Source of the DNA: Kiritimatiellia bacterium | GTDB lineage: Bacteria; Verrucomicrobiota; Kiritimatiellia; JAAZAB01 | Direction: 5' to 3' | NCBI GenBank assembly: GCA_040767085.1 | Contig: JAXGPF010000013.1 | Span: forward strand, 64,001 to 128,000 | DNA length: 64,000 bases | Shown here: positions 1-64,000 of the stretch, piece by piece | Position numbering within the stretch: the first letter of the stretch is position 1 | Layout: each line of letters opens with the position of its first letter | Notes under the pieces: model-generated | What the model saw: only the letters and a program-made list of their open reading frames with translations | Databases searched by the model: none | Told to the model about the DNA's origin: nothing | Position numbers and translations under genes: made by a program

Positions 1-885
1 GTCCAGGCCGCCGCGCGGCTGCGGCCGGCCCATGGCGGCCAGCATTTCAGGATGGCTGTGCTGGATGGGCAGGTCCAGGTAACGGCAGACCCGCGGCAGT
101 TCCCCCATGGCATCCAACAATCGTTCCGTGACGTGGGCGGGATGGCCGTACAGCAAGCGGATCCAGAACCGGCCGCCGATGGCATTCAGCGCGCGCAACA
201 GGCGCGGCAGGTCGTCGCCGCCGCTCAAGTCGCAGCCATAGGTTGTGATGTCCTGCGAGATCAGGTTCAATTCGCGCACGCCGCGCTGCAGCAGTTCCTC
301 CGCTTCCCGGACGATGGCGGCGACCGGCCGCGAGCGGTAGGCGCCGCGGATGGCGGGAATGGCGCAAAAAGCGCAGCGGTGGTTGCAGCCTTCGGCGACC
401 TTCAGGTAGGCATAAACCCCGGCGGTGAAGAGCGGGCGGCCGGGCGGCGGCTCGATCACTCTTTGGGCGTCTTGCGTGATGTGCCGGATGCCGCGTTCAC
501 CCGCGGCCAGCCGGCGCAGCGCCAGGCCGATTTCCGGAATGGCGTCCAGGCCGATAAAGGCGTCCACCTCCGGCAGTTCGCGCGCCAGTTCGTTGCGGTA
601 ACGCTGAGGCAGGCAGCCGCAAACCATGACGGCCCGACAGCGCCCGGCGGCTTTCCAGGCGCAGGCTTCCAGGATGGCGTCAATGGATTCCTCCTGCGCA
701 TCGCGGATAAAAGCGCAGGTATTGACCAGAACGATGTCCGCCTTCTCCGGCCGGGCGGCCAGGGCGAATCCGGCGGACTGGGCCTGGGAGGCGATGATTT
801 CCGAATCTACCAGGTTTTTGGCGCAACCCAGGCTGATCACCCCGATGGTGGATGGCGCGGCGGCTATGGCGGATGGCTTGGGCAT
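1..885 (-). CDS. rimO: Ribosomal protein S12 methylthiotransferase RimO (3' end runs off the window)
   Basis: Not in the ORF track. Manual minus-strand translation from ATG at 885 gives MPKPS..ISLGCAKNLVDSE..VNTCAFI..CGCLPQRY..YLKVAEGCNHRCAFCAIP..ISQD..LDLPIQH, i.e. a UPF0004 domain plus radical-SAM CxxxCxxC. Confidence 0.9.
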   Translation of the reverse strand, partial: MPKPSAIAAAPSTIGVISLGCAKNLVDSEIIASQAQSAGFALAARPEKADIVLVNTCAFIRDAQEESIDAILEACAWKAAGRCRAVMVCGCLPQRYRNELARELPEVDAFIGLDAIPEIGLALRRLAAGERGIRHITQDAQRVIEPPPGRPLFTAGVYAYLKVAEGCNHRCAFCAIPAIRGAYRSRPVAAIVREAEELLQRGVRELNLISQDITTYGCDLSGGDDLPRLLRALNAIGGRFWIRLLYGHPAHVTERLLDAMGELPRVCRYLDLPIQHSHPEMLAAMGRPQPRGGLD

Positions 886-892
886 GATCCGT

Positions 893-970
893 GGTTCAGC
901 GGTGCAAGGTTCAAGGGTTAGGGAGGTTCAGCGGTTCAACGGTTAGGAGGTTCACGGTTCAACGGTTCGC
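893..970. repeat. Degenerate tandem 7-9-nt repeat (GGTTCARC-like, ~10 units)
   Basis: ggttcagc ggtgcaa ggttcaag ggttaggga ggttcagc ggttcaac ggttagga ggttcac ggttcaac ggttcgc. Confidence 0.75.
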
Positions 971-1009
971 GGCCCCAGGCAAATCTTCCAGTGTGCCGGG
1001 ACGCGGATT

Positions 1010-1813
1010 TCAGGAATCCGTAGCCGGCGCGGGCGCTGGCTCGAGCGTGATCGCCGGGCCGGACTCGGCCGCCGGGCCGGGCTCGGCCGCCGGGCCGGGA
1101 GCGGGCGGCACGTTCAGGGTAATTGCTGGAACGGGCACATCCGCCACCGGCGCGGCTTGCGCGGTGCGTTCGGCGCGCTGGAGCATAATCAGTGCCAATT
1201 CGGCCTGAGTATTCCAGGCGCTGTCCTGGTTTTCCAGGATGAAATTTTCATACAACGCACGCGCGCCGGCGAAGTCGCCCTGGCGCTCCAGGCAGCGGGC
1301 TTTGCCAAACAGGGCCTGCGGCGCGAGGTAATGTCCGGAATGCGCGGCCACCAGGCGCTCGAAATCGGCCAGGGCCTCCGCGGTTTCGCCGCGGGCTTCG
1401 CGGCACAGGGCCAGGCCTAATTCCGCGGCCAAGGCCATGTTGTGCCGCGGGTAGCGCGTTTGAAATTGCCGGTATGTTGTCACCGCGTCATCATAGGCGC
1501 CGTTGTGGTATTGCGCGTTCGCCAGCGCCAGCAAGGCCAGAGGCGCCGCCGGGGTACGCGGGTGCCGTTGGATGATTTCCTCCCATTGCGCCGGCGCGCG
1601 GGCGACGGACAGCATCTGCAAGGCCTGATCGGCGGATTGCCGGGCGTGCCAAGTCCAGACCAGCGCACTGGCGCATACAATGGCAATTGCGGCCAGGACG
1701 GCCAGCAAGAGATTTTGATGCTGGCGGGCCAGCCGGAGCCATGGCGGAGGCGTACGCGGCGAGCCGGCGGCTGGTGCGGCGGCGGTTTGCATAGCGGCGG
1801 GATCTGACGTCAT
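1010..1813 (-). CDS. Membrane-anchored TPR protein (YfgM/CpoB-like)
   Basis: Single N-terminal TM, TPR-like helices (ALANAQY..GAYDDAV..Y; ALFGKARCLE..GDFAGA), Pro/Ala-rich tail. Confidence 0.75.
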   Translation of the reverse strand: MTSDPAAMQTAAAPAAGSPRTPPPWLRLARQHQNLLLAVLAAIAIVCASALVWTWHARQSADQALQMLSVARAPAQWEEIIQRHPRTPAAPLALLALANAQYHNGAYDDAVTTYRQFQTRYPRHNMALAAELGLALCREARGETAEALADFERLVAAHSGHYLAPQALFGKARCLERQGDFAGARALYENFILENQDSAWNTQAELALIMLQRAERTAQAAPVADVPVPAITLNVPPAPGPAAEPGPAAESGPAITLEPAPAPATDS

Positions 1814-1931
1814 GGGCGACCTTTCCGGCCCGGCTGGCCAAAATTCCGATAATTGCGCAAAACCAAATAATATTTTACATTTGCCCGGTCTTCAAGTAAA
1901 TTGTGCCGTCAATTTTTTTCAGGAGCGCAGT

Positions 1932-3194
1932 ATGTTTTATCGAATTGCGGCACGTCGGATATTCCGGATCGCGTTTATGCTGGCCTGCCTGGCGGCCGGC
2001 GCGGCTATGGCGCAGCATAATTACCAGAATTACCTGGTGGGCGACCGCGCCTCCGGCATGGGCGGCGCGGTGGTGGCCAGCGCGGACTCCGTGGACGCCT
2101 GTTACTACAATCCGGCCGGCCTGACGCGCCTGGAGGGCAACACCATTTCCCTTTCCGGCAGCCTTTACGGACGCCAATCCTACCGGGCGGAAGACGCGTT
2201 GTACGCGGGGGAAGACTTCAAATACGACTCCTTCGTGACCATCCCGACCACCGTCGGCGGATTGTGGAAAATCTCCGACCGCAACGCGCTGGCGTTTGCG
2301 GTGTTCATGCCCGACCGCATGTCCAGCAGCGAAATGTCCGCCTTCTCCGAAAACATGCATATTTACAACTACAATTCCGAGGACCAGACGCTCTGGCTCG
2401 GGCCGTCCGCCGGCTGGGCGGTCAACCCGGAATTCTCCATCGGCGCCGGGGTATTTGCCGTGTACCGCTCCAACAATGAATACCTGAGTATTCTATATCG
2501 CGACGAAGAAGCCGGCTATGCCCGCGGGCAGAGTTTCAAGGATTGGGGCGTGCTGGCGAACTTCGGTATGCAATACCAGGCCATGGAAAAACTGCGGCTG
2601 GGCGCAACGATCCAAACGCCATCCCTGCATGTGTGGGGCGAGGGTTCCTACCAGGAAAACCTGGTCACGTCGGTGGAGACGGAAAACATATACGCGGAAA
2701 ACATGGACACCGACAATCGCGTGCCGGCGCAGATCAGCGTGGGCGCCGCCTGGTCCGAACCGCGGGTGTACACCCTGGAATTGGACGTGTCATATTATTT
2801 CAGCCAGGATTACGATTTGCTCGCCTGGGGCGACGGCGCAGAGCGCCTGGAATTGAAGGTCAGCCACGACGATGTGATCAATGTCAACGCGGGGGTGGAA
2901 TATTATTACCGGGAAATCTACCCGCTGCGCGCCGGATTCTTTACGGATTTTTCAGCCTCGCCGGGCGTGGACTCCGAGGATCAGAACACGTCGCCGCGCC
3001 TGGATGCTTACGGCATTTCCGCCAGCGTGGGTAAAAAGCTGGAGCATATTTCGCTGAACCTCGGCGTGATCTACGTCTTCGGCAGCGGGCGCAGCCTGGG
3101 CTGGCGCGACCTGGGCGAGGGCATGAACCTGGCGCCCACCACCGCCCGCGTGAACAACGTTTACCTGGTGGTCAACACTTCCTACATGTTTTGA
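1932..3194 (+). CDS. Outer-membrane beta-barrel, OmpP1/FadL family
   Basis: AGGAG RBS at 1921; signal peptide; GDRASGMGGA..YYNPAGL motif; C-terminal YMF. Confidence 0.8.
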   Translation: MFYRIAARRIFRIAFMLACLAAGAAMAQHNYQNYLVGDRASGMGGAVVASADSVDACYYNPAGLTRLEGNTISLSGSLYGRQSYRAEDALYAGEDFKYDSFVTIPTTVGGLWKISDRNALAFAVFMPDRMSSSEMSAFSENMHIYNYNSEDQTLWLGPSAGWAVNPEFSIGAGVFAVYRSNNEYLSILYRDEEAGYARGQSFKDWGVLANFGMQYQAMEKLRLGATIQTPSLHVWGEGSYQENLVTSVETENIYAENMDTDNRVPAQISVGAAWSEPRVYTLELDVSYYFSQDYDLLAWGDGAERLELKVSHDDVINVNAGVEYYYREIYPLRAGFFTDFSASPGVDSEDQNTSPRLDAYGISASVGKKLEHISLNLGVIYVFGSGRSLGWRDLGEGMNLAPTTARVNNVYLVVNTSYMF

Positions 3195-3491
3195 AAGCCC
3201 GCCCCAGCCAAGGCGCAATCACTGTCAGCTCTGGCGGATTTCAAGGCGGTTCACGGGCATATTGAAACCATTCTGCCCCGGTTGATCCGTCCGCCCGGTC
3301 CGCATCTGCCTTTCCCCTGGCTGACCCTTCGCATGGGGACGGCTACGCCAATACCATGTATTACAGTGATGCGCACCACATGGCCCTGCGCCTGGCATAC
3401 GATCAAATATCATGCCCCGGGAGTTGGCGGGGCGCCGGCCGGGCGGCGGGCGTACTTTCGTCTGATCCTGGCCGCCGTACTGCGGCGGCAT

Positions 3492-4676
3492 TCAGAGCAG
3501 GCGCGCGCCGGCGGAAGGCTTGATTGCCCGGACCGGGCAGGGGCGTTGGAACCGGTTCTGAAAGGAATTTTGCAGCGTCGCCGTGATTTCCGGCGCCGCG
3601 TCCGGCGGCGCCGTGACCACCACGCTGCCGCCAAAGCCGCCGCCGGACAGGCGCGCGCCGATGACTTCCGGCAGTTGCCGGGCTTGTTCCACCAGGTGAT
3701 CCAGTTCCGGACAGGAATTCTCGAAATTATCCCGCGAGCTTTGATGGGAGGCGAACATCAATTGCCCGAAGTCCGCCAGGGCGCCCCGCTCCAGGGCCGC
3801 GATGGCTGCCTGCACCCGCTGGTTTTCTTCAAACACGTGCCGGGCCCGCCGCGCGGCGGCGGCGTCCATAAGCGGCGCCAGGCGTTCGAATTCCGCGGGC
3901 GTGACGTCGCGCAGGTTTTTGATGGGACGCCCCAGCGCGCCGGCGCAGAAACGCGCGGCCGCCTCGCATTGATGCCGGCGGTCATTGTAGGCGGACTCCG
4001 CCAGCGCATGGCGCACCCCGGTGTCGGCGATCAGGCAGACCACGGCGCCGGGCAGGGGGATGGACCGGGCGGCCAGTGTCTGGAAATCAATCGCCGCGAG
4101 CGCGTTGACCGCGCCAAAAAGCGAGGAAAGCTGGTCCAGCAGGCCGCAGCGCGCGCCGGCGAATTCGTTTTCCGCCCGCTGGCAGAGCCGGGCCAGGTCC
4201 AGCGGCGGTATTTTTTCATCCGTCAGCGCGGCCAGGGCCAGGGCGGATGCTACCGCCAGGGCCGCCGAACTGGAAAGCCCGGCGCCGCGGGGAATGTCGC
4301 CGCTGAAGCTGATATCGAAACCGCCCTGAGCGCCGACGCCCGCCGGCAGGCCGTGGGCGACGCCCGCGATGTACCTGGCCCAATGCGGCAGCGGGTTGCC
4401 GGCAGGGTCCGTTTGGCCCGGGCCGGCTGCGGGCAGGGCCAATTCCGCCGTCTCGTCCAGGTCCATGGCCAGAAAATTAGCACGCGGGGCCGGCTGACGG
4501 CTGACGGCCGCGCAGATGCCGGCGTCAATGGCGGCGGCCAGCGCCAGGCCGCCATTGTAATCGGTGTGATTGCCCAGGATTTCCACCCGCCCGGGCGCGT
4601 AGGCCATGCATTGCGGCGGCCGTCCGAAATGAGCGGAATGTTGCCGGCAGACCGCATCTGGCAGACGCGGATTCAT
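3492..4676 (-). CDS. galK: Galactokinase
   Basis: APGRVEILGNHTDYNGG, PRGAGLSSSAA, CGLLDQ, GARLSGGGFGG motifs; start overlaps the upstream stop (ATGA). Confidence 0.9.
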   Translation of the reverse strand: MNPRLPDAVCRQHSAHFGRPPQCMAYAPGRVEILGNHTDYNGGLALAAAIDAGICAAVSRQPAPRANFLAMDLDETAELALPAAGPGQTDPAGNPLPHWARYIAGVAHGLPAGVGAQGGFDISFSGDIPRGAGLSSSAALAVASALALAALTDEKIPPLDLARLCQRAENEFAGARCGLLDQLSSLFGAVNALAAIDFQTLAARSIPLPGAVVCLIADTGVRHALAESAYNDRRHQCEAAARFCAGALGRPIKNLRDVTPAEFERLAPLMDAAAARRARHVFEENQRVQAAIAALERGALADFGQLMFASHQSSRDNFENSCPELDHLVEQARQLPEVIGARLSGGGFGGSVVVTAPPDAAPEITATLQNSFQNRFQRPCPVRAIKPSAGARLL

Positions 4677-5995
4677 GGGGCGCGGATTTCCCGGAGCAGG
4701 GCGTCGGTGTGTTGCCGCAGCAATTCCGGCGTCCGCGCTTCCAGGTTCAGGCGGATCAAGGGTTCCGTGTTCGAAGGCCGGACATTGAACCACCAATCGG
4801 GGAAAACGACGCTCAAGCCGTCCAGCTCCAGGATTTCACCCTGCGCGTATTTTTCCTTCAGGCGCCGGAGCACTTTGGCCGTATCGCGCACTTCGGAGTT
4901 GATCTCGTCGCTTTTGGCATAACGCTGCAGCGGCTTGATCAGTTGCGAAAGCGGCCGGCCGGACTGGCTGACCAGGTTGGCCACCGCCAGCACCGCCAGC
5001 GCGGCGCTTTCGGTGTAGAAATTGTCGCGGAAATAATAATGCCCCGAAAGTTCGCCGGCGAACACCGCCTGGAGTTCCCGCATTTGCTGCTTGATGAACG
5101 CATGGCCCACGCGGCACATGTGGGGTTTCCCGCCGTTTTCCGTGATGGCTTCCTTGACCGCCCAACTGCTGCGCAGGTCGTAAAGGATGTTCGAACCCGG
5201 CGCGCGCTTGAGCATGATGGTCGCGATCAAAGCGGAGAGCAGGTCCATGGGCACGATGGCGCCCCGTTCGTCCACGAAGCCGACGCGGTCGGCGTCGCCG
5301 TCGAAAGCCACGCCGAAATCGTACCGCCCGCCGCGGATCAGTTTTTGCAGGTCGGCCAGGGTCTCCGTCTTCAGGGGATTGGCCTCATGGTGGGGGAAAG
5401 TCCCGTCGAAAGTGTCGTAAAGCGGTGTGATGTCCAGCAACCCCGCCAGGGCGCGGGCTTCCATGATGCCCATGGCGTTGGCGTAATCCACGGCGATCCG
5501 GACCGGCTGCTGGAGCGCGGCGAATTTCCGGACATGCGCGGCGTAGGCCGCTTGCACATCGTGGCGGGTCACGGCGCCGGGGCGGGCCGCCGGCTGGAAC
5601 CGGCCCGCGCGCGCCAGTTGTTCGATGTCCGCGATACCCGTCTGGCCGCTGATGGGCACCGCCTGGCGCCGGCTGAGCTTGAAGCCGTTCCACTCGCCGG
5701 GATTGTGGGAGGCGGTGATCATAATCCCGGCGTCGGCTCCCAGGCTGCCATTGCCGTAATACGACATTGGCGTGGAGCAAAGGCCCAAGTCAATGACATC
5801 CGCGCCTTGCCGCGTAATCCCGCGCGCCAGGGCGTCAAACAGCGGCTGCGAATGCGGGCGCATGTCGCGGCCGACCACCACCTTGCGGCATTGCAGGAAG
5901 CTCACGAATGCCCGGCCGACCTGCTCGGCCATGGCTTCGTCCAGGTCCCGGCCGTAAACGCCGCGGATGTCGTAAGCTTTGAATATCCCGCTCAT
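4673..5995 (-). CDS. Phosphomannomutase/phosphoglucomutase
   Basis: IFKAYDIRG, TASHNP, FDGDADR, GELSGH, RPSNTEP motifs. Confidence 0.93.
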   Translation of the reverse strand: MSGIFKAYDIRGVYGRDLDEAMAEQVGRAFVSFLQCRKVVVGRDMRPHSQPLFDALARGITRQGADVIDLGLCSTPMSYYGNGSLGADAGIMITASHNPGEWNGFKLSRRQAVPISGQTGIADIEQLARAGRFQPAARPGAVTRHDVQAAYAAHVRKFAALQQPVRIAVDYANAMGIMEARALAGLLDITPLYDTFDGTFPHHEANPLKTETLADLQKLIRGGRYDFGVAFDGDADRVGFVDERGAIVPMDLLSALIATIMLKRAPGSNILYDLRSSWAVKEAITENGGKPHMCRVGHAFIKQQMRELQAVFAGELSGHYYFRDNFYTESAALAVLAVANLVSQSGRPLSQLIKPLQRYAKSDEINSEVRDTAKVLRRLKEKYAQGEILELDGLSVVFPDWWFNVRPSNTEPLIRLNLEARTPELLRQHTDALLREIRAP

Positions 5996-6007
5996 TATGA
6001 CAGCAGC

Positions 6008-6364
6008 TCAGGCCTGCGCGGCCTTGGCCTGTTCCACGATCCTGGCAAAACCCGCTTCGTCGTGGATAGCGATTTCCGCCAGCATCTTGCGGTTCAGGCG
6101 GATATCGGCCTTGCGCAGGCCTTCGATCAGCCGGCTGTAGGAAATGCCGCAAAGCTTGCATGCGGCATTGACGCGGATGATCCAGAGGCCGCGGTAATCG
6201 CGCTTGCGTTCCTTGCGGTGGATGGTGGCCAGTTGCATGGCGCGGTCCACTGCCTCGGTGGCTTTGCGGAACAGGCGGTGGCGGGCGCCGTAAAATCCGC
6301 TGGCCCTGGATAAAACCCGTTTGCGGCGGCGCCGGGATGCCGGCGCATTAGTTGCTCTTGGCAT
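6008..6364 (-). CDS. rplT: 50S ribosomal protein L20
   Basis: MPRAT..GFYGAR..RKRDYRGLWIIRVNAA..SYSRLI..LNRKMLAEIA. Confidence 0.97.
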   Translation of the reverse strand: MPRATNAPASRRRRKRVLSRASGFYGARHRLFRKATEAVDRAMQLATIHRKERKRDYRGLWIIRVNAACKLCGISYSRLIEGLRKADIRLNRKMLAEIAIHDEAGFARIVEQAKAAQA

Positions 6365-6419
6365 GGATATCTCCCTGTTTAGACGGTCAACTTGATGTTA
6401 AATGCTGGCCGGCAAGGCA

Positions 6420-6608
6420 TTAAATCAGCTTGCCGAGGCGCTTGGTTTCCACGGACGCGAGCACCTTGTTTTGGCGCATTTTCCGTTTGCGCTTGCTGGT
6501 CTTGGATGACAACAGGTGGCTGCGCGCGGCGCCGGTGTGTTTCAATTTGCCCGTAGCTGTTTTGCGAAACCGCTTGGCCACGGATTTCTTGGTTTTCATT
6601 TTCGGCAT
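6420..6608 (-). CDS. rpmI: 50S ribosomal protein L35
   Basis: MPKMKTKKSVAKRFRKTATGKLK..HLLSSK; GAGGAG RBS. Confidence 0.97.
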   Translation of the reverse strand: MPKMKTKKSVAKRFRKTATGKLKHTGAARSHLLSSKTSKRKRKMRQNKVLASVETKRLGKLI

Positions 6609-6675
6609 AATTTATGCTCCTCGTTGATGTCGGTTTGCCGGCCGGCGGCGGTCTGCCGACAGCAAACAATTGATT

Positions 6676-6704
6676 CTTATATCCATTTACAGCGCCGATG
6701 TCAA
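6676..6704 (-). promoter_or_regulatory. Putative sigma70 promoter for rpmI-rplT
   Basis: TTGACA-17 bp-TATAAG on the minus strand. Confidence 0.55.
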
Positions 6705-6809
6705 CGCTTGTTTGTGGAATATGTTGTTTGTGGAATATGATTGCATAATAGATGGCAAAGCTTATTCTGAGTCCGGTGATTGACAGGCATAATTTTCAAA
6801 GGCAAGACA

Positions 6810-8042
6810 ATGCATGAACTGAAACTGGCGCTGCAGACCAGCCATGCCGACGGGCGTTACCACCGCGGCGAGCCGATAATTTTTCATCCGGAACTGTCGG
6901 ATGGCGGGATGGTCCAGCGCGCCGGGATCGTGGATTACAAGATTTTTCATGACGATGATACCCCGGCAGCTTCCGGCAGCGTGGATTTGGCGGACGGGCC
7001 GCCGGCCATTACCGCGGCGCTGAACGAGCCGGGATTTGTCCAATGCCAGGCGGTCTTGCGGCAGCCGCCGGATGCCGCGCCGGTCTGCGCCGCCCTGGGC
7101 GCCGCCGTGGAGCCGGAAGCCATCCGCCCGGCGCGGGAGCGTCCGGACGATTTTGACGCGTTCTGGCAGGCGCGCCTGGCGGAATTGGCGAAGGTGCCGG
7201 CGGAAGCCAGCCTCCAGGCGATTGCCTGCGATTATCTCATGTTTTACGACATCCGGGTTAAATGCGCCGGCGCGCCGGTGGCCGGATATTACGCCAAGCC
7301 TTGCGCGCCGGAGGGCAAACTGCCGGCATTCATCCATTTTCAGGGCGCGGGGGTCAAGTCGGCGTATCCGGATGTGCCATTGATCTGGGCGTCACGCGGT
7401 TGCCTGGCGCTCTGCATCAATGCGCATGGTTTGCCGAACGGGCAGCCGGCGGAGTTTTACCAGGACCTGGCGGTGGGCGCGCTGGCGGATTACCGGGTCC
7501 ATGGGCTGGAAGATCCGCGCGCATATTACATGCTGGGCATGTTCCTGCGCGTCAAGCGCGCCATAGATTTCATGACTGCCCAGCCGGAATGGGACGGGCG
7601 GCACCTGGTGCTGCACGGTCACAGCCAAGGCGCTTTCCAGGCGATTGCCGGCGCCTACCTGGACGCGCGCGCGACGGCGCTGGCCGCCGGCGTGCCGGCC
7701 GGCAGCGGCTTGCACGGCTCCGCCGGCGGGCATGGCGCGGGCTGGCCCAAGATAGCCGCCGCCGCCAACGCACCGGGGCGCGACCGGGGCAAAATCATGG
7801 CCGCGGCGTCTTATTTCGACAATGCCAATTTCCTGGCGGGAGTGAATTGTCCGGCGATTTTCAGCGTCGGCTGGATTGACGGAACCTGCCGGCCGGCGGG
7901 GATTTACGCCGCCATCAACAATTTCAAGGGCCCCAAGACCATACTGGACCGGCCCGCCATGACCCACAGCGCGCCGGCCGACATCCGCGCGGAGTTCGCG
8001 GCATTCACGGCCGCGCATTTGGAACTTAAGCCGGGGCTGTGA
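6810..8042 (+). CDS. Acetyl xylan esterase / cephalosporin-C deacetylase (CE7-like)
   Basis: RPDDFDAFW, NAHG, GHSQGA nucleophile elbow, GWIDGTC, catalytic H near the C-terminus. Confidence 0.8.
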   Translation: MHELKLALQTSHADGRYHRGEPIIFHPELSDGGMVQRAGIVDYKIFHDDDTPAASGSVDLADGPPAITAALNEPGFVQCQAVLRQPPDAAPVCAALGAAVEPEAIRPARERPDDFDAFWQARLAELAKVPAEASLQAIACDYLMFYDIRVKCAGAPVAGYYAKPCAPEGKLPAFIHFQGAGVKSAYPDVPLIWASRGCLALCINAHGLPNGQPAEFYQDLAVGALADYRVHGLEDPRAYYMLGMFLRVKRAIDFMTAQPEWDGRHLVLHGHSQGAFQAIAGAYLDARATALAAGVPAGSGLHGSAGGHGAGWPKIAAAANAPGRDRGKIMAAASYFDNANFLAGVNCPAIFSVGWIDGTCRPAGIYAAINNFKGPKTILDRPAMTHSAPADIRAEFAAFTAAHLELKPGL

Positions 8043-8043
8043 A

Positions 8044-9210
8044 TTACAGCTTGCCGCTGGCGGCTTCCTTGATCAGGTTCAGTCCGATGACTTCCCGCTG
8101 GATCTGGTTGGTGCCTTCGTAAATCTGGGTGATCTTGGCGTCGCGCATCATTTTCTCGACGGGGTATTCCTTCATGTAGCCATACCCGCCCAGAATCTGC
8201 ACGGCATCGGTGGTGACGCGCATGGCGGTGTCGGAGGCGAACAGCTTGCACATGGCGGAGATTTTGCTGACATCCTTGGCGCCGGCGTCAATAAACCGGG
8301 CCGCCTGGTAAACCAGGGCCCGCGCGGCTTCCACCTGAGTAGCCATATCGGCGAGCATGAATTGCACGCCCTGGAACGAGCAGATTGGCTTGCCGAACTG
8401 GCGGCGCTGGCGGCTGTATTGCACGGCTTCTTCCAGCGCGCCGGCGGCGATGCCCAGGGCCTGGGCCGCTACGCCGGGGCGGGACATGTCGAAGGTTTTC
8501 ATGGCGACGAGGAAGCCCATGCCTTCCCGGGCGAGCAGGTTTTCCGCCGGCACGCGGCAATCCTGGAAGACCAGTTCGCGGGTGGCCGAGGCGCGGATGC
8601 CCATCTTGTTTTCCTTTTTGCCGAAGGTGAAGCCCGGGGTGCCCTTTTCCACGATGAAGGCGCTGGCGCCGCGCGCGCCCTTGGCCTTATTGGTCTTGGC
8701 GACGACGGTGTAAATCTCGGCCTCGCCGCCGTTGGTGATCCATTGCTTGGTGCCGTTCAGCACGTAAAAATCGCCGTCGCGCACGGCGGTGGTGGCGATG
8801 GCGCCGGCGTCGCTGCCGGCATTGGCCTCGGTCAGGCCGAAGGCGCCCAGCGCCTCGCCCTTGGTAATCCGCGGAAGGTACTTGGATTTCTGCTGCTCAT
8901 TGCCGAACAGCACGATGGGGAAAATGCCCAGGGCGGTGGCGGCCAGGCTCAGGGCGATCCCGCTGCAGACCTTGGACAATTCCTCCACGCAGACGGTCAA
9001 GTCCATGACGCCGCCGCCCATGCCGCCGTATTTTTCCTCGATGTAAAGCCCGCACAAGTCGGCTTGCGCGAAGATCTTGAGCATTTCCTTGGGAAATTCG
9101 TTGGCTTCGTCGAAATGTTCGCGGATCGGCTTGATTTTCTCGATGGCCACTTGGCGGCAGACGTCCTTGATCATTTGCTGCTGTTCAGTTAATCCGTAAT
9201 CCATGGCCAT
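8044..9210 (-). CDS. Acyl-CoA dehydrogenase (butyryl-CoA dehydrogenase-like)
   Basis: FGLTEANAGSD, LNGTKQWITNG, KMGIRAS, RRQFGKPI, QILGGYGY, IYEGTNQIQR; the start may be 9204. Confidence 0.93.
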   Translation of the reverse strand: MAMDYGLTEQQQMIKDVCRQVAIEKIKPIREHFDEANEFPKEMLKIFAQADLCGLYIEEKYGGMGGGVMDLTVCVEELSKVCSGIALSLAATALGIFPIVLFGNEQQKSKYLPRITKGEALGAFGLTEANAGSDAGAIATTAVRDGDFYVLNGTKQWITNGGEAEIYTVVAKTNKAKGARGASAFIVEKGTPGFTFGKKENKMGIRASATRELVFQDCRVPAENLLAREGMGFLVAMKTFDMSRPGVAAQALGIAAGALEEAVQYSRQRRQFGKPICSFQGVQFMLADMATQVEAARALVYQAARFIDAGAKDVSKISAMCKLFASDTAMRVTTDAVQILGGYGYMKEYPVEKMMRDAKITQIYEGTNQIQREVIGLNLIKEAASGKL

Positions 9211-9431
9211 CTCCTGTATTGGTTGCCTTTCCGCTCATCCCTGCCGGCAAACCATCCCTGCCGGGCGGGTCGGTTTGTTTTTTTACCCGCATTGAAGCCA
9301 GTATTGTATGTTTTTGGCCGACGATGTCAAACCCGGATTCGGGACGATGTTTTTTTTTGGTTATGCATTGATGTTTTTTACGGGGGGAGTAGAATAGAGT
9401 GTTGAATTTTTGTTGCCGATGGAAATCAGTC

Positions 9432-12400
9432 ATGCTCCCTTTCACACGTAAGATGTTGATGGATTGGGCGGGCCCGGCGGTGTTTCACCAGGGGCGGGTG
9501 TTGTTTGAAAAAGGGCTGGTGATGGAGGCGGAGTACCGCCATCCGCTGGCGCGCGGCACGATCCGTTACGGGCAGGGCACCATCACCTGCCGCTTCAAGC
9601 TCCTGCCTAATGGCGCCTCCGAGAATCAATGCCCCTGTTACGACAGCCAGCAGCGTTGGATCACCTGCGCGCACGTGGTGGCCACTGGATTGGAATTGCT
9701 GAAGCAGGATGCCCGGCGCGAATGGGTCAACGGCGCGCCGCCGCCGGCCCACGCGCCGCCCGGCCGGCCTTACCTGTGCCGGGAGCCGCCGGGAGCGGAT
9801 GGCGCCGCGCCGGCGCGCTTGCAGCTCCAGATGCCGGAAGACTGGGTGGCACACTGGCATCGGACCGGCCGCGTGCCCGTGGCCTGCCTGGTGGAATATG
9901 CCGGCCGGACGCAGGCGGCGGATGCCGTGCCCACGGATTTGCCGCTGGCGTTTGCGCCCCAGGACGAGGCGGTTTTGTTTGTCTGGGAGGATATCGCCGG
10001 CGGCCCGGCGCCGGGCCGGATGGACCTGGCGGCCGCCGATTTAATTAACTTGCTGGCCCTGCATGCCGGCCGGCACTTGCTGCATGGCGCGGCAGGCCAG
10101 CCTGTGCCGGTCATGAACGCCCGGGTGGAGACGCGCGCCAGCGTCAGTTTGGATTGGCATACGGGCGAGTTGCATTTAAGCTTGCGCGGCGACATACCCG
10201 GCGGCCGTCCGGCCGCCGCGCCGGATGGCGCCGTTTACCTGGTGGCGGGCCGGGCGGGGTGGGTTTGGCAGGATGGCGCTTTCTGGCCCCTGGCATCGGT
10301 GTTGCCGCCGCCGTTGCAGCCGATTTACCAGGGCGCGGTGCGGATCGAACGCCCGGCGGTGCCGCGCTGTCTGCAGGTGGAACTGGATTTGATCGCCCGG
10401 CATATTCCGCTGGATTTGGATTTTGACAGGAATCTTTTCGCGATCGTGCCGGCGTCGCCGCGCTACCGTTTGACCGTGCGGGGCAGCCTGGCCTCGCTTT
10501 CCGCCGCCTTGAACGCGGAGTATGGGGACATCTCGCTCGTGGCCGGCAAGCCGGACCCGGCCGGGTACTTCGCCCTGCCGGATCCGGAAAATATCCTGGG
10601 CTATGCCGTGCGCAACCTGGAGGATGAAAAGCGCGCCCTGGAGCGCCTGGCGGAGTTTGGCCTGCGGGGCGACTGCGGCGATGCGCTCTCGCCGCTTGCC
10701 GGTCTGCGCGAGGTGCGCAATTTTCTGGGCGGCGTTCTGCCGGCCTTGCGGCGGATCGGTTGGCGCGTGGATTTTGCCGGCAGCATCGCCGGCTTCATTG
10801 AGCAGGCGGAATTCGCCATGCCGGTGGTGCATATTCATGACGAACCCGGCGCGGACTGGTTCGAAGTGGCGCTGGAATACGAGGATGGCCGCGGCAACCG
10901 CCTTCCGCCGGCGGAAATTCAACGGGCGCTGTTGAAGGGCGATGCCGGGTTGGAATACGCCGGACGGCTGATCCTGCTCGATACCGGCGCAATCGAAGCT
11001 GTGAACGAAATCTTCCGCGATTGCGCCAGCCGCGACGGCGCCCGGCCCGGCGCTTTCCGGTTGGCCGGCGTCTATACCGCCTATGTTAAAACCGCCCTGG
11101 CGGCGCTGGATGGGATTGATATCGAAGCGCCGCCGGGCTGGGCGGCGCGCGCGGACGTCCAGAACCGCGTGCAACCGCCGCCGCCGCTGCAATTGGCGCC
11201 GGCCCTGGACGGCCTCCTCCGGCCTTACCAGAAGGAGGGTGTGAACTGGCTGCGTTTCCTGGAGCAATGCCTGTTCAGCGGCATCCTGGCCGATGACATG
11301 GGGCTGGGCAAAACCCTGCAGGCCCTGGCCTGGTTCAGCCTGGCGCGCCTGCATCCGCCGACGCGCGGCAAGCCCTCCCTGGTGATCTGCCCCACCAGCC
11401 TGGTGGAGAACTGGGAGGCGGAAGCCCGGCGGTTTACGCCCGGCTTGCGCACCCTGGTCATCAACGGCGCCGACCGGCACGCGCATTGGGGGGATGTGCC
11501 CGCCTGCGACCTGGTGATCACTTCCTACGCCCTGTTGCGCCGCGATGTGGAACAATACCTGGAATACGAATTCGCGGTGATTGCGCTGGACGAGGCGCAG
11601 CATATCAAGAACCGCTCCACCCAGAATGCCATGGCGGCCAAACGCCTGCGCAGCATGCACCGCCTGGTGCTGACCGGCACGCCGATCGAAAACAGCATTG
11701 CCGATTTGTGGTCTATCATGGACTTCCTCATGCCGGGCTACCTGGGCTCTTACGAGTCGTTTCGCCGGCATTACGAATTGCCCGCCGCCCAGCCCGGGCC
11801 GGAGGCCGCGCAGGCGCAACTGCAGTTGCGCCGCAAGCTGCATCCCTTTGTCCTGCGCCGGTTGAAGCGGGAAGTCGCCCGCGAATTGCCGCCGAAGATC
11901 GAGCGGCTGGCGCTCTGCACCCTGACGCGCGACCAGCAGCAGGTGTATGATGAATTTCTCGCAAACTCGCGCCGCCGGCTTTTCACCATGGTCACCGCCC
12001 AGGGGTTCCAGCGCGCGCGCATGGAAATTTTGAAGACCCTGCTGCGTTTGCGGCAGGTGTGCTGCCACCTGGACCTGGTCAAACTGCCGGACGCCCCCAG
12101 CGGTCAACCGTCGGCCAAGCTGGAACTGTTCATGGAACTGCTGGACGAGGCCGTGGACGGCGGCCACCGCGTCCTGGTCTTCAGCCAGTTCACCTCGATG
12201 CTGGCGATTCTGCGCCGCCGGCTGGATGAATGCCGGATGCCTTTCAGCTACCTGGACGGGTTGACCAAGGACCGGCTGCGGGTGGTGAACGAGTTCAATG
12301 CCCGCCGGGATATTCCTGTGTTTCTGATGAGCTTGAAGGCCGGCGGCACGGGCTTGAACCTGACCGGGGCCGATATGGTGATCCATTTCGATCCCTGGTG

Positions 12401-12617
12401 GAATCCGGCGGTGGAGGCTCAGGCCACGGACCGCGCGCACCGCATCGGCCAGGAACGCACCGTTTACATGGTCAAACTGATCACCCGCGGCACGGTGGAG
12501 GAAAAAGTGCTGGCCATGCAGAAACGCAAACAGGCCGTGATTGACGCCACTCTGCAATCCGGCGCCGATTTCGCCGGCAAACTCACCTGGGAGGATGTCC
12601 AGGAATTGCTGGCGTGA
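9432..12617 (+). CDS. SWIM zinc-finger SNF2-family helicase
   Basis: CPC-x10-CAH SWIM motif; LADDMGLGKT, DEAQ, TGTPIEN, SLKAGGTGLNLT, QATDRAHRIGQ. Confidence 0.92.
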   Translation: MLPFTRKMLMDWAGPAVFHQGRVLFEKGLVMEAEYRHPLARGTIRYGQGTITCRFKLLPNGASENQCPCYDSQQRWITCAHVVATGLELLKQDARREWVNGAPPPAHAPPGRPYLCREPPGADGAAPARLQLQMPEDWVAHWHRTGRVPVACLVEYAGRTQAADAVPTDLPLAFAPQDEAVLFVWEDIAGGPAPGRMDLAAADLINLLALHAGRHLLHGAAGQPVPVMNARVETRASVSLDWHTGELHLSLRGDIPGGRPAAAPDGAVYLVAGRAGWVWQDGAFWPLASVLPPPLQPIYQGAVRIERPAVPRCLQVELDLIARHIPLDLDFDRNLFAIVPASPRYRLTVRGSLASLSAALNAEYGDISLVAGKPDPAGYFALPDPENILGYAVRNLEDEKRALERLAEFGLRGDCGDALSPLAGLREVRNFLGGVLPALRRIGWRVDFAGSIAGFIEQAEFAMPVVHIHDEPGADWFEVALEYEDGRGNRLPPAEIQRALLKGDAGLEYAGRLILLDTGAIEAVNEIFRDCASRDGARPGAFRLAGVYTAYVKTALAALDGIDIEAPPGWAARADVQNRVQPPPPLQLAPALDGLLRPYQKEGVNWLRFLEQCLFSGILADDMGLGKTLQALAWFSLARLHPPTRGKPSLVICPTSLVENWEAEARRFTPGLRTLVINGADRHAHWGDVPACDLVITSYALLRRDVEQYLEYEFAVIALDEAQHIKNRSTQNAMAAKRLRSMHRLVLTGTPIENSIADLWSIMDFLMPGYLGSYESFRRHYELPAAQPGPEAAQAQLQLRRKLHPFVLRRLKREVARELPPKIERLALCTLTRDQQQVYDEFLANSRRRLFTMVTAQGFQRARMEILKTLLRLRQVCCHLDLVKLPDAPSGQPSAKLELFMELLDEAVDGGHRVLVFSQFTSMLAILRRRLDECRMPFSYLDGLTKDRLRVVNEFNARRDIPVFLMSLKAGGTGLNLTGADMVIHFDPWWNPAVEAQATDRAHRIGQERTVYMVKLITRGTVEEKVLAMQKRKQAVIDATLQSGADFAGKLTWEDVQELLA

Positions 12618-12638
12618 CGCGCCGAACTCCCTCTTCCC

Positions 12639-12715
12639 CGTTCACGTACCCGTCCCCGTCCTCGTACACGTTCACGTGCCCGGCAGAACGAGATCGTGAA
12701 CGGGAACGGGTACGG
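12639..12715. repeat. Hexamer (CGTNNN) tandem repeats in inverted arrangement between convergent genes
   Basis: cgttca cgtacc cgtccc cgtcct cgtaca cgttca cgtgcc followed by gaacga..gaacgg gaacgg gtacgg. Confidence 0.7.
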
Positions 12716-12721
12716 ATCAAT

Positions 12722-15084
12722 TCAAGGGACGTATCCGGACGGCATTATGCCTTCCATGTACAGCATGCTGGATAGCAGGATATGCCATTTGCCGGTCAGT
12801 TCGTCCAGGAACAGCGGATCGTCTATGCCATCCAGGTCATAATCCGCCCCGCCGGGCTTGGTCAGGATGCCGGCGAAGTCCGGGATGATCCAGTCGGTGT
12901 AACCGGCGCCGGATAATTTCACAACCATCCGATGCAGGTATTGGTTGAAAATCGCCGGGTCGTCCAATCCGTCGCCGTCAAAATCGGCGATCACCGGCTG
13001 GTAATTCGGTCCGCCGAAACCAACCAGCGAGACGGACGCGTAGCCGCTGCCGGAGAGCATGATCTGCCACCCGCCGTTGGCAGCGGCATAGATGGCCAGG
13101 TCAGCCTTGCCGTCGGCGTCGAAATTGCCGGTCACGGGCGTCCGGGCCAGGCCGCCGAATCCCGGCAGTGTGGTTATATTGTAGCCGCTGCCGGAAAGCA
13201 TGACCTGCCATTCGCCATTAATTCTATGATACAGCGCCGGATCGGCCATGCCATCGCCGTCAAAGTCGCCCGGCACAGGCAAATAAGCCGGGCCGCCAAA
13301 TCCGGACATGGAGGCGACGGAGTAATTATTGGCGGAGAGCATGGCCTGCCAGGAGGCCGATGCGGGGTGGTAAAGCACGGCATCGGCCTTGCCATCGCCG
13401 TCATAATCGCCCGGGAGCGGGCACCAGCCCAGTCCGCCGAATTGGGCGGTGGCCACGGCGTAGCCGCTGGCGGACAGCCGCGCCGCCCAGAACCCGGTGG
13501 ATTCCACGTACAGGGCCGGATCGGCATGGCCGTCGCCATCATAGTCGTCCCACAGCGGGAACACCCGGTTGGCCGTGACGATTTCCACCAGGGTGGTCTG
13601 GGCCGGCAAGGCGTACCAGCCGAAAGCTTTCGGCGCGCAGACGGCTAAATTGAGGATCGAGTCCGGCAGGGTGCCTTGAGGACGGTAAATTTTGCGGTAA
13701 CGACAGTTGCCGCGCCCACTGGCAGCGGCCCGATGTTTCCCCAGGATGCGGCCGAGCCCGAGCCGGTTTTCGCCGGCGGGAAAGCGCCCTGGATATCCTG
13801 CGAGTACTCCAGGTAAGCCGGGTTATAAAACACATCCAGGCGCACGGGATTCAAGGGAGCATAACCGGTGTTGGCCACGCCGATGAGGCAGGTGAGGGTT
13901 TCGCCCACCAGCGGGATCTGCCCGATCGGTACAGCCGCCGCCTGCACGGCATACGCCGGTTTGCGGGCAAAGGCGACCCCGGCGGGAATGAACTGCCGGA
14001 TATCCATGTAGGTGACGCTGTAATCCGTCAAATCAACCAGCGAGATGAGATTGGTGCCGCCGCTTATGGTGGGATTGCCGGCGAGGGCCGTTTTGCCGTC
14101 CGGCGAGACTTCCAGGGTATCCACGCCGAACAACTGGGAAGTGCCTTCCGCCGCCAGAATCGCCACGCCTTCGCCGGCCATCTCCGCGTGACCTGGTCCG
14201 AGAATCCGCACCCAGGAGAGCATGTTAAATCCGTGTTCCTCGGAAAGATTGGTGTTTATGCCGTTTTGCAGGATGTACGCCTTGTCGCTGGCGGGGGAAA
14301 ACGCGACGGACTGGCCGCCGAACGGTATGTTGGAACAGATGATGAGCGGCGTGACGCCGGGCACAACCACCCCCGGGGACCGGATTTCATACACGTTGAA
14401 CTGGTTGGTGCCGGCATTGGCGGTGATGACCGTCTTGCCGTCGGGCGAGATGGACACATTGACCGGCCGGTTGGTTACTCCGGTGGTGGATGATAATGTG
14501 GGTAGAAATGTATCCGAGACCAGGCCGGTCGGCGTGAGTTTACCGTATAAAATGCCGCCATTAAAATAATCCGCCATGATGACCGTTTGGTTGTCCGGCG
14601 CGACTACGACCGCGTTGGCGTACCCGGAAGTCACGTAGTGGGTGATACAAGTGGTGAACGACGCCAGGTTGATTATGCCCAGGTTGGGCGAGAAGCCGCC
14701 GTCGGTCACCAGCGCATACTTGCCGTCGGGCGTGATGGCGATGTCTTCGGTAAAGAAGTTGGCCGTGACGTTGCCGGTGACAATCGGCCGGGCGGGATCG
14801 GAGATATCCACGCGGTAGATAGTGGAGTCGCCGAAATTCGAGATCAGCGCGGTCTCGCCGTCCGGCGTAATGGCAACGTCGAACAAGCCGCCGCCAAAAC
14901 TGCCCATCTGGCCGCATAAAAACGGGCCATGCACGGTCGGTGTGGCCGTGCTGAAATCCAGCGTGCAGATTTGATTGCTGGGCGAGTCAAGCACCACGGC
15001 CCAGGGCGCCGCCAGCGCACAGGCGGCCCAGATTGTCAAACCGCAAAGTACCGCAGATCGAACCGTTCCGCGTAGCGATTGCAT
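12722..15084 (-). pseudogene. Secreted beta-propeller + DUF11-like + FG-GAP/VCBS-repeat protein, split by a single-base frameshift (pseudogene or sequencing error)
   Basis: ORFs 13645-15084 and 12722-13609 join into one 787-aa frame if one G is added at 13674-13675 (..TVLKGTLPDSILNLAV..PAQTT..); signal peptide; ITPDG repeats; DYDGDG repeats. Confidence 0.75.
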
Positions 15085-15410
15085 ACCACCCTCCCTTGTT
15101 GGAGATTAACCCTGCTCCCCGACGATCATGCCCCACGCACTTCTAACTGCCGTAAGTATTCTCAAATCTCAAATTATTGTTTTCAATTCGCCTTATACTC
15201 TTTTCCTTGCAATATACAACAGAAAAAATATTGCAAAATTTTCAGGGCGCTGGGACAGAATTTGCTTGCATTGTAAGCTGTCATATTGGAAAATTCGCAA
15301 ATGAAGGCTCATAGCGCCGTCAGGGCGCCGCGATACGTTTTCGCGCCGGCGCCTTGTGGTGGAAGTTGTTGTTTTGGTTTGACTTGCAAACTCCGGTTTT
15401 TTGATCAGCC

Positions 15411-17939
15411 ATGAAAAATATCATCCCAACGAACATATCGCAAGCGCCGGCCCGGCGCTTTTTCATGTTGGCCGCATTGTGCGCCGCCGGCGTGGCGGCC
15501 TGCCGGACGGCATCAGTTGCGGCGCCGGCGGGCTTTGCCAAGCAGGCGGCCCCGGCGTCGGTCAGGGTGGATCCGACCAGCCTGCAGCAGACGGTGGACG
15601 TGGGCGCCAATCCCGCCAAGATGGAATTCAAGGTGTGGAATGCCATGCAGGCGCAGAAGATGGATTATACGATCACCCACGATGTCTGGTGGATTCGCGA
15701 CATGGTCAACAGTTCGACCATCGGCAAAGAAACCAACACGGTTGACGTGCTTTTCAACGACATGACCACCTTCCCCACCGGTGTTTACGCGGGCGTGATT
15801 ACGGTCGTCGGTCAGGACGAGGATAAAGCGTACGCGTCTACCACCCAGCATATAGACGTGGCGATTACCATCGTGACTTTGCCCGCGCCGGCTTGGATTA
15901 CGGCCAGCGACGGCGCATATGACAACCGGGTCGTGGTGAACTGGGCGCCGGTGGAGCCGTTTCCGGGCGGCTTGCGTTATTACGAAGTCTGGCGCGGCAA
16001 TACCAGGGATTTCAACGAGCAGTTTGTCATGCGCATTGTCGGCGGCCTGGAGACCAACACCTTCAACGATTCCTCGGCCCTGGCAGGCGAGATTTATTAT
16101 TACTGGGCGCGGGCGGTCAACGGGTACGGCGGGGCGGGCGTGTTGAGTCCCTATGACATCGGCTACCGCGCCCTGGGTTATCCCGAGGGAATCTGGGCGT
16201 CAGAGGGGACTTACTTTAACAAGGTGCACTTGCGCTGGGTAGGGGTTGACGGCGCGCAGTTGTACGAAATCTGGCGGGCCGATCCGGCCTGGAAACTGGT
16301 GCAGACGACCGAAACCCTCGAATATGACGATTTTACCGTGGAGGAAGGACTGCGTTACCAGTACAAGGTCCGCGCCTTGAAAAACGGGTCGGTGATTCAG
16401 CCGAGTGCATACAGCCGGGCGGTGTATGGTTACGTTTTGAGCCGGCCGTCGGGGCTGGCGGCCACCCAGGGCAGCCTGGTGGGGAAGGTGCGCTTGAGCT
16501 GGACGGCCGGGTGGGGCGCGGCGGAATACGATATCTGGCGGCTGAAAGGCGCGGTTTACGAGATGATTGGCAGCACAGCCGGCTTGACGTATGACGATCG
16601 CAACGTCACGCCCGGCGTGCAATATACCTACAGGGTCAGGGGGCGCAATACCTCCGGCGCCACGGAATTCAGCGGATCGGCCACCGGCTACGCCGGCGCC
16701 ACCGGCGGCGATATCAAAATCTGGCAACCCGTGTTCTTGCCGCGCAATTTGCGCCCGGATGCCTCGCCCCGCATGCTTTCCATGCGGGTGGGCCACTTGG
16801 GCGGCGCGCCGCTGTCCGGCGGCAACGGCAAATTGGCGGTGCGCTATTATGCCTACCGCCATGCCACTGACAGCACGACGTACCTGGGCGGCACGACCGT
16901 CAATCTCGCGCTGCAAGCCGGAGAATCCCAGGTGTTGAGCCTGCCGGGCGACTTCGTGCAGATGCGCTTGCCGGAGGACGAGTATTCCGTCTGGACGCAG
17001 GTGCTGCCGGTTTGGCCGTCGCAGTTTTCGGATACCAACCTGGCCAATAATATTGCGACCGTGAGCGGCCGCATTCAGGTGAATTCGCTGGCATCGCCGG
17101 GCTATTGGGGCTTTAACGATTACGACGGCGACGGCATCAGCGACATGGCCCTGGATATTGACGGCGCCTGGTATGCCCGCACGGTGGATGGCCGGCAACT
17201 GGGTTGGGCGGTCCGATTCGGCGCCGACCTGGCGCCGGTGTATGGCTTTGACATGGACGGCGACAATCGCGGCGAACCGATGGTGTTCCGCGACGGCAAC
17301 TGGCAGGCGATGCTCTCGGCTTCGGGTTACGCTGCCGGCGCGATCGCGGCGGATGCGCCCGGGTGCCGCGCATTGCCGGGAGATTTTACCGGCAACGGGC
17401 TCGGCAACCTGGCAGCGTATTTCCCGGCGGACGGACGTTGGTGCATCGTGGACGATGCGTTGGTTCCGCTGGTCTGGAACGAAGTGTTTGGCGGCCCGGG
17501 GATGCGGGCGGTGCCGGGGGATTACGACGGCGATGGCGTATGGGATTTGACCGTTTACAGGGAAGATTCCGGTTGGTGGTACAGCCGCCGGCTGGATGGC
17601 GCCTTGCTTTTATGGGAGCGCGCCTGGGGCGGCCCGGGTTACCAGCCGGTCATGGGCGATTACGACGGCGACGGCGTGTTTGACCTGGCGGTTTACCGCG
17701 AATCCACGGCCATCTGGCACATTCAAACCGTGCAAGGCGTGGAAATAATCCGGAATTACCGGTGGGGCGGCAATGGCCTGACGCCGGTGCCCGGCGATTA
17801 TGACGGCGACGGCTGCTGGGATTTGGCCCTGTACGAACGCGCCACCGGCAATTGGCAGGTGCGTTCGCTGACGCGCGGCACGATTCTGCCCAAGACTTTG
17901 TGGGGAGCGCCGGGATATCTTCCGGTCGGGGCGGAATAA
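15411..17939 (+). CDS. Secreted fibronectin type III + FG-GAP/VCBS-repeat protein
   Basis: Signal peptide; three FN3-like repeats (ASDG..V.V.W..YEVWR..YYYW.RA); C-terminal PGDYDGDG repeats. Confidence 0.8.
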   Translation: MKNIIPTNISQAPARRFFMLAALCAAGVAACRTASVAAPAGFAKQAAPASVRVDPTSLQQTVDVGANPAKMEFKVWNAMQAQKMDYTITHDVWWIRDMVNSSTIGKETNTVDVLFNDMTTFPTGVYAGVITVVGQDEDKAYASTTQHIDVAITIVTLPAPAWITASDGAYDNRVVVNWAPVEPFPGGLRYYEVWRGNTRDFNEQFVMRIVGGLETNTFNDSSALAGEIYYYWARAVNGYGGAGVLSPYDIGYRALGYPEGIWASEGTYFNKVHLRWVGVDGAQLYEIWRADPAWKLVQTTETLEYDDFTVEEGLRYQYKVRALKNGSVIQPSAYSRAVYGYVLSRPSGLAATQGSLVGKVRLSWTAGWGAAEYDIWRLKGAVYEMIGSTAGLTYDDRNVTPGVQYTYRVRGRNTSGATEFSGSATGYAGATGGDIKIWQPVFLPRNLRPDASPRMLSMRVGHLGGAPLSGGNGKLAVRYYAYRHATDSTTYLGGTTVNLALQAGESQVLSLPGDFVQMRLPEDEYSVWTQVLPVWPSQFSDTNLANNIATVSGRIQVNSLASPGYWGFNDYDGDGISDMALDIDGAWYARTVDGRQLGWAVRFGADLAPVYGFDMDGDNRGEPMVFRDGNWQAMLSASGYAAGAIAADAPGCRALPGDFTGNGLGNLAAYFPADGRWCIVDDALVPLVWNEVFGGPGMRAVPGDYDGDGVWDLTVYREDSGWWYSRRLDGALLLWERAWGGPGYQPVMGDYDGDGVFDLAVYRESTAIWHIQTVQGVEIIRNYRWGGNGLTPVPGDYDGDGCWDLALYERATGNWQVRSLTRGTILPKTLWGAPGYLPVGAE

Positions 17940-17955
17940 CCATGTTCGTCAGCCT

Positions 17956-19302
17956 ATGACCGGTTTTATTCTCCGCCGCGTATTGCAGATGATCCCCACC
18001 GTGCTGGGCGTGATCATCATCACCTTCATCCTCTTCAATGTGGTCGGGGGCAGCCCTGCCGCCATGACGCTGGGGAAAAACATTTCCCCCAAGGCATTGG
18101 AAGATTTTGACGAGCAGCGCGGCTTCAATAAGCCGTTGTTGTGGGGGCGCTGGTCCGGCACCCGCGCTTATCCCGCGGCGGATTTCCGGCAGCATGCCGG
18201 GGCCTGGCGCGCCGTGCCGGAAGCCGTGTACCAGCCGCCGGCGGCCGGTGCGCCGGGCCTGGTCCGCCTGGCGCCGGGGCAGGCTGCCGCCATCCCCATG
18301 AATTTTCCCCCGCCGGCGGGCGGCATGTTGCGCTGGCGGTTGCGCTACCGCCTGGCGGCGGGCCGGGCGGAACTGCTGGCGGCGCCGCCGGCGGGCGGGG
18401 GGAATCCCGCTGTGCTGGGCGCGCTGCCGCCGGCCCGGGACTGGACGTCGCGCGCGCTGGTCTTCACCAATCCCGCCCTGCCGGCGGTCCTGCTGCTGCG
18501 GGCGGCGGAAGCGCCGCTGGAAATTGCCGCCCTGCGCCTCGAGCGCGCCAACCGCGGCTGGCTGGACTCCCAGTTCTTTTTTTATCTCCGGCAACTGGCC
18601 CGGCTGGATTTCGGCGTCTCCAATTATTCCAACCAGCGGGTGTCGCAGATGCTGCGCGAAGGCATTCTCCCGTCGCTGACCTTGACCGTGCCGATTTTCT
18701 GCGGCAGTCTGCTGGCGTCAATTCTGACCGCGCTGGTCTGCGCGTTCTTCCGCGATACCTGGCTGGACCGCGGGATCGTGGTGGCGGCGGTGATGCTGAT
18801 GAGTCTGAACTACCTGGTTTGGATTATTTTCGGCCAGTACCTGCTGGCTTACCGCGCGGGCTGGTTTCCCATCTGGGGCTATGAATCGTGGCATTACCTG
18901 GTCCTGCCAGTGGTCATCGGCATCGTCAGCGGACTGGGTGAAAACATCCGGTTTTACCGGACGATCATGCTGGATGAACTCTACCGGGATTACGTCCGCA
19001 CGGCCTTCGCCAAGGGCGTCAGCCGGCGCGGCGTGCTGTTCCGGCACGTGTTGAAAAATGCCATGATCCCCATCCTGACCAATGTGGTGATTGCCATACC
19101 GTTTCTCTACACCGGCAGCCTGTTGCTGGAGGGATTTTTCGGGATTCCCGGTTTGGGCGGCATGAGCATCAATGCCTTGAATTACTCTGACGTGGACGTG
19201 GTGCGCGCGGTGGTTTTCATCGGCGCGGTGTTGTATGTCTTCGCGAACCTGCTGACGGATATCGCCTATGCCCTGGTGGATCCGCGGGTCAAACTGAGTT
19301 AA
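17956..19302 (+). CDS. oppB: Peptide/nickel ABC transporter permease (OppB/DppB) with a large periplasmic insertion
   Basis: MTGFILRRVLQMIP, LDFGVS, DYVRTAFAKG..RHVLKNAMIP, DPRV. Confidence 0.88.
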   Translation: MTGFILRRVLQMIPTVLGVIIITFILFNVVGGSPAAMTLGKNISPKALEDFDEQRGFNKPLLWGRWSGTRAYPAADFRQHAGAWRAVPEAVYQPPAAGAPGLVRLAPGQAAAIPMNFPPPAGGMLRWRLRYRLAAGRAELLAAPPAGGGNPAVLGALPPARDWTSRALVFTNPALPAVLLLRAAEAPLEIAALRLERANRGWLDSQFFFYLRQLARLDFGVSNYSNQRVSQMLREGILPSLTLTVPIFCGSLLASILTALVCAFFRDTWLDRGIVVAAVMLMSLNYLVWIIFGQYLLAYRAGWFPIWGYESWHYLVLPVVIGIVSGLGENIRFYRTIMLDELYRDYVRTAFAKGVSRRGVLFRHVLKNAMIPILTNVVIAIPFLYTGSLLLEGFFGIPGLGGMSINALNYSDVDVVRAVVFIGAVLYVFANLLTDIAYALVDPRVKLS

Positions 19303-19313
19303 AACAGATCGAT

Positions 19314-20297
19314 ATGCATGATCATCCACAATCCATGGCAGCGCCCTTGTCGCTGTGGCGCGACGCCTGGGGCCGGCTGCGCGGCCGGCGCCTGGCCCGG
19401 TGGTCGCTGGCGGTGATCGTGGGCTACGCGGCGCTGGCGGTTTATGGCGAAGCGGTGTACCGTTTTTACCGCTGGCGCGACTGCACCCCGCCGTACCAGG
19501 CCGTGGCGCTGGAACAAGCGTACCTGCCGCCCAGCTTCTGCCGCCGCCCCTGGACGCCGCCGGCGGAGCCCGGCGCGCCGGCCTGGCGCGCGCCTCTGCA
19601 GGCGGCGCGGCGCCTGCTGCAACATCCGCTGGGCACGGACAATCTCGGCCGTGATGTGTTGCAGCGCATCATCCAGGGCGCCCGCATTGCCTTCCTGGTG
19701 GGGATTATCACCTCCTGCATTGCCATTCCGATTGGCGTTTTGCTCGGCAGCCTGGCCGGGTATTTCGGCGGGCGGGTGGATGATTGCATCGTCTGGATTT
19801 ATTCCACTTTCGCTTCCATCCCCGGCCTGCTGTTCATCCTGGCGATTGCCATGGTGGCGGGCCGCGGTTTGGCCGGGGTCTATCTCGGCATCGGTCTGAC
19901 CACCTGGGTGGGATTGTCGCGGCTGATCCGCGGCGAGGTGCTTAAGCATAAGCGCCGGCCCTACGTCCTGGCGGCGCAGGCCCTGGGCATGAGCCACGCC
20001 AGGATCATGTTCCGCCATATTCTACCCAATATTTTTCACGTGGTCATCATTACCTTTTCCCTGCGGTTCCCTGCCGCCATCTCCACCGAAGTGTTCATGA
20101 GTTTCCTGGGCATCGGCGTCCAGGGTGAGCCGTCCTGGGGCATCATGATCAGCAACGCGCGCCTGCGGCTGTGGCAGGGCATGTGGTGGGAGCTGACTTT
20201 CGTCACGCTGGCGATTTTCCTGATCGTGCTGGCGTTTAACCTGCTGGGCGACGCCCTGCGCGACGCGCTTGATCCGCGCCTGCGCTCGGCGGAATAA
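19314..20297 (+). CDS. oppC: Peptide ABC transporter permease (OppC/DppC)
   Basis: HPLGTDNLGRD, YVLAAQALG..RHILPN, SFLGIG..PSWG, GDALRDALDPR. Confidence 0.9.
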   Translation: MHDHPQSMAAPLSLWRDAWGRLRGRRLARWSLAVIVGYAALAVYGEAVYRFYRWRDCTPPYQAVALEQAYLPPSFCRRPWTPPAEPGAPAWRAPLQAARRLLQHPLGTDNLGRDVLQRIIQGARIAFLVGIITSCIAIPIGVLLGSLAGYFGGRVDDCIVWIYSTFASIPGLLFILAIAMVAGRGLAGVYLGIGLTTWVGLSRLIRGEVLKHKRRPYVLAAQALGMSHARIMFRHILPNIFHVVIITFSLRFPAAISTEVFMSFLGIGVQGEPSWGIMISNARLRLWQGMWWELTFVTLAIFLIVLAFNLLGDALRDALDPRLRSAE

Positions 20298-20326
20298 CAC
20301 GAGTTTCATGGAAGGAGTGCGCGGCC

Positions 20327-20953
20327 GTGGCTGAACGTCTGAAAACGGGCATTGCCGCCGTGTTGTTCGACTTCGACGGGACGCTGACGCGCCCCGGCGG
20401 CATTGACTTCGCCGCCATCAAGCGCGACATCGGCTGCCCGCCGCCGGTGTCCATCCTGGAATTCCTGGAAGAATTGCCGGGTGAACCGCGGCGGCGGGCG
20501 CAGGTCGTGCTGGAGCGTTACGAGGCCGATGCGGCCGCCGCCGCGCAGCCCAACGAAGGCGCGGAAGATTTGATTGACTGGCTACGCGGCCGCGGCATGC
20601 CCATGGGCTTGCTGACGCGCAACAGCCGTGCTTCGGTGCGGGCCGCGCTGGCCAACTTCGCCCGCGTGGCGCTGGAGGATTTCGCCGTGATCGTCACGCG
20701 CGCCGACGTCGCCCGGCCCAAACCCCACCCCGAAGGCGTACACCTGGCCGCGGCGCGCCTGCGCCTGCCGGCCGCGGCGCTGGCGGTGGTGGGCGATTAC
20801 CGCTTTGACATCGAAGCCGGCCGCCAGGCCGGCGCCGTGACTTTTTTCCTGACCAACGGCCAGTCGCCGCCGCCCGGTCTGGCGGCGGATGTGTTTGTAA
20901 ACTCCCTCAAGGAATTGCCCGCGCTGCTGGCCGGCGGATACGCAGTACTATGA
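20327..20953 (+). CDS. HAD-superfamily hydrolase
   Basis: FDFDGTL, LTRN, KPHP, VGDYRFDIEAG. Confidence 0.88.
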   Translation: MAERLKTGIAAVLFDFDGTLTRPGGIDFAAIKRDIGCPPPVSILEFLEELPGEPRRRAQVVLERYEADAAAAAQPNEGAEDLIDWLRGRGMPMGLLTRNSRASVRAALANFARVALEDFAVIVTRADVARPKPHPEGVHLAAARLRLPAAALAVVGDYRFDIEAGRQAGAVTFFLTNGQSPPPGLAADVFVNSLKELPALLAGGYAVL

Positions 20954-21933
20954 TTTCCAATCTGCCAAACTCCGGCGCGGCGCCCCTGCTGGCCGTGGAA
21001 GATTTGCGGTTTTACTTCCGCGCGGCGCGCGCGCCGATCCGGGCCGTGGACGGCGTCTCGTTCGATGTGGCGGCCGGCGAAACCGTGGCGCTGGTCGGCG
21101 AGAGCGGATCGGGCAAGAGCGTCACCGCCCTGTCCCTGGCGCGGCTGGCGGGCGGCGCCGGTTACTTCGCGGGCGGGCGGGTATGGTTTGACGGGCGCGA
21201 CCTGGTCCGGCTGCCGCCGGACGAGTTGCGGCGGCTGCGCGGCGCGGCGATATCGTATGTCTTCCAGGAACCGTCCACCTCGCTCAATCCCGTGTTCCGC
21301 GCCGGCTGGCAGGTGGCGGAAGCGTTGCGGCTGCATCGGCGCGGCCTGGACGCGCGGGCCGAAACGCTGCATTTGTTTCAGATGGTGGGGCTGGCGGACC
21401 CGGAGCGTTGCTGGCGCGCATATCCGCACGAATTGAGCGGGGGTATGCAGCAGCGGGTGATGCTCGCCATGGCCCTGGCCTGCCGGCCGCGCCTGCTGGT
21501 GGCCGACGAGCCGACCACGGCGCTGGATGTGACCGTGCAGGCCCAGATTCTGGAGTTGCTGGTGCGGCTGCAGGCGGAACTGGGCATGGCGGTGCTGTTG
21601 ATCACGCATAACCTGGGTTTGGTGGCCGGGGTGGCGGCCCGGGTGAACGTCATGTACGCCGGCCGCATCGTGGAAGCGGGGCCGGCGGCGGCGGTTTTGC
21701 GCGCGCCGGCCCATCCCTACACCCGCGGTCTGCTGGACGCGGTGCCGCGCCTGGGCGCCGCCGGCGTGGAATTGACGGGCATACCCGGCGCCGTGCCGCA
21801 CCCGGCGCGGTTGCCGGCCGGCTGCAAATTCCATCCGCGCTGCCCGCAGGCGCGGCCGGCATGCCGGCGCTGCGAACCGGAATTAAACGCGGCGGGAGAA
21901 GGACACCTGGTGCGATGCCCCTATTGGAAGTAA
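20950..21933 (+). CDS. oppD: Peptide ABC transporter ATP-binding subunit (OppD/DppD)
   Basis: GESGSGKS, YPHELSGGMQQR, DEPTTALD, HPYT, GCKFHPRC. Confidence 0.92.
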   Translation: MISNLPNSGAAPLLAVEDLRFYFRAARAPIRAVDGVSFDVAAGETVALVGESGSGKSVTALSLARLAGGAGYFAGGRVWFDGRDLVRLPPDELRRLRGAAISYVFQEPSTSLNPVFRAGWQVAEALRLHRRGLDARAETLHLFQMVGLADPERCWRAYPHELSGGMQQRVMLAMALACRPRLLVADEPTTALDVTVQAQILELLVRLQAELGMAVLLITHNLGLVAGVAARVNVMYAGRIVEAGPAAAVLRAPAHPYTRGLLDAVPRLGAAGVELTGIPGAVPHPARLPAGCKFHPRCPQARPACRRCEPELNAAGEGHLVRCPYWK

Positions 21934-22895
21934 ACGATTTGCAGGTGCGGTATCCCGCCGGCCACCGCCGCTGGATCGCGGCGGTGGACGGGGTGTCGCT
22001 GACGCTGGCGGCCGGCGAAAGCGTCGGCCTGGTCGGCGAAAGCGGCTGCGGCAAGAGCACGTTAGGCAATGCCATCCTGCGCCTGGCGCCGGCCAGCGGC
22101 GGCAGCGTGCTTTTCGACGGCCGGCCGGTGGCGGATTTGCGCGGGCGTGCGTTAAACTCATTCCGCCAGCGGGCGCAAATGATTTTCCAGGATCCATACG
22201 GCTCTTTGAATCCGCGTCTGACCATCGGCGCGGCGCTGGACGAGGTGCTGGCGGTGCATCGCCGCGGCCGCCGCGGCGTCCGCCGGGAGCGGGTGGCGGA
22301 ATTGCTGCGGCAAACCGGGTTGGAACCGGATTACGCCCGGCGCTATCCGCACGAATTAAGCGGCGGGCAGCGGCAGCGGGTCGGGATTGCCCGGGCCCTG
22401 GCGCTGGGGCCGGAATTGATTATTGCCGATGAGCCGGTGTCGGCCCTGGACGTTTCCGTGCAGGCGCAGATTCTGCGCCTGATGCGCGACTTGCAGCGCG
22501 CTGCCGGCCTGGCCTGGCTGTTTATCGCGCATGACCTGGCGGTCGTCAATTACATGTGCCAGCGGGTGTATATCATGTACTTCGGCCGGATTATGGAATC
22601 GGGACCCGCCAACGAACTCTTCCGCCGGCCGGCGCATCCTTATGCCGAGGCGTTGCTGGCGGCCGTGCCTTCGGTGGAGTCCGCTGCCGCCCGTTCTCCG
22701 CGCCGGGTGCTGCAGGGCGAAACACCCGCGGCGGGCGCCGCGATCGCCGGTTGTCCGTTCCATCCGCGCTGTGCTTACGCCGTGGAGGTCTGCCGTGCGC
22801 AGATGCCCCCGTTGACGGAATTGGCGCCGGGCCGCTGGTGCCGGTGCCACCTGGCCGCGGCTTGGCTGGAGAGCGGTCCCCGCCGTTTGCATTGA
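21915..22895 (+). CDS. oppF: Peptide ABC transporter ATP-binding subunit (OppF/DppF)
   Basis: GESGCGKST, FQDPYGSLNPR, SGGQRQR, DEPVSALD, GCPFHPRC. Confidence 0.92.
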   Translation: MPLLEVNDLQVRYPAGHRRWIAAVDGVSLTLAAGESVGLVGESGCGKSTLGNAILRLAPASGGSVLFDGRPVADLRGRALNSFRQRAQMIFQDPYGSLNPRLTIGAALDEVLAVHRRGRRGVRRERVAELLRQTGLEPDYARRYPHELSGGQRQRVGIARALALGPELIIADEPVSALDVSVQAQILRLMRDLQRAAGLAWLFIAHDLAVVNYMCQRVYIMYFGRIMESGPANELFRRPAHPYAEALLAAVPSVESAAARSPRRVLQGETPAAGAAIAGCPFHPRCAYAVEVCRAQMPPLTELAPGRWCRCHLAAAWLESGPRRLH

Positions 22896-22920
22896 CCTGT
22901 GCGGCGCTAAATGCTACATT
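22892..22920 (+). promoter_or_regulatory. Putative sigma70 promoter for the MBOAT operon
   Basis: TTGACC-17 bp-TACATT with an extended -10 TG. Confidence 0.55.
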
Positions 22921-22990
22921 TTGTGCCCAGACATGCAGACTGGCCGGCAAGGCGGGCGGCGGCTGAAGTTCGAGAAAGTCACTCTGATTT

Positions 22991-24448
22991 ATGTTGTTTC
23001 CCACCATTGATTTTGCCCTGTTTTTTCTGATCGTCTTCGTTGCATGCTGGTGGCTGCGCCGGCGCTCGGCGATTTGGAAATGGAGCATGCTGGCCGCCAG
23101 CTACTTCTTTTACGGCTATTGGGATTGGCGGTTTGTCGGATTGCTGGTTGGGTCCAGCGCGGCCAATCACCTGCTGGCGCTGTGGATTGACCGTGCGCTC
23201 CGAGCGGGCGTGCGTCGCCTGGCGCTGGCCGCGGCGGTGACGCTCAATCTGGGCGTACTGGTGTTTTTCAAGTATGCCGCCTTTTTCGCGCAGCAGGCCT
23301 TTTGGATGCAGCACCGCTTGTTCGCCAACGCCAGCGTGGAACAATGGCTGCCGCTGTTCAACTACCTCGGCAGCATCATCCTGCCGGTCGGCATTTCCTT
23401 CTTCACCTTCCAGGCCTTGAGCTACGTCCTTGATGTTTACCGCCGGCAGATGGCGCCAGCCCGCTGCTGGATGGATTTTGCGCTGTACCTGGCGTTTTTC
23501 CCGCAACTGGTCGCCGGCCCGATCGTGCGAGCCCGCGACTTGATGGGGCAGTTGGCCGTGCCGCTGACGCCGCGGCGGCTGGATCTCGGCCGCGCCGCGT
23601 CGATGATCCTGGGCGGGCTGTTCAAGAAAATCGTGGTGGCCAATTACCTGGCGGAAAAAATAGTGGACCCGGTGTTTGCGCGGCCGGATTTGTACGGCGC
23701 CTGGGATACCATCGTGGCGGTGTACGCTTATGCCATCCAGATTTACTGCGATTTTTCGGCTTATTCGGACATGGCCATCGGCTTTTGCCTCCTGCTGGGA
23801 TTTCATATTCCCTTGAATTTCGATGCGCCGTACCTGGCCGGCTCCATCCAGAAATTCTGGCGGCGCTGGCATATATCGCTCTCCTCTTTCCTGCGCGATT
23901 ACCTCTATATCCCCCTGGGCGGGTCGCGCTGCAGCGAGGCGCGCACCTGCATCAACCTGATGGTGACGTTCCTGCTGGGCGGGCTCTGGCATGGCGCGGG
24001 CTGGACCTTTATTATCTGGGGCGCCTTGCACGGTTTTTACCTGGTGGTGGAACGGCTGGGCGGTCAGTTGCTGGCCCGGTGCGGCCGGAACTGGTCCGGC
24101 GCCGGCGCCGGCATCCTGCGGGGGCTGGCCGTCTGGCACCTGGTCTGCTTTTCCTGGCTGTTTTTCCGTTGCCAGAGTTTCGGCGGCGCGGCGGCCATGC
24201 TGCAGGCCCTGGCGCGCTGGCGGCAGCCGGTGGAATGCGTCAGCGGCATGGTCCTGGCGGTGATTGCGGTCGGATACCTGACGCAATTGCTTGACGGCCG
24301 GCGCTGCGAGCGGTGGTGGAACGTTTTCGGGCGCTGGCATCCGCTCTGGCAGGGCGCGGCGGCCGCGGCGGTGTTGACTTTGATCCTGGGGCTGGGCCCC
24401 AAGGGCGTCGCCCCATTTATTTGTTTCCTCACCAGAATTTGTGGGTGA
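22991..24448 (+). CDS. MBOAT O-acyltransferase (AlgI/PatA/DltB family); native C-terminus (YFQF*, ending 25978) cut off by ISL3
   Basis: LPVGISFFTFQ, FFPQLVAGPI, YCDFSAYSD, FWRRWHISLS, GLWHGA; removing the IS restores APFIYFQF*. Confidence 0.92.
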   Translation: MLFPTIDFALFFLIVFVACWWLRRRSAIWKWSMLAASYFFYGYWDWRFVGLLVGSSAANHLLALWIDRALRAGVRRLALAAAVTLNLGVLVFFKYAAFFAQQAFWMQHRLFANASVEQWLPLFNYLGSIILPVGISFFTFQALSYVLDVYRRQMAPARCWMDFALYLAFFPQLVAGPIVRARDLMGQLAVPLTPRRLDLGRAASMILGGLFKKIVVANYLAEKIVDPVFARPDLYGAWDTIVAVYAYAIQIYCDFSAYSDMAIGFCLLLGFHIPLNFDAPYLAGSIQKFWRRWHISLSSFLRDYLYIPLGGSRCSEARTCINLMVTFLLGGLWHGAGWTFIIWGALHGFYLVVERLGGQLLARCGRNWSGAGAGILRGLAVWHLVCFSWLFFRCQSFGGAAAMLQALARWRQPVECVSGMVLAVIAVGYLTQLLDGRRCERWWNVFGRWHPLWQGAAAAAVLTLILGLGPKGVAPFICFLTRICG

Positions 24449-25956
24449 TTACCGGTTCGGGCAATTGCCCAAGGGTATGATATAGCGCCATTTCCGCGCC
24501 ATGAAAAGTTCTGAAGCCATAAGATCGTTTGGTAACCACTCGAGCTTTATTGTTCAAGCCCTCGGTTGCGCCAGTAAAAACCTCGTTTCTGGCTCTGATC
24601 CAGTTCAAAAGCAGCTCCTCGTGTTTAGCAATGGTTTTAGCCGCCTTAATGATTGGCGCAATGCGGCTACGACAGGCGCGCTTGACCCATGCCTGGAGAT
24701 AATTACGCGCCCAGGTTGGGCTGTGATAGCTCCAAAAATGCTGAAAGCTTTCCTTGAACAAATAGGCGCGGCCGGTTTGCAGTCTTGTGCCCAATATCCG
24801 ATCAAGCATTTCGCGAGCTTTGCCGCGCACGCGGGTTTTGCGGCGCAGCAAGGTCCAGCGCATTTTCTTGAGTTTTTGCTTGGCCGCCGGACGCGCTGTC
24901 ATCGCCGCCATATCCCGGCGCCGGACCTCGTCCACGGCGGCATTCAAGGTTTGCACGACATGGAAGCGGTCAATCATGTGGCAACCGTGGCTGAGGCTCG
25001 CAGCAATGACTTTCAGATAAGGTCGCCACATATCGCTACATATATGTCGAATGCCGGCCAGCACGGGTTTTCCCAAAGATTGCAACCCTTTACGCAGCGC
25101 GGCCGCCCGGCGGGTTTGGCCGACCCAGAGCAATCGGCGGCATTGCGCATCAATCTGATAGATCAAGGTCAGATAGTTCTTGCTCTTTTTACCGTTGCCT
25201 ACGTGGAGTTCATCAACACCAATCGCCGTTATATTGGCCAATTCCCGGTGCGCCAAGCCCCATTCCACCATCCACTCGACCGACCGATAAACCGCCTGCC
25301 AACTGACTTTGAAAATCAGCGCCGTCTCTTTCCAGGACAACCTCCGCGCCCAGTTCCCCAAAAAAAGCATCAGCGCCTTGCTGTAGGGTCGTTTGCCATC
25401 GCTCCAAGGCAGCGCTTCCACCACCACGCCATGTTCGGGGCAATTTACCCGGCGCGGACTATAATGCAAAAAAGCCGGCACATTCAAAATGGGCACAAAC
25501 GCCCATATCCGTTCAGGCAGAGTGTCGTATGTCGCCAGCGGTCGCCCGCAACGCGAGCAGCATGCCGCGCGTTGGCGATGCGGACGAATGCTTATATCCA
25601 CTTTCCATTGGCCGCGACGATCCAAAACCATACAAGTTTCCTGATAAATAAAACGTTTCAAAGGTTGCAAACGATTCAAAATTGTTTTAAGTTTCACCTT
25701 GGGCTGGTCCTCCTTTTTTTGTGTTCACCCATTGCATACGCAATGGATTACGGAAAGGCCAGCCTATTTTTTTGCCGCCGCTTTATCTCCGTTCCGCCAT
25801 CGCGCCAATCAGGAGTTATTAATCAGGCTGCTGCGGGGCCGCCAAACGCCCAAAGCGGCAGGCTGTTAATAACTCCACCATCTTTTGGCGCCATTGCTTG
25901 GAGAACTTCTTAAACTTTAAAACCTGTTTTTTACCCACAAATTCTGGTTAGGAGCC
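24423..25956 (-). mobile_element. ISL3-family insertion sequence, 1534 bp
   Basis: Imperfect ~26-bp terminal inverted repeats (ggctcctaaccagaatttgtgggt / gtttcctcaccagaatttgtgggt); 8-bp direct repeat ATTTATTT at 24415-24422 and 25957-25964. Confidence 0.92.
24429..25697 (-). CDS. ISL3-family transposase
   Basis: CSRCG..CPEHG zinc finger, IGVDE, CSDMW, IDRFHV, TEGLNNK..RSYGFR. Confidence 0.93.
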   Translation of the reverse strand: MKLKTILNRLQPLKRFIYQETCMVLDRRGQWKVDISIRPHRQRAACCSRCGRPLATYDTLPERIWAFVPILNVPAFLHYSPRRVNCPEHGVVVEALPWSDGKRPYSKALMLFLGNWARRLSWKETALIFKVSWQAVYRSVEWMVEWGLAHRELANITAIGVDELHVGNGKKSKNYLTLIYQIDAQCRRLLWVGQTRRAAALRKGLQSLGKPVLAGIRHICSDMWRPYLKVIAASLSHGCHMIDRFHVVQTLNAAVDEVRRRDMAAMTARPAAKQKLKKMRWTLLRRKTRVRGKAREMLDRILGTRLQTGRAYLFKESFQHFWSYHSPTWARNYLQAWVKRACRSRIAPIIKAAKTIAKHEELLLNWIRARNEVFTGATEGLNNKARVVTKRSYGFRTFHGAEMALYHTLGQLPEPVITHKFW

Positions 25957-26059
25957 ATTTATTTATTTCCAATTTTAACTTCTACATGGTAAATTTACTA
26001 AATCAGCTCGGGACGGCGGCGCGGCCGCCGGCGCGCGCCGGATAGCGCAGGAGACCAGG

Positions 26060-26338
26060 ATGGCGCAAAACGTTAAACCGGATGACCGGCGGGATATCGG
26101 TGAAATGAGGGCGGAAGCGCAGGCGGGCGTTTCGCTGCGCCGCCTGGCTGCGGCCTTGCTGGTGTTTTACCTGGTCGCCGGGATTTTGAACGGCCGGCAT
26201 TTGTACGAGGCGGCGGAAAGGCGCCCCTACGGGCGCGTGCGGGATATCTGGCTGGCAGCGCTGGCGCCGGCGCGCAGTCTCTCCGTTGCGCTTGGCGCGG
26301 ACCGGTTCCGTGCGATGTTGGAACATCTGAGGGATTAA
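26060..26338 (+). CDS. Small membrane protein in the acetylation operon
   Basis: AGGAG RBS; one TM followed by LNGRHLYEAAERRPYG; lies between the MBOAT and SGNH genes. Confidence 0.65.
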   Translation: MAQNVKPDDRRDIGEMRAEAQAGVSLRRLAAALLVFYLVAGILNGRHLYEAAERRPYGRVRDIWLAALAPARSLSVALGADRFRAMLEHLRD

Positions 26339-26353
26339 CATAGGAGCAGCGGC

Positions 26354-27097
26354 ATGAAAACGAGCATGGCGGGACAATGGGCGGTATGGTTGGCGGCGTG
26401 GACCGCCGCTACAGCAATGTGGGCCGCGCCGGCGGAGGCGCCGGCTGCTCCCGCGCGCGTTTTGATCATCGGCGATTCGATGATGAAACTGCCGGCGCAT
26501 GCGATCGAGCTGGCGTTGGCGGGACGCGCGGGTGTGACGACGCGCGCCTACACCTCCATTGGCACCGGGCTGGCCCGCTTGGATTCGTTCGATTGGATGG
26601 AAAAAACCCGGACCCTGCAGCAGGAATTCAACCCGGATATCACCCTGGTCTGCTTTGGCACCAACGACCGCCAACCCATGCAGACCGCCGACCGCATCGT
26701 CAAGGTGGAAGACGCGGAATGGGAGCAGGAGTACGCCCGGCGGGTGGGCGCCTTGATGGACTTGATCATCGCGCGCCCCGCAGCCCGCATACTGTGGCTG
26801 GAATTGCCCGATATGCGCGATGAAAAAATTCAAGCGGATGTGCTGCTGATCAACCGCCTGGTTCAGGAAGAAGCCGCCAAGCGTCCGCCGGTGGAGTTTT
26901 TCGGCACGCGGGCGATCCTGGGGCACCGCCCCGGCAAGTTCACGCCGTACGTCATCGGAACCAAAGGCTTGCCGGTCCAGGTGCGGGATCCGGATGGCAT
27001 GCATTTGAATCGCGCCGGCGCCGACCGCCTGGCGGAACATATCGTTAAGGCAATCTATGGAACAGCGACGGACGCCGGGACAAGTCAGGGCCGGTAA
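26354..27097 (+). CDS. SGNH/GDSL acetyltransferase (DUF459/PatB-like)
   Basis: Signal peptide; IGDS, GTGL, FGTND, DGMH blocks. Confidence 0.85.
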   Translation: MKTSMAGQWAVWLAAWTAATAMWAAPAEAPAAPARVLIIGDSMMKLPAHAIELALAGRAGVTTRAYTSIGTGLARLDSFDWMEKTRTLQQEFNPDITLVCFGTNDRQPMQTADRIVKVEDAEWEQEYARRVGALMDLIIARPAARILWLELPDMRDEKIQADVLLINRLVQEEAAKRPPVEFFGTRAILGHRPGKFTPYVIGTKGLPVQVRDPDGMHLNRAGADRLAEHIVKAIYGTATDAGTSQGR

Positions 27098-27107
27098 AAT
27101 TTTGCGG

Positions 27108-30100
27108 ATGGGCCCGCGGTGGATTTGGGCCTGTCTGGGCTGGTTTGGCGCCGCCGCGGCGCCGGCCGCGCTGGCGCAGGACGCCGCCGCGCCGTCCTCC
27201 AATCCCCCTCCGGCAATCGCCACCGAAGCGGCCGCGGCCGCCGGCGGGCCCGCGGTTGCCGCCGCGCCGACCAACCTGGCGCCGGTGAGCGCCATCGATG
27301 CCGGCGGCCGGATGCGCGCCAAGCTGTACGAGGCCATGCTCAACGTGCAGGACAAGCAGTACGAGGCGGCCATCCCCAAGCTGGAGGCGGTGATCACGGA
27401 AGACCCAACCCTGCTGGAAGCCTGGTCCACGCTAGGCTGGGCTTACTGGGCCCTGGACCGCAAAAAGGAGGCGGCGGCGCTCTGGCAGCGCCTGGTGAAC
27501 ATAGCGCCCAACGAGCCGATGGGCTACAGCCTGATGGCCCAGGTCGCCGTGCATGACGGCGATCTCTCGCGCGCCGAAGAGCTTTACCGCAAAAGCCTGG
27601 CGCTTAATCCCGACCAGTATGAAATGCGCATATCCCTGGCGCGCGTTTTGCTGTGGAGCGGTAAAACCGGGCAGGCCAGCAAGGATTTGCGCCGCCTGCT
27701 GGATGAAGATCCTGACCGGCTGGACGTGGAAATCGACCTGGCCTGGGCCATGTACGCCAACGAGGAATACGAGGATGTGCTGGATGTCTGGAACCACATC
27801 AACGAGGTCGTGCCCGATCAGCCCGGCTACATGGTGGCGCGCGCGCAAGTCCTGCTGTTGATCGGGTCGCTGACGGAAGCCGAAAGCGAAGCCCGCCGCA
27901 TTCTGGAAATCGATCCGGACAACCGGGACGCTTTCAACCTGCTGGCGAACCTGGCCATGCGCGCGCGCCGCCCCGAGGAAGCGGTGGACGCTTTGCGCAA
28001 GGTATACGATCTGGCTAAAAAAGACGATGCCCGGGCCCGGGTGGCGCTGCAAATCGCGAATTACATGAAAGCCGTGTATGACACGGATAAGACCGTTTTT
28101 ACCCTGGCACAATGCCTGGAAGCCGCCCGCGACGCATATCAACTGGACCCGGAGAATGTTTCCGTCAAACTGTTTTATGGCGAACTCATGACCGCCGACC
28201 GCCAATTCGGCCCCGCCGAAGAAATTTTCCAGTCAGTGCTCCGCGAGAACAATCCTTTCAACCTCCGCGCCCACACGGACCTGGTGCAAATCCTGCTGGC
28301 GCGCATGCAACTCGATGCGGCGGAGAAAAAGATGAACGACAATCTCCGCCTGTTCAATGCCAACAATCCTTACCGGCACCTGTTCTGGGCGCAGTTGCAT
28401 TTTGCCCGCGGCAATACCCCCGCCGCCATGGACGCCCTGGAGCGCCTGGAGCGCGAAGGGTCCGCGGGCGCGGTCTTCACCTTGTTGTACCACGGGATTT
28501 CGCCCAGCGAATGGGGGGATGTGCCGTCGGTCCGCCAGTTCCGCGAGCACTTGATGGTGCTGCGGCGCGCGGGATTCAAGTTCATCACCCCGTCCCAATT
28601 CGACGATTACTTCGCCAAACATGCCAAGCCGCCGCCGGTGGAAGAGCCGCGGCCGCTGCTGAACCGCGCCGTACAGGGCCTGCGCCACGCCTGGAGCGGC
28701 CAGCGGACGGAGACGACTCCGCGCCTGTCCGATTATACACCGGACCTGACGGTTTGCGTGACGATGGACGATGCGCTCCGCAATTCCCTGCGTTACGGCA
28801 ACTTTGTGGCGGAGGAATTGCAGGTGCCGCTGACCATGTTTTTGCCGGTGGGCAACGTCCTGAAACACGACACCTACACGGCTTCGTTCCAGGAAATCCG
28901 GGAGTACCAGGCGTCGGGGCTGTGGGAACTGCAAAGCCATCTCATGCAGGCCAGCTATACCGCGATGACCAACCGGCAGGGGCGGGAGGTCAATCCCCTG
29001 CCGAATCTCATCTGGCTGCCGGAAAAAAAACGGCAGGAATCCCTGCGCGAGTACCACGCCCGGTTGCGGCATGAATTCCGCGATTCGCGGCGGATTCTGG
29101 CGCGCGAACTGGGTTTGGAAGAATCCGCCCTCAACGCCGTGGCTTACCCGGTCGGCGACATCGGCCAGGAGACTTCCTGCAATATTGACGTGTTCAACGT
29201 CCCGGAAGTGATTCTGAACGAGGCCGAGGTTAGCTACCGCATGGGCTTTATCCAGGACGAGTTTGGCTATTCCATGCCCTCCGACAATCCCATGCTTTAC
29301 AAGCGCTATGAACCGAAGCGCTTTACCACCGGCCGCGAAGTGTACCGGGCGGCCATGCGCAACCATCCCGTTTTCTGCGCGCGCCGGATGCGGGCGGAAA
29401 TCGCCGCTCTGAGCGGCCAATTACACCTGGCGCAGGAAATGGTGCAACTGCTGAAGCGCGATGGCTACCCCGAGGAAGACCTGGCGGTAATTAACGCCTT
29501 GGTGCAGAAGCATGTCGCCCGCCTGATGCCCCCGCCCGAAACCGCACCGGGTCATGACATCCACAAAGAGGCGTTCCTGGAGCCGCGGGAACCTTTCCTG
29601 GCGGCCGAAGGGGACTACACCAAGGCGAACGTGATGATCGAATCCTGGCATGGCGGCGCCGCCGCCGGTTTGAATGTGAACCCGCGGTTGAGCCTGGAAG
29701 TGCGCGCCGGCGTCGGCGGCATCAAGCAAACCGTAAAATCCAACATGGTGGTGAAAGTCGAGCAGACCAGCGAGTCTTCGTCCTATTCCGATATCACGAT
29801 CATCACCGACGGCGAGACATCACAACAGCAGCAATACAGCACCACAATCACCACGGTCATGCTGCAATCCAACAAGGTCACCGAATACAAATACAAGGCG
29901 GACGAGCAAATGATCGGCGCCGCGCTGAATTACATTCACGCCCATGGCGCGAACACCATCATGGATTTGCGCTACCGCTCTTTCAAGGGCGACGAATTCG
30001 AGGACAACACCGGCGCCGTGGCCGGCGCCCTGGAGCACCAGTGGCGCCCGGTGCCCGCGTTCGACACTTCCGTGCGCTACCAGCATGACCTCGTGCCCTC

Positions 30101-30662
30101 GGCGCGCGAACTGCTGGAATACGACGGGTTCGCCCTGCGGGCGATCTGGCGGATTCAGGATTGGTGGCATGCCAGCGCGCTGGGCGCTTTTTCCGTCTTT
30201 GAGGATGATAATTCGCACCTGCACGCCAATATTGAAAACCTCTGGCGGATGTCGCCCCGGCACAATGTCTGGTTCGGCTTGCATGACTCCGTGGATACGG
30301 TGGACCGGAAAAGCGATTTGTACTGGACACCCTACTGGGACCAGCGGCATTACCTGGTGCTGCGGCTGAGCCAGAGCTATCCGAATTACACCGGCGCCGT
30401 GCGGTTTCATCTGGGTTTGCAGAAAGACAAGGCGCGCCAGGAAGACTTGGATGCCTACAACACCGCCAAGGCCAGCGCCGAGAAGGGCGGCTGGTATCCC
30501 GGCAGCAATCCCCAGCAGGATTGGGCTTCGCTGCTGGGCTTGGGCGTAACCCTCTCGCGCCGGTGGGCCAGCGGCTGGGATTTGACCGCGGAATTCTCCG
30601 TGAATGCCATCCGCGATTACACCGAACACACGCTGGGCGGCCGGCTGATGTACCGGTTTTGA
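27108..30662 (+). CDS. Secreted TPR + polysaccharide deacetylase (CE4-like) + C-terminal beta-barrel fusion protein
   Basis: Signal peptide; many TPRs; LLYHGI, VTMDDA, QSH, VAYPVG; amphipathic beta-strands ending in YRF. Confidence 0.75.
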   Translation: MGPRWIWACLGWFGAAAAPAALAQDAAAPSSNPPPAIATEAAAAAGGPAVAAAPTNLAPVSAIDAGGRMRAKLYEAMLNVQDKQYEAAIPKLEAVITEDPTLLEAWSTLGWAYWALDRKKEAAALWQRLVNIAPNEPMGYSLMAQVAVHDGDLSRAEELYRKSLALNPDQYEMRISLARVLLWSGKTGQASKDLRRLLDEDPDRLDVEIDLAWAMYANEEYEDVLDVWNHINEVVPDQPGYMVARAQVLLLIGSLTEAESEARRILEIDPDNRDAFNLLANLAMRARRPEEAVDALRKVYDLAKKDDARARVALQIANYMKAVYDTDKTVFTLAQCLEAARDAYQLDPENVSVKLFYGELMTADRQFGPAEEIFQSVLRENNPFNLRAHTDLVQILLARMQLDAAEKKMNDNLRLFNANNPYRHLFWAQLHFARGNTPAAMDALERLEREGSAGAVFTLLYHGISPSEWGDVPSVRQFREHLMVLRRAGFKFITPSQFDDYFAKHAKPPPVEEPRPLLNRAVQGLRHAWSGQRTETTPRLSDYTPDLTVCVTMDDALRNSLRYGNFVAEELQVPLTMFLPVGNVLKHDTYTASFQEIREYQASGLWELQSHLMQASYTAMTNRQGREVNPLPNLIWLPEKKRQESLREYHARLRHEFRDSRRILARELGLEESALNAVAYPVGDIGQETSCNIDVFNVPEVILNEAEVSYRMGFIQDEFGYSMPSDNPMLYKRYEPKRFTTGREVYRAAMRNHPVFCARRMRAEIAALSGQLHLAQEMVQLLKRDGYPEEDLAVINALVQKHVARLMPPPETAPGHDIHKEAFLEPREPFLAAEGDYTKANVMIESWHGGAAAGLNVNPRLSLEVRAGVGGIKQTVKSNMVVKVEQTSESSSYSDITIITDGETSQQQQYSTTITTVMLQSNKVTEYKYKADEQMIGAALNYIHAHGANTIMDLRYRSFKGDEFEDNTGAVAGALEHQWRPVPAFDTSVRYQHDLVPSARELLEYDGFALRAIWRIQDWWHASALGAFSVFEDDNSHLHANIENLWRMSPRHNVWFGLHDSVDTVDRKSDLYWTPYWDQRHYLVLRLSQSYPNYTGAVRFHLGLQKDKARQEDLDAYNTAKASAEKGGWYPGSNPQQDWASLLGLGVTLSRRWASGWDLTAEFSVNAIRDYTEHTLGGRLMYRF

Positions 30663-30669
30663 GTTGCCA

Positions 30670-33600
30670 TTACTCAAACAGCACTATGCCGTCTTGGGCG
30701 TTTTCAGCGGAAGCGGTGTCCGCCGCCGCTTCCGCCTGCCCGGCGGCTGCCGGAGCGATCAGCGGCAGGGTCCGCATGCGGCGGGGCCCGGCAAACATGC
30801 CGCTGAACGGGCAGAATTCCCGGACTTCGGCCATGCCCTGGTCTTTGTCAATGCGCATGACCATGATGGTCAGGCCGGTGCCCAGCAGGCGGCGTTCGAG
30901 TTGCTCGCACCATTCCGCGCCCGGCATCCGGCTGACCAACAGGGTAAAGCCGTTCAGCTCCAACCCTTGCGCCACGGCGAGCATGTCCGGTATTTTCAGC
31001 GTACGCAGCACGGCCGCGCGCACGCAGGGCAGCAGGCGAATCTGGTAATAGCGGCAGAGAATCCGCAAGTCCGTGAAATCGCCGGTGATTTCACGCCGGA
31101 TCGCGCCGTCTTCCTCCTGTGCGAACCAGGGCGGGGCGATGGCGTTCATGGCGCGCGTCCATGGCTGCAGGGCTTGAATGCAATCGGCATCGGTCCAGGT
31201 TTGTTCCCGGGGTTGGAATACTCCCACGCGGGCCGGCAGCGGTCCGCCGGCGACTTCCCGGAGATGGGCTTGTGCCACGCCGAATTGGGGTGACCAGGGC
31301 GCCAGACCCCACCAGCCCAAACCGAGCTCCGGCGGGATCGACAGGGGCGCGCCGAAGGCCGCCTGGTTGTTGATGTAACCCGACGCGCCGCCGCCGCGCA
31401 ATTCCAGTCGCAGCCGCACGCTTCCCGGCGGCTTGGTCCAAACGCGAGTCTGGTTGGCGACCGTCTGGCCGTTGCGCCAGATTTGCAGGTAAAGCTGGCC
31501 CACTTGTTCGTAACCGAAGCGGATCATGTTGCCGTCCCCCCGCCGGGCATAGAGCCAGAAAAATCCGCGCGCGTCTTCCAGGAGGGCCTCGATGAAACCG
31601 CTGTGCATCGTGTCGGAGCCGATCAGCCGCAGCACCGCTTCCGTCTGGGCCGGCGCGGCGGTCAGCAGCGGCGCTTGATCCTCACGATCGGCGGGGTCGC
31701 CGAAGACGATCCAATCGTCCGAGATGCGGCTGGCGTTGAATTCTTCGCGGGCGGGAGCGGCGCGCGGCAGCAGCGCGGCGGCGGCAGCGCGCTGCGCGGC
31801 ATTGGATGATTGTATGGCCAAGTCGTCGAGATAGTTCATGAGCGGCCATGATTCCGGCCAGCGCAGCAGGTTCCAGCGTTCGATGGTCTGGAGCATTTGG
31901 CGCTCCATGACGGGGTTAGCGCCGATCTTGATGATTTCCCGGAGGTTGTCGAAACGATCCGCCGGCGTCGGCAGCAGGCGGTGCATCAGGCCGCGCGCGT
32001 CCAGGTCGCCCGGGTTGTCGCGTATAAGCCGCCGGATTTTTTCCGTCGCGGCCGCCGGTTGCTTGTGAAAAATCAGCCGTTCCGCCTGCGCCAGGATGAT
32101 ATCCGGGTTATCGGGGAACAGGCGCTCGTACAAATCCAGCATTTCCCGGGCCTCGTCCCCGCGCTGCGCCTTGTCATACAGCAGGCGCGCACAACGCACC
32201 ACCAGATCGATCTGGCCGGGATTCTGTTCCAGGCTGGCGCTATAAGCGTCGATCGCGAGGCCGATTTCATTCTGTTGCAGGTAGACATCGCCGATCAGGG
32301 CCATCGGTTCGGCATTGCGCGGGTCCAGCGCGGCCCATTGCCGCCAGATTTTGACGGCGTTGTCGAAGTCGCCCCGCTGCAGTGCGGCGTAGCCTTCCTC
32401 GCGCAGGAGCGTGGCGCTGGCATCATCCGCCGCGCGGGGGTCCACGGCGTCGCCGCCGGTCAGTTCATGGAAGACAACCCGGCGGTCGCCCTGGCCGGGG
32501 GCGGCCGTGGCGGCCGCGATCAACCGGCTGAAGCCATTGGTGCGCGACGTTTGCAGCAGGGGCGAGTCGGCCGCCACCGCCACCGACAAGTTGCTCAGGC
32601 CCTGGAACAGTGACGCCAGCGCGGGCGCTTTTTCCCAAATGGGCGGTAAGCGCGCGATCAAGGTCAGGCCGCGTTCATCCAAGGCCTGGCTGAACAACTG
32701 CAGCCAGGTGGTGATCCGGGAAAGCGGCACGGCTTCATCCAGTTGGCTGAGATTGCATAGCACGCCCTGCGCCGGCAGGCCGGCGGCGGCGCCGGCAATT
32801 TCGCCGGACAGGCCGTTTTCGAAGCCATCCAGGTTTTCCATGACGATTTCCGGCTGGAATTCCAGGCGATGAATCCGGGCGACGGTGCTGTAAAATTCGG
32901 CATCCCAGCCGAATTGTTCGGCATGGCCGCTGGCAAACACCCTTAACCAGGGAGGGGAAAAATGCGTGTAACGGAAGGCGTTGCGGCTGAGCCAGTAGGC
33001 CAGGGCGGTGTCGCGGCTGCCGGCCGGGTTGAAGGTGATTAACGCCGGTGCGGCCGGCGCGAGGTCCAGGGCGGCGATTTCCGCGCTGGCATGCCCGCGC
33101 CGGGGATGCCAGAGGCTGCAGCCGACCATGCCGGGGCGGATGTCCCCGCGGGTGAAAATGATTTCCTGGAAGATCGGGTGGCCGCCGGCCGTGGCGAAAA
33201 ACAGGCGGTCTCGCAGATAAACATCCAGTTGCGCTTCGCCGTCCGGCCGGGGGGTATAGCGCCCGGCGCCCAGGGTGAAGGGCTGCATGCCGGCGTGTTT
33301 CTGGCGGAGCCAGGCTTCTCCTTCCGGGGTCAGCACGAGGTACAGGTATGATTCGCCGTCAGGCGAGGCGCGGAAAAACATGCCGAACTGTCCGGCCGTG
33401 ATGCGCACCTGCAGGCGCAGGTGAAAGTCATTGTAGAGGTCGCTGCCGTTCAGCCAGACCTTGGCGCCGGTCGTGTCGGGCCGGGCTTGCAGGACGGCGG
33501 AGTTCCCCGTGAGCTTGAAATCCCCCCAATCCAGCAGCCAGGCAAGAGGGGTCTCCATGATTTGCGGGCTGGCGTAACCGGTCTTCCTGGGCCAGGCATG

Positions 33601-34596
33601 TTCCAGCCGCTGCAGCAGGTCGTCCGCCGTCCAGTCCGAATGCACCAACAGGCGGTTCAAGCGCCGGGGATCGTTGTACCGGGTGTTCAGGGCAGTGTTG
33701 CCGTGGATGAAGCCCAGGTCATAGAAATGGGATATCAGGTCCAGGTTCAGCCGGCGGGTAAACACCGCGCGTTCGTCGTACTGCCCGAAATCGCCGTAGG
33801 GGAAGGCGTAGGCGGCAGGTTGGAGGCCAAGTTCGCCGGAGATGATTTTGCGGCATTGCTGGTGATCGTCCAGCAGGCGCTGGCGGAAAGCTTCCGGCGT
33901 TTCGTAGCGCATTTCTCCGGGAAACCAGCGCGGGGTGGTCATGAAATTCCGACGCTCGCCGGCGCTGTTGGCCAGGACCGTTTCGAAACCCTGGTGGCTC
34001 TGGGCGCCGGCTTCCCAGGCGCCGCCGCGCAGCATGGCGCGGACATACGGCCAGCGCAGCGCCGAGGGATCCTCATCGAGGATGGGCTTGGTCCACAGGA
34101 ACATGACAGCCGTCCAGCCGGCGCGCTGCAGAACGCGGCGCGCATCGAAATACGATGATTTGCGGGAGTGGTCGAACGTCATCAGGATGGCCTTGCGGGG
34201 CAGAGGCCGGTTTTCGCGGTAAAACGCCGTGATGTCCCGCAGCGTGATCGGGTGGTACCCGGCGGTCTGTAAGGCCGCCATTTGCATGCGGAAACGCTCG
34301 GGGGTAACTTCGCCGGGAATGGTGGAAATGCCCTCGTAAGCCAGCGCTACGAACTCGTGCGCATCGCGCGGGCCGGCATCCGCCGGTCGGAACATCAGGA
34401 AACGCGTCAAGGCGTAGCGGAGGGGCACCCACCAGGCGACCGCCAGGCAGATGGCCAGCAGGAAATACAGCCAGGCTTGCCGGTAACTGGCTTTCAGCGC
34501 CTGGACGCGCGCCGGGGCGATCGGCAATTTGTCGGCAAACCTGGGCGGGTGCCCCGGGTTTGCCTGTTCGTCGCTGCGATTGCTTTCGAGTTTCAT
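30670..34596 (-). CDS. Membrane-anchored degenerate polysaccharide deacetylase + (beta-sandwich/GH18-like) x2 + TPR protein
   Basis: The real start is likely MKLES at 34596 (ATGA overlap with the GT2 stop); TM; GYHPITL..PLPRKAILMTFDHS; AYAFPYG; TPRs; internal duplication. Confidence 0.75.
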   Translation of the reverse strand: MKLESNRSDEQANPGHPPRFADKLPIAPARVQALKASYRQAWLYFLLAICLAVAWWVPLRYALTRFLMFRPADAGPRDAHEFVALAYEGISTIPGEVTPERFRMQMAALQTAGYHPITLRDITAFYRENRPLPRKAILMTFDHSRKSSYFDARRVLQRAGWTAVMFLWTKPILDEDPSALRWPYVRAMLRGGAWEAGAQSHQGFETVLANSAGERRNFMTTPRWFPGEMRYETPEAFRQRLLDDHQQCRKIISGELGLQPAAYAFPYGDFGQYDERAVFTRRLNLDLISHFYDLGFIHGNTALNTRYNDPRRLNRLLVHSDWTADDLLQRLEHAWPRKTGYASPQIMETPLAWLLDWGDFKLTGNSAVLQARPDTTGAKVWLNGSDLYNDFHLRLQVRITAGQFGMFFRASPDGESYLYLVLTPEGEAWLRQKHAGMQPFTLGAGRYTPRPDGEAQLDVYLRDRLFFATAGGHPIFQEIIFTRGDIRPGMVGCSLWHPRRGHASAEIAALDLAPAAPALITFNPAGSRDTALAYWLSRNAFRYTHFSPPWLRVFASGHAEQFGWDAEFYSTVARIHRLEFQPEIVMENLDGFENGLSGEIAGAAAGLPAQGVLCNLSQLDEAVPLSRITTWLQLFSQALDERGLTLIARLPPIWEKAPALASLFQGLSNLSVAVAADSPLLQTSRTNGFSRLIAAATAAPGQGDRRVVFHELTGGDAVDPRAADDASATLLREEGYAALQRGDFDNAVKIWRQWAALDPRNAEPMALIGDVYLQQNEIGLAIDAYSASLEQNPGQIDLVVRCARLLYDKAQRGDEAREMLDLYERLFPDNPDIILAQAERLIFHKQPAAATEKIRRLIRDNPGDLDARGLMHRLLPTPADRFDNLREIIKIGANPVMERQMLQTIERWNLLRWPESWPLMNYLDDLAIQSSNAAQRAAAAALLPRAAPAREEFNASRISDDWIVFGDPADREDQAPLLTAAPAQTEAVLRLIGSDTMHSGFIEALLEDARGFFWLYARRGDGNMIRFGYEQVGQLYLQIWRNGQTVANQTRVWTKPPGSVRLRLELRGGGASGYINNQAAFGAPLSIPPELGLGWWGLAPWSPQFGVAQAHLREVAGGPLPARVGVFQPREQTWTDADCIQALQPWTRAMNAIAPPWFAQEEDGAIRREITGDFTDLRILCRYYQIRLLPCVRAAVLRTLKIPDMLAVAQGLELNGFTLLVSRMPGAEWCEQLERRLLGTGLTIMVMRIDKDQGMAEVREFCPFSGMFAGPRRMRTLPLIAPAAAGQAEAAADTASAENAQDGIVLFE

Positions 34597-36086
34597 CCGG
34601 CCCCCCGCGTGCCCCATTTGCCATGGGAAAGGGTGATCAAGGCGTAATAAATCTGCCAACTGAAAAATGCGACATAGGTGAGCGTAAACACGAATCCCGC
34701 CCACCAATGCGTGCGGCCTGTTTTCTGCAGGTGGTAAAGCGACCAAATCAGCGTCATGGCCAGCACGCCGACGGCGTATGAAAGCGTCACGCCGCCGGTC
34801 GCCAGCGGCGCGAAGACGAGGGCCTGCAGGATGATAAACGGCTCGATTACCGGCAAAAACATCATGGCGTACCAGGACATCGCCGGCACGGGATGCTTGC
34901 GCCAGATGAATTTCGTGGCGGCGGCCATGCCGCGCAGGGAGGAGCGCATCCAGCGCGCCTGCTGCCGGGTGTATTGCCGCCAATTTTCGGGGACAATGGT
35001 GGTGGCCAGGGCGTCGTCGTCGTACAGGATCCGGTAATCGCGCAGCACCAGGTTGGTCAGGCTGCGGTCGTCGCCGTAGCGGCCTTCCACGCCGAATACC
35101 TTTTCGTTCATCCACTCCTCCATCACGTGCAGGACGCAGACGCGGCGGTAGGCGGAGAAGCAGCCCGGCAGGCAACTGACCATGCCGAAGATGCTTTCAG
35201 ATGCTTTCATGATTTTATACGAGAAGAAATAGCGCACATCCTGCATCTTGGTCAGCACGTTGACGCGGGCATTTTCCACGTCCGTATGTCCGGCAATGCC
35301 GCCCACCATCGGGTCAATGAAGCCCTGCACCAGTTTGCTGACGGCGCCGGGCATCAGGAAGGTGTCGGAATCCACGAAAACGATGATATCGCCGCGCGCC
35401 AGCAGGGCGGCGCAGGACATGCCGTAGGACAGGCCGCGGTTAAACTCGAAATCCACCACCACCAGGCGCGGGAAACGCGCCTGGGCGCGCATCATTTCCT
35501 CCAGGGTGCGGTCGGTGGAGCCGTCATTGACGGCGATGACTTCCAGCAAATCCGCGGGGTAGCCCTCGGCGTAAACCCGGGCGATCGAGCGCGCGATGGC
35601 TTTTTCCTCGTTCATGCAGGGGATGGCCACGGTGGTGGCCGGCTGGAACCCCACGCGGGGCGGCGGCGTATAAAAGGCGGCGAAAATGAAGCGGGAAACA
35701 ATGAAGATGCCGACGGCCAAGCTGTAGATATTGACTGTGGGCGCGTACCAGTAATGCTCCAGGTTGGTGATTTGAATGTACACCGCCGCGGTCAGCAGCA
35801 GGGTGCAGATCAGGCCGAGGCCCAACACCACCCAGATGGGCGGCTTGTTATATAGAAATTTACGGCGCTCGTCCGCGTGGGCTTCCTGGGCCAGTTCGAC
35901 GGGGGGCGGAGGCGTGAATGTGGAAAAGGCTAGCGCGCCGCGGCAGAAAGGACAGACCGCCGGCGCCGGCGCCTCGATGACGCTGATCGAGAGCCGGCAG
36001 GCGGGGCATCGGGCTTTGATGCCGGTGGCTCCGGCCGTTCCGGCCGATCCCGAATGGTTGCCAGGCTGGCGGATGAAAGAAGTCAT
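34593..36086 (-). CDS. Processive GT2 glycosyltransferase (hyaluronan synthase/NodC/chitin synthase-like) with an N-terminal CxxC-CxxC ribbon
   Basis: NDGSTD, VDSDT, CLPGCFSAYR, GDDRSLTN, QQARW; 2 N-terminal and several C-terminal TMs. Confidence 0.9.
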   Translation of the reverse strand: MTSFIRQPGNHSGSAGTAGATGIKARCPACRLSISVIEAPAPAVCPFCRGALAFSTFTPPPPVELAQEAHADERRKFLYNKPPIWVVLGLGLICTLLLTAAVYIQITNLEHYWYAPTVNIYSLAVGIFIVSRFIFAAFYTPPPRVGFQPATTVAIPCMNEEKAIARSIARVYAEGYPADLLEVIAVNDGSTDRTLEEMMRAQARFPRLVVVDFEFNRGLSYGMSCAALLARGDIIVFVDSDTFLMPGAVSKLVQGFIDPMVGGIAGHTDVENARVNVLTKMQDVRYFFSYKIMKASESIFGMVSCLPGCFSAYRRVCVLHVMEEWMNEKVFGVEGRYGDDRSLTNLVLRDYRILYDDDALATTIVPENWRQYTRQQARWMRSSLRGMAAATKFIWRKHPVPAMSWYAMMFLPVIEPFIILQALVFAPLATGGVTLSYAVGVLAMTLIWSLYHLQKTGRTHWWAGFVFTLTYVAFFSWQIYYALITLSHGKWGTRGAG

Positions 36087-38398
36087 AAAAGCAATACGGC
36101 GTTTGGCGCTTCAGGATCAATGGGCGAATTTTCCTCCACCGCGGATGTCGCCGGCGGTTCGATCGCAGGCAGCATGCGGGTGCGCCGCGGGGCGGGGAAC
36201 AAGCCGACATGCGCGCAAATCTCCCGCACGAGGGCGGATGGCTGGTTTTCGTCCAGCAGGACGATCATCAGCGTCAGGGTGGTATTCAGCAGGGTTTGCT
36301 CGGCGGCGGCCAGCCAGGCCGGGTCCGGCATCTTCTGCACCAGGAGCGTCAAGCCGTCGGTGCGGTTGGAGTGCGCCAGTGCGATCAACTGACCGAGTTC
36401 CAACCGGCGCGGGTCGCCGACTGCCACGGATGGCAGCAGGCGTACGCGGTAATACCGGCACAGCAGCCGCAAATCCAGATTCGCATTTGTTTTGATTTCG
36501 GCGATGGCGCCGTCCGGTTGCTGGCGGTACCAGGCCGGCGCCAGCGCGCTGAGTTCGTGCATGCGGCTTTTCAGCCGCTGGATTTTGTCTTCCGGCAAGA
36601 CGTCCGAGTCATCCGGGGCGGCGGCGAGCATGCCGATGCGCACCGGCAAGGGCCCGCCCTGCAGCTGGCGGACGATGGCGCCGGCCGTCCCCGGCTGCTG
36701 GCTCCAGGGCGCGAAGCCCCACCAGCCCAGGCCCATGTCATGCGGGATCGAGAGGGGTGCCGTAAAGGCGGGCGCGCCATCCACGAAACCGAAGGCGCCG
36801 TCGCCGCGCAGTTCCAGGCGCAGCCGGGCCATGCCGGGCTGGCGGTACCAGACGCGGCTGTAATTGACCTGCAATTGGCCGTTGATCCAGTTCTGCAGGT
36901 AAATCCGTCCGTCTTCGTCAAAGCCGAACCGCGTCATGTTGCCCGATCCGCGGCGGGCGTAAATCCAGAAAAACCCCCGGTTGCTTTCGATCAGCGTTTC
37001 GATGAAACCGTTGGGCATGGACTCCGAACGGACCAGGCGCAGGGCCACCTCCGATTGCTTGAGGGCGGTGTTCAGGATCAGGCGGCCGTCCTGCAGCAGA
37101 TTTTCATCCTTCGACGCCTCCCAGTCGCGCGACATGCGGCCGTGCCGGAATTCCTCGATCGCCAGGGTCTGGCGGGGCAGGAGGGCGGAGAAAAACTGGC
37201 GCTGTTCGGGAGATGCCGCCTGGTCGGCCGCCTGCGCGATGAAATTCAACAGCATCCAGGATTCCGGGTGGATCAGCAAGTCGTGTTCGCGGATATTGGA
37301 CGCCAGTGCCGATGCCATGCCCGGACGTTCGGCCGTCGCCAGCATGGCGCGCATGTTGTCGAACCGCTCGCGCATGCTGGGCAGCAAGCCGTGCAGCAGG
37401 GTTCGGGCCTGCAGCTTGTCGGAGTCGGACTTGTCCATGCCGCCGTTAATCACCTGTTTGGCCAGGGCGCGGGCCTCATCGTAGCGGTGCCGCCGCACCA
37501 GCCAGGCGGCCTGGGCCAGTGTCACCATGGAGTTGTTCGGGAAAATCCGCGCGTAAAAATTGAGCAGGTCGCGCGCCGGTCCGGATTGCCCGGCGGCGTT
37601 ATCCAGCAGGCGCGCGCAGCGCGTGGCCAGTTCGATTTGACCCGGGTAGATGCGCAGGCTCAGGCGGTAACATTCCATGGCCTGCTCGATATTACCGGTG
37701 TGCAGGTGGACGTCGCCGATCAGCGACAGGGCATCGGTGTTTTCCGGCTCCAGTTCATGCCATTGCTTCCAGACTTTGATCGCATTGGTGAAATCGCCGG
37801 CGTTGAAGGCGTTCCATCCTTCCTGGCGCAGACCCTGCGCCCTTAGCTCGGTGGTCCAGGTTTCATTGGAGCTGGTAAAGCCGCATAATTCATAATACAA
37901 CGCCAGTTCCATGTCGCGGTAGGGTTCGGCGGTGCCGCCGTCGGAAGGCGGCAGGGCGGCGGTAACGGCCGCCCTGATCCAGGCGCCGGTGTAGCTTTCG
38001 TGCCCGTGGACCAGCAGATGCCAGGTGCCGGCCGCCGGCTGGTCCAGTTGAATGTCCTCCGCGTTGCCCAGCACAAAAGGGCGGCAATCGTAGGCATGCA
38101 GCGTAGGCGGGGCGGCATGGCGCAGGTACAAGTCCGCGTCGCCCTCGCCCCCGTCCATCGCAATCGCCAGACGGACCTGCCCGGTTGGCACGGCAATGAT
38201 GAATTGCTGGAACGAGCCCGCCGCGCCGGAGAGATTGGAAATCGTCTGGCCGGCTTGCAGCGCGCGCGGCGCGGCCGCGTTCTCCACGGCCGCGGCCGGC
38301 GGGGCGGTTTCCTGCTCGGCGCCGGCCAGGCGCATGGCCAGCCCGGCACATAACAGCCGGACGGCCGCGCGCATCAATATGGCTTTACTCTTGAGCAT
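36083..38398 (-). CDS. Secreted PPC-domain + TPR + beta-sandwich/GH18-like protein; paralog of the C-terminal half of 30670-34596
   Basis: GGEGDADLYLRH..YDCRPF..GNAE PPC motif; LRQEGWNAF..GDF..WKQW matches LREEGYAAL..GDF..WRQW; GFFWIYARRG, LGLGWWG shared. Confidence 0.75.
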   Translation of the reverse strand: MLKSKAILMRAAVRLLCAGLAMRLAGAEQETAPPAAAVENAAAPRALQAGQTISNLSGAAGSFQQFIIAVPTGQVRLAIAMDGGEGDADLYLRHAAPPTLHAYDCRPFVLGNAEDIQLDQPAAGTWHLLVHGHESYTGAWIRAAVTAALPPSDGGTAEPYRDMELALYYELCGFTSSNETWTTELRAQGLRQEGWNAFNAGDFTNAIKVWKQWHELEPENTDALSLIGDVHLHTGNIEQAMECYRLSLRIYPGQIELATRCARLLDNAAGQSGPARDLLNFYARIFPNNSMVTLAQAAWLVRRHRYDEARALAKQVINGGMDKSDSDKLQARTLLHGLLPSMRERFDNMRAMLATAERPGMASALASNIREHDLLIHPESWMLLNFIAQAADQAASPEQRQFFSALLPRQTLAIEEFRHGRMSRDWEASKDENLLQDGRLILNTALKQSEVALRLVRSESMPNGFIETLIESNRGFFWIYARRGSGNMTRFGFDEDGRIYLQNWINGQLQVNYSRVWYRQPGMARLRLELRGDGAFGFVDGAPAFTAPLSIPHDMGLGWWGFAPWSQQPGTAGAIVRQLQGGPLPVRIGMLAAAPDDSDVLPEDKIQRLKSRMHELSALAPAWYRQQPDGAIAEIKTNANLDLRLLCRYYRVRLLPSVAVGDPRRLELGQLIALAHSNRTDGLTLLVQKMPDPAWLAAAEQTLLNTTLTLMIVLLDENQPSALVREICAHVGLFPAPRRTRMLPAIEPPATSAVEENSPIDPEAPNAVLLL

Positions 38399-40709
38399 GC
38401 TTGGTGGCCGCGGCGTCTTCAGCCGGCGCCGGCCGCGGCTGATTGGCCGCCTTTAAAACCGCCAGTAAATCACGGCGCAGGCCGTGGTTCAGGGCATAAA
38501 TCACATACCCGGCCGCGCCGGACCGCATGGCGTCCCGGGCCTGGCCCAGCGTCTGCAGCGGCGTCAGGCGGCTGGCGCCGGAAGCCGCGCCGATGCCCGG
38601 GGCCACCCGGCCGGCGGCGCCGGGCATCGCGGTCTGGGCCGCCGTCCAGGCGGTAAATTCACCCGGGTTGGCAGTGTAGTTCATCGGGCAAACGAAATCA
38701 AGCGCATCTTCCCGCAGCCATTGTCCCCAGTCCTGCCCTTCCGTTGCGATGCAGTCCGGGTAGCGGGGGTAAACGGCGGCGGAAATTTTGCGGCCGGGAT
38801 GTCGCCGGCGGAGCCGTTGCGCGCCGGCATTGACAAAATCGCTGATTTGCCGCGCCCGCCAGGCGCGGTATTGTTCCGCCAGCGCGCCGGTATAGGCCGC
38901 TGCGGGCCAGTCATCCGTTGCCGGCGCGCCGGCTGCCGCCAGAAAAGCCTTGCGGCAAGCCGGGCAGAAACAGTGCCGGCTATCGGGATAACGCACGTAA
39001 TCCAGGTGCATGCCGGCCGCCTCCACGGCATCCGCTAATTCTTCCAGGCGCGCCAACTCCTGTTCGCGGTTCTGGATTTGGGCGGGACACAGCCAGGCGG
39101 CTGCGGCGCCATCCACGGCTTGCTGCAGGCGGCCGGCTTGTTCCAGCTCCCGGAGTTGCGCTGGCGCCAAACCGTCCAGGTTCCAGCAGATATGCCAGAT
39201 GTGCGCCCGCAGACCATGGCGTCGGCAGGCTTCGAAAGCGTCTTGATCCGGCATGCCGGACCGCGGAACGTTAATGAAGACATCCGTCAGGCCGGCGGCG
39301 GCTAATTCCGGCGCCAACCGGCGCCAGTCGTCGGCCTGCATTTCCGCGCCCACCCAGATGCCGCGCCAGCCTTGGCCTGACTCCGGCATGCGCGCGGCGG
39401 CGCGGGCGTCCAGCGCCGCCGACAACTTGTCCGCCAGGCTCCAGGCGGCGGCGGATTCGCCTGACGCCAGGACGGCGCGGGCTTGGTCCCGCAAATGGCG
39501 CAGGGCGGCGCCGTCCGCGGCATGTTCCCAGTCCGGCGCGCTTTCGGACAGGATGTTGTCGAGCGTTTGGCGGACCGCGCCGGCCAGGATGCCTGGCTCA
39601 AATTGATCGAGCAGGACGGCCAGCATGCGGCGTTGCGCCGCCGCGTCGTCTTCCTGCAGGACATGAGTCATCCAGACGCCTTGCGGGGAACGCAGGCAGG
39701 CGGCTTCCGGCTGCCGGCGTCCCTGGGCGTCGCACCACCAGGCTAAAGTTTTGGTTTCCTTGCTGGCCGCGGCCGCCGTGATCAGGTTGGCGGTGGCGCC
39801 TTGGAAGACCTGGGGCGGACCCGCCCAGTCGGATGTCGGAGGGAAGCACATGGCATGCCACCGGCCCGGCTGTCCGGCGGCGGCATAAGCGCCGGGTTGC
39901 ACGCCCATGAGTTTGCCCAGTTTGGCGTCGCTGTTGTAGCAGACTACCAGGCGCCCCTGGCGGTCAAGGTGGCGTTGAATATTTTTCAACATCGCGGCGT
40001 TAAGATGCGGATGGCATGGCAGGATCAGAATCCGGCGCCGCCCCAGCACGTGCCGGGATTCCAGGTCCGTGTCGGACAGCATGGCGTAGGGTGCGCCCAT
40101 TGCCGTCAATTGCGTCCCGATCCAATCGGCGGCCCTGGCTCCGAAAGCCCGTTCGCCGGGATTGGCAAACACCGCCGGACCGGGCCGGGCCACCGCAATT
40201 GCCGCCGTCCTGGCCCGTGCCGCATGCAGCATCAAGCGTCCGGGGCCGCGTTTGGCCGACCAGGGGGATATACGGAAACCCGACGTTGCGCGCCATTCGG
40301 CCGGCGTATCCAGGGATTCAAAATCAGCCTTGGGAATCCAATGGCGGACGCGTCCCTGGCGGATCGGCAAAGCCGCCGCCCGCCAGCCTTGGCCGGCGCG
40401 GAAGTACCAGGTGGCGGATTGAAAAGCGCCGGGATTGTCGCAGGTGTACTCCAACTCCAGCCCGTCGGCCTCGCTTAAATCCAGTTGATTATCATAATCC
40501 CAATAATGCCGGTCGGCGCCATCCGGAAACGGGCATACAAAACATTGGCCATCCGCTCCGGCTTCCGCCGGCGGCGCGCCCGGGCCGGGTTGCCACGCGG
40601 AAACGGCCTCCGGCAGTAAAGGGATATCGGCGCATAACACCGGCCGGCAAACCGCGCACGCGATCCATAATGTCAACGCCCGCAGCGCGCCGGCATTATT
40701 CCCAGACAT
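38385..40709 (-). CDS. Glycoside hydrolase-like family 10 (GHL10/DUF187) protein with N-terminal accessory domains
   Basis: WRGIW, HGLRAHIW, WLCPA, GMHLDYVRYP, GQDWGQW, DFVCPMNY; start placed at MSGNN with an AAGAAGG RBS. Confidence 0.8.
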   Translation of the reverse strand: MSGNNAGALRALTLWIACAVCRPVLCADIPLLPEAVSAWQPGPGAPPAEAGADGQCFVCPFPDGADRHYWDYDNQLDLSEADGLELEYTCDNPGAFQSATWYFRAGQGWRAAALPIRQGRVRHWIPKADFESLDTPAEWRATSGFRISPWSAKRGPGRLMLHAARARTAAIAVARPGPAVFANPGERAFGARAADWIGTQLTAMGAPYAMLSDTDLESRHVLGRRRILILPCHPHLNAAMLKNIQRHLDRQGRLVVCYNSDAKLGKLMGVQPGAYAAAGQPGRWHAMCFPPTSDWAGPPQVFQGATANLITAAAASKETKTLAWWCDAQGRRQPEAACLRSPQGVWMTHVLQEDDAAAQRRMLAVLLDQFEPGILAGAVRQTLDNILSESAPDWEHAADGAALRHLRDQARAVLASGESAAAWSLADKLSAALDARAAARMPESGQGWRGIWVGAEMQADDWRRLAPELAAAGLTDVFINVPRSGMPDQDAFEACRRHGLRAHIWHICWNLDGLAPAQLRELEQAGRLQQAVDGAAAAWLCPAQIQNREQELARLEELADAVEAAGMHLDYVRYPDSRHCFCPACRKAFLAAAGAPATDDWPAAAYTGALAEQYRAWRARQISDFVNAGAQRLRRRHPGRKISAAVYPRYPDCIATEGQDWGQWLREDALDFVCPMNYTANPGEFTAWTAAQTAMPGAAGRVAPGIGAASGASRLTPLQTLGQARDAMRSGAAGYVIYALNHGLRRDLLAVLKAANQPRPAPAEDAAATKHAQE

Positions 40710-41034
40710 AAGGATTATCCTTCTTGGAGGTATCGCCGGCATCAGCCTGCGCTCCGTCTGGAATGATTTTACGGAACAGAGCCTGCGGTTGCGGCTTTGG
40801 CGGCACAGCCGCGGACGGCAGTGCGGCTTGCGGTTGGGGCGCCGACGGCGCGGGCGGGGCGTCAACCGGCATGACGAATTTTTCGGCGCGGGCCGGCGCG
40901 GCGGGCTTTTTTTCGGAATGTATTTCCTCCAGATTTTTGCGCCGGACGTGGGAGTTCCAGATGGCGGCGGCGGCAAAAATCAAGCTGAGAATGGTGGCGG
41001 TGACGCCGGTTACGGTTAAGAAGCTGTCATTCAT
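40696..41034 (-). CDS. Small bitopic membrane protein with a Pro-rich linker, first gene of the GT2 operon
   Basis: MNDSF + TM, Pro/Ala-rich region, C-terminal NPYVWE; its stop overlaps the start of the next gene. Confidence 0.6.
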   Translation of the reverse strand: MNDSFLTVTGVTATILSLIFAAAAIWNSHVRRKNLEEIHSEKKPAAPARAEKFVMPVDAPPAPSAPQPQAALPSAAVPPKPQPQALFRKIIPDGAQADAGDTSKKDNPYVWE

Positions 41035-41054
41035 GCTTTTATCCTTACAAGCGC

Positions 41055-41167
41055 ATGATAGAATAAAACGGGGGTGCGTCAAGCTAAATTTTCCCTACTT
41101 CCGGCATGACAAGGTGTTGGGGAAACGAAAAATATGCATTGACTTCCTGAATGTCTGCCGTTACCCT
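41055..41167. promoter_or_regulatory. Divergent sigma70-like promoters
   Basis: Minus strand TTGACG-16-TATCAT (41082-41055); plus strand TTGACT-17-TACCCT (41139-41167). Confidence 0.45.
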
Positions 41168-41247
41168 TTCAAAAGGTAGAGGACGCAAAGGCGCGTATCC
41201 ATTTGATTTTGAATATTTAAAATTTTGCGATAGGTTGCAGGTGTGTT

Positions 41248-41619
41248 ATGGCCAAGATTTTAATCATTGACGACGATCAGACCATTCTGGGGTATTTCAA
41301 GCGCATTCAGAGCAAGTTGCAAAGCGAGGTCGCCGGCGCCTCCAACAGCATGGAAGGCTGCCAGATGGCCCAGGATCCGGAAGTTAAAATTATAATCATG
41401 GATTTCTGCATTCCCGGCGGCCTGGAAAAAACCAATTTGCTCAAAAAGTTGAAAAGCTTGCGCCCGGAATTGCCGGTGATAGTAATTTCCGGTTTTTCCA
41501 CGCCGGAAATCATTGACGAGTGCCAGAAATTGGGCGCCAGCGAATTTTTGACCAAGCCTTTTGAATTGTCTTTTTTGCCCGTGATTATTCAACGCCTGTT
41601 GGATGCCGCGCCGGCTTGA
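41248..41619 (+). CDS. Single-domain response regulator (REC)
   Basis: ILIIDDD, IIMDF..P, VISG, FLTKPF. Confidence 0.9.
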   Translation: MAKILIIDDDQTILGYFKRIQSKLQSEVAGASNSMEGCQMAQDPEVKIIIMDFCIPGGLEKTNLLKKLKSLRPELPVIVISGFSTPEIIDECQKLGASEFLTKPFELSFLPVIIQRLLDAAPA

Positions 41620-41623
41620 TTTT

Positions 41624-42655
41624 ATGATTACCAAGACATTGCTCGGCATTGATTTCTTCGATGAGCATTACGGCGGTGTTTACCGCGGCCGTCCGTTGCT
41701 GATTACGGGCCGCCAGGGCCTTGGCAAAACCGCCATGGGTCTGCAATTTCTGCGTCAGGGCCTGCTGCAGGATGAGTGCTGCCTGATGCTGAGCACCCTG
41801 CCGGCGAATAATCTCGATATTTACGCCGATACGCTGGGTTTCTCGCTCGCGGCGCACGTCAATGCCGGGCGTCTGATTCTACTGGAATGCAGCAATTTCA
41901 ACGGCGACTCCGGGACGGGCATGCTGCCGCCCGAAGGCTTCAACCAGTTGCGGGAAATTATTGATTCCCATATGATTCAACGGGTGGTGATTGACACGAT
42001 TGTGCCGCTGGTGGCGGTGAATCCGCCCACGCGCATAAATGAACACATCTATTCCTTTATGCGCTCTTTTGACCGCTTGGGCGTAACCACCCTGATGACG
42101 ATGCCCAAGCCGGTTTCGCCCATGGCCATCCGGCTTAAAAACGCCCTGGAAGCCACCCTGCCGATTTCAATTTTGCTGAACACTACGGATGCGCCTGCCT
42201 GCTATACGTTCCAGGTGGTGAAATACCTGGGTGCGGCGAAACTGGCGCCGCCCGTGCCGTATGAAATCAAGACGGGGGAGGGCGTTAGCCGGTACGCACC
42301 TTCCAGCGGCCAGTTGCCGGCGGAACCGCCGGCGCCCGCCGTTCCGCCGGCGTCCGGATTGAAACTTTCCGCCGCGCGAAAACTGACGCCATTGCCCGCG
42401 CCATTGCCCGCGCCGGCTGCCCAACCCCAGGCCATGCCATCTGCCATACCACCAGCCCGGTTGCAGGACGCCTTTGCCAGCGCCGGGTGGATCGGCGCTG
42501 CTGAACCGGCCAATCCCGCGCCAAAAGCCGGGGAAACTCCTGCGCCACGGCCGCCTTCCCCGCCGCCCAGCAATGGCAAACTGCGGTTTTCGGCGGTTTG
42601 GACGCCGAATGCCGCGTCAAAAAAATCGCGGCTTGACCAGGCCACACCAGGTTGA
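41624..42655 (+). CDS. KaiC/RAD55-like RecA-superfamily ATPase with a Pro-rich tail
   Basis: LGIDFFDE..GGVYRG..GRQGLGKT..QFL..GL; RVVIDT; QVVKY. Confidence 0.8.
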   Translation: MITKTLLGIDFFDEHYGGVYRGRPLLITGRQGLGKTAMGLQFLRQGLLQDECCLMLSTLPANNLDIYADTLGFSLAAHVNAGRLILLECSNFNGDSGTGMLPPEGFNQLREIIDSHMIQRVVIDTIVPLVAVNPPTRINEHIYSFMRSFDRLGVTTLMTMPKPVSPMAIRLKNALEATLPISILLNTTDAPACYTFQVVKYLGAAKLAPPVPYEIKTGEGVSRYAPSSGQLPAEPPAPAVPPASGLKLSAARKLTPLPAPLPAPAAQPQAMPSAIPPARLQDAFASAGWIGAAEPANPAPKAGETPAPRPPSPPPSNGKLRFSAVWTPNAASKKSRLDQATPG

Positions 42656-42662
42656 ATTATCA

Positions 42663-43505
42663 ATGTATTTAGAGTTTTGGAATCTGCGCGAACCGCCTTT
42701 TCAAAATGTGGCCGATCCGCGTTTTGCCTATTTGTGCGAGCAGCATCATGAAGGATTGGCCAGGTTGGTGTACCTGGTGCAGAACCGCAAACTCGGCGGC
42801 GTGCTGGCCGGGCCCTACGGCATCGGAAAGTCTATGGTGCTGGAGTTGCTGGCCCAGGAAGTGCGCCGCGACAACACATCGCAATTCATCGGCATGGATT
42901 ATCTGCCCGGCAAGCCGATTACGCTGGCCCGTCACATCCTGGCGCTGATGAATTACGCCGAGCAGGCGCAGTCCTTGCAGGAGCCGTTCGACGTCATTGC
43001 CTTTTTGCGCCAGAAAAACACGCAGGTCAAGCATACCGTGCTGGCGATAGACGAGGCCCAGTCCATCGCGGATCCGGAGGTTTATTACTTCCTGCAGTTG
43101 CTGACGAATATTACCATCACCGACCGCCAGCATGGCCTGTCGCCGGCGTTTACCCTCATCCTGGCCGGGGCCAGCGATCTGCATCAGGCGGTGATGAGCC
43201 GGGAATCCATCCGCCAGCGGCTGCAAATCGTCTGGAATCTGGAGCCGCTCAATCCCCGGCAGGTTGTGGAATACGTCCAGCACCGCATCCGCGTGGCCGG
43301 CGGCGATATCTGGATCTTCGATGCCGCCGCGTTGGACGCCCTGGCCCCGGCCCGGGGCATTCCGCGGCTGATCAACAACATTTGCGATGTAGCGCTGATG
43401 CTGGGATTTGCCGCCAATGTCCGGCAGGTCAACCATGACATCATGCAGCAGGCGGTGCAGGAAACCTGCGTGCAAGGCCCTCACGCCGCGCCGCCGCCGC
43501 CGTAA
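42663..43505 (+). CDS. ExeA/GspA-family AAA ATPase
   Basis: MYLEFWNLREPPF..DPRF, GPYGIGKS, IDEAQ, YVQHRI, GIPRLINNICD. Confidence 0.88.
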   Translation: MYLEFWNLREPPFQNVADPRFAYLCEQHHEGLARLVYLVQNRKLGGVLAGPYGIGKSMVLELLAQEVRRDNTSQFIGMDYLPGKPITLARHILALMNYAEQAQSLQEPFDVIAFLRQKNTQVKHTVLAIDEAQSIADPEVYYFLQLLTNITITDRQHGLSPAFTLILAGASDLHQAVMSRESIRQRLQIVWNLEPLNPRQVVEYVQHRIRVAGGDIWIFDAAALDALAPARGIPRLINNICDVALMLGFAANVRQVNHDIMQQAVQETCVQGPHAAPPPP

Positions 43506-43557
43506 ATGCTACAGGCAGGGTTGGTCAGGCCCTGACGGCCATCCGGCACGCCGCCGT

Positions 43558-45660
43558 TTACTCCAGCACGGTCAATGCCAGGGTGTCGTAAACGATCGGG
43601 CCGCCGGGGTAATTCAGGATGCCATCCAGGGCGTCAATGGCGAAAAACAGCGTGTAATGCCCGGGCGCCAGCAGCGCGCCTTCAATCAGGGTGACGGGCG
43701 AGGGCATGTCCATCAGTTGTCCCTGGTAAACGGGGCGGCACTGGTCGAAATCCCCGGCCGGAAACGGCGTCCAGATGCCGGCCTCGTTCAGGCCAAACCA
43801 GTAGTCCCCGTAATCCGGAATCACCACCATCCACCAATCGGCGGGCAAACCGGCATAGAATCCGGAAAACATGGTGGCGGTAATGGTGACCGGTTCGCCT
43901 GGTTCCACGGTCAGCGCGCCGCTGTGGCCGTTGGCCAGGATCGACGGCGCCGGCGGCAGAAACACCTGCACGTCGGTATCGCTGTCGCTGACTGCCGCGC
44001 CGGCCGGCGTCTGCCCCGTGACGGTGGCGGTGTTGGAAAACACGCCGGCAGCCAGGTCGGCGGGAGCGATGAGATAGACGCCGCTGAAGGTGGTTTTGTC
44101 CACTTCGCCCGGCGCCAGGGTCATCGGATTGCCGGCAACGGTTATGATCGGATCGCTGACCGTGACATTGGTCAGCGTCACATCGCCCTCGTTGCGGATG
44201 GTAAAAGTGTAAACGATGAAGGCCGCGTAAGTGCTGGGACTGTCAAAGCAGATTTTGCCGGTAAACGGGTAGTTATGAAACTCAAATCCCCGGTAAGTCT
44301 TGACGTCGCCGCCGAACACCGCGCGGCCTTCGATCGATCCGCCGGATAAATCCGCTGAGGCGTGGGGCGCCAGCACGGAACAGGTGTGGGTGAACCCGGA
44401 ACTGACGATATTGGTGGCATCCACGTAGTTGAAAAGCACTTTTTCGCGTGTGACGCCGCTTATGTTCATGGTGGAGTTTTGATAATGCACCTCGGCGCCA
44501 TGGATGTTTACCAGGACGGACGATTCCGGCGGCGCGGTAATGTCAAGGTAGACGTTGATGACGGCGCCGGGCGGCACGGTCAGGTTGAACACGTTCAGTG
44601 CCGGATCGTTGCCCGTCAGGGTGATGAAGTAAGGCTGCGAAGTGTCCTTGACCGCTACGCCGCGGTCGGCGAAATGGCCGAGAATGGCGCTGCGTCCGGT
44701 CAGCAGCGACTGCAGTTCGGCAAAGCTCATGCCGCTGCCGTCATACGGCGCATTGCCCTGGGCGTCGAACGTCACCGGCATGACATGGCGCAGGACATTC
44801 CCATTCGGCATGATCCGCGGGGGGCCGAAGCGTGTGCCCCCGTAAACGATGTTGCCGTTGACGTTGAAAACTCCGTCGTAAAGGTCGCCGCCGACAATCA
44901 GCATGTCCACGGCATCGCCGTAATTGACGGGGATGGGCTGGCCGACCAGGGGAATGCCCACGCTGTAGCCGACTTCGAAACGGGCCGTACCGCCCACCGC
45001 CAGCCTGTTTTCAGTATCGCCGCCCATGGCCAAGAAATCGCCGAAAATCAATGCGTTAAATGCGTGGGCCAGGCCGAAAACATCGCAGATCTGTACCGGG
45101 CGGTAAACCGTGGCGCCGGTCTTGATCAGGGAAATCGCGGCGTTCAGCGCAGTGTCGCAGTCGTCGCTGGGCCCGGTGACGAGGCCGGTGGTAATCTGTT
45201 GTCCGGCCTTGACGGCGAAGGTTATATCGTCCGCGGCATAATTGCCGTTGACGGTCATGTAATAATACCGGGTTTCAATATCCTGGAATCCCTTGTCGAA
45301 TTTCAGCCCGGAGACGCCGGTGGTCGGGTCCCGCTTTGGCCGGGCGGGGAACGATCCCGGCTCCGGCTTGCCGCCGCCGGCAATGCGGGATTCGGGATCA
45401 ACGCCATCCCATACGCCGGCATCGAGAATCAGGATGGTTTCGCAGGCCAGCCCCAGCACGTAATGGCTGATGGCCGGCGGCCCGTGCGATTCAACCATGT
45501 AAAACCAGGTGGACTGGCCGGCTTCCGGGTAATCGTACTTGACGTCCACGCAGATGACATAATGATCGCCGATATGGGACGGCTTCGCTCCCGCGATCAT
45601 GGGCAAGCAACAAACCGCGCACAACAGCGCCTGCCGCATCCAACGCATTAATGCTTGCAT
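43558..45660 (-). CDS. Secreted choice-of-anchor A family protein with a DUF11-like domain
   Basis: Signal peptide; FNALIFGDF..DTENRLAVGG..EFHNYPFTG; YTFTIRNEGDVTLTNVTVSDP; GGAGG RBS. Confidence 0.8.
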   Translation of the reverse strand: MQALMRWMRQALLCAVCCLPMIAGAKPSHIGDHYVICVDVKYDYPEAGQSTWFYMVESHGPPAISHYVLGLACETILILDAGVWDGVDPESRIAGGGKPEPGSFPARPKRDPTTGVSGLKFDKGFQDIETRYYYMTVNGNYAADDITFAVKAGQQITTGLVTGPSDDCDTALNAAISLIKTGATVYRPVQICDVFGLAHAFNALIFGDFLAMGGDTENRLAVGGTARFEVGYSVGIPLVGQPIPVNYGDAVDMLIVGGDLYDGVFNVNGNIVYGGTRFGPPRIMPNGNVLRHVMPVTFDAQGNAPYDGSGMSFAELQSLLTGRSAILGHFADRGVAVKDTSQPYFITLTGNDPALNVFNLTVPPGAVINVYLDITAPPESSVLVNIHGAEVHYQNSTMNISGVTREKVLFNYVDATNIVSSGFTHTCSVLAPHASADLSGGSIEGRAVFGGDVKTYRGFEFHNYPFTGKICFDSPSTYAAFIVYTFTIRNEGDVTLTNVTVSDPIITVAGNPMTLAPGEVDKTTFSGVYLIAPADLAAGVFSNTATVTGQTPAGAAVSDSDTDVQVFLPPAPSILANGHSGALTVEPGEPVTITATMFSGFYAGLPADWWMVVIPDYGDYWFGLNEAGIWTPFPAGDFDQCRPVYQGQLMDMPSPVTLIEGALLAPGHYTLFFAIDALDGILNYPGGPIVYDTLALTVLE

Positions 45661-45927
45661 GCCGCCTCCCTTGCTCCCGCTGGTGCCGAACGGCTGCGCC
45701 ATCAACTTTGGCCGCTCCGGCGCGGGAGGCCGACCGGAGCAGAAAACAAAACCAGGGGATGCCCCATCCGGGACATAACCTCTGCTTATGTCCCGCGTAT
45801 ATCAAAAGCGCCCAGGATGAGCAAGTTAATTTTACCGGTGTGTCGTAAACAAATGACTTGGCCGCATAATTAACAAATGATTTGTCCGCTTAAAGCTGTC
45901 AGGATGGTGCATTCAAAGGGGGGTTAT

Positions 45928-47112
45928 ATGGATGAATATCCGAAGGCAGCACTGGAGCGGGCAATGAAGGTACAGGAAGTGATCTTGCGTGCGATTGAAG
46001 GGCGGTTAATGTGGTGGGAGGCGGCGGAGATACTAGGTGTGAGCTACCGGACCATGCGGCGCTGGAAAGGGCGCTACGAGCGGTATGGTTACGACGGGCT
46101 GCTGGATCGTCGGCGGAAGATACCGGGGCCGCGGCGCGTGCCCCTTGCGACGGTGAAGCAGGTGCTGAGGTTGTACCGAGAAGAATACATGGATTTCAAT
46201 GTGAGGCATTTTCACGAGAAGCTGCAGGCGGAGCATGGGATCGAGCTCAGTTATCAGTGGGTCAAGAGCGCCTTGCAGACGGCCGGGTTGGTGGCGAAGG
46301 CCCGGAAACGAGGGCCGCATCGGCAGCAGCGGGAACGGCGACCAATGGCGGGGATGATGTTGATGGTGGATGGCAGCACCCATGCCTGGTTGCCCCTGCT
46401 GGCGGGCCAGAAGCAGGATCTGATCCTGGTGATGGACGATGCCACCAGCGAAGTCTACACGGCCTATCTTGTGCCCCAGGAAGGGACATTAACGGTGATG
46501 AAGGGGTTGAAAGAAGTCATTATTAAACATGGGGTTTTCTGCAGTCTGTACACGGATCGTGGCAGTCATTTCTTTTATACGCCCAAAGAAGGCGGGGCGG
46601 TGGACCGGCGTCAATTGACGCAAATTGGACGGGCGTTGCAACAGTTGGGGATCGAACATATTCCGAGCTATAGCCCCCAGGGACGTGGGCGAATAGAGCG
46701 GATGTTTAAGACCTGGCAAGGGCGCCTGCCGCAGGAATTAAGGCAGGCGGGAATCCGGACGATGGCCGAGGCCAACGTCTATATTCAACAACAGTTTCTG
46801 CCTTCCTTCAATCGCAACATGAAGGTGAAGGCGCGGGAAACAGGAACGTGTTTCGTGCCTTGCGGTGAGCAGGATTTGGACAGCATTTTCTGTGTGCAGC
46901 ATGCGCGAGAGGTTCAAAATGACAATACCGTGGCTGTCGGGAGTCGCCGCTTGCAGATTGGACCATCAAAATGGCGTTTCAGCTTCGCCAAGTGCCGGGT
47001 TAAAGTCTGCGAGCACCTCGATGGCACGGTGTCCATCCGTTATGGCCCGCATGTGGTTGGCCGCTACCAAGGACCGTTGAACATTTCGGCGTCGCTGGAG
47101 GACGTCGCATAA
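45928..47112 (+). CDS. DDE transposase (IS1202/ISNCY type)
   Basis: HTH; VDGSTHAW, MDDATSE, YTDRGSHF, SPQGRGRIER..TWQGRL. Confidence 0.92.
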   Translation: MDEYPKAALERAMKVQEVILRAIEGRLMWWEAAEILGVSYRTMRRWKGRYERYGYDGLLDRRRKIPGPRRVPLATVKQVLRLYREEYMDFNVRHFHEKLQAEHGIELSYQWVKSALQTAGLVAKARKRGPHRQQRERRPMAGMMLMVDGSTHAWLPLLAGQKQDLILVMDDATSEVYTAYLVPQEGTLTVMKGLKEVIIKHGVFCSLYTDRGSHFFYTPKEGGAVDRRQLTQIGRALQQLGIEHIPSYSPQGRGRIERMFKTWQGRLPQELRQAGIRTMAEANVYIQQQFLPSFNRNMKVKARETGTCFVPCGEQDLDSIFCVQHAREVQNDNTVAVGSRRLQIGPSKWRFSFAKCRVKVCEHLDGTVSIRYGPHVVGRYQGPLNISASLEDVA

Positions 47113-47115
47113 ACT

Positions 47116-47141
47116 TTTTCCTCCCCCGCGGGGGAGGAAAA
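47116..47141. terminator. Perfect 26-bp palindrome after the transposase (terminator-like)
   Basis: ttttcctcccccgcgggggaggaaaa is its own reverse complement. Confidence 0.6.
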
Positions 47142-47354
47142 TCCTCACCCCAGGAGCAACAACACACAATAACAAATCGGACAGATCACTTGTTACAAAA
47201 AGCGGACACTTGACTTGTTACGAACAGTTAATTTTACCGGTGAAATTTTATCGGTGTTTGCACTTGCCAAGGCTTGACATGCCGCCGGAATATGATAGGG
47301 TAACACGACATTTCGCACGGGAGTTTGATGGCGCAACTTCCGGGGTGCCGATTT

Positions 47355-47429
47355 GGGCCGTTAACTCAGCGGGAGAGTGCTATCCTCACACGGTAGAAGT
47401 CACAGGTTCAAATCCTGTACGGCCCACCA
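47355..47429 (+). tRNA. tRNA-Val (CAC)
   Basis: GGGCCGT/ACGGCCC acceptor stem, ctatc-CT CAC AC-ggtag anticodon arm, GGTTCAAATCC, encoded CCA. Confidence 0.95.
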
Positions 47430-47456
47430 TGCGCCTGCGCTGGTCCGTTCCATACC

Positions 47457-48320
47457 ATGACTGACGCCATTTCCCCCTTGTCCTGGCATGCCAGCCCTGT
47501 CTGGTTCGCCTTCGGGCTGACCATGCTGGCCGGCCTGGCTACCGGCATCGGGAGCCTGCTGGCTTTTTTCACCAATCAAACCAACCGCCGCTTCCTGGCC
47601 GTGGCCCTTGGTTTTTCCGCGGGCGTGATGATTTACGTTTCGATGGTGGAAATCTTTTTCAAGGGCCGCGAAGCGCTGGTGGCGGCCCTGGGAACGCGTC
47701 CGGGCAGTTGGGCGGCGGCGGGCGCTTTTTTCGGCGGCATGCTGCTGATTGGATTGATCGACAAACTGATTCCCGACTGGGAGAATCCCCATGAAATGCA
47801 TGGGGTGGAGGAGTTGGACACGTCCCGGGGCGACCATCCGCGGCGGCGCCAGGCGGCGCCCGTCGCGGCGCGCATGCTCCGCCTGGGCATCCTGACGGCC
47901 GTGGCGATCACCGTCCATAATTTTCCGGAAGGCCTGGCGACTTTCGTCGTGGCGTTGCGCGATCCCGCCCTGGGCTTGACCATTGCCGTGGCAATTGCCC
48001 TGCACAATATCCCCGAGGGGATTGCCGTCTCGATTCCGATTTATTACGCCACCGGCAGCCGCCGGCGCGCGCTGATTTATTCCCTGTTGTCCGGCTTGTC
48101 GGAACCCCTGGGCGCTATCGCGGGCGTGGCGCTGCTCATGCCTTTCATGTCGGAAGCAGTGTTTGGCATCTTGTTTGCCGCGGTCGCCGGCATCATGGTT
48201 TTCATCTCGCTGGACCAGTTGCTGCCTTCCGCCCAGAAATACGGCGAGCACCACCTCTCCATCTACGGACTGGTCAGCGGCATGGCGGTCATGGCCCTGA
48301 GCCTGCTGCTGTTCATCTGA
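47457..48320 (+). CDS. zupT: ZIP-family zinc transporter ZupT
   Basis: GFSAGVMIYVS, ENPHE, HNFPEG, HNIPEG, SGLSEP. Confidence 0.92.
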   Translation: MTDAISPLSWHASPVWFAFGLTMLAGLATGIGSLLAFFTNQTNRRFLAVALGFSAGVMIYVSMVEIFFKGREALVAALGTRPGSWAAAGAFFGGMLLIGLIDKLIPDWENPHEMHGVEELDTSRGDHPRRRQAAPVAARMLRLGILTAVAITVHNFPEGLATFVVALRDPALGLTIAVAIALHNIPEGIAVSIPIYYATGSRRRALIYSLLSGLSEPLGAIAGVALLMPFMSEAVFGILFAAVAGIMVFISLDQLLPSAQKYGEHHLSIYGLVSGMAVMALSLLLFI

Positions 48321-48323
48321 TGG

Positions 48324-49016
48324 TCAGTCCCGCCGTCCGCCCAGCAGCCCCGAGCGGACCAGGTAATAGAGCAGGGTCATCAGGGCCGACACCACGGCGG
48401 CTACGTAAGTCAGAAACGCCGCGTTCAAGACCTTGCCCGCGTGCGCCTGCTCGGATGGCGTGACGATCCCGGCCGTCACCATCAGCCGCTTGGCGCGGGC
48501 GGTGGCGTTCCATTCCACCGGCAGGGTGACGATGGAGAAAATCACCACCAGGCCGAACAGGGCAATGCCCAGCATCAGCAGGGCGGGGAAGTTGAAAAGC
48601 ATCCCCAGGATAAAAATGATGTAGGACGCATGGCTGCCGAACTGGGTTGCCGGCACCAGCGCCGAACGCAGGTAAAGCGGCGTGTAATGCGCCGCATGCT
48701 GGATGGCATGGCCCGCTTCATGGCAGGCAACGCCGACCGCCGAGAGCGAGGGCGAGTCGTACACCTTGGACGACAGGCGCAATGTGCGCGAGATGGGATC
48801 GTAATGGTCGCTCAGAAAACCGTCCACCCGCTCGATGCGCACGCGGGGGATGCCTTCGCTTTCCAGCAGGCGGCGCGCCGCCTCCGCGCCGGTAACGCCG
48901 GAGGCCACGCCCACGCGAGAGTATTTTTTAAAAGTGCTGTGGGTGTACCAGGAAGCCAGCCCCGCCAGCGCCATGGCCGGCAGCAGCATCATGAAATATA
49001 ACGGATCGAAAAACAT
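48324..49016 (-). CDS. Neutral zinc metallopeptidase (YugP-like)
   Basis: LSDHYDP, HEAGHAIQH, TLPVEWNATARA, VLNAAFLTYV. Confidence 0.88.
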   Translation of the reverse strand: MFFDPLYFMMLLPAMALAGLASWYTHSTFKKYSRVGVASGVTGAEAARRLLESEGIPRVRIERVDGFLSDHYDPISRTLRLSSKVYDSPSLSAVGVACHEAGHAIQHAAHYTPLYLRSALVPATQFGSHASYIIFILGMLFNFPALLMLGIALFGLVVIFSIVTLPVEWNATARAKRLMVTAGIVTPSEQAHAGKVLNAAFLTYVAAVVSALMTLLYYLVRSGLLGGRRD

Positions 49017-49234
49017 TGCCTGCTTCTCCTGTCAGATTCAAGTTCCGCATTGTCCGCGCAGCCGGAAGGGGCTGCAGTTTTCGGCTCTTCATTGTAACGG
49101 GGCGGCTTGGAAATTCAAGGCCAATCCAACCGCCGCGCCCAAGCGGGCGCATCTGCGATTCGTTGCAGGCAACCAGGCGCCGGCAACGCGATTGGTTGCT
49201 TGCGCACAGCCTTTGGCCGCGCAGCGGCTTTGGA

Positions 49235-50290
49235 TTACGCAGGCTGCGGCCGCCCTTCCCAGCCCCTGGCATGCCCGGGGCCCCGGCCGACATGTCGGCC
49301 AAGGCCATGGATTCTGGCGACGACACAAGCCGCGCATCTTTCGGGCGATTCGTCAATACAGGGCTTGCCGGGATATATGAGGTAATCTTTCCGGTATTGA
49401 GCAGGGGAACTGTTTGGCATGAAAATGTTGGCGCCTCGCTGCAAGGCCAGGTTCCGGCCATAACCCGGGAAAACCGCGTCGTAAGCCGTGGTGGCGGGAA
49501 TGTGCGCCCGCGGATTGAATATTCGCAAAACCGCCAGCGCCTTGAAGAAGATTTCATCATTGCCTGCATAGGCGTTTTTCTCATGCGCCAGGGGGGTATC
49601 GGGATGCGGAATAAACGGGCCGATGCCGATCATATCGAGATTCAGCTCCCGGCATAATAAGATATTGTTCGCCAGTGTATCCCGCGTTTCGCCCGGCAGA
49701 CCGATCATGAAACCGCTGCCCACCTGAACCCCCGTCGCTCGAAGCATTCGCAGACAATCGAGCCGTTCCGCCAGCGTGCAATCGGGGTGTATCCGTCGAA
49801 ATAAATCCGCGTCGCTGGTTTCAAATCGCAGCAGGTAACGATCCATGCCGCAATCCCGCCAATATTGATAGGTTTCCCGGGGACGATTGCCGGCCGACAG
49901 CGTTACGGCCAGATTGGTTTCAGCCTTGATGCGGCTGATAATTTCTCCAAGCGTTTTGTCTTGCAGGCCCTGGCCTTCGCCGGATTGCATGACGATCGTG
50001 GTTTGATAAGTTCCGGCCATTTGCCGCGCAACCTCCATGATGGCCTCCGCGGTCATCGCATAGCGCCTGACTTTCCGATTGGAACGGCGCAACCCGCAAT
50101 ACAGGCAATCATTCGCACAGATATTGGAAAACTCCAGTATCCCTCGAATAAAAACAGCATCACCCATCCAATGGCGTCGGACCGAATCCGCTTGGCGGTA
50201 TAATTTTTTAAGCGCATCATTTTCGGCTTCAAACATTTGCAAAATTGATGCGGCAAGGCCGTAAATATTTTTTGTTTTTTCTGTTGACAT
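49235..50290 (-). CDS. hydE: [FeFe]-hydrogenase maturase HydE-like radical SAM protein
   Basis: RGILEFSNICANDCLYCGLR, QSGE, YLLRFET, GIGPFIPHPDTP, PATTA, YLIYPGK; start uncertain. Confidence 0.82.
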   Translation of the reverse strand: MSTEKTKNIYGLAASILQMFEAENDALKKLYRQADSVRRHWMGDAVFIRGILEFSNICANDCLYCGLRRSNRKVRRYAMTAEAIMEVARQMAGTYQTTIVMQSGEGQGLQDKTLGEIISRIKAETNLAVTLSAGNRPRETYQYWRDCGMDRYLLRFETSDADLFRRIHPDCTLAERLDCLRMLRATGVQVGSGFMIGLPGETRDTLANNILLCRELNLDMIGIGPFIPHPDTPLAHEKNAYAGNDEIFFKALAVLRIFNPRAHIPATTAYDAVFPGYGRNLALQRGANIFMPNSSPAQYRKDYLIYPGKPCIDESPERCAACVVARIHGLGRHVGRGPGHARGWEGRPQPA

Positions 50291-50311
50291 ATTCCATATC
50301 CTCGGGTTAAA

Positions 50312-50330
50312 TACCAGCAATTTGATAGTA
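50312..50330. promoter_or_regulatory. Candidate Rrf2 operator (imperfect palindrome) between hydE and rrf2
   Basis: TACCAGCAATTTGATAGTA, 14/19 self-complementary, just downstream of a TTGACA at 50284. Confidence 0.35.
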
Positions 50331-50343
50331 ATACTCGAAATTT

Positions 50344-50790
50344 ATGAAAATGTCAACTAAAGGTCGTTACGGATTGCGGTTTATGATTGATCTGGCCGCC
50401 AATGGACAGTCGCATGGCAAGGTATCCTTGAACCATGCGGCCGAGCGTCAGGGAATCTCGGCAAAGTACCTTTGGCAGATTGCCAGCCGACTTAAGTCGG
50501 CCGGATTGATCCATGCTATTCCAGGCGCTTATGGAGGATATGCGTTGGCGAAGTCTCCCGACGCAATCACTCTGGCGGAGATTCTGGAGACGCTGGAGGG
50601 GGACTTCCATCTGGTTCCCTGCGTTGCCAGGTCGTCTGTTTGCCGGCGGAGCGGTTCGTGCGTATCGCAGATAGTTTGGCGCGAACTCAGCGCTAAAATA
50701 AACGAAGTGCTGACATCAATGACTTTGAGCGATATAATACGGAAACAAGCGGACCTCGCGGCGGTGGCGCCGATTGCTTACACGATTTAA
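50344..50790 (+). CDS. Rrf2-family transcriptional regulator (CymR/IscR-like)
   Basis: MSTKGRYGLR..ISAKYL..GAYGGYAL; three Cys (C-x6-C-x5-C). Confidence 0.92.
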   Translation: MKMSTKGRYGLRFMIDLAANGQSHGKVSLNHAAERQGISAKYLWQIASRLKSAGLIHAIPGAYGGYALAKSPDAITLAEILETLEGDFHLVPCVARSSVCRRSGSCVSQIVWRELSAKINEVLTSMTLSDIIRKQADLAAVAPIAYTI

Positions 50791-50861
50791 AAGCGTCGGC
50801 GTAGTTATCGCCGGGTCGGGCTGGAAATAATTGTTGAAGATCGGATTCAATATTAAAGGAA

Positions 50862-52402
<1,541 letters not shown>

Positions 52403-52504
52403 GGATTTCCGCCGCGGCTGCCGCATGCCGTTGGCTGTCTGATTGTAGATCTGTAAGTAACCGCACCGGCGATATTTTGCCGCGCACAAAAAAGGAGAAG
52501 AAAC

Positions 52505-53458
52505 ATGAGCGCCATCTACGAAAACAACGCAGCTTCGATCGGCCATACGCCCTTGGTGAAACTGAACCGCATCGTCAAGGGGAGCCATGCCGCCGTGCTG
52601 GCCAAGATTGAGGGTCGCAATCCCGCTTATTCGGTCAAATGCCGGATTGGCGCGGCCATGATCTGGGATGCCGAACGCCGCGGATTATTGAAGACTGGGG
52701 TGGAAATCGTGGAGCCGACCAGCGGCAATACCGGGATCGCCCTGGCTTATGTAGCGGCTGCGCGCGGATACAAGTTGACCCTGACCATGCCGGAAACCAT
52801 GAGTATCGAACGGCGCAAGGTGCTTACCGCTTTTGGCGCCAGGCTGGAGTTGACCGCCGGAGCGGATGGCATGAAAGGCGCCATCCAAAGAGCCGATGCG
52901 ATTGTCGCCTCCGATCCCCGGAAATATTTCATGCCCCAGCAATTCAAGAATCCCGCCAATCCGGAAATTCACGAGAAAACCACCGGCCCCGAAATATGGG
53001 CCGATACGGACGGCGCCATTGACATCCTGATCTCGGGGGTGGGCACGGGCGGAACCATTACCGGCATTTCCCGGTTCGTTAAAAAAGGGCGGGGCCACCA
53101 GATGCTGTCCGTGGCCGTCGAGCCCAGGGAAAGCCCGGTCATCTCGCAGAAACTCGCGGGGCAGGAACTCAAACCGGGCCCCCACAAGATTCAGGGATTG
53201 GGCGCCGGCTTTATTCCCGAAACGCTGGACCTTTCGCTGGTTGACCGCGCGGAACAGGTTGACAGCGTCGAAGCTATCGCATACGCGCAGCGGCTGATCC
53301 GCGAGGAGGGCATTCTGGCCGGCATCTCCAGCGGAGCGGCGGTGGCCGCCGCCTGCCGTTACGCGTTCCGGGAAGAATGGGCCGGCAAAGTCATCGTGGT
53401 GATCCTGCCGGATGCCGGAGAGCGTTACCTTTCCACCGCGCTCTTTGAAGGCATCTGA
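52505..53458 (+). CDS. cysK: Cysteine synthase A
   Basis: [43 protein letters not shown]. Confidence 0.96.
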
Positions 53459-53705
53459 GCCAATTTCAAAAGTCCCCCGGCGGGTTTATCCCGCTGAAGA
53501 CAAAGGTTGTTAAATATTGATTCGCTCCGGGAAAGACGGAACCTTTCATCATTGGTTTCAGGAAAGCAAACCGTATTCTAGGCGCTGCAATCCCCGTCTT
53601 TTTCTCTTTATTCATTGTCCCGCAATAATATGTTGCCTGGGTCCGACCCGTTAAGCCTCGAAATTTGCTGGCATTTTCCGGGCAAAACCATTACATTCAG
53701 CCGCT

Positions 53706-55274
53706 GTGAATGTGCAATCGTTGCCCGAATTGTTGCGGGAGGTGGCGGCCCGCCATCCGCATCTGCCGGCAGTCGCGTTTTTTGAACGCACGCTCGATTT
53801 CAGGGAAGTCAACCGGCAGAGCGACCGCCTGGCCGCCTGGCTGGCGCGCCGCGGCATTGTCCGGGGCGATCGGGTGGGGCTGTATTGCGTCAACTCGGAC
53901 TTCTTTGCCATTGCTTACTTCGGCATTCTCAAGGCCGGCGCGGTGGTCGTGCCGGTCAACCTGCTGCTCAACCCGAAGGAAATATCCTACATCCTCCAGG
54001 ATGCCGGCGCACGGGCCTTGATCTATTTTGAAGCGTTCGCGCCGGCGGTGGCGGCTTTGCGTCCGGCAACTCCTTGCCTGGAATTGTTTTTATGCATCGG
54101 CGGGAACCAGGCCGCGCCATCCGACGACGCCTGGACGGAAGCCATCGCCTGCGCGGACTCGGCGCCAACCATTGAATTGGAACCGGATGCCGACCTGGCG
54201 GCCATTCTTTACACCGCCGGCACCACGGGGCATCCGAAAGGCGCCATGCTTTCGCACCGCAACCTGGCCGCCAACGTCGGTAGCTCGGCGCGGGCCCTGA
54301 AAATCGAGCCGGGCCGGGAAAGGGTGCTGGTGGTCCTGCCGATGTTTCACGCGTTTGCAGCCACCGCCGGCATGTTGCTGCCGCTGCTGAACGGCTGCTG
54401 CATCGTGCCGCTGCCGAAGTTCGATCCGTTCCAGGTCGCCGCGGCGGTCGCGCGGAGCAAGGCCACGATTTTCATGGCCGTGCCGAGCATGTACATCGCG
54501 CTGCTGCATCTCCCGGCCGCCGCCCGGGACCAGTTCGCATCGCTCCGCTTCTGCGTTTCCGGCGGCGCGGCGCTGCCGCAGGCGGTGCTGCGGCAATTCG
54601 AAGACAAATTCGGCAAATTGATTTACGAAGGCGACGGGCCGACCGAATGTTCGCCGGTGACCTGCGTCAACCCGATCGGCGGCAAGCGCAAGGCCGGTAC
54701 GGTGGGCTTGCCCATACCGGATGTCGAAATGAAGATCATGGATGACGCTGGCCGGGAAAAGCCGCGCGGGGAAGTCGGGGAAATATGCGTGCGGGGCCCG
54801 AATGTCATGCGCGGGTATTGGAATCGTCCGGCGGACACGCGCGCCTCCTTTTTCGGGGATTGGTTCCGGACGGGCGACCTGGGACATGTTGACGATGAGG
54901 GCTACTTCAGCATCGTGGACCGCAAGAAGGACATGATCATAGTCAATGGCATGAATGTGTATCCCCGGATTATCGAGGAAGTGTTGATGCACCATCCCGC
55001 GGTGCGCGAGGCGGCCGTAGTCGGGGAGCCGCATCCCCTGCATGGGGAAATCCCCGTGGTTTATATATCGTTGAAACCCGGATTGACGGCCTCCGGCAAC
55101 GGCCTCCGTGCCTATTGCCGCGACAATCTGGGCCGGCATGAAGTGCCGCGCAAGGTGTGTTTCATGGAAAGCCTGCCCAAAAGCGCGGCCGGTAAGATAT
55201 TGAAGCGCGCATTGCGCCGGCAGGGCGAACTGGAACGCGGCATTGATCTGCCGGCCGGACCATCCCCGGCTTAA
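53706..55274 (+). CDS. Long-chain fatty-acid--CoA ligase (AMP-binding)
   Basis: YTAGTTGHPKG, EGDGPTE, FRTGDLG, DRKKDMI, PKSAAGKI. Confidence 0.9.
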   Translation: MNVQSLPELLREVAARHPHLPAVAFFERTLDFREVNRQSDRLAAWLARRGIVRGDRVGLYCVNSDFFAIAYFGILKAGAVVVPVNLLLNPKEISYILQDAGARALIYFEAFAPAVAALRPATPCLELFLCIGGNQAAPSDDAWTEAIACADSAPTIELEPDADLAAILYTAGTTGHPKGAMLSHRNLAANVGSSARALKIEPGRERVLVVLPMFHAFAATAGMLLPLLNGCCIVPLPKFDPFQVAAAVARSKATIFMAVPSMYIALLHLPAAARDQFASLRFCVSGGAALPQAVLRQFEDKFGKLIYEGDGPTECSPVTCVNPIGGKRKAGTVGLPIPDVEMKIMDDAGREKPRGEVGEICVRGPNVMRGYWNRPADTRASFFGDWFRTGDLGHVDDEGYFSIVDRKKDMIIVNGMNVYPRIIEEVLMHHPAVREAAVVGEPHPLHGEIPVVYISLKPGLTASGNGLRAYCRDNLGRHEVPRKVCFMESLPKSAAGKILKRALRRQGELERGIDLPAGPSPA

Positions 55275-55292
55275 AACCGTTGGCGGCACGCC

Positions 55293-56315
55293 ATGCGCAA
55301 TCCCGACAAACAACGCTATCTGCGCGCCGCGCGGCGCATCCCGTGCCGGGAACTTTCGTTCCAGGAAGATGAAATTGAGCCCAGCGTCGTCGCCAGCATC
55401 CTGGGCCGGCCGGTCGCTGTCCACCATTCCTTCGACCTGCCGCCGGCCGACCTGGTGGAACTCAACCGGCGCTGCGGCAATGACATGGTCTTTCTGTTGA
55501 ACATCTGGGAACTTGGCCGCAAAAACATGATCGACGCTGCCGGGCGCAAACACTATGTGGACGGCACCATGAAAACCGCCGCCGACCTGAAAAACATCGC
55601 CTACCCGGACATGGAGGCCCTGCGCCGGCGCCTGGAATCGGTGTTGAACGCCTTGGACGGCACGGGGATGGGGTTGATATATACGCCCAGCCAGGCGCCC
55701 TTCATCGTGACCACAGCCATGGGCTATGCCGATTACTACGAAGCCATGATCAGCAATCCCGGTTTCATCCACGAATTCCAGAAAATCGTCGAGGAACATT
55801 GCCTGCGGGAACTGGAAATGGTCTTGAGCTATCCCGTGGATGCCGTGCAGTTCGGCGCGGTGCTGTGCGCGAAAAACGGGCCGATGTTTTCCCGCGCCAT
55901 GCGCGAAGAATTTGAATACCCCAGCCTGCGGCGGCGGGTGCGGCTGGCCAAGGCCAAAGGCGTGGTGGTCAGCGGCCATTTCGACGGCAACCATTCGGCC
56001 ATCATGCCGGAGTTGATAGACATCGGCATCGAAGTCTTCAACCCCATTGAAACCTGCGACGGCGCCCAGGACATTTACGAATACAAAAAACTTTACGGGA
56101 GCCGGATTGCCCTGCATGGCAATATTGACCTCAGCGGGGTGCTGGTGAATGGCACCCCAGAGGAAGTGCGCCGGGATGTCTGGGAACATGCTGCGCGCTT
56201 GTCCGAGGGCGGGGGTTACATTTGCGCTTCCAGCCATAACATCACCGAGGATGTGCCATTGGCAAATTTTTACGCCATGCGCGATGCCGCGCATGCCTGG
56301 CCGGGGCGGGGTTAA
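55293..56315 (+). CDS. Uroporphyrinogen decarboxylase-family (URO-D/MtaA-like) protein
   Basis: HFDGN, FNPIE, KKLYG..LHGNID, GTPEEV, GGGYICASSH. Confidence 0.8.
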   Translation: MRNPDKQRYLRAARRIPCRELSFQEDEIEPSVVASILGRPVAVHHSFDLPPADLVELNRRCGNDMVFLLNIWELGRKNMIDAAGRKHYVDGTMKTAADLKNIAYPDMEALRRRLESVLNALDGTGMGLIYTPSQAPFIVTTAMGYADYYEAMISNPGFIHEFQKIVEEHCLRELEMVLSYPVDAVQFGAVLCAKNGPMFSRAMREEFEYPSLRRRVRLAKAKGVVVSGHFDGNHSAIMPELIDIGIEVFNPIETCDGAQDIYEYKKLYGSRIALHGNIDLSGVLVNGTPEEVRRDVWEHAARLSEGGGYICASSHNITEDVPLANFYAMRDAAHAWPGRG

Positions 56316-56364
56316 AAACCCCCTGAATCCGTGATCAGGTCAGGGGCGTTCGACCAGTGAGAAT

Positions 56365-57036
56365 ATGAGACTGTGGATCATACTCGTTTTGCTTGCTTGC
56401 TCTACGGCGTACGCACATCCACCGTACGAGCACATAATCGGCTCTATCGACACGCCGAACGGTCGTGTGGAGATTCGAGAGGGGTATATCGACGGAATCC
56501 TGTTCAGCGATCCCATCCGGTTCGCTGCGTATTCCGGTACTAACCTTGTTGCAACCACAGACTACGCGTGGAACACATCCATCGTATCATTCGAGAAGAA
56601 CGCATTCCACGCCTATCACTTCCGTACTCCGTTCAGCTTGTTCGCTTCGCGGGTCTGGCGTTTCGGCGCCGCCGGACTGGAGGAAGACGACAGCGCCATC
56701 CATGTAGCCATCTCGCCCTTCGTGTGGCTCTGGACTCGCCCCATATCCCATTGCATTTTCGGCATCCTCATCTCGCTACCCATCATCTTTGCGATGCGCA
56801 ATCGTCCATGGCGATCCAAGGGCGTTGTGGTACTTGGGGGATGTATGGCCATACTCTCTCTGTCTGCGTTTGCCCTCTGCGTGGTCCTTGTCAGCATTGC
56901 CTGCATGCCGTGCTCGCTCTGGATCACGCTGACAATCAGTCTTGCGGCCATAGCTCTGGCGAGAACAATGATCAAGAGGTCGAACAAGCCGCCTGGACAC
57001 GTACCCTTAAAGGCCGCCGCGGACGGCGCCCTTTAA
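56365..57036 (+). CDS. Hypothetical exported/membrane protein (gene-cassette-like)
   Basis: Signal peptide (AYA-HP), three C-terminal TMs, codon usage unlike flanking genes, stop codon inside the attC-like hairpin. Confidence 0.7.
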   Translation: MRLWIILVLLACSTAYAHPPYEHIIGSIDTPNGRVEIREGYIDGILFSDPIRFAAYSGTNLVATTDYAWNTSIVSFEKNAFHAYHFRTPFSLFASRVWRFGAAGLEEDDSAIHVAISPFVWLWTRPISHCIFGILISLPIIFAMRNRPWRSKGVVVLGGCMAILSLSAFALCVVLVSIACMPCSLWITLTISLAAIALARTMIKRSNKPPGHVPLKAAADGAL

Positions 57037-57051
57037 GGTTCGGTCAGGGGC
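56979..57051 (+). other. attC-like site (3' R' box missing)
   Basis: R'' GTCGAAC is complementary to GTTCGAC at 56348; CCTGGAC/GTCAGG pairing with a bulged G; CCTTAAAGG/CCTTTAAGG stem. Confidence 0.6.
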
Positions 57052-57462
57052 CATCGGGGTCGGACCACAGCAACTTGTTGTAAATCATAGTGATAAGTTC
57101 CAAGAGGGGGTGTTTTCGGGCCTTAAACCTCCATTTTCAGGGCCGAAAACAGCGGCATGCACCCCATCTGTGCTTGGGTCTGATCCGTTACCCGACAGCG
57201 CATCATGGAATCTCCCCGGATTCCTTGCTGAACTTGCCGGACTCCGCCGGAGAAAATGAAGGCGGTAAGTAAAGCCGGTCCGCGACAAGATGTTATTTTC
57301 TGAAATTTAGGTGAATATCGGCGTCAAATTATCTCCGCATTGTTTGGCCTTCATGCCGACCGGTCTATCATATCCCGGCGCCCCGGCATGGGGGGTACTT
57401 CCCCGGACGGATACGAATATTCTGCGCAAAGTAGCGGGAAAAATGCCAAGAATCACGGACTG

Positions 57463-57495
57463 ACCCCTTGCCCCCTTGCCCCCCTTGCCCCTTGC
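57463..57495. repeat. Short tandem CCC(C)TTG repeats (4 units)
   Basis: ccccttg cccccttgc cccccttgc cccttgc. Confidence 0.6.
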
Positions 57496-57625
57496 AGGAG
57501 ACCGGGATCGAACCGGCGATCCCGCCGCAGCGGCGGGACAAGCCCCGCCAGGGAGCGGGGTAAACCCCGCCACGTAGCGGGGCAAGCGTTCAGCCTTGTC
57601 CCGCCTCCTGGCGGGATTGGGAAGC
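57494..57625 (-). pseudogene. Partial tRNA-Gly copy carrying four hairpin insertions
   Basis: ggagaccgggatcgaaccggcga [3 inserts, 57520-57586] cgttcagc [insert, 57595-57616] ttgggaagc. Confidence 0.85.
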
Positions 57626-57862
57626 GGGTAGATTACGCAGGAAATCTTTAACACCTGCGGCCTTGATTTTCTTTTCTATCCCGCGCGCAACAGTGTAGCT
57701 GTCCACGGTCGTATGAAAAACAAGTTGCCAGTCGTGAGCGCGAGCCGTCCACTTGCTTCGGCCCTGCAAGTGTTGTTTCAGCCTGCGCGCAAGATGCTTC
57801 GATATGCCGACATAAAAACGGCCGAGGGATTTTGAATACAGGATGTAGACGTAAACATCCAT
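57590..57862 (-). CDS. Small GIY-YIG nuclease family protein (90 aa)
   Basis: YVYILYS..RFYVGIS..RRLKQH..KWT..W.LV..ARGIEKKIK. Confidence 0.88.
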   Translation of the reverse strand: MDVYVYILYSKSLGRFYVGISKHLARRLKQHLQGRSKWTARAHDWQLVFHTTVDSYTVARGIEKKIKAAGVKDFLRNLPASQSRQEAGQG

Positions 57863-57871
57863 GTAGGAAAG

Positions 57872-57939
57872 TGGAGCGGGAGACCGGGATCGAACCGGCG
57901 ACCCCGCCGCAGAGCGGGGCAAGCGTTCAGCCTTGTCCC
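57872..57939 (-). pseudogene. tRNA-Gly 3' fragment (with CCA) carrying one full and one truncated hairpin insertion
   Basis: tggagcgggagaccgggatcgaaccggcga [57902-57923] cgttcagc cttgtccc. Confidence 0.85.
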
Positions 57940-57946
57940 TTAAAAG

Positions 57947-58021
57947 TGGAGCGGGAGACCGGGATCGAACCGGCGACGTTCAGCTTGGGAAGCTGACATT
58001 CTACCACTGAATTACTCCCGC
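57947..58021 (-). tRNA. tRNA-Gly (CCC)
   Basis: GCGGGAGTAATTCAGTGGTAGAATGTCAGCTTCCCAAGCTGAACGTCGCCGGTTCGATCCCGGTCTCCCGCTCCA. Confidence 0.96.
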
Positions 58022-58037
58022 AAAACTCAATTCTAAT

Positions 58038-58177
58038 CGGCGACCCCGCCGCAGAGCAGGGTAAACCCCTCCGCAGAGCGGGGCAAGCGTTCAGCCCTGT
58101 CCCGCCTTCCTGGCGGGATTGGGAAGCTGACCCCGCCAAAGAGCGGGGTAAACATTCTACCACTGAATTACTCCCGC
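58038..58177 (-). pseudogene. tRNA-Gly 5' 51-nt copy carrying four hairpin insertions
   Basis: Removing 58044-58087, 58096-58118 and 58131-58152 gives an exact match to 57971-58021. Confidence 0.88.
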
Positions 58178-58797
58178 AATACGTCTCTCTACACCGGTTA
58201 AACTGGCAGAAATATCCCGCTGAGTCAATCTTATTTCCATGGATGATGCAATGGGGGATGTACGACAAATTTGGTGGTGATTCGAATAAACTTTAATTTC
58301 ACGGCGGATTTCAGTGTGATATATGATCTCGCCATAGATACAATTCTGTAAATTCCGGTAATTTCGGCCAGGTTACACCATCCTGGCCGAAATTGGGCCA
58401 CCGCGTTGCGAATTCCGCTCCCCGAGCTTGTCGAGGGGTTCGAAAAGACAAGGCAAGTTTGGGGTGGATGCGTGGGCGCAGGTGGGCGGGGCTAATCTGG
58501 TGATTGCCCCGCTCCCGGCAAGCCCGCCCGCAGGGTCCGCGCAGCGGACAGACGCCCCAAAGAACGCCTGTGCGGCTCGCACTCGCCGCCGTGCTTTTCG
58601 AACGGAATTCGCTACGCACCCCCACCGCCGCACTACCCCAACAAATTTATCTTACATCCTGCAATGGCGAGCCCGGCTGCCCACACCGCCTTGTCCAACG
58701 TTTACTTGATAAATATCCGCCGGAAATGTATCTTTGACTGACATGGCCGGGCATGGGGCGCGGCTGGCATGACTGGCAAGGGGACGGAACTGAGATT

Positions 58798-59856
58798 ATG
58801 CGGCAAATTCATTTAAAATTGATTCCCGGCGACGGCATCGGCGTGGATGTGATTAACGAGGCGCGGCGGGTATTGGAATGCCTGGCGGATAAGCACGGCG
58901 GAGTGCGATTTAAGATCGACACCATGCCCTGGGGCTGCGGGTATTACCTGGAGCACGGCCGCATGCTGCCGGACGACGGCCTGAAAATCCTGGCCGATTG
59001 CGACGCCATCCTGCTGGGCGCCGTGGGGTTCCCGGGCGTGCCGGACCATGTCTCGCTGCAACTGCTCCTCCCCATCCGCCAGCAATTCGATCAGTACGTC
59101 AATTTCCGCCCGGTGAAACTGCTGGAAGGACTGGATTCCCCCCTGAAGGTCAAATCCAACCGCGATATTGATTTTGTGGTCATCCGCGAGAATACCGAGG
59201 GCGAATATTGCGGCCGCGGCCATACCTACGACGATCCGGCCAAGGGTCCGTCAGTGGTGCAGGAGGCGCACTTCAGCCGGCACGGCACCGCCCGCATCAT
59301 CCGTTATGCTTTTGAATACGCCAGGCGCAACGGGTTGACGGATGTCGTCAGCGCCACCAAGTCCAACGCGCTTAACCATTCCATGGTGTTCTGGGACGGA
59401 ATTTTCAAGGAAATCCAGGCCGGCTACCCCGGCATCCACGGCCGTTGCGTCCATGTGGACGCGCTGGCCGGGCTCTTCATCCTGAAACCGCAAATCCTGC
59501 GGGTGGTGGTGGCCAGCAACCTGTTCGGCGACATCCTGACGGACCTGGGGTCGGCCATGCTGGGCGGCATCGGCATCTCGCCTTCCGCCAATATCAACCC
59601 CGAGAAAAAATTCCCCAGCATGTTCGAGCCGGTGCATGGCTCCGCGCCGGATATTGCCGGCAAGGGCATCGCCAATCCCGTCGGCGCCCTGTGGTCCACG
59701 GCTTTAATGCTGGAACATTTGGCGGAACCAGAACTGGCAGATCGTTTGATGGCGGCCATGGGCGGCGTCCTGGCGGAGCGCCAAATCCGCACGCCGGACT
59801 TGGGCGGCACGGCCACCACCGCGGAGGTGGTGGAGGCTGTGATCGCCCGCATTTAA
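58798..59856 (+). CDS. Tartrate dehydrogenase / D-malate dehydrogenase (isocitrate/isopropylmalate dehydrogenase family)
   Basis: IPGDGIG, GAVGFPGVPDHVSL, RENTEGEY, SATKSN, SNLFGDILTDL, FEPVHGSAPDI. Confidence 0.88.
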   Translation: MRQIHLKLIPGDGIGVDVINEARRVLECLADKHGGVRFKIDTMPWGCGYYLEHGRMLPDDGLKILADCDAILLGAVGFPGVPDHVSLQLLLPIRQQFDQYVNFRPVKLLEGLDSPLKVKSNRDIDFVVIRENTEGEYCGRGHTYDDPAKGPSVVQEAHFSRHGTARIIRYAFEYARRNGLTDVVSATKSNALNHSMVFWDGIFKEIQAGYPGIHGRCVHVDALAGLFILKPQILRVVVASNLFGDILTDLGSAMLGGIGISPSANINPEKKFPSMFEPVHGSAPDIAGKGIANPVGALWSTALMLEHLAEPELADRLMAAMGGVLAERQIRTPDLGGTATTAEVVEAVIARI

Positions 59857-59892
59857 AGGATTTTGTGGGCTTACCATGGGAGACAAGGAACG

Positions 59893-61195
59893 ATGAATCA
59901 GAACACAGAGATTGCCGTATTAGGCGCGCCGATGCATGCTTCGCCGCTGCGCCTGGCGGTGGATTGCAATGAAAGTATATGCAATTTTGTCCCCGAAGCC
60001 GCCCGCGTGCGGGCTCCAGGCCGAGATCAACACCGGCCATGACGATCCGGATTTGCTGTTTGAGAAGGCCGGCCCGCGCGCCAAAATCTTTTTCGAGCCG
60101 GCGCGCACGCGGGCGGCGATTGTAACCTGCGGCGGACTCTGCCCGGGATTGAACAATGTCATCCGGTCGGCCTTCCTGGAATTGCACCATAATTACGGCG
60201 TGCCGGATGTGCTGGGCATCCGGTACGGCTACCAGGGACTGAACCCGGACACCGCGGCCCCGCCCATTAAGTTGACCACGGATTTCGTGGATGACATCCA
60301 TACCGATGGCGGCACAGCGCTGGGCTCGTCCCGCGGGCAGCAACCGATCGGGACCATGGTAGATTTCCTGGAACGCGAAAAAATCAACATCCTGCTATGC
60401 GTAGGCGGCGACGGCACACAGCGCGGCGCCAATGCCATTGCCGTGGAAGCCCGCAAGCGCGGCCTGCCGCTGGCGGTGGTCGGCGTGCCCAAGACGATTG
60501 ATAACGACATCTGCTTTGTCCGCCAGAGTTTCGGTTACTTCACGGCGATCGAGAAAGCGCGCGAAGTGCTGGCCTGCGCGCATAATGAGGCCAAAGGCGC
60601 GCCGAACGGCATCGGCCTGGTGAAACTTATGGGGCGCGATGCCGGCTTCATTGCCGCCGGCGCCACGCTGGCCAGCCAGGAGGTCAACTTTACCATCATT
60701 CCCGAAGTGCCCTTCCGGCTGGAAGGCGAGCAGGGCTTTTTAAATGTGCTGCGCCGCCGTATCCTGACGCGCCAGCATGCCGTGATCGTGGTGGCGGAAG
60801 GCGCCGGGCAGGACCTGCTGGCGGCTGGCGCGGCAGCTTTCGACGCCTCGGGCAACAAGCTGCAAAAGGATATCGGGACATTCCTGCGCGACCGGATCCT
60901 GGAGTATTTCCGGGAGCAGAAAATTCCCATTAACATGAAATACATGGAGCCGGGGTATTTCATCCGCAGCGTGCCGGCCGATGCCGAGGACAGCCTGCTG
61001 TGCGATCAATTTGCGCGCCAGGCGGTGCATGCCGCCCTGGCCGGCAAAACCGACATGCTGGTGGGGCACTGGTCCAGCTATTTCATCCACGTGCCGATTG
61101 CCATGGCAGTGGCCCAGAAGCGCAATCTCAATCCCGCCCGGCCGATGTGGAACAGCGTGATTGCCGCCACCGGCCAGCCGCGGCAGTGGGAGTGA
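59893..61195 (+). CDS. pfkA: ATP-dependent 6-phosphofructokinase (group X type) with an apparent +1 frameshift near 60012
   Basis: AAGGA RBS + MNQNTEIAVLG..SPL..FVPE..RVR joins LQAE..FEKAGPR if one G is removed; TCGGLCPGLN, GGDGT, PKTIDND, MGRDAG. Confidence 0.85.
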
Positions 61196-61201
61196 GCATT
61201 G

Positions 61202-61271
61202 GTGCCTTAAACCACAGCACCTGCCAAAAAAAACAAGAAAATCGGAGGGCAGGTGCTGAAGTTTAAGGCAC
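61202..61271. terminator. Long hairpin downstream of pfk
   Basis: gtgccttaaac..cagcacctgcc / ggcaggtgctg..gtttaaggcac. Confidence 0.55.
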
Positions 61272-61598
61272 GGTGCAAGTGCAGGCAACAAGTACAGGCT
61301 TGTCCAGAAGCAACTGGATGCAGTCAGTCCGGCATAGCCGGACGGGGACGGATGATTCCGGATTGGCTCCGGATCAAACTACCAAGCAAAGCTTGGCAAG
61401 CTTTCACCACCTCACGGGAGGATGGCAAGCTTGCAGCTTGCACCGCCACACCGGAGGGCGGCAAGCTTTCGGCGGCGGTCCGGCGGCCGCCGGATGCAGG
61501 TTTGTCCAGTAGCAACTGGATGTAAGCTGTTCGGTATTATCACATTGCGATATGTTTGCCAAAAACAACACATACAGCACAATCTGGAGATGATCGCC

Positions 61599-62237
61599 AT
61601 GCCCGAACAGCCGCCCGCCGTGGACCCTGTTGTGCCGGTGAAACGTCCTCCATTCAACGAGGTTTCGGTGCTGTTCCCGATCCTTGCTTTGTGCACTGTG
61701 GCATACCTGGCCATGGTCGCGTCTGAATTCTTCCTGCAAGGCGCCTTGCGGACGCCGGCCCTGATGTTGCCGGTTTACATCGCCTTGCTGGGCGCCTATG
61801 CCGCGGACAAGGAAATTCGGCGCTGGGTTGGCACGCCCGAGCCGCCCCGCCAGGGCTCGCTGTTTGTCTATGCCTGGTTGCTGCTGTTTTTAGTCATGGT
61901 GATAATAAATTATTTCCGGGCTGATTTCCCATTGCCCGGCGATTTGGGCAAGGTGGTGCTGCAAGTGCTGGGCATTTTCTTTGGATCCAAGACTTCCAAA
62001 TATGTCCATGAACGGCGTCTGGATACTGTCACGGACGATCCCGAGGCTCAGTCCAGGCTGATGGAGCGGCTGCGGGCTGCGGGCAAATTGACGCGGTCGG
62101 ACGCCATGGCGCTTTTAGGCATATCCAAGAGCACTGCCAACCGGCTGTTGGCGCGCATGCAGGAGCAGGGGCTGATCCGGCTGGTGGGCGAAGGCCGCGG
62201 GGCGCATTATATTGCCATCCCGGAACTTGACCCTTGA
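61599..62237 (+). CDS. Four-TM membrane protein with a C-terminal winged HTH
   Basis: GGAG RBS; four hydrophobic segments; LTRSDAMALLGISKSTANRLL..GLIRLVGEGRGAHY. Confidence 0.75.
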   Translation: MPEQPPAVDPVVPVKRPPFNEVSVLFPILALCTVAYLAMVASEFFLQGALRTPALMLPVYIALLGAYAADKEIRRWVGTPEPPRQGSLFVYAWLLLFLVMVIINYFRADFPLPGDLGKVVLQVLGIFFGSKTSKYVHERRLDTVTDDPEAQSRLMERLRAAGKLTRSDAMALLGISKSTANRLLARMQEQGLIRLVGEGRGAHYIAIPELDP

Positions 62238-62576
62238 ATTTTGCACGAATATTGGTGTTGAATTGATTTGAAGCAATTAACGAGCGTGCAAATTAAAATT
62301 TGCACAGTTATTTGTTATCACCCATATGGTTAAATAAGCACGGTTTCCAGAAACACCAATATTCATCGGCAGCCGGCCGCGCGATTTTGGCGCAGGGCTT
62401 TGTTGCTCGGGGTCCCGCTTCGCGGGATAAATCCCGCTCCGTGGGATAAACTTTGCGGCTTGTCCCGCTTTGCGGGATATACTTATACAGCGGCACCCCT
62501 CGCGCCGCGCCCTGCGCCAAACTTACGCGGTGCAAAATTCAGGTGGCGAAATCCAAAACGCCCCGCTGGCTTGAAA

Positions 62577-62646
62577 CGTTTCTGGGGCGTTTTGGGGCGT
62601 TAATGGGGCGTTTTGAGCCGTTCCCGGGGCGTTTCTGGGGCGTTTA
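62577..62646. repeat. Tandem 10-11-bp TGGGGCGTTT-like repeats (~6 units)
   Basis: ttctggggcg ttttggggcg ttaatggggcg ttttgagccg ttcccggggcg tttctggggcg. Confidence 0.65.
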
Positions 62647-62871
62647 TTTGTCAACGCCGGTTTGCCTTCCGCCGGTTTGAACATACCCCTTTGCTTAAAC
62701 CTGTTCCAAACCGCAGTGCCGTTGGCGTCGTTCAAAGGCGCCGCCGCCAGAAAAAGGCAATGGACATCAGGCGTCTAAAGTGATAATTAATTATGGGAAT
62801 TTCGGCGCGGGTGCAGTTGAAGTAGCATCCCATAGAAAACCGCTTGATTCTCTCACAAAGCCGCAAAGAAG

Positions 62872-63378
62872 ATGCGGATAACGGCATATATCGGCTCAGT
62901 TGCAGTCGTTCCAGATAATTTTGAGGAAGCCTACGTTAGCCAACACGTTGCGTGCTGCCGACTCCTTCCTGGGGTGGCCAATCACAAGTGGCTCGGCTAC
63001 GTTCTCCTTTCCCCGATCGGGCAAACCCATGGATCTCTCTGCATGTATGGCGGGACGAAACAAGGCCTCTCGCTCGATGATGTGAAGAACTACCTGCTGC
63101 TCCTCCCGCCACACCATGAACAGAGCGCACTTGTGATGAGGATCGAGAATGAAACCGCACGCCTCGACACCGCCCTTTCCCGCGCCACCCGCCAGATCGC
63201 CCTCATGCGCGAGTACCGGACCCGTCTGATTGCCGACGTTGTCACGGGGAAGGTGGACGTGAGAGCTGTCGCCGCCACGCTGCCGGATCTGCCGCCGGAA
63301 TCGCCATTCGCTCCGCCCTCAGAGTCCACCCCGTCCGACGATCCACAAGAGGAGGCCGCCGATGACGTCGAAGCGTAA
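62872..63378 (+). pseudogene. hsdS: Type I restriction-modification specificity subunit (HsdS), 5'-truncated remnant
   Basis: IGSVAVV..VSQHV..GGTKQGL..LPP..EQ..LMREYRTRLIADVVTGKVDVR; only about half of one TRD remains. Confidence 0.8.
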
Positions 63379-63887
63379 CACGCGGCCGGAATGCCGGGCG
63401 GCGCGCGAAACGCCCGCCTTCTATGGCGGGCCGGGCGGCGAGATCGTGCTGTACCGCGCTCCGGACGGGACGGTGTCGCTTGACGTGCGGCTGGAGCGGG
63501 AGACGGTCTGGCTGGACGCAGAAGCAGATGTCTGAGTTGTTCGCCACCGAGCGCAGTGTGATCACCAAGCACTTGCGCAACATCTTCCAATCCGGAGAGT
63601 TGGATCGCGGTTCAGTATGTGCATTTTTTGCACATACTGCCGCCGACGGAAAGACCTACCAGGTGGAGTTCTACAACCTTGATGCGGCGATCTCAGTCGG
63701 CTACCGCGTCAACTCCAAGCGCGGCACCCAGTTCCGCCTCTGGGTCACGCGGGTGTTGCGCGACCACATTCTCGCCTGCCTTGCCGACCATATGGAACTC
63801 TTTAAACAGTTCCAGGACAACGAGAGTTTTTGCAAGTGGCTCAGCGATTCGATCTTTGCCGCCACATATCGGAAGTCGGCGAGTTAA
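63362..63887 (+). pseudogene. RhuM-family N-terminal fragment (frameshift at ~63514) fused to an HsdR-like C-terminal tail
   Basis: GEIVLYRAPDG..LDVRLERETVWL / TQKQMSELF..YNLDAAISVGYRVNSKRGTQFR, then ADHMELFKQFQDNESFCKWLSDSIFAATY. Confidence 0.75.
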
Positions 63888-63956
63888 CTGCGAGGAGCCG
63901 ATCCGACAGGGCGATCCCCAGAATCATCTGCAGCGCGGCGTTCGTATAACACCCGT

Positions 63957-64000
63957 TCAGTCCACCACGACGGTGGCCTGGTCATACAGGATTGTGCCGC
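63957..64000 (-). CDS. Possible 3' end of a gene entering from the right edge
   Basis: Reads GTILYDQATVVVD*, similar to the GPIVYDTLALTVLE* end of 43558-45660. Confidence 0.35.
   Translation of the reverse strand, partial: GTILYDQATVVVD

Follow-up and report, generated by a model that had tools for sequence, protein, structure and literature searches.

Does an MBOAT gene whose last codons have been rewritten by an insertion sequence (IS) still encode a working enzyme? The question is raised by an AlgI/PatA-type MBOAT gene in the window, by which we mean the whole stretch of 64,000 nucleotides of Kiritimatiellia DNA analysed here. The gene has an IS at its 3' end and can still be translated into a protein of 485 aa.

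The MBOAT gene and the inserted element

The MBOAT reading frame (22991-24448, + strand) matches PF03062 well above the curated cut-off (1.1e-30; 107.5 bits, cut-off 27), and its core was aligned to the DltB structures 8jem and 6bug (1.5e-27), the alignment covering the histidine of WHISLS. H294, in the W-H-x-S-L-S region, is invariant across 27 aligned sequences, and PMC12148441 gives this position as the catalytic His. Judged by its sequence, the window gene is by descent a disrupted member of the bacterial polymer-acylating MBOATs (AlgI/PatA/DltB type). In its present reading, the final nine codons and the stop are supplied by the IS; translation gives APFICFLTRICG and a stop in place of APFIYFQF. 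The tail now reads FICFLTRICG, and the C-terminal FxYxxF hexapeptide is absent, while the remainder of the protein, including the invariant His, is unbroken. The native end of the gene, FIYFQF (the acyl-shuttle hexapeptide) and its stop, was found by translation at 25958-25978 (+ strand), beyond the element. It is in frame with the MBOAT gene after excision of 24423-25956 and one copy of ATTTATTT, and the tail restored in this way is the same as that of the orthologues from the same genus (G001, G003 and G004), which end in GPKGVAPFIYFQF and a stop. The IS was inserted 14 nt 5' of the native stop. A preliminary description of this DNA had claimed that the IS takes off the C-terminal Tyr motif and leaves FIYFQF stranded beyond the element, and this anatomy proved to be right to the base.

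The element itself (24423-25956, - strand, 1534 bp; GC 0.53, compared with 0.62 for the window) belongs to the ISL3 family, and its edges were set by the target duplications at 18 of its 21 copies in the genome. At the present site, the 8-bp duplication ATTTATTT lies at 24415-24422, in the codons of the native P-F-I, and again, as located by direct-repeat search, at 25957-25964; the distance from start to start is 1542, that is, 1534 plus 8. The terminal inverted repeats occupy 24423-24446 and 25933-25956. The inverted-repeat search returned 24426-24446 and 25933-25953 (21 nt, 95% complementary), and when read by hand the repeats reach both tips of the IS (24 nt with 3 mismatches). The left repeat encodes the substitute tail CFLTRICG and brings the new stop, TGA, at 24446-24448. 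The transposase (422 aa, 24429-25697, - strand) is convergent with the MBOAT gene and matches PF01610 (1.1e-60), Zn_ribbon_ISL3 and NF033550 (8.2e-74; 248.9 bits, above the cut-off of 180). Duplications of 8 bp and A/T-rich targets are typical of the ISL3 family in ISfinder. The window element shares both features, together with the DDE_Tnp_ISL3 transposase, the zinc ribbon and the imperfect inverted repeats, and differs from the family in nothing unusual. The literature search, including PMC4133298, gave nothing usable on the target rules or mechanism of ISL3 elements.

The tyrosine tail and the two alleles

The Tyr motif missing from the window allele is strongly conserved. Among relatives, 16 of 16 complete MBOAT tails end in F[IL]YF[QI]F, and 118 of the 119 non-self database homologues end in FxYxxF, the one exception (P0051) being a truncated entry of 418 aa. 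The Tyr stands at position -4 in all 78 complete tails from genome loci (two further tails run off the end of the locus, and locus L108 was settled by hand) and in all 74 complete tails from metagenome loci (six run off). The closest match in the JGI metagenome contigs that were searched for close relatives was 54% identical, and these loci were used for motif conservation only. The preliminary description had named non-conservation of this Tyr in orthologues as the result that would speak against it; this is contradicted by the homologue tails, in every complete one of which, as far as examined, the Tyr is at -4.

According to PMC12148441, the invariant Tyr of the C-terminal hexapeptide is auto-acetylated by PatA, a Tyr-to-Phe change in PatA abolishes labelling, the acetylated hexapeptide is the donor to PatB, and the same motif is present in DltX. 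The acyl-carrying role that the preliminary description had assigned to this Tyr is borne out by this paper. Since the Tyr is kept in the complete homologue tails and is the acetyl carrier in PatA, loss of MBOAT activity in the window allele is very likely; the outcome predicted here for the loss of Tyr matches that of the Tyr-to-Phe change in PatA. We propose that an ISL3 element entered the A/T-rich last codons of the MBOAT gene, doubled ATTTATTT and swapped FIYFQF for FICFLTRICG. In the normal case, the tail would swing to the periplasmic SGNH partner, which would acetylate the polymer. With the Tyr gone and nine foreign residues at the former free C-terminus, the DUF459 SGNH partner would no longer be charged, and the exopolysaccharide of the operon would be left un-acetylated. 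Furthermore, transcription of the downstream genes (for the small membrane protein, the SGNH protein and the TPR/beta-barrel exporter) would have to cross 1.5 kb of untranslated IS, and their expression may fall.

The preliminary description had suggested a search for empty-site alleles, and an exact one was found. In run X1, a contig of 394 nt (depth 7.86, no mismatches, arms of 210 and 184 nt) has 24412 directly followed by 25955, with 1542 nt left out. X1 may be the sample behind the window assembly and thus does not count as a separate sign of spread. The flanks in run X2, which comes from another study, are free of mismatches over 1410 and 1446 nt, and the IS has a depth of 0 there. The X2 contigs abut the site without bridging it, and the first 12 letters of the right-hand contig do not fit the IS end. 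Runs X5 and X8 contain the IS at high depth, with flanks too thin and no contig reaching the junction. The empty-site contig in X1 and the identical, IS-free flanks in X2 show that the insertion is recent and polymorphic. It is most likely an ordinary IS knock-out and no new kind of biology. For the locus as a whole, we consider a recent, strain-level IS knock-out of the MBOAT gene, coexisting in nature with the intact allele, to be the explanation with high probability.

As the preliminary description had anticipated, the gene looks full-length to annotators; it has been entered in the protein collection as a whole MBOAT of 485 aa. This is an annotation blind spot, in which a protein with a full domain match is filed as intact, yet lacks six residues critical to the mechanism. 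Checking for the terminal FxYxxF would be a cheap integrity test for the whole enzyme class. The intact and Tyr-less alleles form a natural pair within a single species, whose uncultured lineage is known from communities of landfill, sludge and digesters, and this pair could be used to probe the purpose of acetylating the exopolysaccharide.

Downstream genes and the polymer context

Downstream of the element follow three genes on the + strand. The first (26060-26338) encodes a small membrane protein of 92 aa, without a Pfam or NCBIfam match, and is kept between the MBOAT and SGNH genes in 7 of 8 orthologous loci. The second (26354-27097) encodes a DUF459 SGNH-fold partner of 247 aa (PF04311, 4.8e-51) with an apparent N-terminal signal sequence, as judged by eye. 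The protein is of the DUF459/GDSL_2 type and its catalytic blocks are intact (GDS, N104 and D214/H217, all present and invariant in the alignment); its score against the PatB equivalog NF045704 is 72.5 bits, short of the cut-off of 580. The 92-aa and 247-aa frames share a frame with a stop between them and were considered as one broken SGNH gene, but relatives show the same two-gene layout, and the signal sequence with which the 247-aa protein apparently begins also disfavours the idea. The third gene (27057-30662), whose first 41 nt lie within the SGNH gene, encodes a protein of 1201 aa that combines TPRs, a stretch with weak likeness to CE4 and a C-terminal beta-barrel. A model of residues 601-1201 has a mean pLDDT of 84.5 and about 16 long strands, and the best fold matches of the barrel are BcsC (9b8a, 6tzk), PgaA (4y25; TMt 0.71) and PelBC (9h80); TPR families match the protein, and no sequence family matches the barrel at its cut-off. 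From the TPR region and the modelled barrel, the protein is taken to be an export porin of the BcsC/PgaA/PelB type. The downstream exporter of the preliminary description is thus a gene that ends in a polysaccharide-export-type beta-barrel.

One possible alternative emphasis, which is compatible with the loss of the acyl shuttle, is that polarity is the main phenotypic effect, the downstream genes being uncoupled or silenced so that polymer export is hit too. In the orthologues, the four genes lie close together: the gap that follows MBOAT measures 3 to 79 nt in 7 of 8 loci. The overlap of the SGNH and exporter genes has been described above. From the new stop at 24448 to the next start, about 1.6 kb would go untranslated, transposase transcription is convergent with the MBOAT gene, and a 470-aa antisense frame within the IS has no family match. 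However, the IS contains no terminator-like site on either strand (0, compared with 3.8 expected in shuffled sequences), which makes strong polarity less likely, and the downstream genes may have a promoter of their own in the native spacer of 81 nt or use an outward promoter of the IS. A scan of 24300-26400 for promoters and terminators gave one promoter-like site, on the minus strand inside the IS, and none on the + strand; it used a consensus that may not fit the host and carries little weight in either direction. Polarity as the main effect is therefore conceivable, and we regard it as doubtful.

A convergent operon (30670-40976, - strand) encodes a PgaB-like deacetylase/TPR protein (1501 aa), a PgaC/NodC-like GT2 synthase (497 aa), a TPR/PPC protein and an unknown protein of 863 aa. 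By its adjacency, it is a candidate source of the polymer that would be acetylated by the MBOAT system. The MBOAT operon shares with the MBOAT-SGNH shuttle of PatA/PatB, as described in PMC12148441 (where DltB-DltX-DltD is cited), the MBOAT core, the invariant His, a neighbouring periplasmic SGNH-fold partner and, in the empty-site allele, the C-terminal FxYxxF hexapeptide, which the window allele lacks. In contrast to PatA/PatB, the DUF459 partner scores far under the PatB cut-off, a conserved 92-aa membrane protein lies between the two genes, and the last gene of the operon is that of a TPR/beta-barrel exporter, which suggests an exopolysaccharide as the polymer instead of peptidoglycan. With the alginate (AlgI-AlgJ-AlgF-AlgX) and cellulose (WssH-WssI) modules, it shares an MBOAT, an SGNH-type partner and a TPR-barrel exporter near a processive GT2 synthase, whereas its SGNH partner is DUF459 and not of the AlgX/AlgJ type, and the synthase is more like PgaC/NodC than Alg8/BcsA. 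No AlgF-like protein was recognised. A partner of the AlgX type is part of a paralogous MBOAT system on another contig. The operon of MBOAT, small membrane protein, DUF459 SGNH protein and TPR/CE4-like/barrel exporter appears to be so far uncharacterised, and it may merit more attention than the insertion.

Copies of the element and further readings of the insertion

The 1534-bp IS is present in 21 copies in the genome, all 100% identical, and a perfect 8-bp duplication surrounds 18 of them. The duplications have a G+C content of 14.6%, compared with 61% for the genome, and 7 of the 18 consist purely of A/T, although pure A/T octamers make up 0.35% of genomic octamers. Thus, the IS has a strong preference for A/T-rich octamers. 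Its 21 exact copies at different sites and the known empty site show that the element is mobile, and it is now expanding in this Kiritimatiellia genome in a young burst, which documents an ISL3 expansion with a measurable octamer preference. The other 20 copies lie mostly upstream of genes or inside frames without a family match. A Pfam search of 41 of the 44 frames that touch IS boundaries (the three left out belong to the locus of the MBOAT itself, L019) gave one clear domain cut, in DUF1015, and otherwise mostly genes starting just past the IS; with the high G+C content of the genome, a crude open-frame test for gene interruption by the other copies gave too much noise.

The preliminary description had regarded the A/T-rich codons of the motif as a natural ISL3 target, and this is consistent with our results: the residues of the motif call for A/T-rich codons, and it is octamers of this kind that the IS prefers. 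The highest G+C that the motif with its stop can have is 0.38, and in this genus it has 0.10-0.14, within genes of 0.54-0.62. One could extend this to all G+C-rich genomes, in which the 3' end of each polymer-acylating MBOAT gene might be a landing pad for A/T-seeking ISs and populations might carry standing on/off variation in acetylation and possibly in export. We consider this generalisation quite improbable; if it were true, phage, grazers or reactor conditions could sort exopolysaccharide acetylation variants by selection. Very improbable, too, is the reading of the present insertion as a recurrent or reversible off-switch for acetylation, with the motif codons as its built-in landing pad, even though the codons are of the composition that the IS prefers and both IS-bearing and empty alleles occur in nature. 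The recurrence proposed earlier was not upheld, as no second disrupted tail was present among about 286 homologue tails. The G003 and G002 orthologues are split by contig breaks, at which a search gave no IS ends, and the G003 protein keeps an intact tail. The MBOAT gene contains two more pure-A/T octamers (at 23655 and 24008), and the spread of the other 20 copies fits untargeted landing in A/T-rich DNA. Nor was there any sign of excision, as the proposed reversibility would imply. The simplest view of the empty site is that it is the ancestral state, because the X2 flanks are identical without any IS, and 21 identical copies suggest copying rather than cutting and return.

For the predicted loss of MBOAT function, another alternative could be that the IS allele still works, either because the Cys in place of the Tyr forms a thioester with the acetyl group or because a paralogous MBOAT charges the SGNH partner. 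The window tail has F-I-C-F where orthologues have F-I-Y-F, and acylation of a Cys is possible in principle; the genome also contains an intact second MBOAT, ending in FIYFIF, from which some cross-supply is conceivable. However, none of the complete homologue tails examined has Cys at the position of the Tyr, the IS allele lacks the final Phe and the free C-terminus as well, and even the conservative Tyr-to-Phe change stops labelling by PatA (PMC12148441). The paralogous MBOAT, furthermore, has its own AlgX-type partner adjoining. Retained function is thus highly improbable, and a knock-out is preferred.

It is hardly credible that the occupied junction is an assembly artefact, a collapsed or misjoined repeat. 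The element does occur more than 20 times in identical form, and in the metagenome runs the sole bridging contig is of the empty-site form; the occupied junction was not seen in these runs and rests on the assembly and the perfect target duplication. However, a misjoin would not produce the perfect 8-bp duplication that is seen at this site as at 17 other copies, and both flanks are collinear with the orthologous loci.

An insertion in the acyl-shuttle tail of the MBOAT gene

The MBOAT gene (22991-24448, plus strand) encodes a protein of 485 amino acids that scores 107.5 bits against PF03062 (cut-off 27). The DltB structures 8jem and 6bug align with its core (residues 121-354, 1.5e-27), including the histidine of the W-H-I-S-L-S motif, which is invariant across an alignment of 27 homologues. 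The C-terminal end of the protein is APFICFLTRICG. An ISL3-family element of 1534 bp occupies positions 24423-25956, with the target octamer ATTTATTT on both sides (24415-24422 and 25957-25964, a direct repeat with a spacing of 1542), and directly after it the orphaned native end of the gene, FIYFQF followed by a stop codon, is stranded at 25958-25978. When the IS and one copy of the octamer are removed, this end is again in the MBOAT frame, and the restored tail, GPKGVAPFIYFQF, is identical letter for letter to the orthologue tails of three genomes of the same genus (G001, with 84% identity, G004, with 80%, and G003). In the window allele, with the IS in place, the tyrosine is replaced by cysteine and the final phenylalanine by threonine, and the free C-terminus lies five residues further out. 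The anatomy given in the preliminary description is thus exact by coordinates and translation, and its statements that the IS removes the motif and that the disrupted gene is mis-filed as whole are supported. A misassembled MBOAT-IS junction is disfavoured because a perfect 8-bp duplication, which misassembly would not produce, flanks the IS at this site.

The element has imperfect terminal inverted repeats, which a repeat search placed at 21 nt with 95% complementarity and which, by reading of the sequence, extend over 24 nt to both tips with three mismatches. Its transposase ORF (24429-25697, minus strand, 422 aa) matches PF01610 (1.1e-60) and NF033550 (248.9 bits versus a cut-off of 180). 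An antisense open frame of 470 aa (24501-25913, plus strand), which starts 53 nt past the new MBOAT stop and had no family match, spans the whole transposase gene and is probably a shadow frame.

The tyrosine four residues from the C-terminus was kept by every complete homologue tail examined, in four non-independent sets with overlapping lineages. Among relatives, all 16 complete tails end in F[IL]YF[QI]F (three further loci are partial or frameshifted). In the protein collection, 118 of 119 non-self homologues end in FxYxxF, 112 of them in FIYFQF, and the sole exception is a truncated entry of 418 aa. Genome loci from many phyla keep the tyrosine in 78/78 complete tails (strict FxYxxF in 71, [PF]xYxx[FY] in 7; two others run off the end of the locus), as do metagenome loci in 74/74 (six others run off). 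Apart from the window allele, no full-length copy among the homologues examined lacks the hexapeptide motif. PMC12148441 reports that in PatA the invariant tyrosine of the C-terminal hexapeptide is auto-acetylated from acetyl-CoA, that a Tyr-to-Phe variant takes no label, and that the SGNH protein PatB receives the acetyl group from a synthetic acetylated hexapeptide; the same FxYxxF "acyl shuttle" is cited there for DltX, and further MBOAT-SGNH pairs are brought under the model by its authors. On these results, the statement that the tyrosine of such tails carries the acyl group, which had been given as established, is therefore sound. We strongly infer that the enzyme predicted from the window allele is very probably dead. 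The case is neat in that the insertion struck precisely the hexapeptide that the mechanism needs. The event itself, gene inactivation by an IS during a burst, is of a type already well known, and this is a new instance only.

Alleles with and without the element

Ten studies of landfill, sludge, digester and wastewater metagenomes contributed twenty public runs with parts of the stretch; in four of these runs (X1, X2, X5 and X8) alleles were compared, all as contigs. X1, in which 0.93 of the words were present, is possibly the source sample of the window. A 394-nt contig of this run joins 24412 to 25955, skipping 1542 nt, with a depth of 7.86, no mismatches and flanks of 210 and 184 nt; the empty-site allele, for which read mapping had been proposed, is therefore present. 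In the same run, the depth of the IS is 88.7 versus about 5-8 for the flanks. The downstream contig of X1 has two differences from the window (26149 and 26183), and therefore at least part of the X1 population is a slightly different strain.

In X2, a sludge metagenome from another study, the left contig (2922 nt) ends at 24409 and the right contig (3254 nt) starts 12 letters before 25955, and those letters do not fit the end of the IS. Both flanks are without mismatch, over 2.8 kb, and the depth of the IS is 0; the contigs do not bridge the site, and the run is compatible with an empty site in a strain that has no copy of this element. Contigs of X5 and X8 were uninformative at the junction. 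The occupied junction was in no listed contig of the four runs, an absence that proves nothing, since contigs drop minority forms. From the empty-site contig in X1 and the IS-free X2, we conclude that the MBOAT insertion is young and not fixed, and the empty allele is most simply the ancestral state. With the flanks in X2 identical and the IS absent, the burst of the IS would postdate every point mutation within those 2.8 kb.

Target preference and the proposed off-switch

The 4.08-Mb genome of the window contains 21 copies of the identical 1534-base IS (100%), besides one that is three bases shorter, one split by a nested insertion and two that are diverged (94% and 85%). Perfect 8-bp duplications flank 18 of the 21 exact copies; the other three are a tandem pair and one copy abutting an IS fragment. 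The mean G+C content of the duplications is 14.6% versus 61% for the genome. Pure-A/T duplications account for 7/18 and those with at most one G or C for 11/18, classes that make up 0.35% and 2.3% of genomic octamers, respectively. The hexapeptide with its stop cannot exceed a G+C content of 0.38 under any codon choice, and in this genus it has 0.10-0.14 within genes of 0.54-0.62. The suggestion that the A/T-rich tail is a natural target holds on these grounds, but not as a unique target, since pure-A/T octamers also occur at two other places in the MBOAT gene (23655 and 24008).

It had further been proposed that the insertion is a recurrent or reversible off-switch, which is not supported. 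For recurrence, there was no second disrupted tail among about 286 homologue tails; for reversibility, there was no evidence, the empty allele being most simply ancestral. The other copies of the IS lie mostly just upstream of genes or within frames without a family match; one interrupts a DUF1015 domain, and one is nested in a further copy. Such a distribution is that of an A/T-seeking element which inserts wherever it can, rather than that of a dedicated switch. As for the proposed polarity of the insertion on the downstream genes, no terminator-like site was found in the IS versus 3.8 expected in shuffles, but the new MBOAT stop is followed by 1.6 kb of untranslated RNA, and transcription of the operon is convergent with the transposase gene.

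Several other copies are arranged unusually. On contig C22 of this genome, two full copies (289149-292222) stand head to tail, 6 nt apart and without target duplications. They abut a peptidase M19 gene on one side and, on the other, a DUF1015 gene interrupted at profile position 120 of 325, an arrangement that resembles the outcome of a deletion or rearrangement mediated by the IS. On the same contig (62244-65319), one copy is inserted into another at ATTGTTTT, an octamer around position 1259 of the element, and at C25:123154-124963 and C28:131192-132986 a full or 94% copy is followed by the same 1259-1534 fragment, suggesting either a hot spot for self-targeting or descent from a single nested structure. 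Three identical copies in the same orientation lie within 6.4 kb (C28:145686-152104) in A/T-rich DNA adjoining a Toprim-domain gene; the region is possibly an A/T-rich island, or else an integrated element that serves as an IS sink. Partial copies (96-100% identity) occur at contig ends in two genomes of the same genus; none was found in G001.

The surrounding operons

The next gene after the MBOAT gene encodes a small membrane protein of 92 aa (26060-26338) without a Pfam or NCBIfam match. Its family (about 90-105 aa) has eight invariant columns, including N44, G58, P70 and R84, and the protein is possibly a third, so far unrecognised component of the MBOAT-SGNH system. It is followed by a DUF459 SGNH protein of 247 aa (26354-27097; PF04311, 4.8e-51) with an apparent signal sequence, as judged by eye, and with the invariant GDS, N and D..H blocks all retained. 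This partner is not a PatB equivalog, scoring 72.5 bits versus a cut-off of 580. The order of the three genes is kept in 7/8 orthologous loci, with gaps of 3-79 nt past the MBOAT stop. The one other MBOAT in the genome, on a separate contig, ends in FIYFIF and has an AlgX-type partner alongside.

The following gene (27057-30662), whose start overlaps the SGNH gene by 41 nt, encodes a 1201-aa protein with TPR repeats and a weak CE4 (polysaccharide deacetylase)-like stretch; many of its homologues have PF01522 and some PF13505. A structure model of residues 601-1201, from 31 aligned sequences, has a mean pLDDT of 84.5; about 16 long strands make up its C-terminal domain, for which no sequence family was above the cut-off. 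The best fold matches of this model were BcsC (9b8a, 6tzk), PgaA (4y25, TMt 0.71) and PelBC (9h80), so that the modelled fold supports the earlier designation of a downstream exporter. Whereas PgaA and PgaB of E. coli are two separate proteins, the 1201-aa protein appears to fuse their functions (TPR, CE4-like, barrel) in one chain. This layout is common to about 117 homologues, mostly from MAGs of Kiritimatiellia, Lentisphaerae and Verrucomicrobia.

A convergent operon on the minus strand (30670-40976) encodes a PgaB-like deacetylase/TPR protein of 1501 aa, a PgaC/NodC-like GT2 synthase, a TPR/PPC protein and a protein of 863 aa that matched no family, and is a candidate novel synthase-dependent exopolysaccharide locus. 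From adjacency alone, one might guess that the substrate of the MBOAT system is a HexNAc-type exopolysaccharide. Further along are a KaiC-like ATPase (41603-42655), a 715-aa protein (43558-45705, minus strand) with an ice-binding-like adhesive domain and DUF7507, and a 411-aa protein (45877-47112) with several helix-turn-helix domains, which looks like another transposase.

Follow-up and report, generated by a model that had tools for sequence, protein, structure and literature searches.

This locus raises the question of how hairpins of 22-23 nt came to interrupt copies of a tRNA gene, and whether the small GIY-YIG nuclease gene lying among them takes part in moving them. We addressed this question in the window (the whole stretch of 64,000 nucleotides analysed), in the genome to which it belongs, in related genomes and in metagenome contigs. 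The first-pass annotation had interpreted the locus as a tRNA-homing mini-element, an interpretation that our analysis partly supported.

The tRNA-Gly locus and its inserted units

Read along the minus strand, the locus consists of a 5' tRNA-Gly fragment, a 16-nt linker, an intact tRNA-Gly(CCC), a 3' fragment, the GIY-YIG gene and a second 3' fragment. The 5' fragment (58038-58177, minus strand) carries four units: one at site 1, after tRNA position 25 (58131-58152, minus strand, tag TTTA); one in the opposite orientation at site 2, after position 37 (58096-58118, plus strand, tag CCTG); and, at site 3 (after position 45), a stack of two units in partial decay (58044-58087, minus strand, individually 58044-58065 and 58066-58087). 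The linker (58022-58037, minus strand) contains the word TAGAAT, a possible -10 box judging by its letters, at which the promoter scan made no call. The intact tRNA-Gly(CCC) that follows (57947-58021, minus strand; ARAGORN, Rfam 66 bits) is the sole tRNA-Gly with a CCC anticodon found in the assembly. Beyond it lie an 8-nt remnant of a site-2 unit, comprising the tag and the start of the stem (57932-57939, plus strand; like the linker, read directly from the sequence), and a 3' fragment ending in CCA (57872-57931, minus strand) with one site-3 unit (57902-57923). The nuclease gene, P0001, occupies 57590-57862 (minus strand), and the last fragment (57497-57625, minus strand) holds one site-2 unit (57595-57616) and three different stacked site-3 units (57520-57586; individually 57520-57542, 57543-57564 and 57565-57586).

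Nine units of 22-23 nt each thus interrupt three partial copies of tRNA-Gly(CCC) at three fixed junctions. All nine were confirmed at the starts previously annotated, as were the junctions: GA^CGTT in all three copies, AGC^TTGG in two copies plus the 8-nt remnant, and TGA^CATT in one. When the units were excised in silico, the exact tRNA-Gly(CCC) sequence was restored with no base missing or duplicated. The claim that 58038-58177 without its inserts matches the intact tRNA held to the base, but only over tRNA positions 1-51; since the other two copies cover positions 38-75 and 29-68, none is a full tRNA.

Written tag first, a unit reads YYTR, YCMCGC, loop, GCGKGR, that is, a tag at the foot of a 6-bp GC stem with a variable loop. 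The hairpin consensus proposed earlier described seven of the nine units and missed those at 58044 and 58066, whose stems are broken; DNA folding gave these two -2.3 and -4.1 kcal/mol, against -6.6 to -10.1 kcal/mol for the other seven. Units occur in both orientations and in stacks one to three deep, with loops and tags differing within a stack, and a single junction accepts the different tags CTTG, TTTA and CCTG. We rejected the possibility that the tag is a target duplication, since tags differ at one site, and the proposed likeness to REP/IS200 anatomy without target duplication was supported. Among 51 tRNA-embedded units, a tally that includes some near-copy loci, stem pair 1 was T-A in 32, C-G in 18 and T-G in one, and pair 3 was C-G in 42 and A-T in nine, alongside 40 distinct loops. 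With both sides of the stem changing among these units, the comparison indicates that the stem is under selection.

The 5' fragment retains the ancestral upstream flank: in the relative G002 (L042) the same upstream DNA is followed by an unbroken tRNA-Gly. The intact tRNA gene is therefore probably a replacement copy, which agrees with the earlier proposal that an intact tRNA was maintained by duplication.

Several trivial explanations were considered and rejected. Mis-assembly or a collapsed repeat does not account for the locus, as metagenome contigs from four studies match unit-bearing DNA with 0 differences and the same design is found in other species. These contigs cover the locus piecewise, with no single one spanning the entire stretch: X1 covers 57300-57813, X5 57505-57921, X4 57994-58316 and X6 58075-58316, so that the fragment at 57497-57625 is supported by runs X1 and X5. 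In one contig of X6, 57867 is followed directly by 57943, a skip of 75 nt (57868-57942) that gives the layout of the congener G003; this contig has a depth of 3.3 and a 35-nt repeat at the joint, and the skip could be an assembly join. Chance hairpins were rejected because the genome holds 70 matches to the pattern and 6 to a reversed-pattern control. A known RNA family or tRNA intron was also rejected, as Rfam returned the intact tRNA and one chance-level match only, and the broken copies are fragments. Against simple fold-back template switching, the outer flanks lacked complementarity in three targets compared by eye. In RNA runs, only 0.04 of the words were present.

The surroundings of these copies hold other features. 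A gene-less stretch between inverted TIR-like words (57057-57466) abuts the last tRNA copy, which it may have truncated; on its right side the terminal sequence is 89% similar to those bordering a Y1 HUH gene on contig C22, and the stretch fits a TIRtron-type relic (PMC3733652). Between this TIR-like end and the tRNA copy are four short repeats of C4-6 followed by TTG (57463-57495), each resembling a tag plus one stem arm; they could be half units or a stutter of the TIR end. On the far side of the relic lie a 223-aa membrane-like ORF with no Pfam match and then a long imperfect palindrome resembling an integron attC site (together 56365-57050). At 58253-58400 a separate dispersed repeat begins; it measures about 145 nt or more, recurs at least 9 times elsewhere in the genome and is also present in congeners.

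Units across the genome and their link to a nuclease clade

The units are not confined to this locus. Across the genome, 44 clusters contain 68 copies, whose tags are CTTG (35), TTTA (28) and CCTG (5), and a wider tally of the 4-mers preceding perfect stems gave the same leading tags. By its sequence features this is a REP-like genome-wide family. The first reading of a tRNA-homing element was borne out in its link to one GIY-YIG clade, described below, but the hairpins are not restricted to tRNA genes.

A second target could be recognised in its empty state. This is a GTAG-tagged repeat with 25 uninterrupted copies (allowing up to 3 mismatches), in which, by eye, both of two fixed sites are filled by pattern-matching units in 10 clusters and about 11 further clusters have one of the two units decayed. 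The repeat, found for example at C7:40746 and C22:483215 of this genome (G000), has its two units facing inward when filled. The doubly filled repeat may itself spread as a block. In inverted pairs the tags face each other with 4-8 nt of target DNA in between; the spacing was 7-8 nt in 18 of 21 pairs in the genome and 4 nt in one, and many of these 21 are copies of one repeat, although the spacers nonetheless include several unrelated sequences. In G024 (L049), a pair of units enclosing, once more, 8 nt of target DNA lies in another tRNA, Gly(TCC), at sites other than those used here. The relative G011, a genome well suited to following the spread of units, contains 368 unit matches; it has the variant stem CCACGC/GCGTGG, and its pairs are separated by 0-7 nt. 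Carriage by viruses was not seen, the insert pattern having 0 matches in viral contigs.

We then compared the positions of units with those of small GIY-YIG genes. The 12 tRNA-Gly-bound GIY-YIG rows formed one branch of the tree (support 96/99), near which fell tRNA-Pro rows carrying another hairpin. Of 12 Gly-clade loci, 11 had a unit no more than 200 nt away, as against 1 of 43 other small GIY-YIG loci (10/11 versus 1/39 with duplicates removed), counts to be read with the kinship of the genomes in mind, as they are not independent and several loci had been selected for the very feature being counted. The distribution of the unit follows a single nuclease clade. When metagenomes were scanned with the site-2 DNA pattern alone, 9 loci were found and a nuclease homologue adjoined the unit in 5 (two of these five being the same sequence). 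The same pattern occurred in 3 of 251 high-quality genomes of the phylum, with the nuclease at that place in all three, and the site-3 pattern in 4 of 401 genomes of the class, with one match outside a tRNA. A profile search of 61 genomes listed 142 places; a tRNA sequence on the same strand was near the gene in 28 of the 29 loci examined, a few of which rest on short matches. Word-indexed protein and locus searches yielded 2 relatives each.

Seen from the side of the target, 8 of the 17 tRNA-Gly(CCC) loci that contain units also have the nuclease, compared with 0 of the 14 that lack units (5/10 and 0/11 where flanks were complete), a few of the 31 loci having been picked for matching the gene. 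At least 24 units were found in 8 of 9 clade-bearing genomes versus 8 of 52 others, a comparison to which we give little weight, as the threshold was set after the counts were seen and the genomes are related. The association is not without gaps: 9 of the 17 unit-bearing loci (5 of the 10 with complete flanks) have no nuclease, and G206 (113 units) and G023 (45 units) have clean tRNA-Gly and no Gly-clade gene that we could find, while no small GIY-YIG gene was found in G274 (114 units, 70% complete). These three assemblies are fragmented, with 70-87% completeness, and gene loss would look the same. The association with GIY-YIG genes anticipated by the first-pass annotation held for the Gly clade, with the exception of some unit-rich relatives that have clean tRNA-Gly and no cognate nuclease.

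Similar arrangements were observed at other tRNA genes. At a tRNA-Asn locus (G000:C11, about 10600-11600) a tandem array of 71-nt 5' tRNA fragments is followed by another small GIY-YIG gene and a further broken copy; every fragment in this array carries a related but different hairpin (TCCGGC stem, TTAA tag) in place of 10 nt. Two near-identical small GIY-YIG genes that have a long structured leader follow tRNA-Pro 3' ends at G000:C2 218170-218600 and C28 158800-159250, the C2 copy being truncated. In L052, L053 and L054, tRNA fragments arranged in tandem carry insertions of the separate hairpin (GTCCCGAC stem) that belongs to a tRNA-Pro(GGG) clade of the same nuclease type.

These distributions bear on whether units move individually at all. 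An old GIY-YIG cassette might instead have the hairpins as permanent parts of its ends, multiplied through recombination, slippage and gene conversion, with no unit mobile by itself today. Sites 2 and 3 were filled together in all 9 metagenome loci found by the site-2 pattern, and the pseudo-copies in L048, including the spacer between these sites, differ from the host tRNA allele; the pair may thus be inherited with the cassette and not freshly inserted. Passive copying would also suit the GTAG repeat, which by eye is empty or doubly filled and never has one site clean, the identical tandem copies in L002 and L045, which fit slippage, and the 75-nt block between 35-nt repeats missing from one contig. 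However, only some loci have a unit at site 1, stacks combine different tags and loops, and in L003 the spacer between sites 2 and 3 matches the host's variant allele, so that the host's rare base is kept between two units. The pair in L049 occupies different sites of a different tRNA, and unrelated targets share no homology with the unit, whereas homologous recombination cannot put a unit at a new junction. For these reasons we consider purely passive copying unlikely.

Candidate movers of the units

Enzymes of the Y1 HUH type are the usual suspects for tagged hairpins, and the genome encodes several: PF01797 detected 7 loci, a custom profile about a dozen loci or fragments, and NF047646 gave 14 matches, none over its cut-off. 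These three profiles revealed no RAYT flanked by units in the genome, and none was found in the relatives G011, G236, G206, G007 and G274, all searched as incomplete assemblies; nor was any RAYT in the genome flanked by the GTAG repeat. Every Y1 locus in this genome is at least 6.5 kb from the nearest unit. In four unit-rich relatives, 0 of 21 Y1 loci were flanked and a single unit stood at 2, and no Y1 gene was found in G274, which at 70% completeness still has 114 units. With no Y1 locus flanked by units, no REPtron accounts for the family. The check for a RAYT elsewhere in the genome that had been suggested earlier gave no gene flanked by these hairpins, but the dozen or so Y1 loci could act on the units in trans. 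The first-pass annotation had named mis-assembly, a lack of association with GIY-YIG genes and a RAYT flanked by the hairpins as findings that would speak against it, and none of the three was encountered.

Action in trans would mean that a HUH tyrosine transposase (RAYT, TIRYT or IS200 TnpA) excises and inserts the units with the tag as guide, the GIY-YIG cassette only collecting or recognising them. A tag and hairpin without target duplication is the anatomy of REP and IS200 ends (PMC8266576), and scarless joining of tagged hairpins is a hallmark of HUH enzymes. The presence of Y1 loci, the occupation of the GTAG repeat by units, the TIR-bounded relic that abuts the tRNA copy and is related to Y1 element ends, and the abundance of units in genomes where the Gly-clade gene was not found are all compatible with such an enzyme. 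The distances and the unflanked Y1 loci described above argue against it, as does the occurrence of CTTG, TTTA and CCTG at one site, a poor fit to a guide rule; it would also leave unexplained why one GIY-YIG clade alone carries the unit. We therefore regard a HUH enzyme acting in trans as rather unlikely.

The other candidate is P0001 itself. As annotated previously, it encodes a 90-aa GIY-YIG protein (PF01541, E 3.7e-13) whose ATG lies 9 nt after a CCA and whose stop lies inside the next tRNA copy, the last codons and stop being supplied by the tRNA anticodon arm and a unit. Tail peptides of this type were found in 11 of 152 proteins with a loose pattern. Two layouts recur: tRNA, gene and 3' half copy; or 5' half copy, gene, repeated promoter region and intact tRNA. 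Residues Y6, Y17, G19, R27, H31 and E63 are invariant in 50 homologues, from which P0001 would be predicted to be catalytic. Its structure model (pLDDT 84.7) shows no DNA-binding module besides the catalytic domain. The best sequence match among solved structures was the UPF0213 protein BH0048 (1zg2, E 1.5e-9), and the best fold matches of the model were 1zg2 and Slx1; an NCBIfam search gave no family above cut-off.

Comparison with the congener G003 over 78 codons gave a dN/dS of 0.19, indicating purifying selection on the gene, which could reflect a domesticated host function. The units would then act in RNA, disabling duplicate tRNA halves or pausing or stabilising a transcript, and the nuclease would restrict ssDNA that enters the cell or becomes exposed, the role that SsnA has in transformation, with spread as a by-product. 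The start codon lies 8-15 nt past the CCA in 7 loci, so that tRNA 3' processing could free the message, and SsnA lowers transformation in Neisseria (PMC11893778). Domestication is nevertheless very unlikely in our judgement: the patchy occurrence of the system in close kin (tRNA-Gly is clean in G001 and G004), the tandem copies of the nuclease (L026, L028) and the relics that lack the gene all suggest a selfish element. A scan for intrinsic terminators or terminator-like sites at the locus found none.

We consider it somewhat probable that the locus represents a selfish two-part system of the Ssn/NTS kind at tRNA-Gly, whose nuclease nicks near its hairpin and so seeds new units and tRNA-half duplications. 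One part would be the single-domain GIY-YIG gene, situated in or behind a tRNA gene and travelling with a spare tRNA half, so that an intact tRNA survives. The other would be the cognate unit of 20-23 nt (YYTR tag, YCMCGC/GCGKGR stem and free loop), the smallest mobile piece. By analogy with SsnA, which cuts upstream of its NTS, the nuclease would bind a unit folded in ssDNA and nick 0-8 nt 5' of the tag. A new unit joined at or opposite the nick would produce stacks and BIME-like pairs with linkers of target DNA, and breaks at units, repaired against tRNA homology, would give tandem tRNA halves and movement of the gene. We know of no strand-transfer step in GIY-YIG enzymes, so host ligation or another enzyme would be needed for the joining. 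On this reading the nuclease would be what moves the hairpins. Because tRNA-Gly(TCC), which is present in the genome, can back up tRNA-Gly(CCC) through wobble, the latter may be a tolerant target.

Taken together, the exact insertion, the presence of the same hairpins in other repeats and the tracking of a nuclease family make the units look like an undescribed and very small kind of mobile DNA. A bolder form of the two-part proposal, which we offer tentatively as possible rather than probable, is that this DNA is transposase-free: the 90-aa GIY-YIG ssDNA nuclease would itself drive scarless insertion of single units and home its own gene to a specific tRNA, each clade having its own tRNA and hairpin. 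If so, this would supply the mobiliser that is missing for REP-like repeats lacking a RAYT, and BIME-like mosaics would be seen being built unit by unit from target DNA. Since the units interrupt a tRNA gene, every base of the target before insertion can be stated, and the locus documents the insertion of such repeats with unusual clarity. What moves is a single tag with its hairpin, which enters without leaving a scar, and the DNA that separates inverted pairs comes from the old target. A candidate enzyme of 90 aa can thus be given exact substrates and predicted cut positions, which suit a simple oligonucleotide assay, and the system would add a tRNA-bound branch, with new specificities, to the sequence-specific ssDNA nucleases.

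Comparison with known systems

We compared the locus with each system that it resembles. IS200/IS605 elements differ in that the gene here encodes a GIY-YIG protein, not a Y1 TnpA, and in that one site takes three different tags, whereas a guide tetranucleotide sets the target of those elements. Homing endonucleases of the free-standing GIY-YIG kind, among them SegB from the tRNA cluster of phage T4, are likewise selfish genes beside tRNA genes; in contrast to these, P0001 has no extra DNA-binding module, is cellular and not of phage, and is accompanied by mobile hairpins. To our knowledge, Slx1/UPF0213 proteins have no link to repeats or tRNA. P0001 is about 24% identical to them and lacks an Slx4 partner or RING domain, and Slx1, according to the titles of structure entries, cuts branched DNA.

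The closest precedent for the enzyme is the Ssn family of ssDNA-specific GIY-YIG nucleases (SsnA, CDD cd10448), which work with NTS/SRM hairpins, and not a nickase acting on double-stranded DNA. SsnA is described as binding ssDNA at a tagged hairpin, with the cut falling a few bases upstream of the tag, and mutation of Y6, Y17 or E64 kills it (Chenal et al. 2025, PMC11893778); these residues correspond to the invariant Y6, Y17 and E63 of P0001. Both systems, as far as that text describes Ssn, pair a single-domain GIY-YIG gene of about 90 aa with an oriented tag and GC-rich hairpin repeated genome-wide; here, units flank the P0001 gene on both sides and number 68 in the genome. The stem cores, CCCGC/GCGGG, are alike, and SsnA cuts where second units sit in the present locus. 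In contrast, the tag is YYTR and not CGTC, the unit is shorter than the NTS, and the P0001 clade is tied to tRNA-Gly with tRNA-half duplications, whereas the word tRNA is absent from the main text of PMC11893778. Exact insertion of single units can be seen here against empty targets, while mobility is only a hypothesis in that paper's available text. In our tree, three NTS-adjacent proteins, taken from 80 viral-contig loci as proxies for SsnA, formed a branch (100/99) separate from the 37 other rows, which points to P0001 lying outside the cd10448 clade.

With REPs, BIMEs and REPINs, the units share a 4-nt tag at the hairpin foot, tens to hundreds of copies, and inverted pairs with short linkers and no target duplication, as described in the available portions of PMC8266576, PMC3116915 and PMC3733652. 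They differ from REP-RAYT systems in that no RAYT is flanked by a unit and the tag is neither GTAG nor CGTC; CTTG and TTTA were not found in the text of PMC3733652 that we could search. In the REPIN model, as outlined in the sources at hand, the doublet is the replicative unit and singlets are remnants; the linkers here are target DNA instead, and single units and stacks occur, which argues against the doublet as the unit of the present family.

In the titles and abstract openings that were searched, no published description of tRNA-bound GIY-YIG cassettes with inserted hairpins was found. The system described here would act like Ssn/NTS and looks like REP/BIME, but it bears a tag that belongs to neither family and shows no RAYT of the REP kind flanked by its units.
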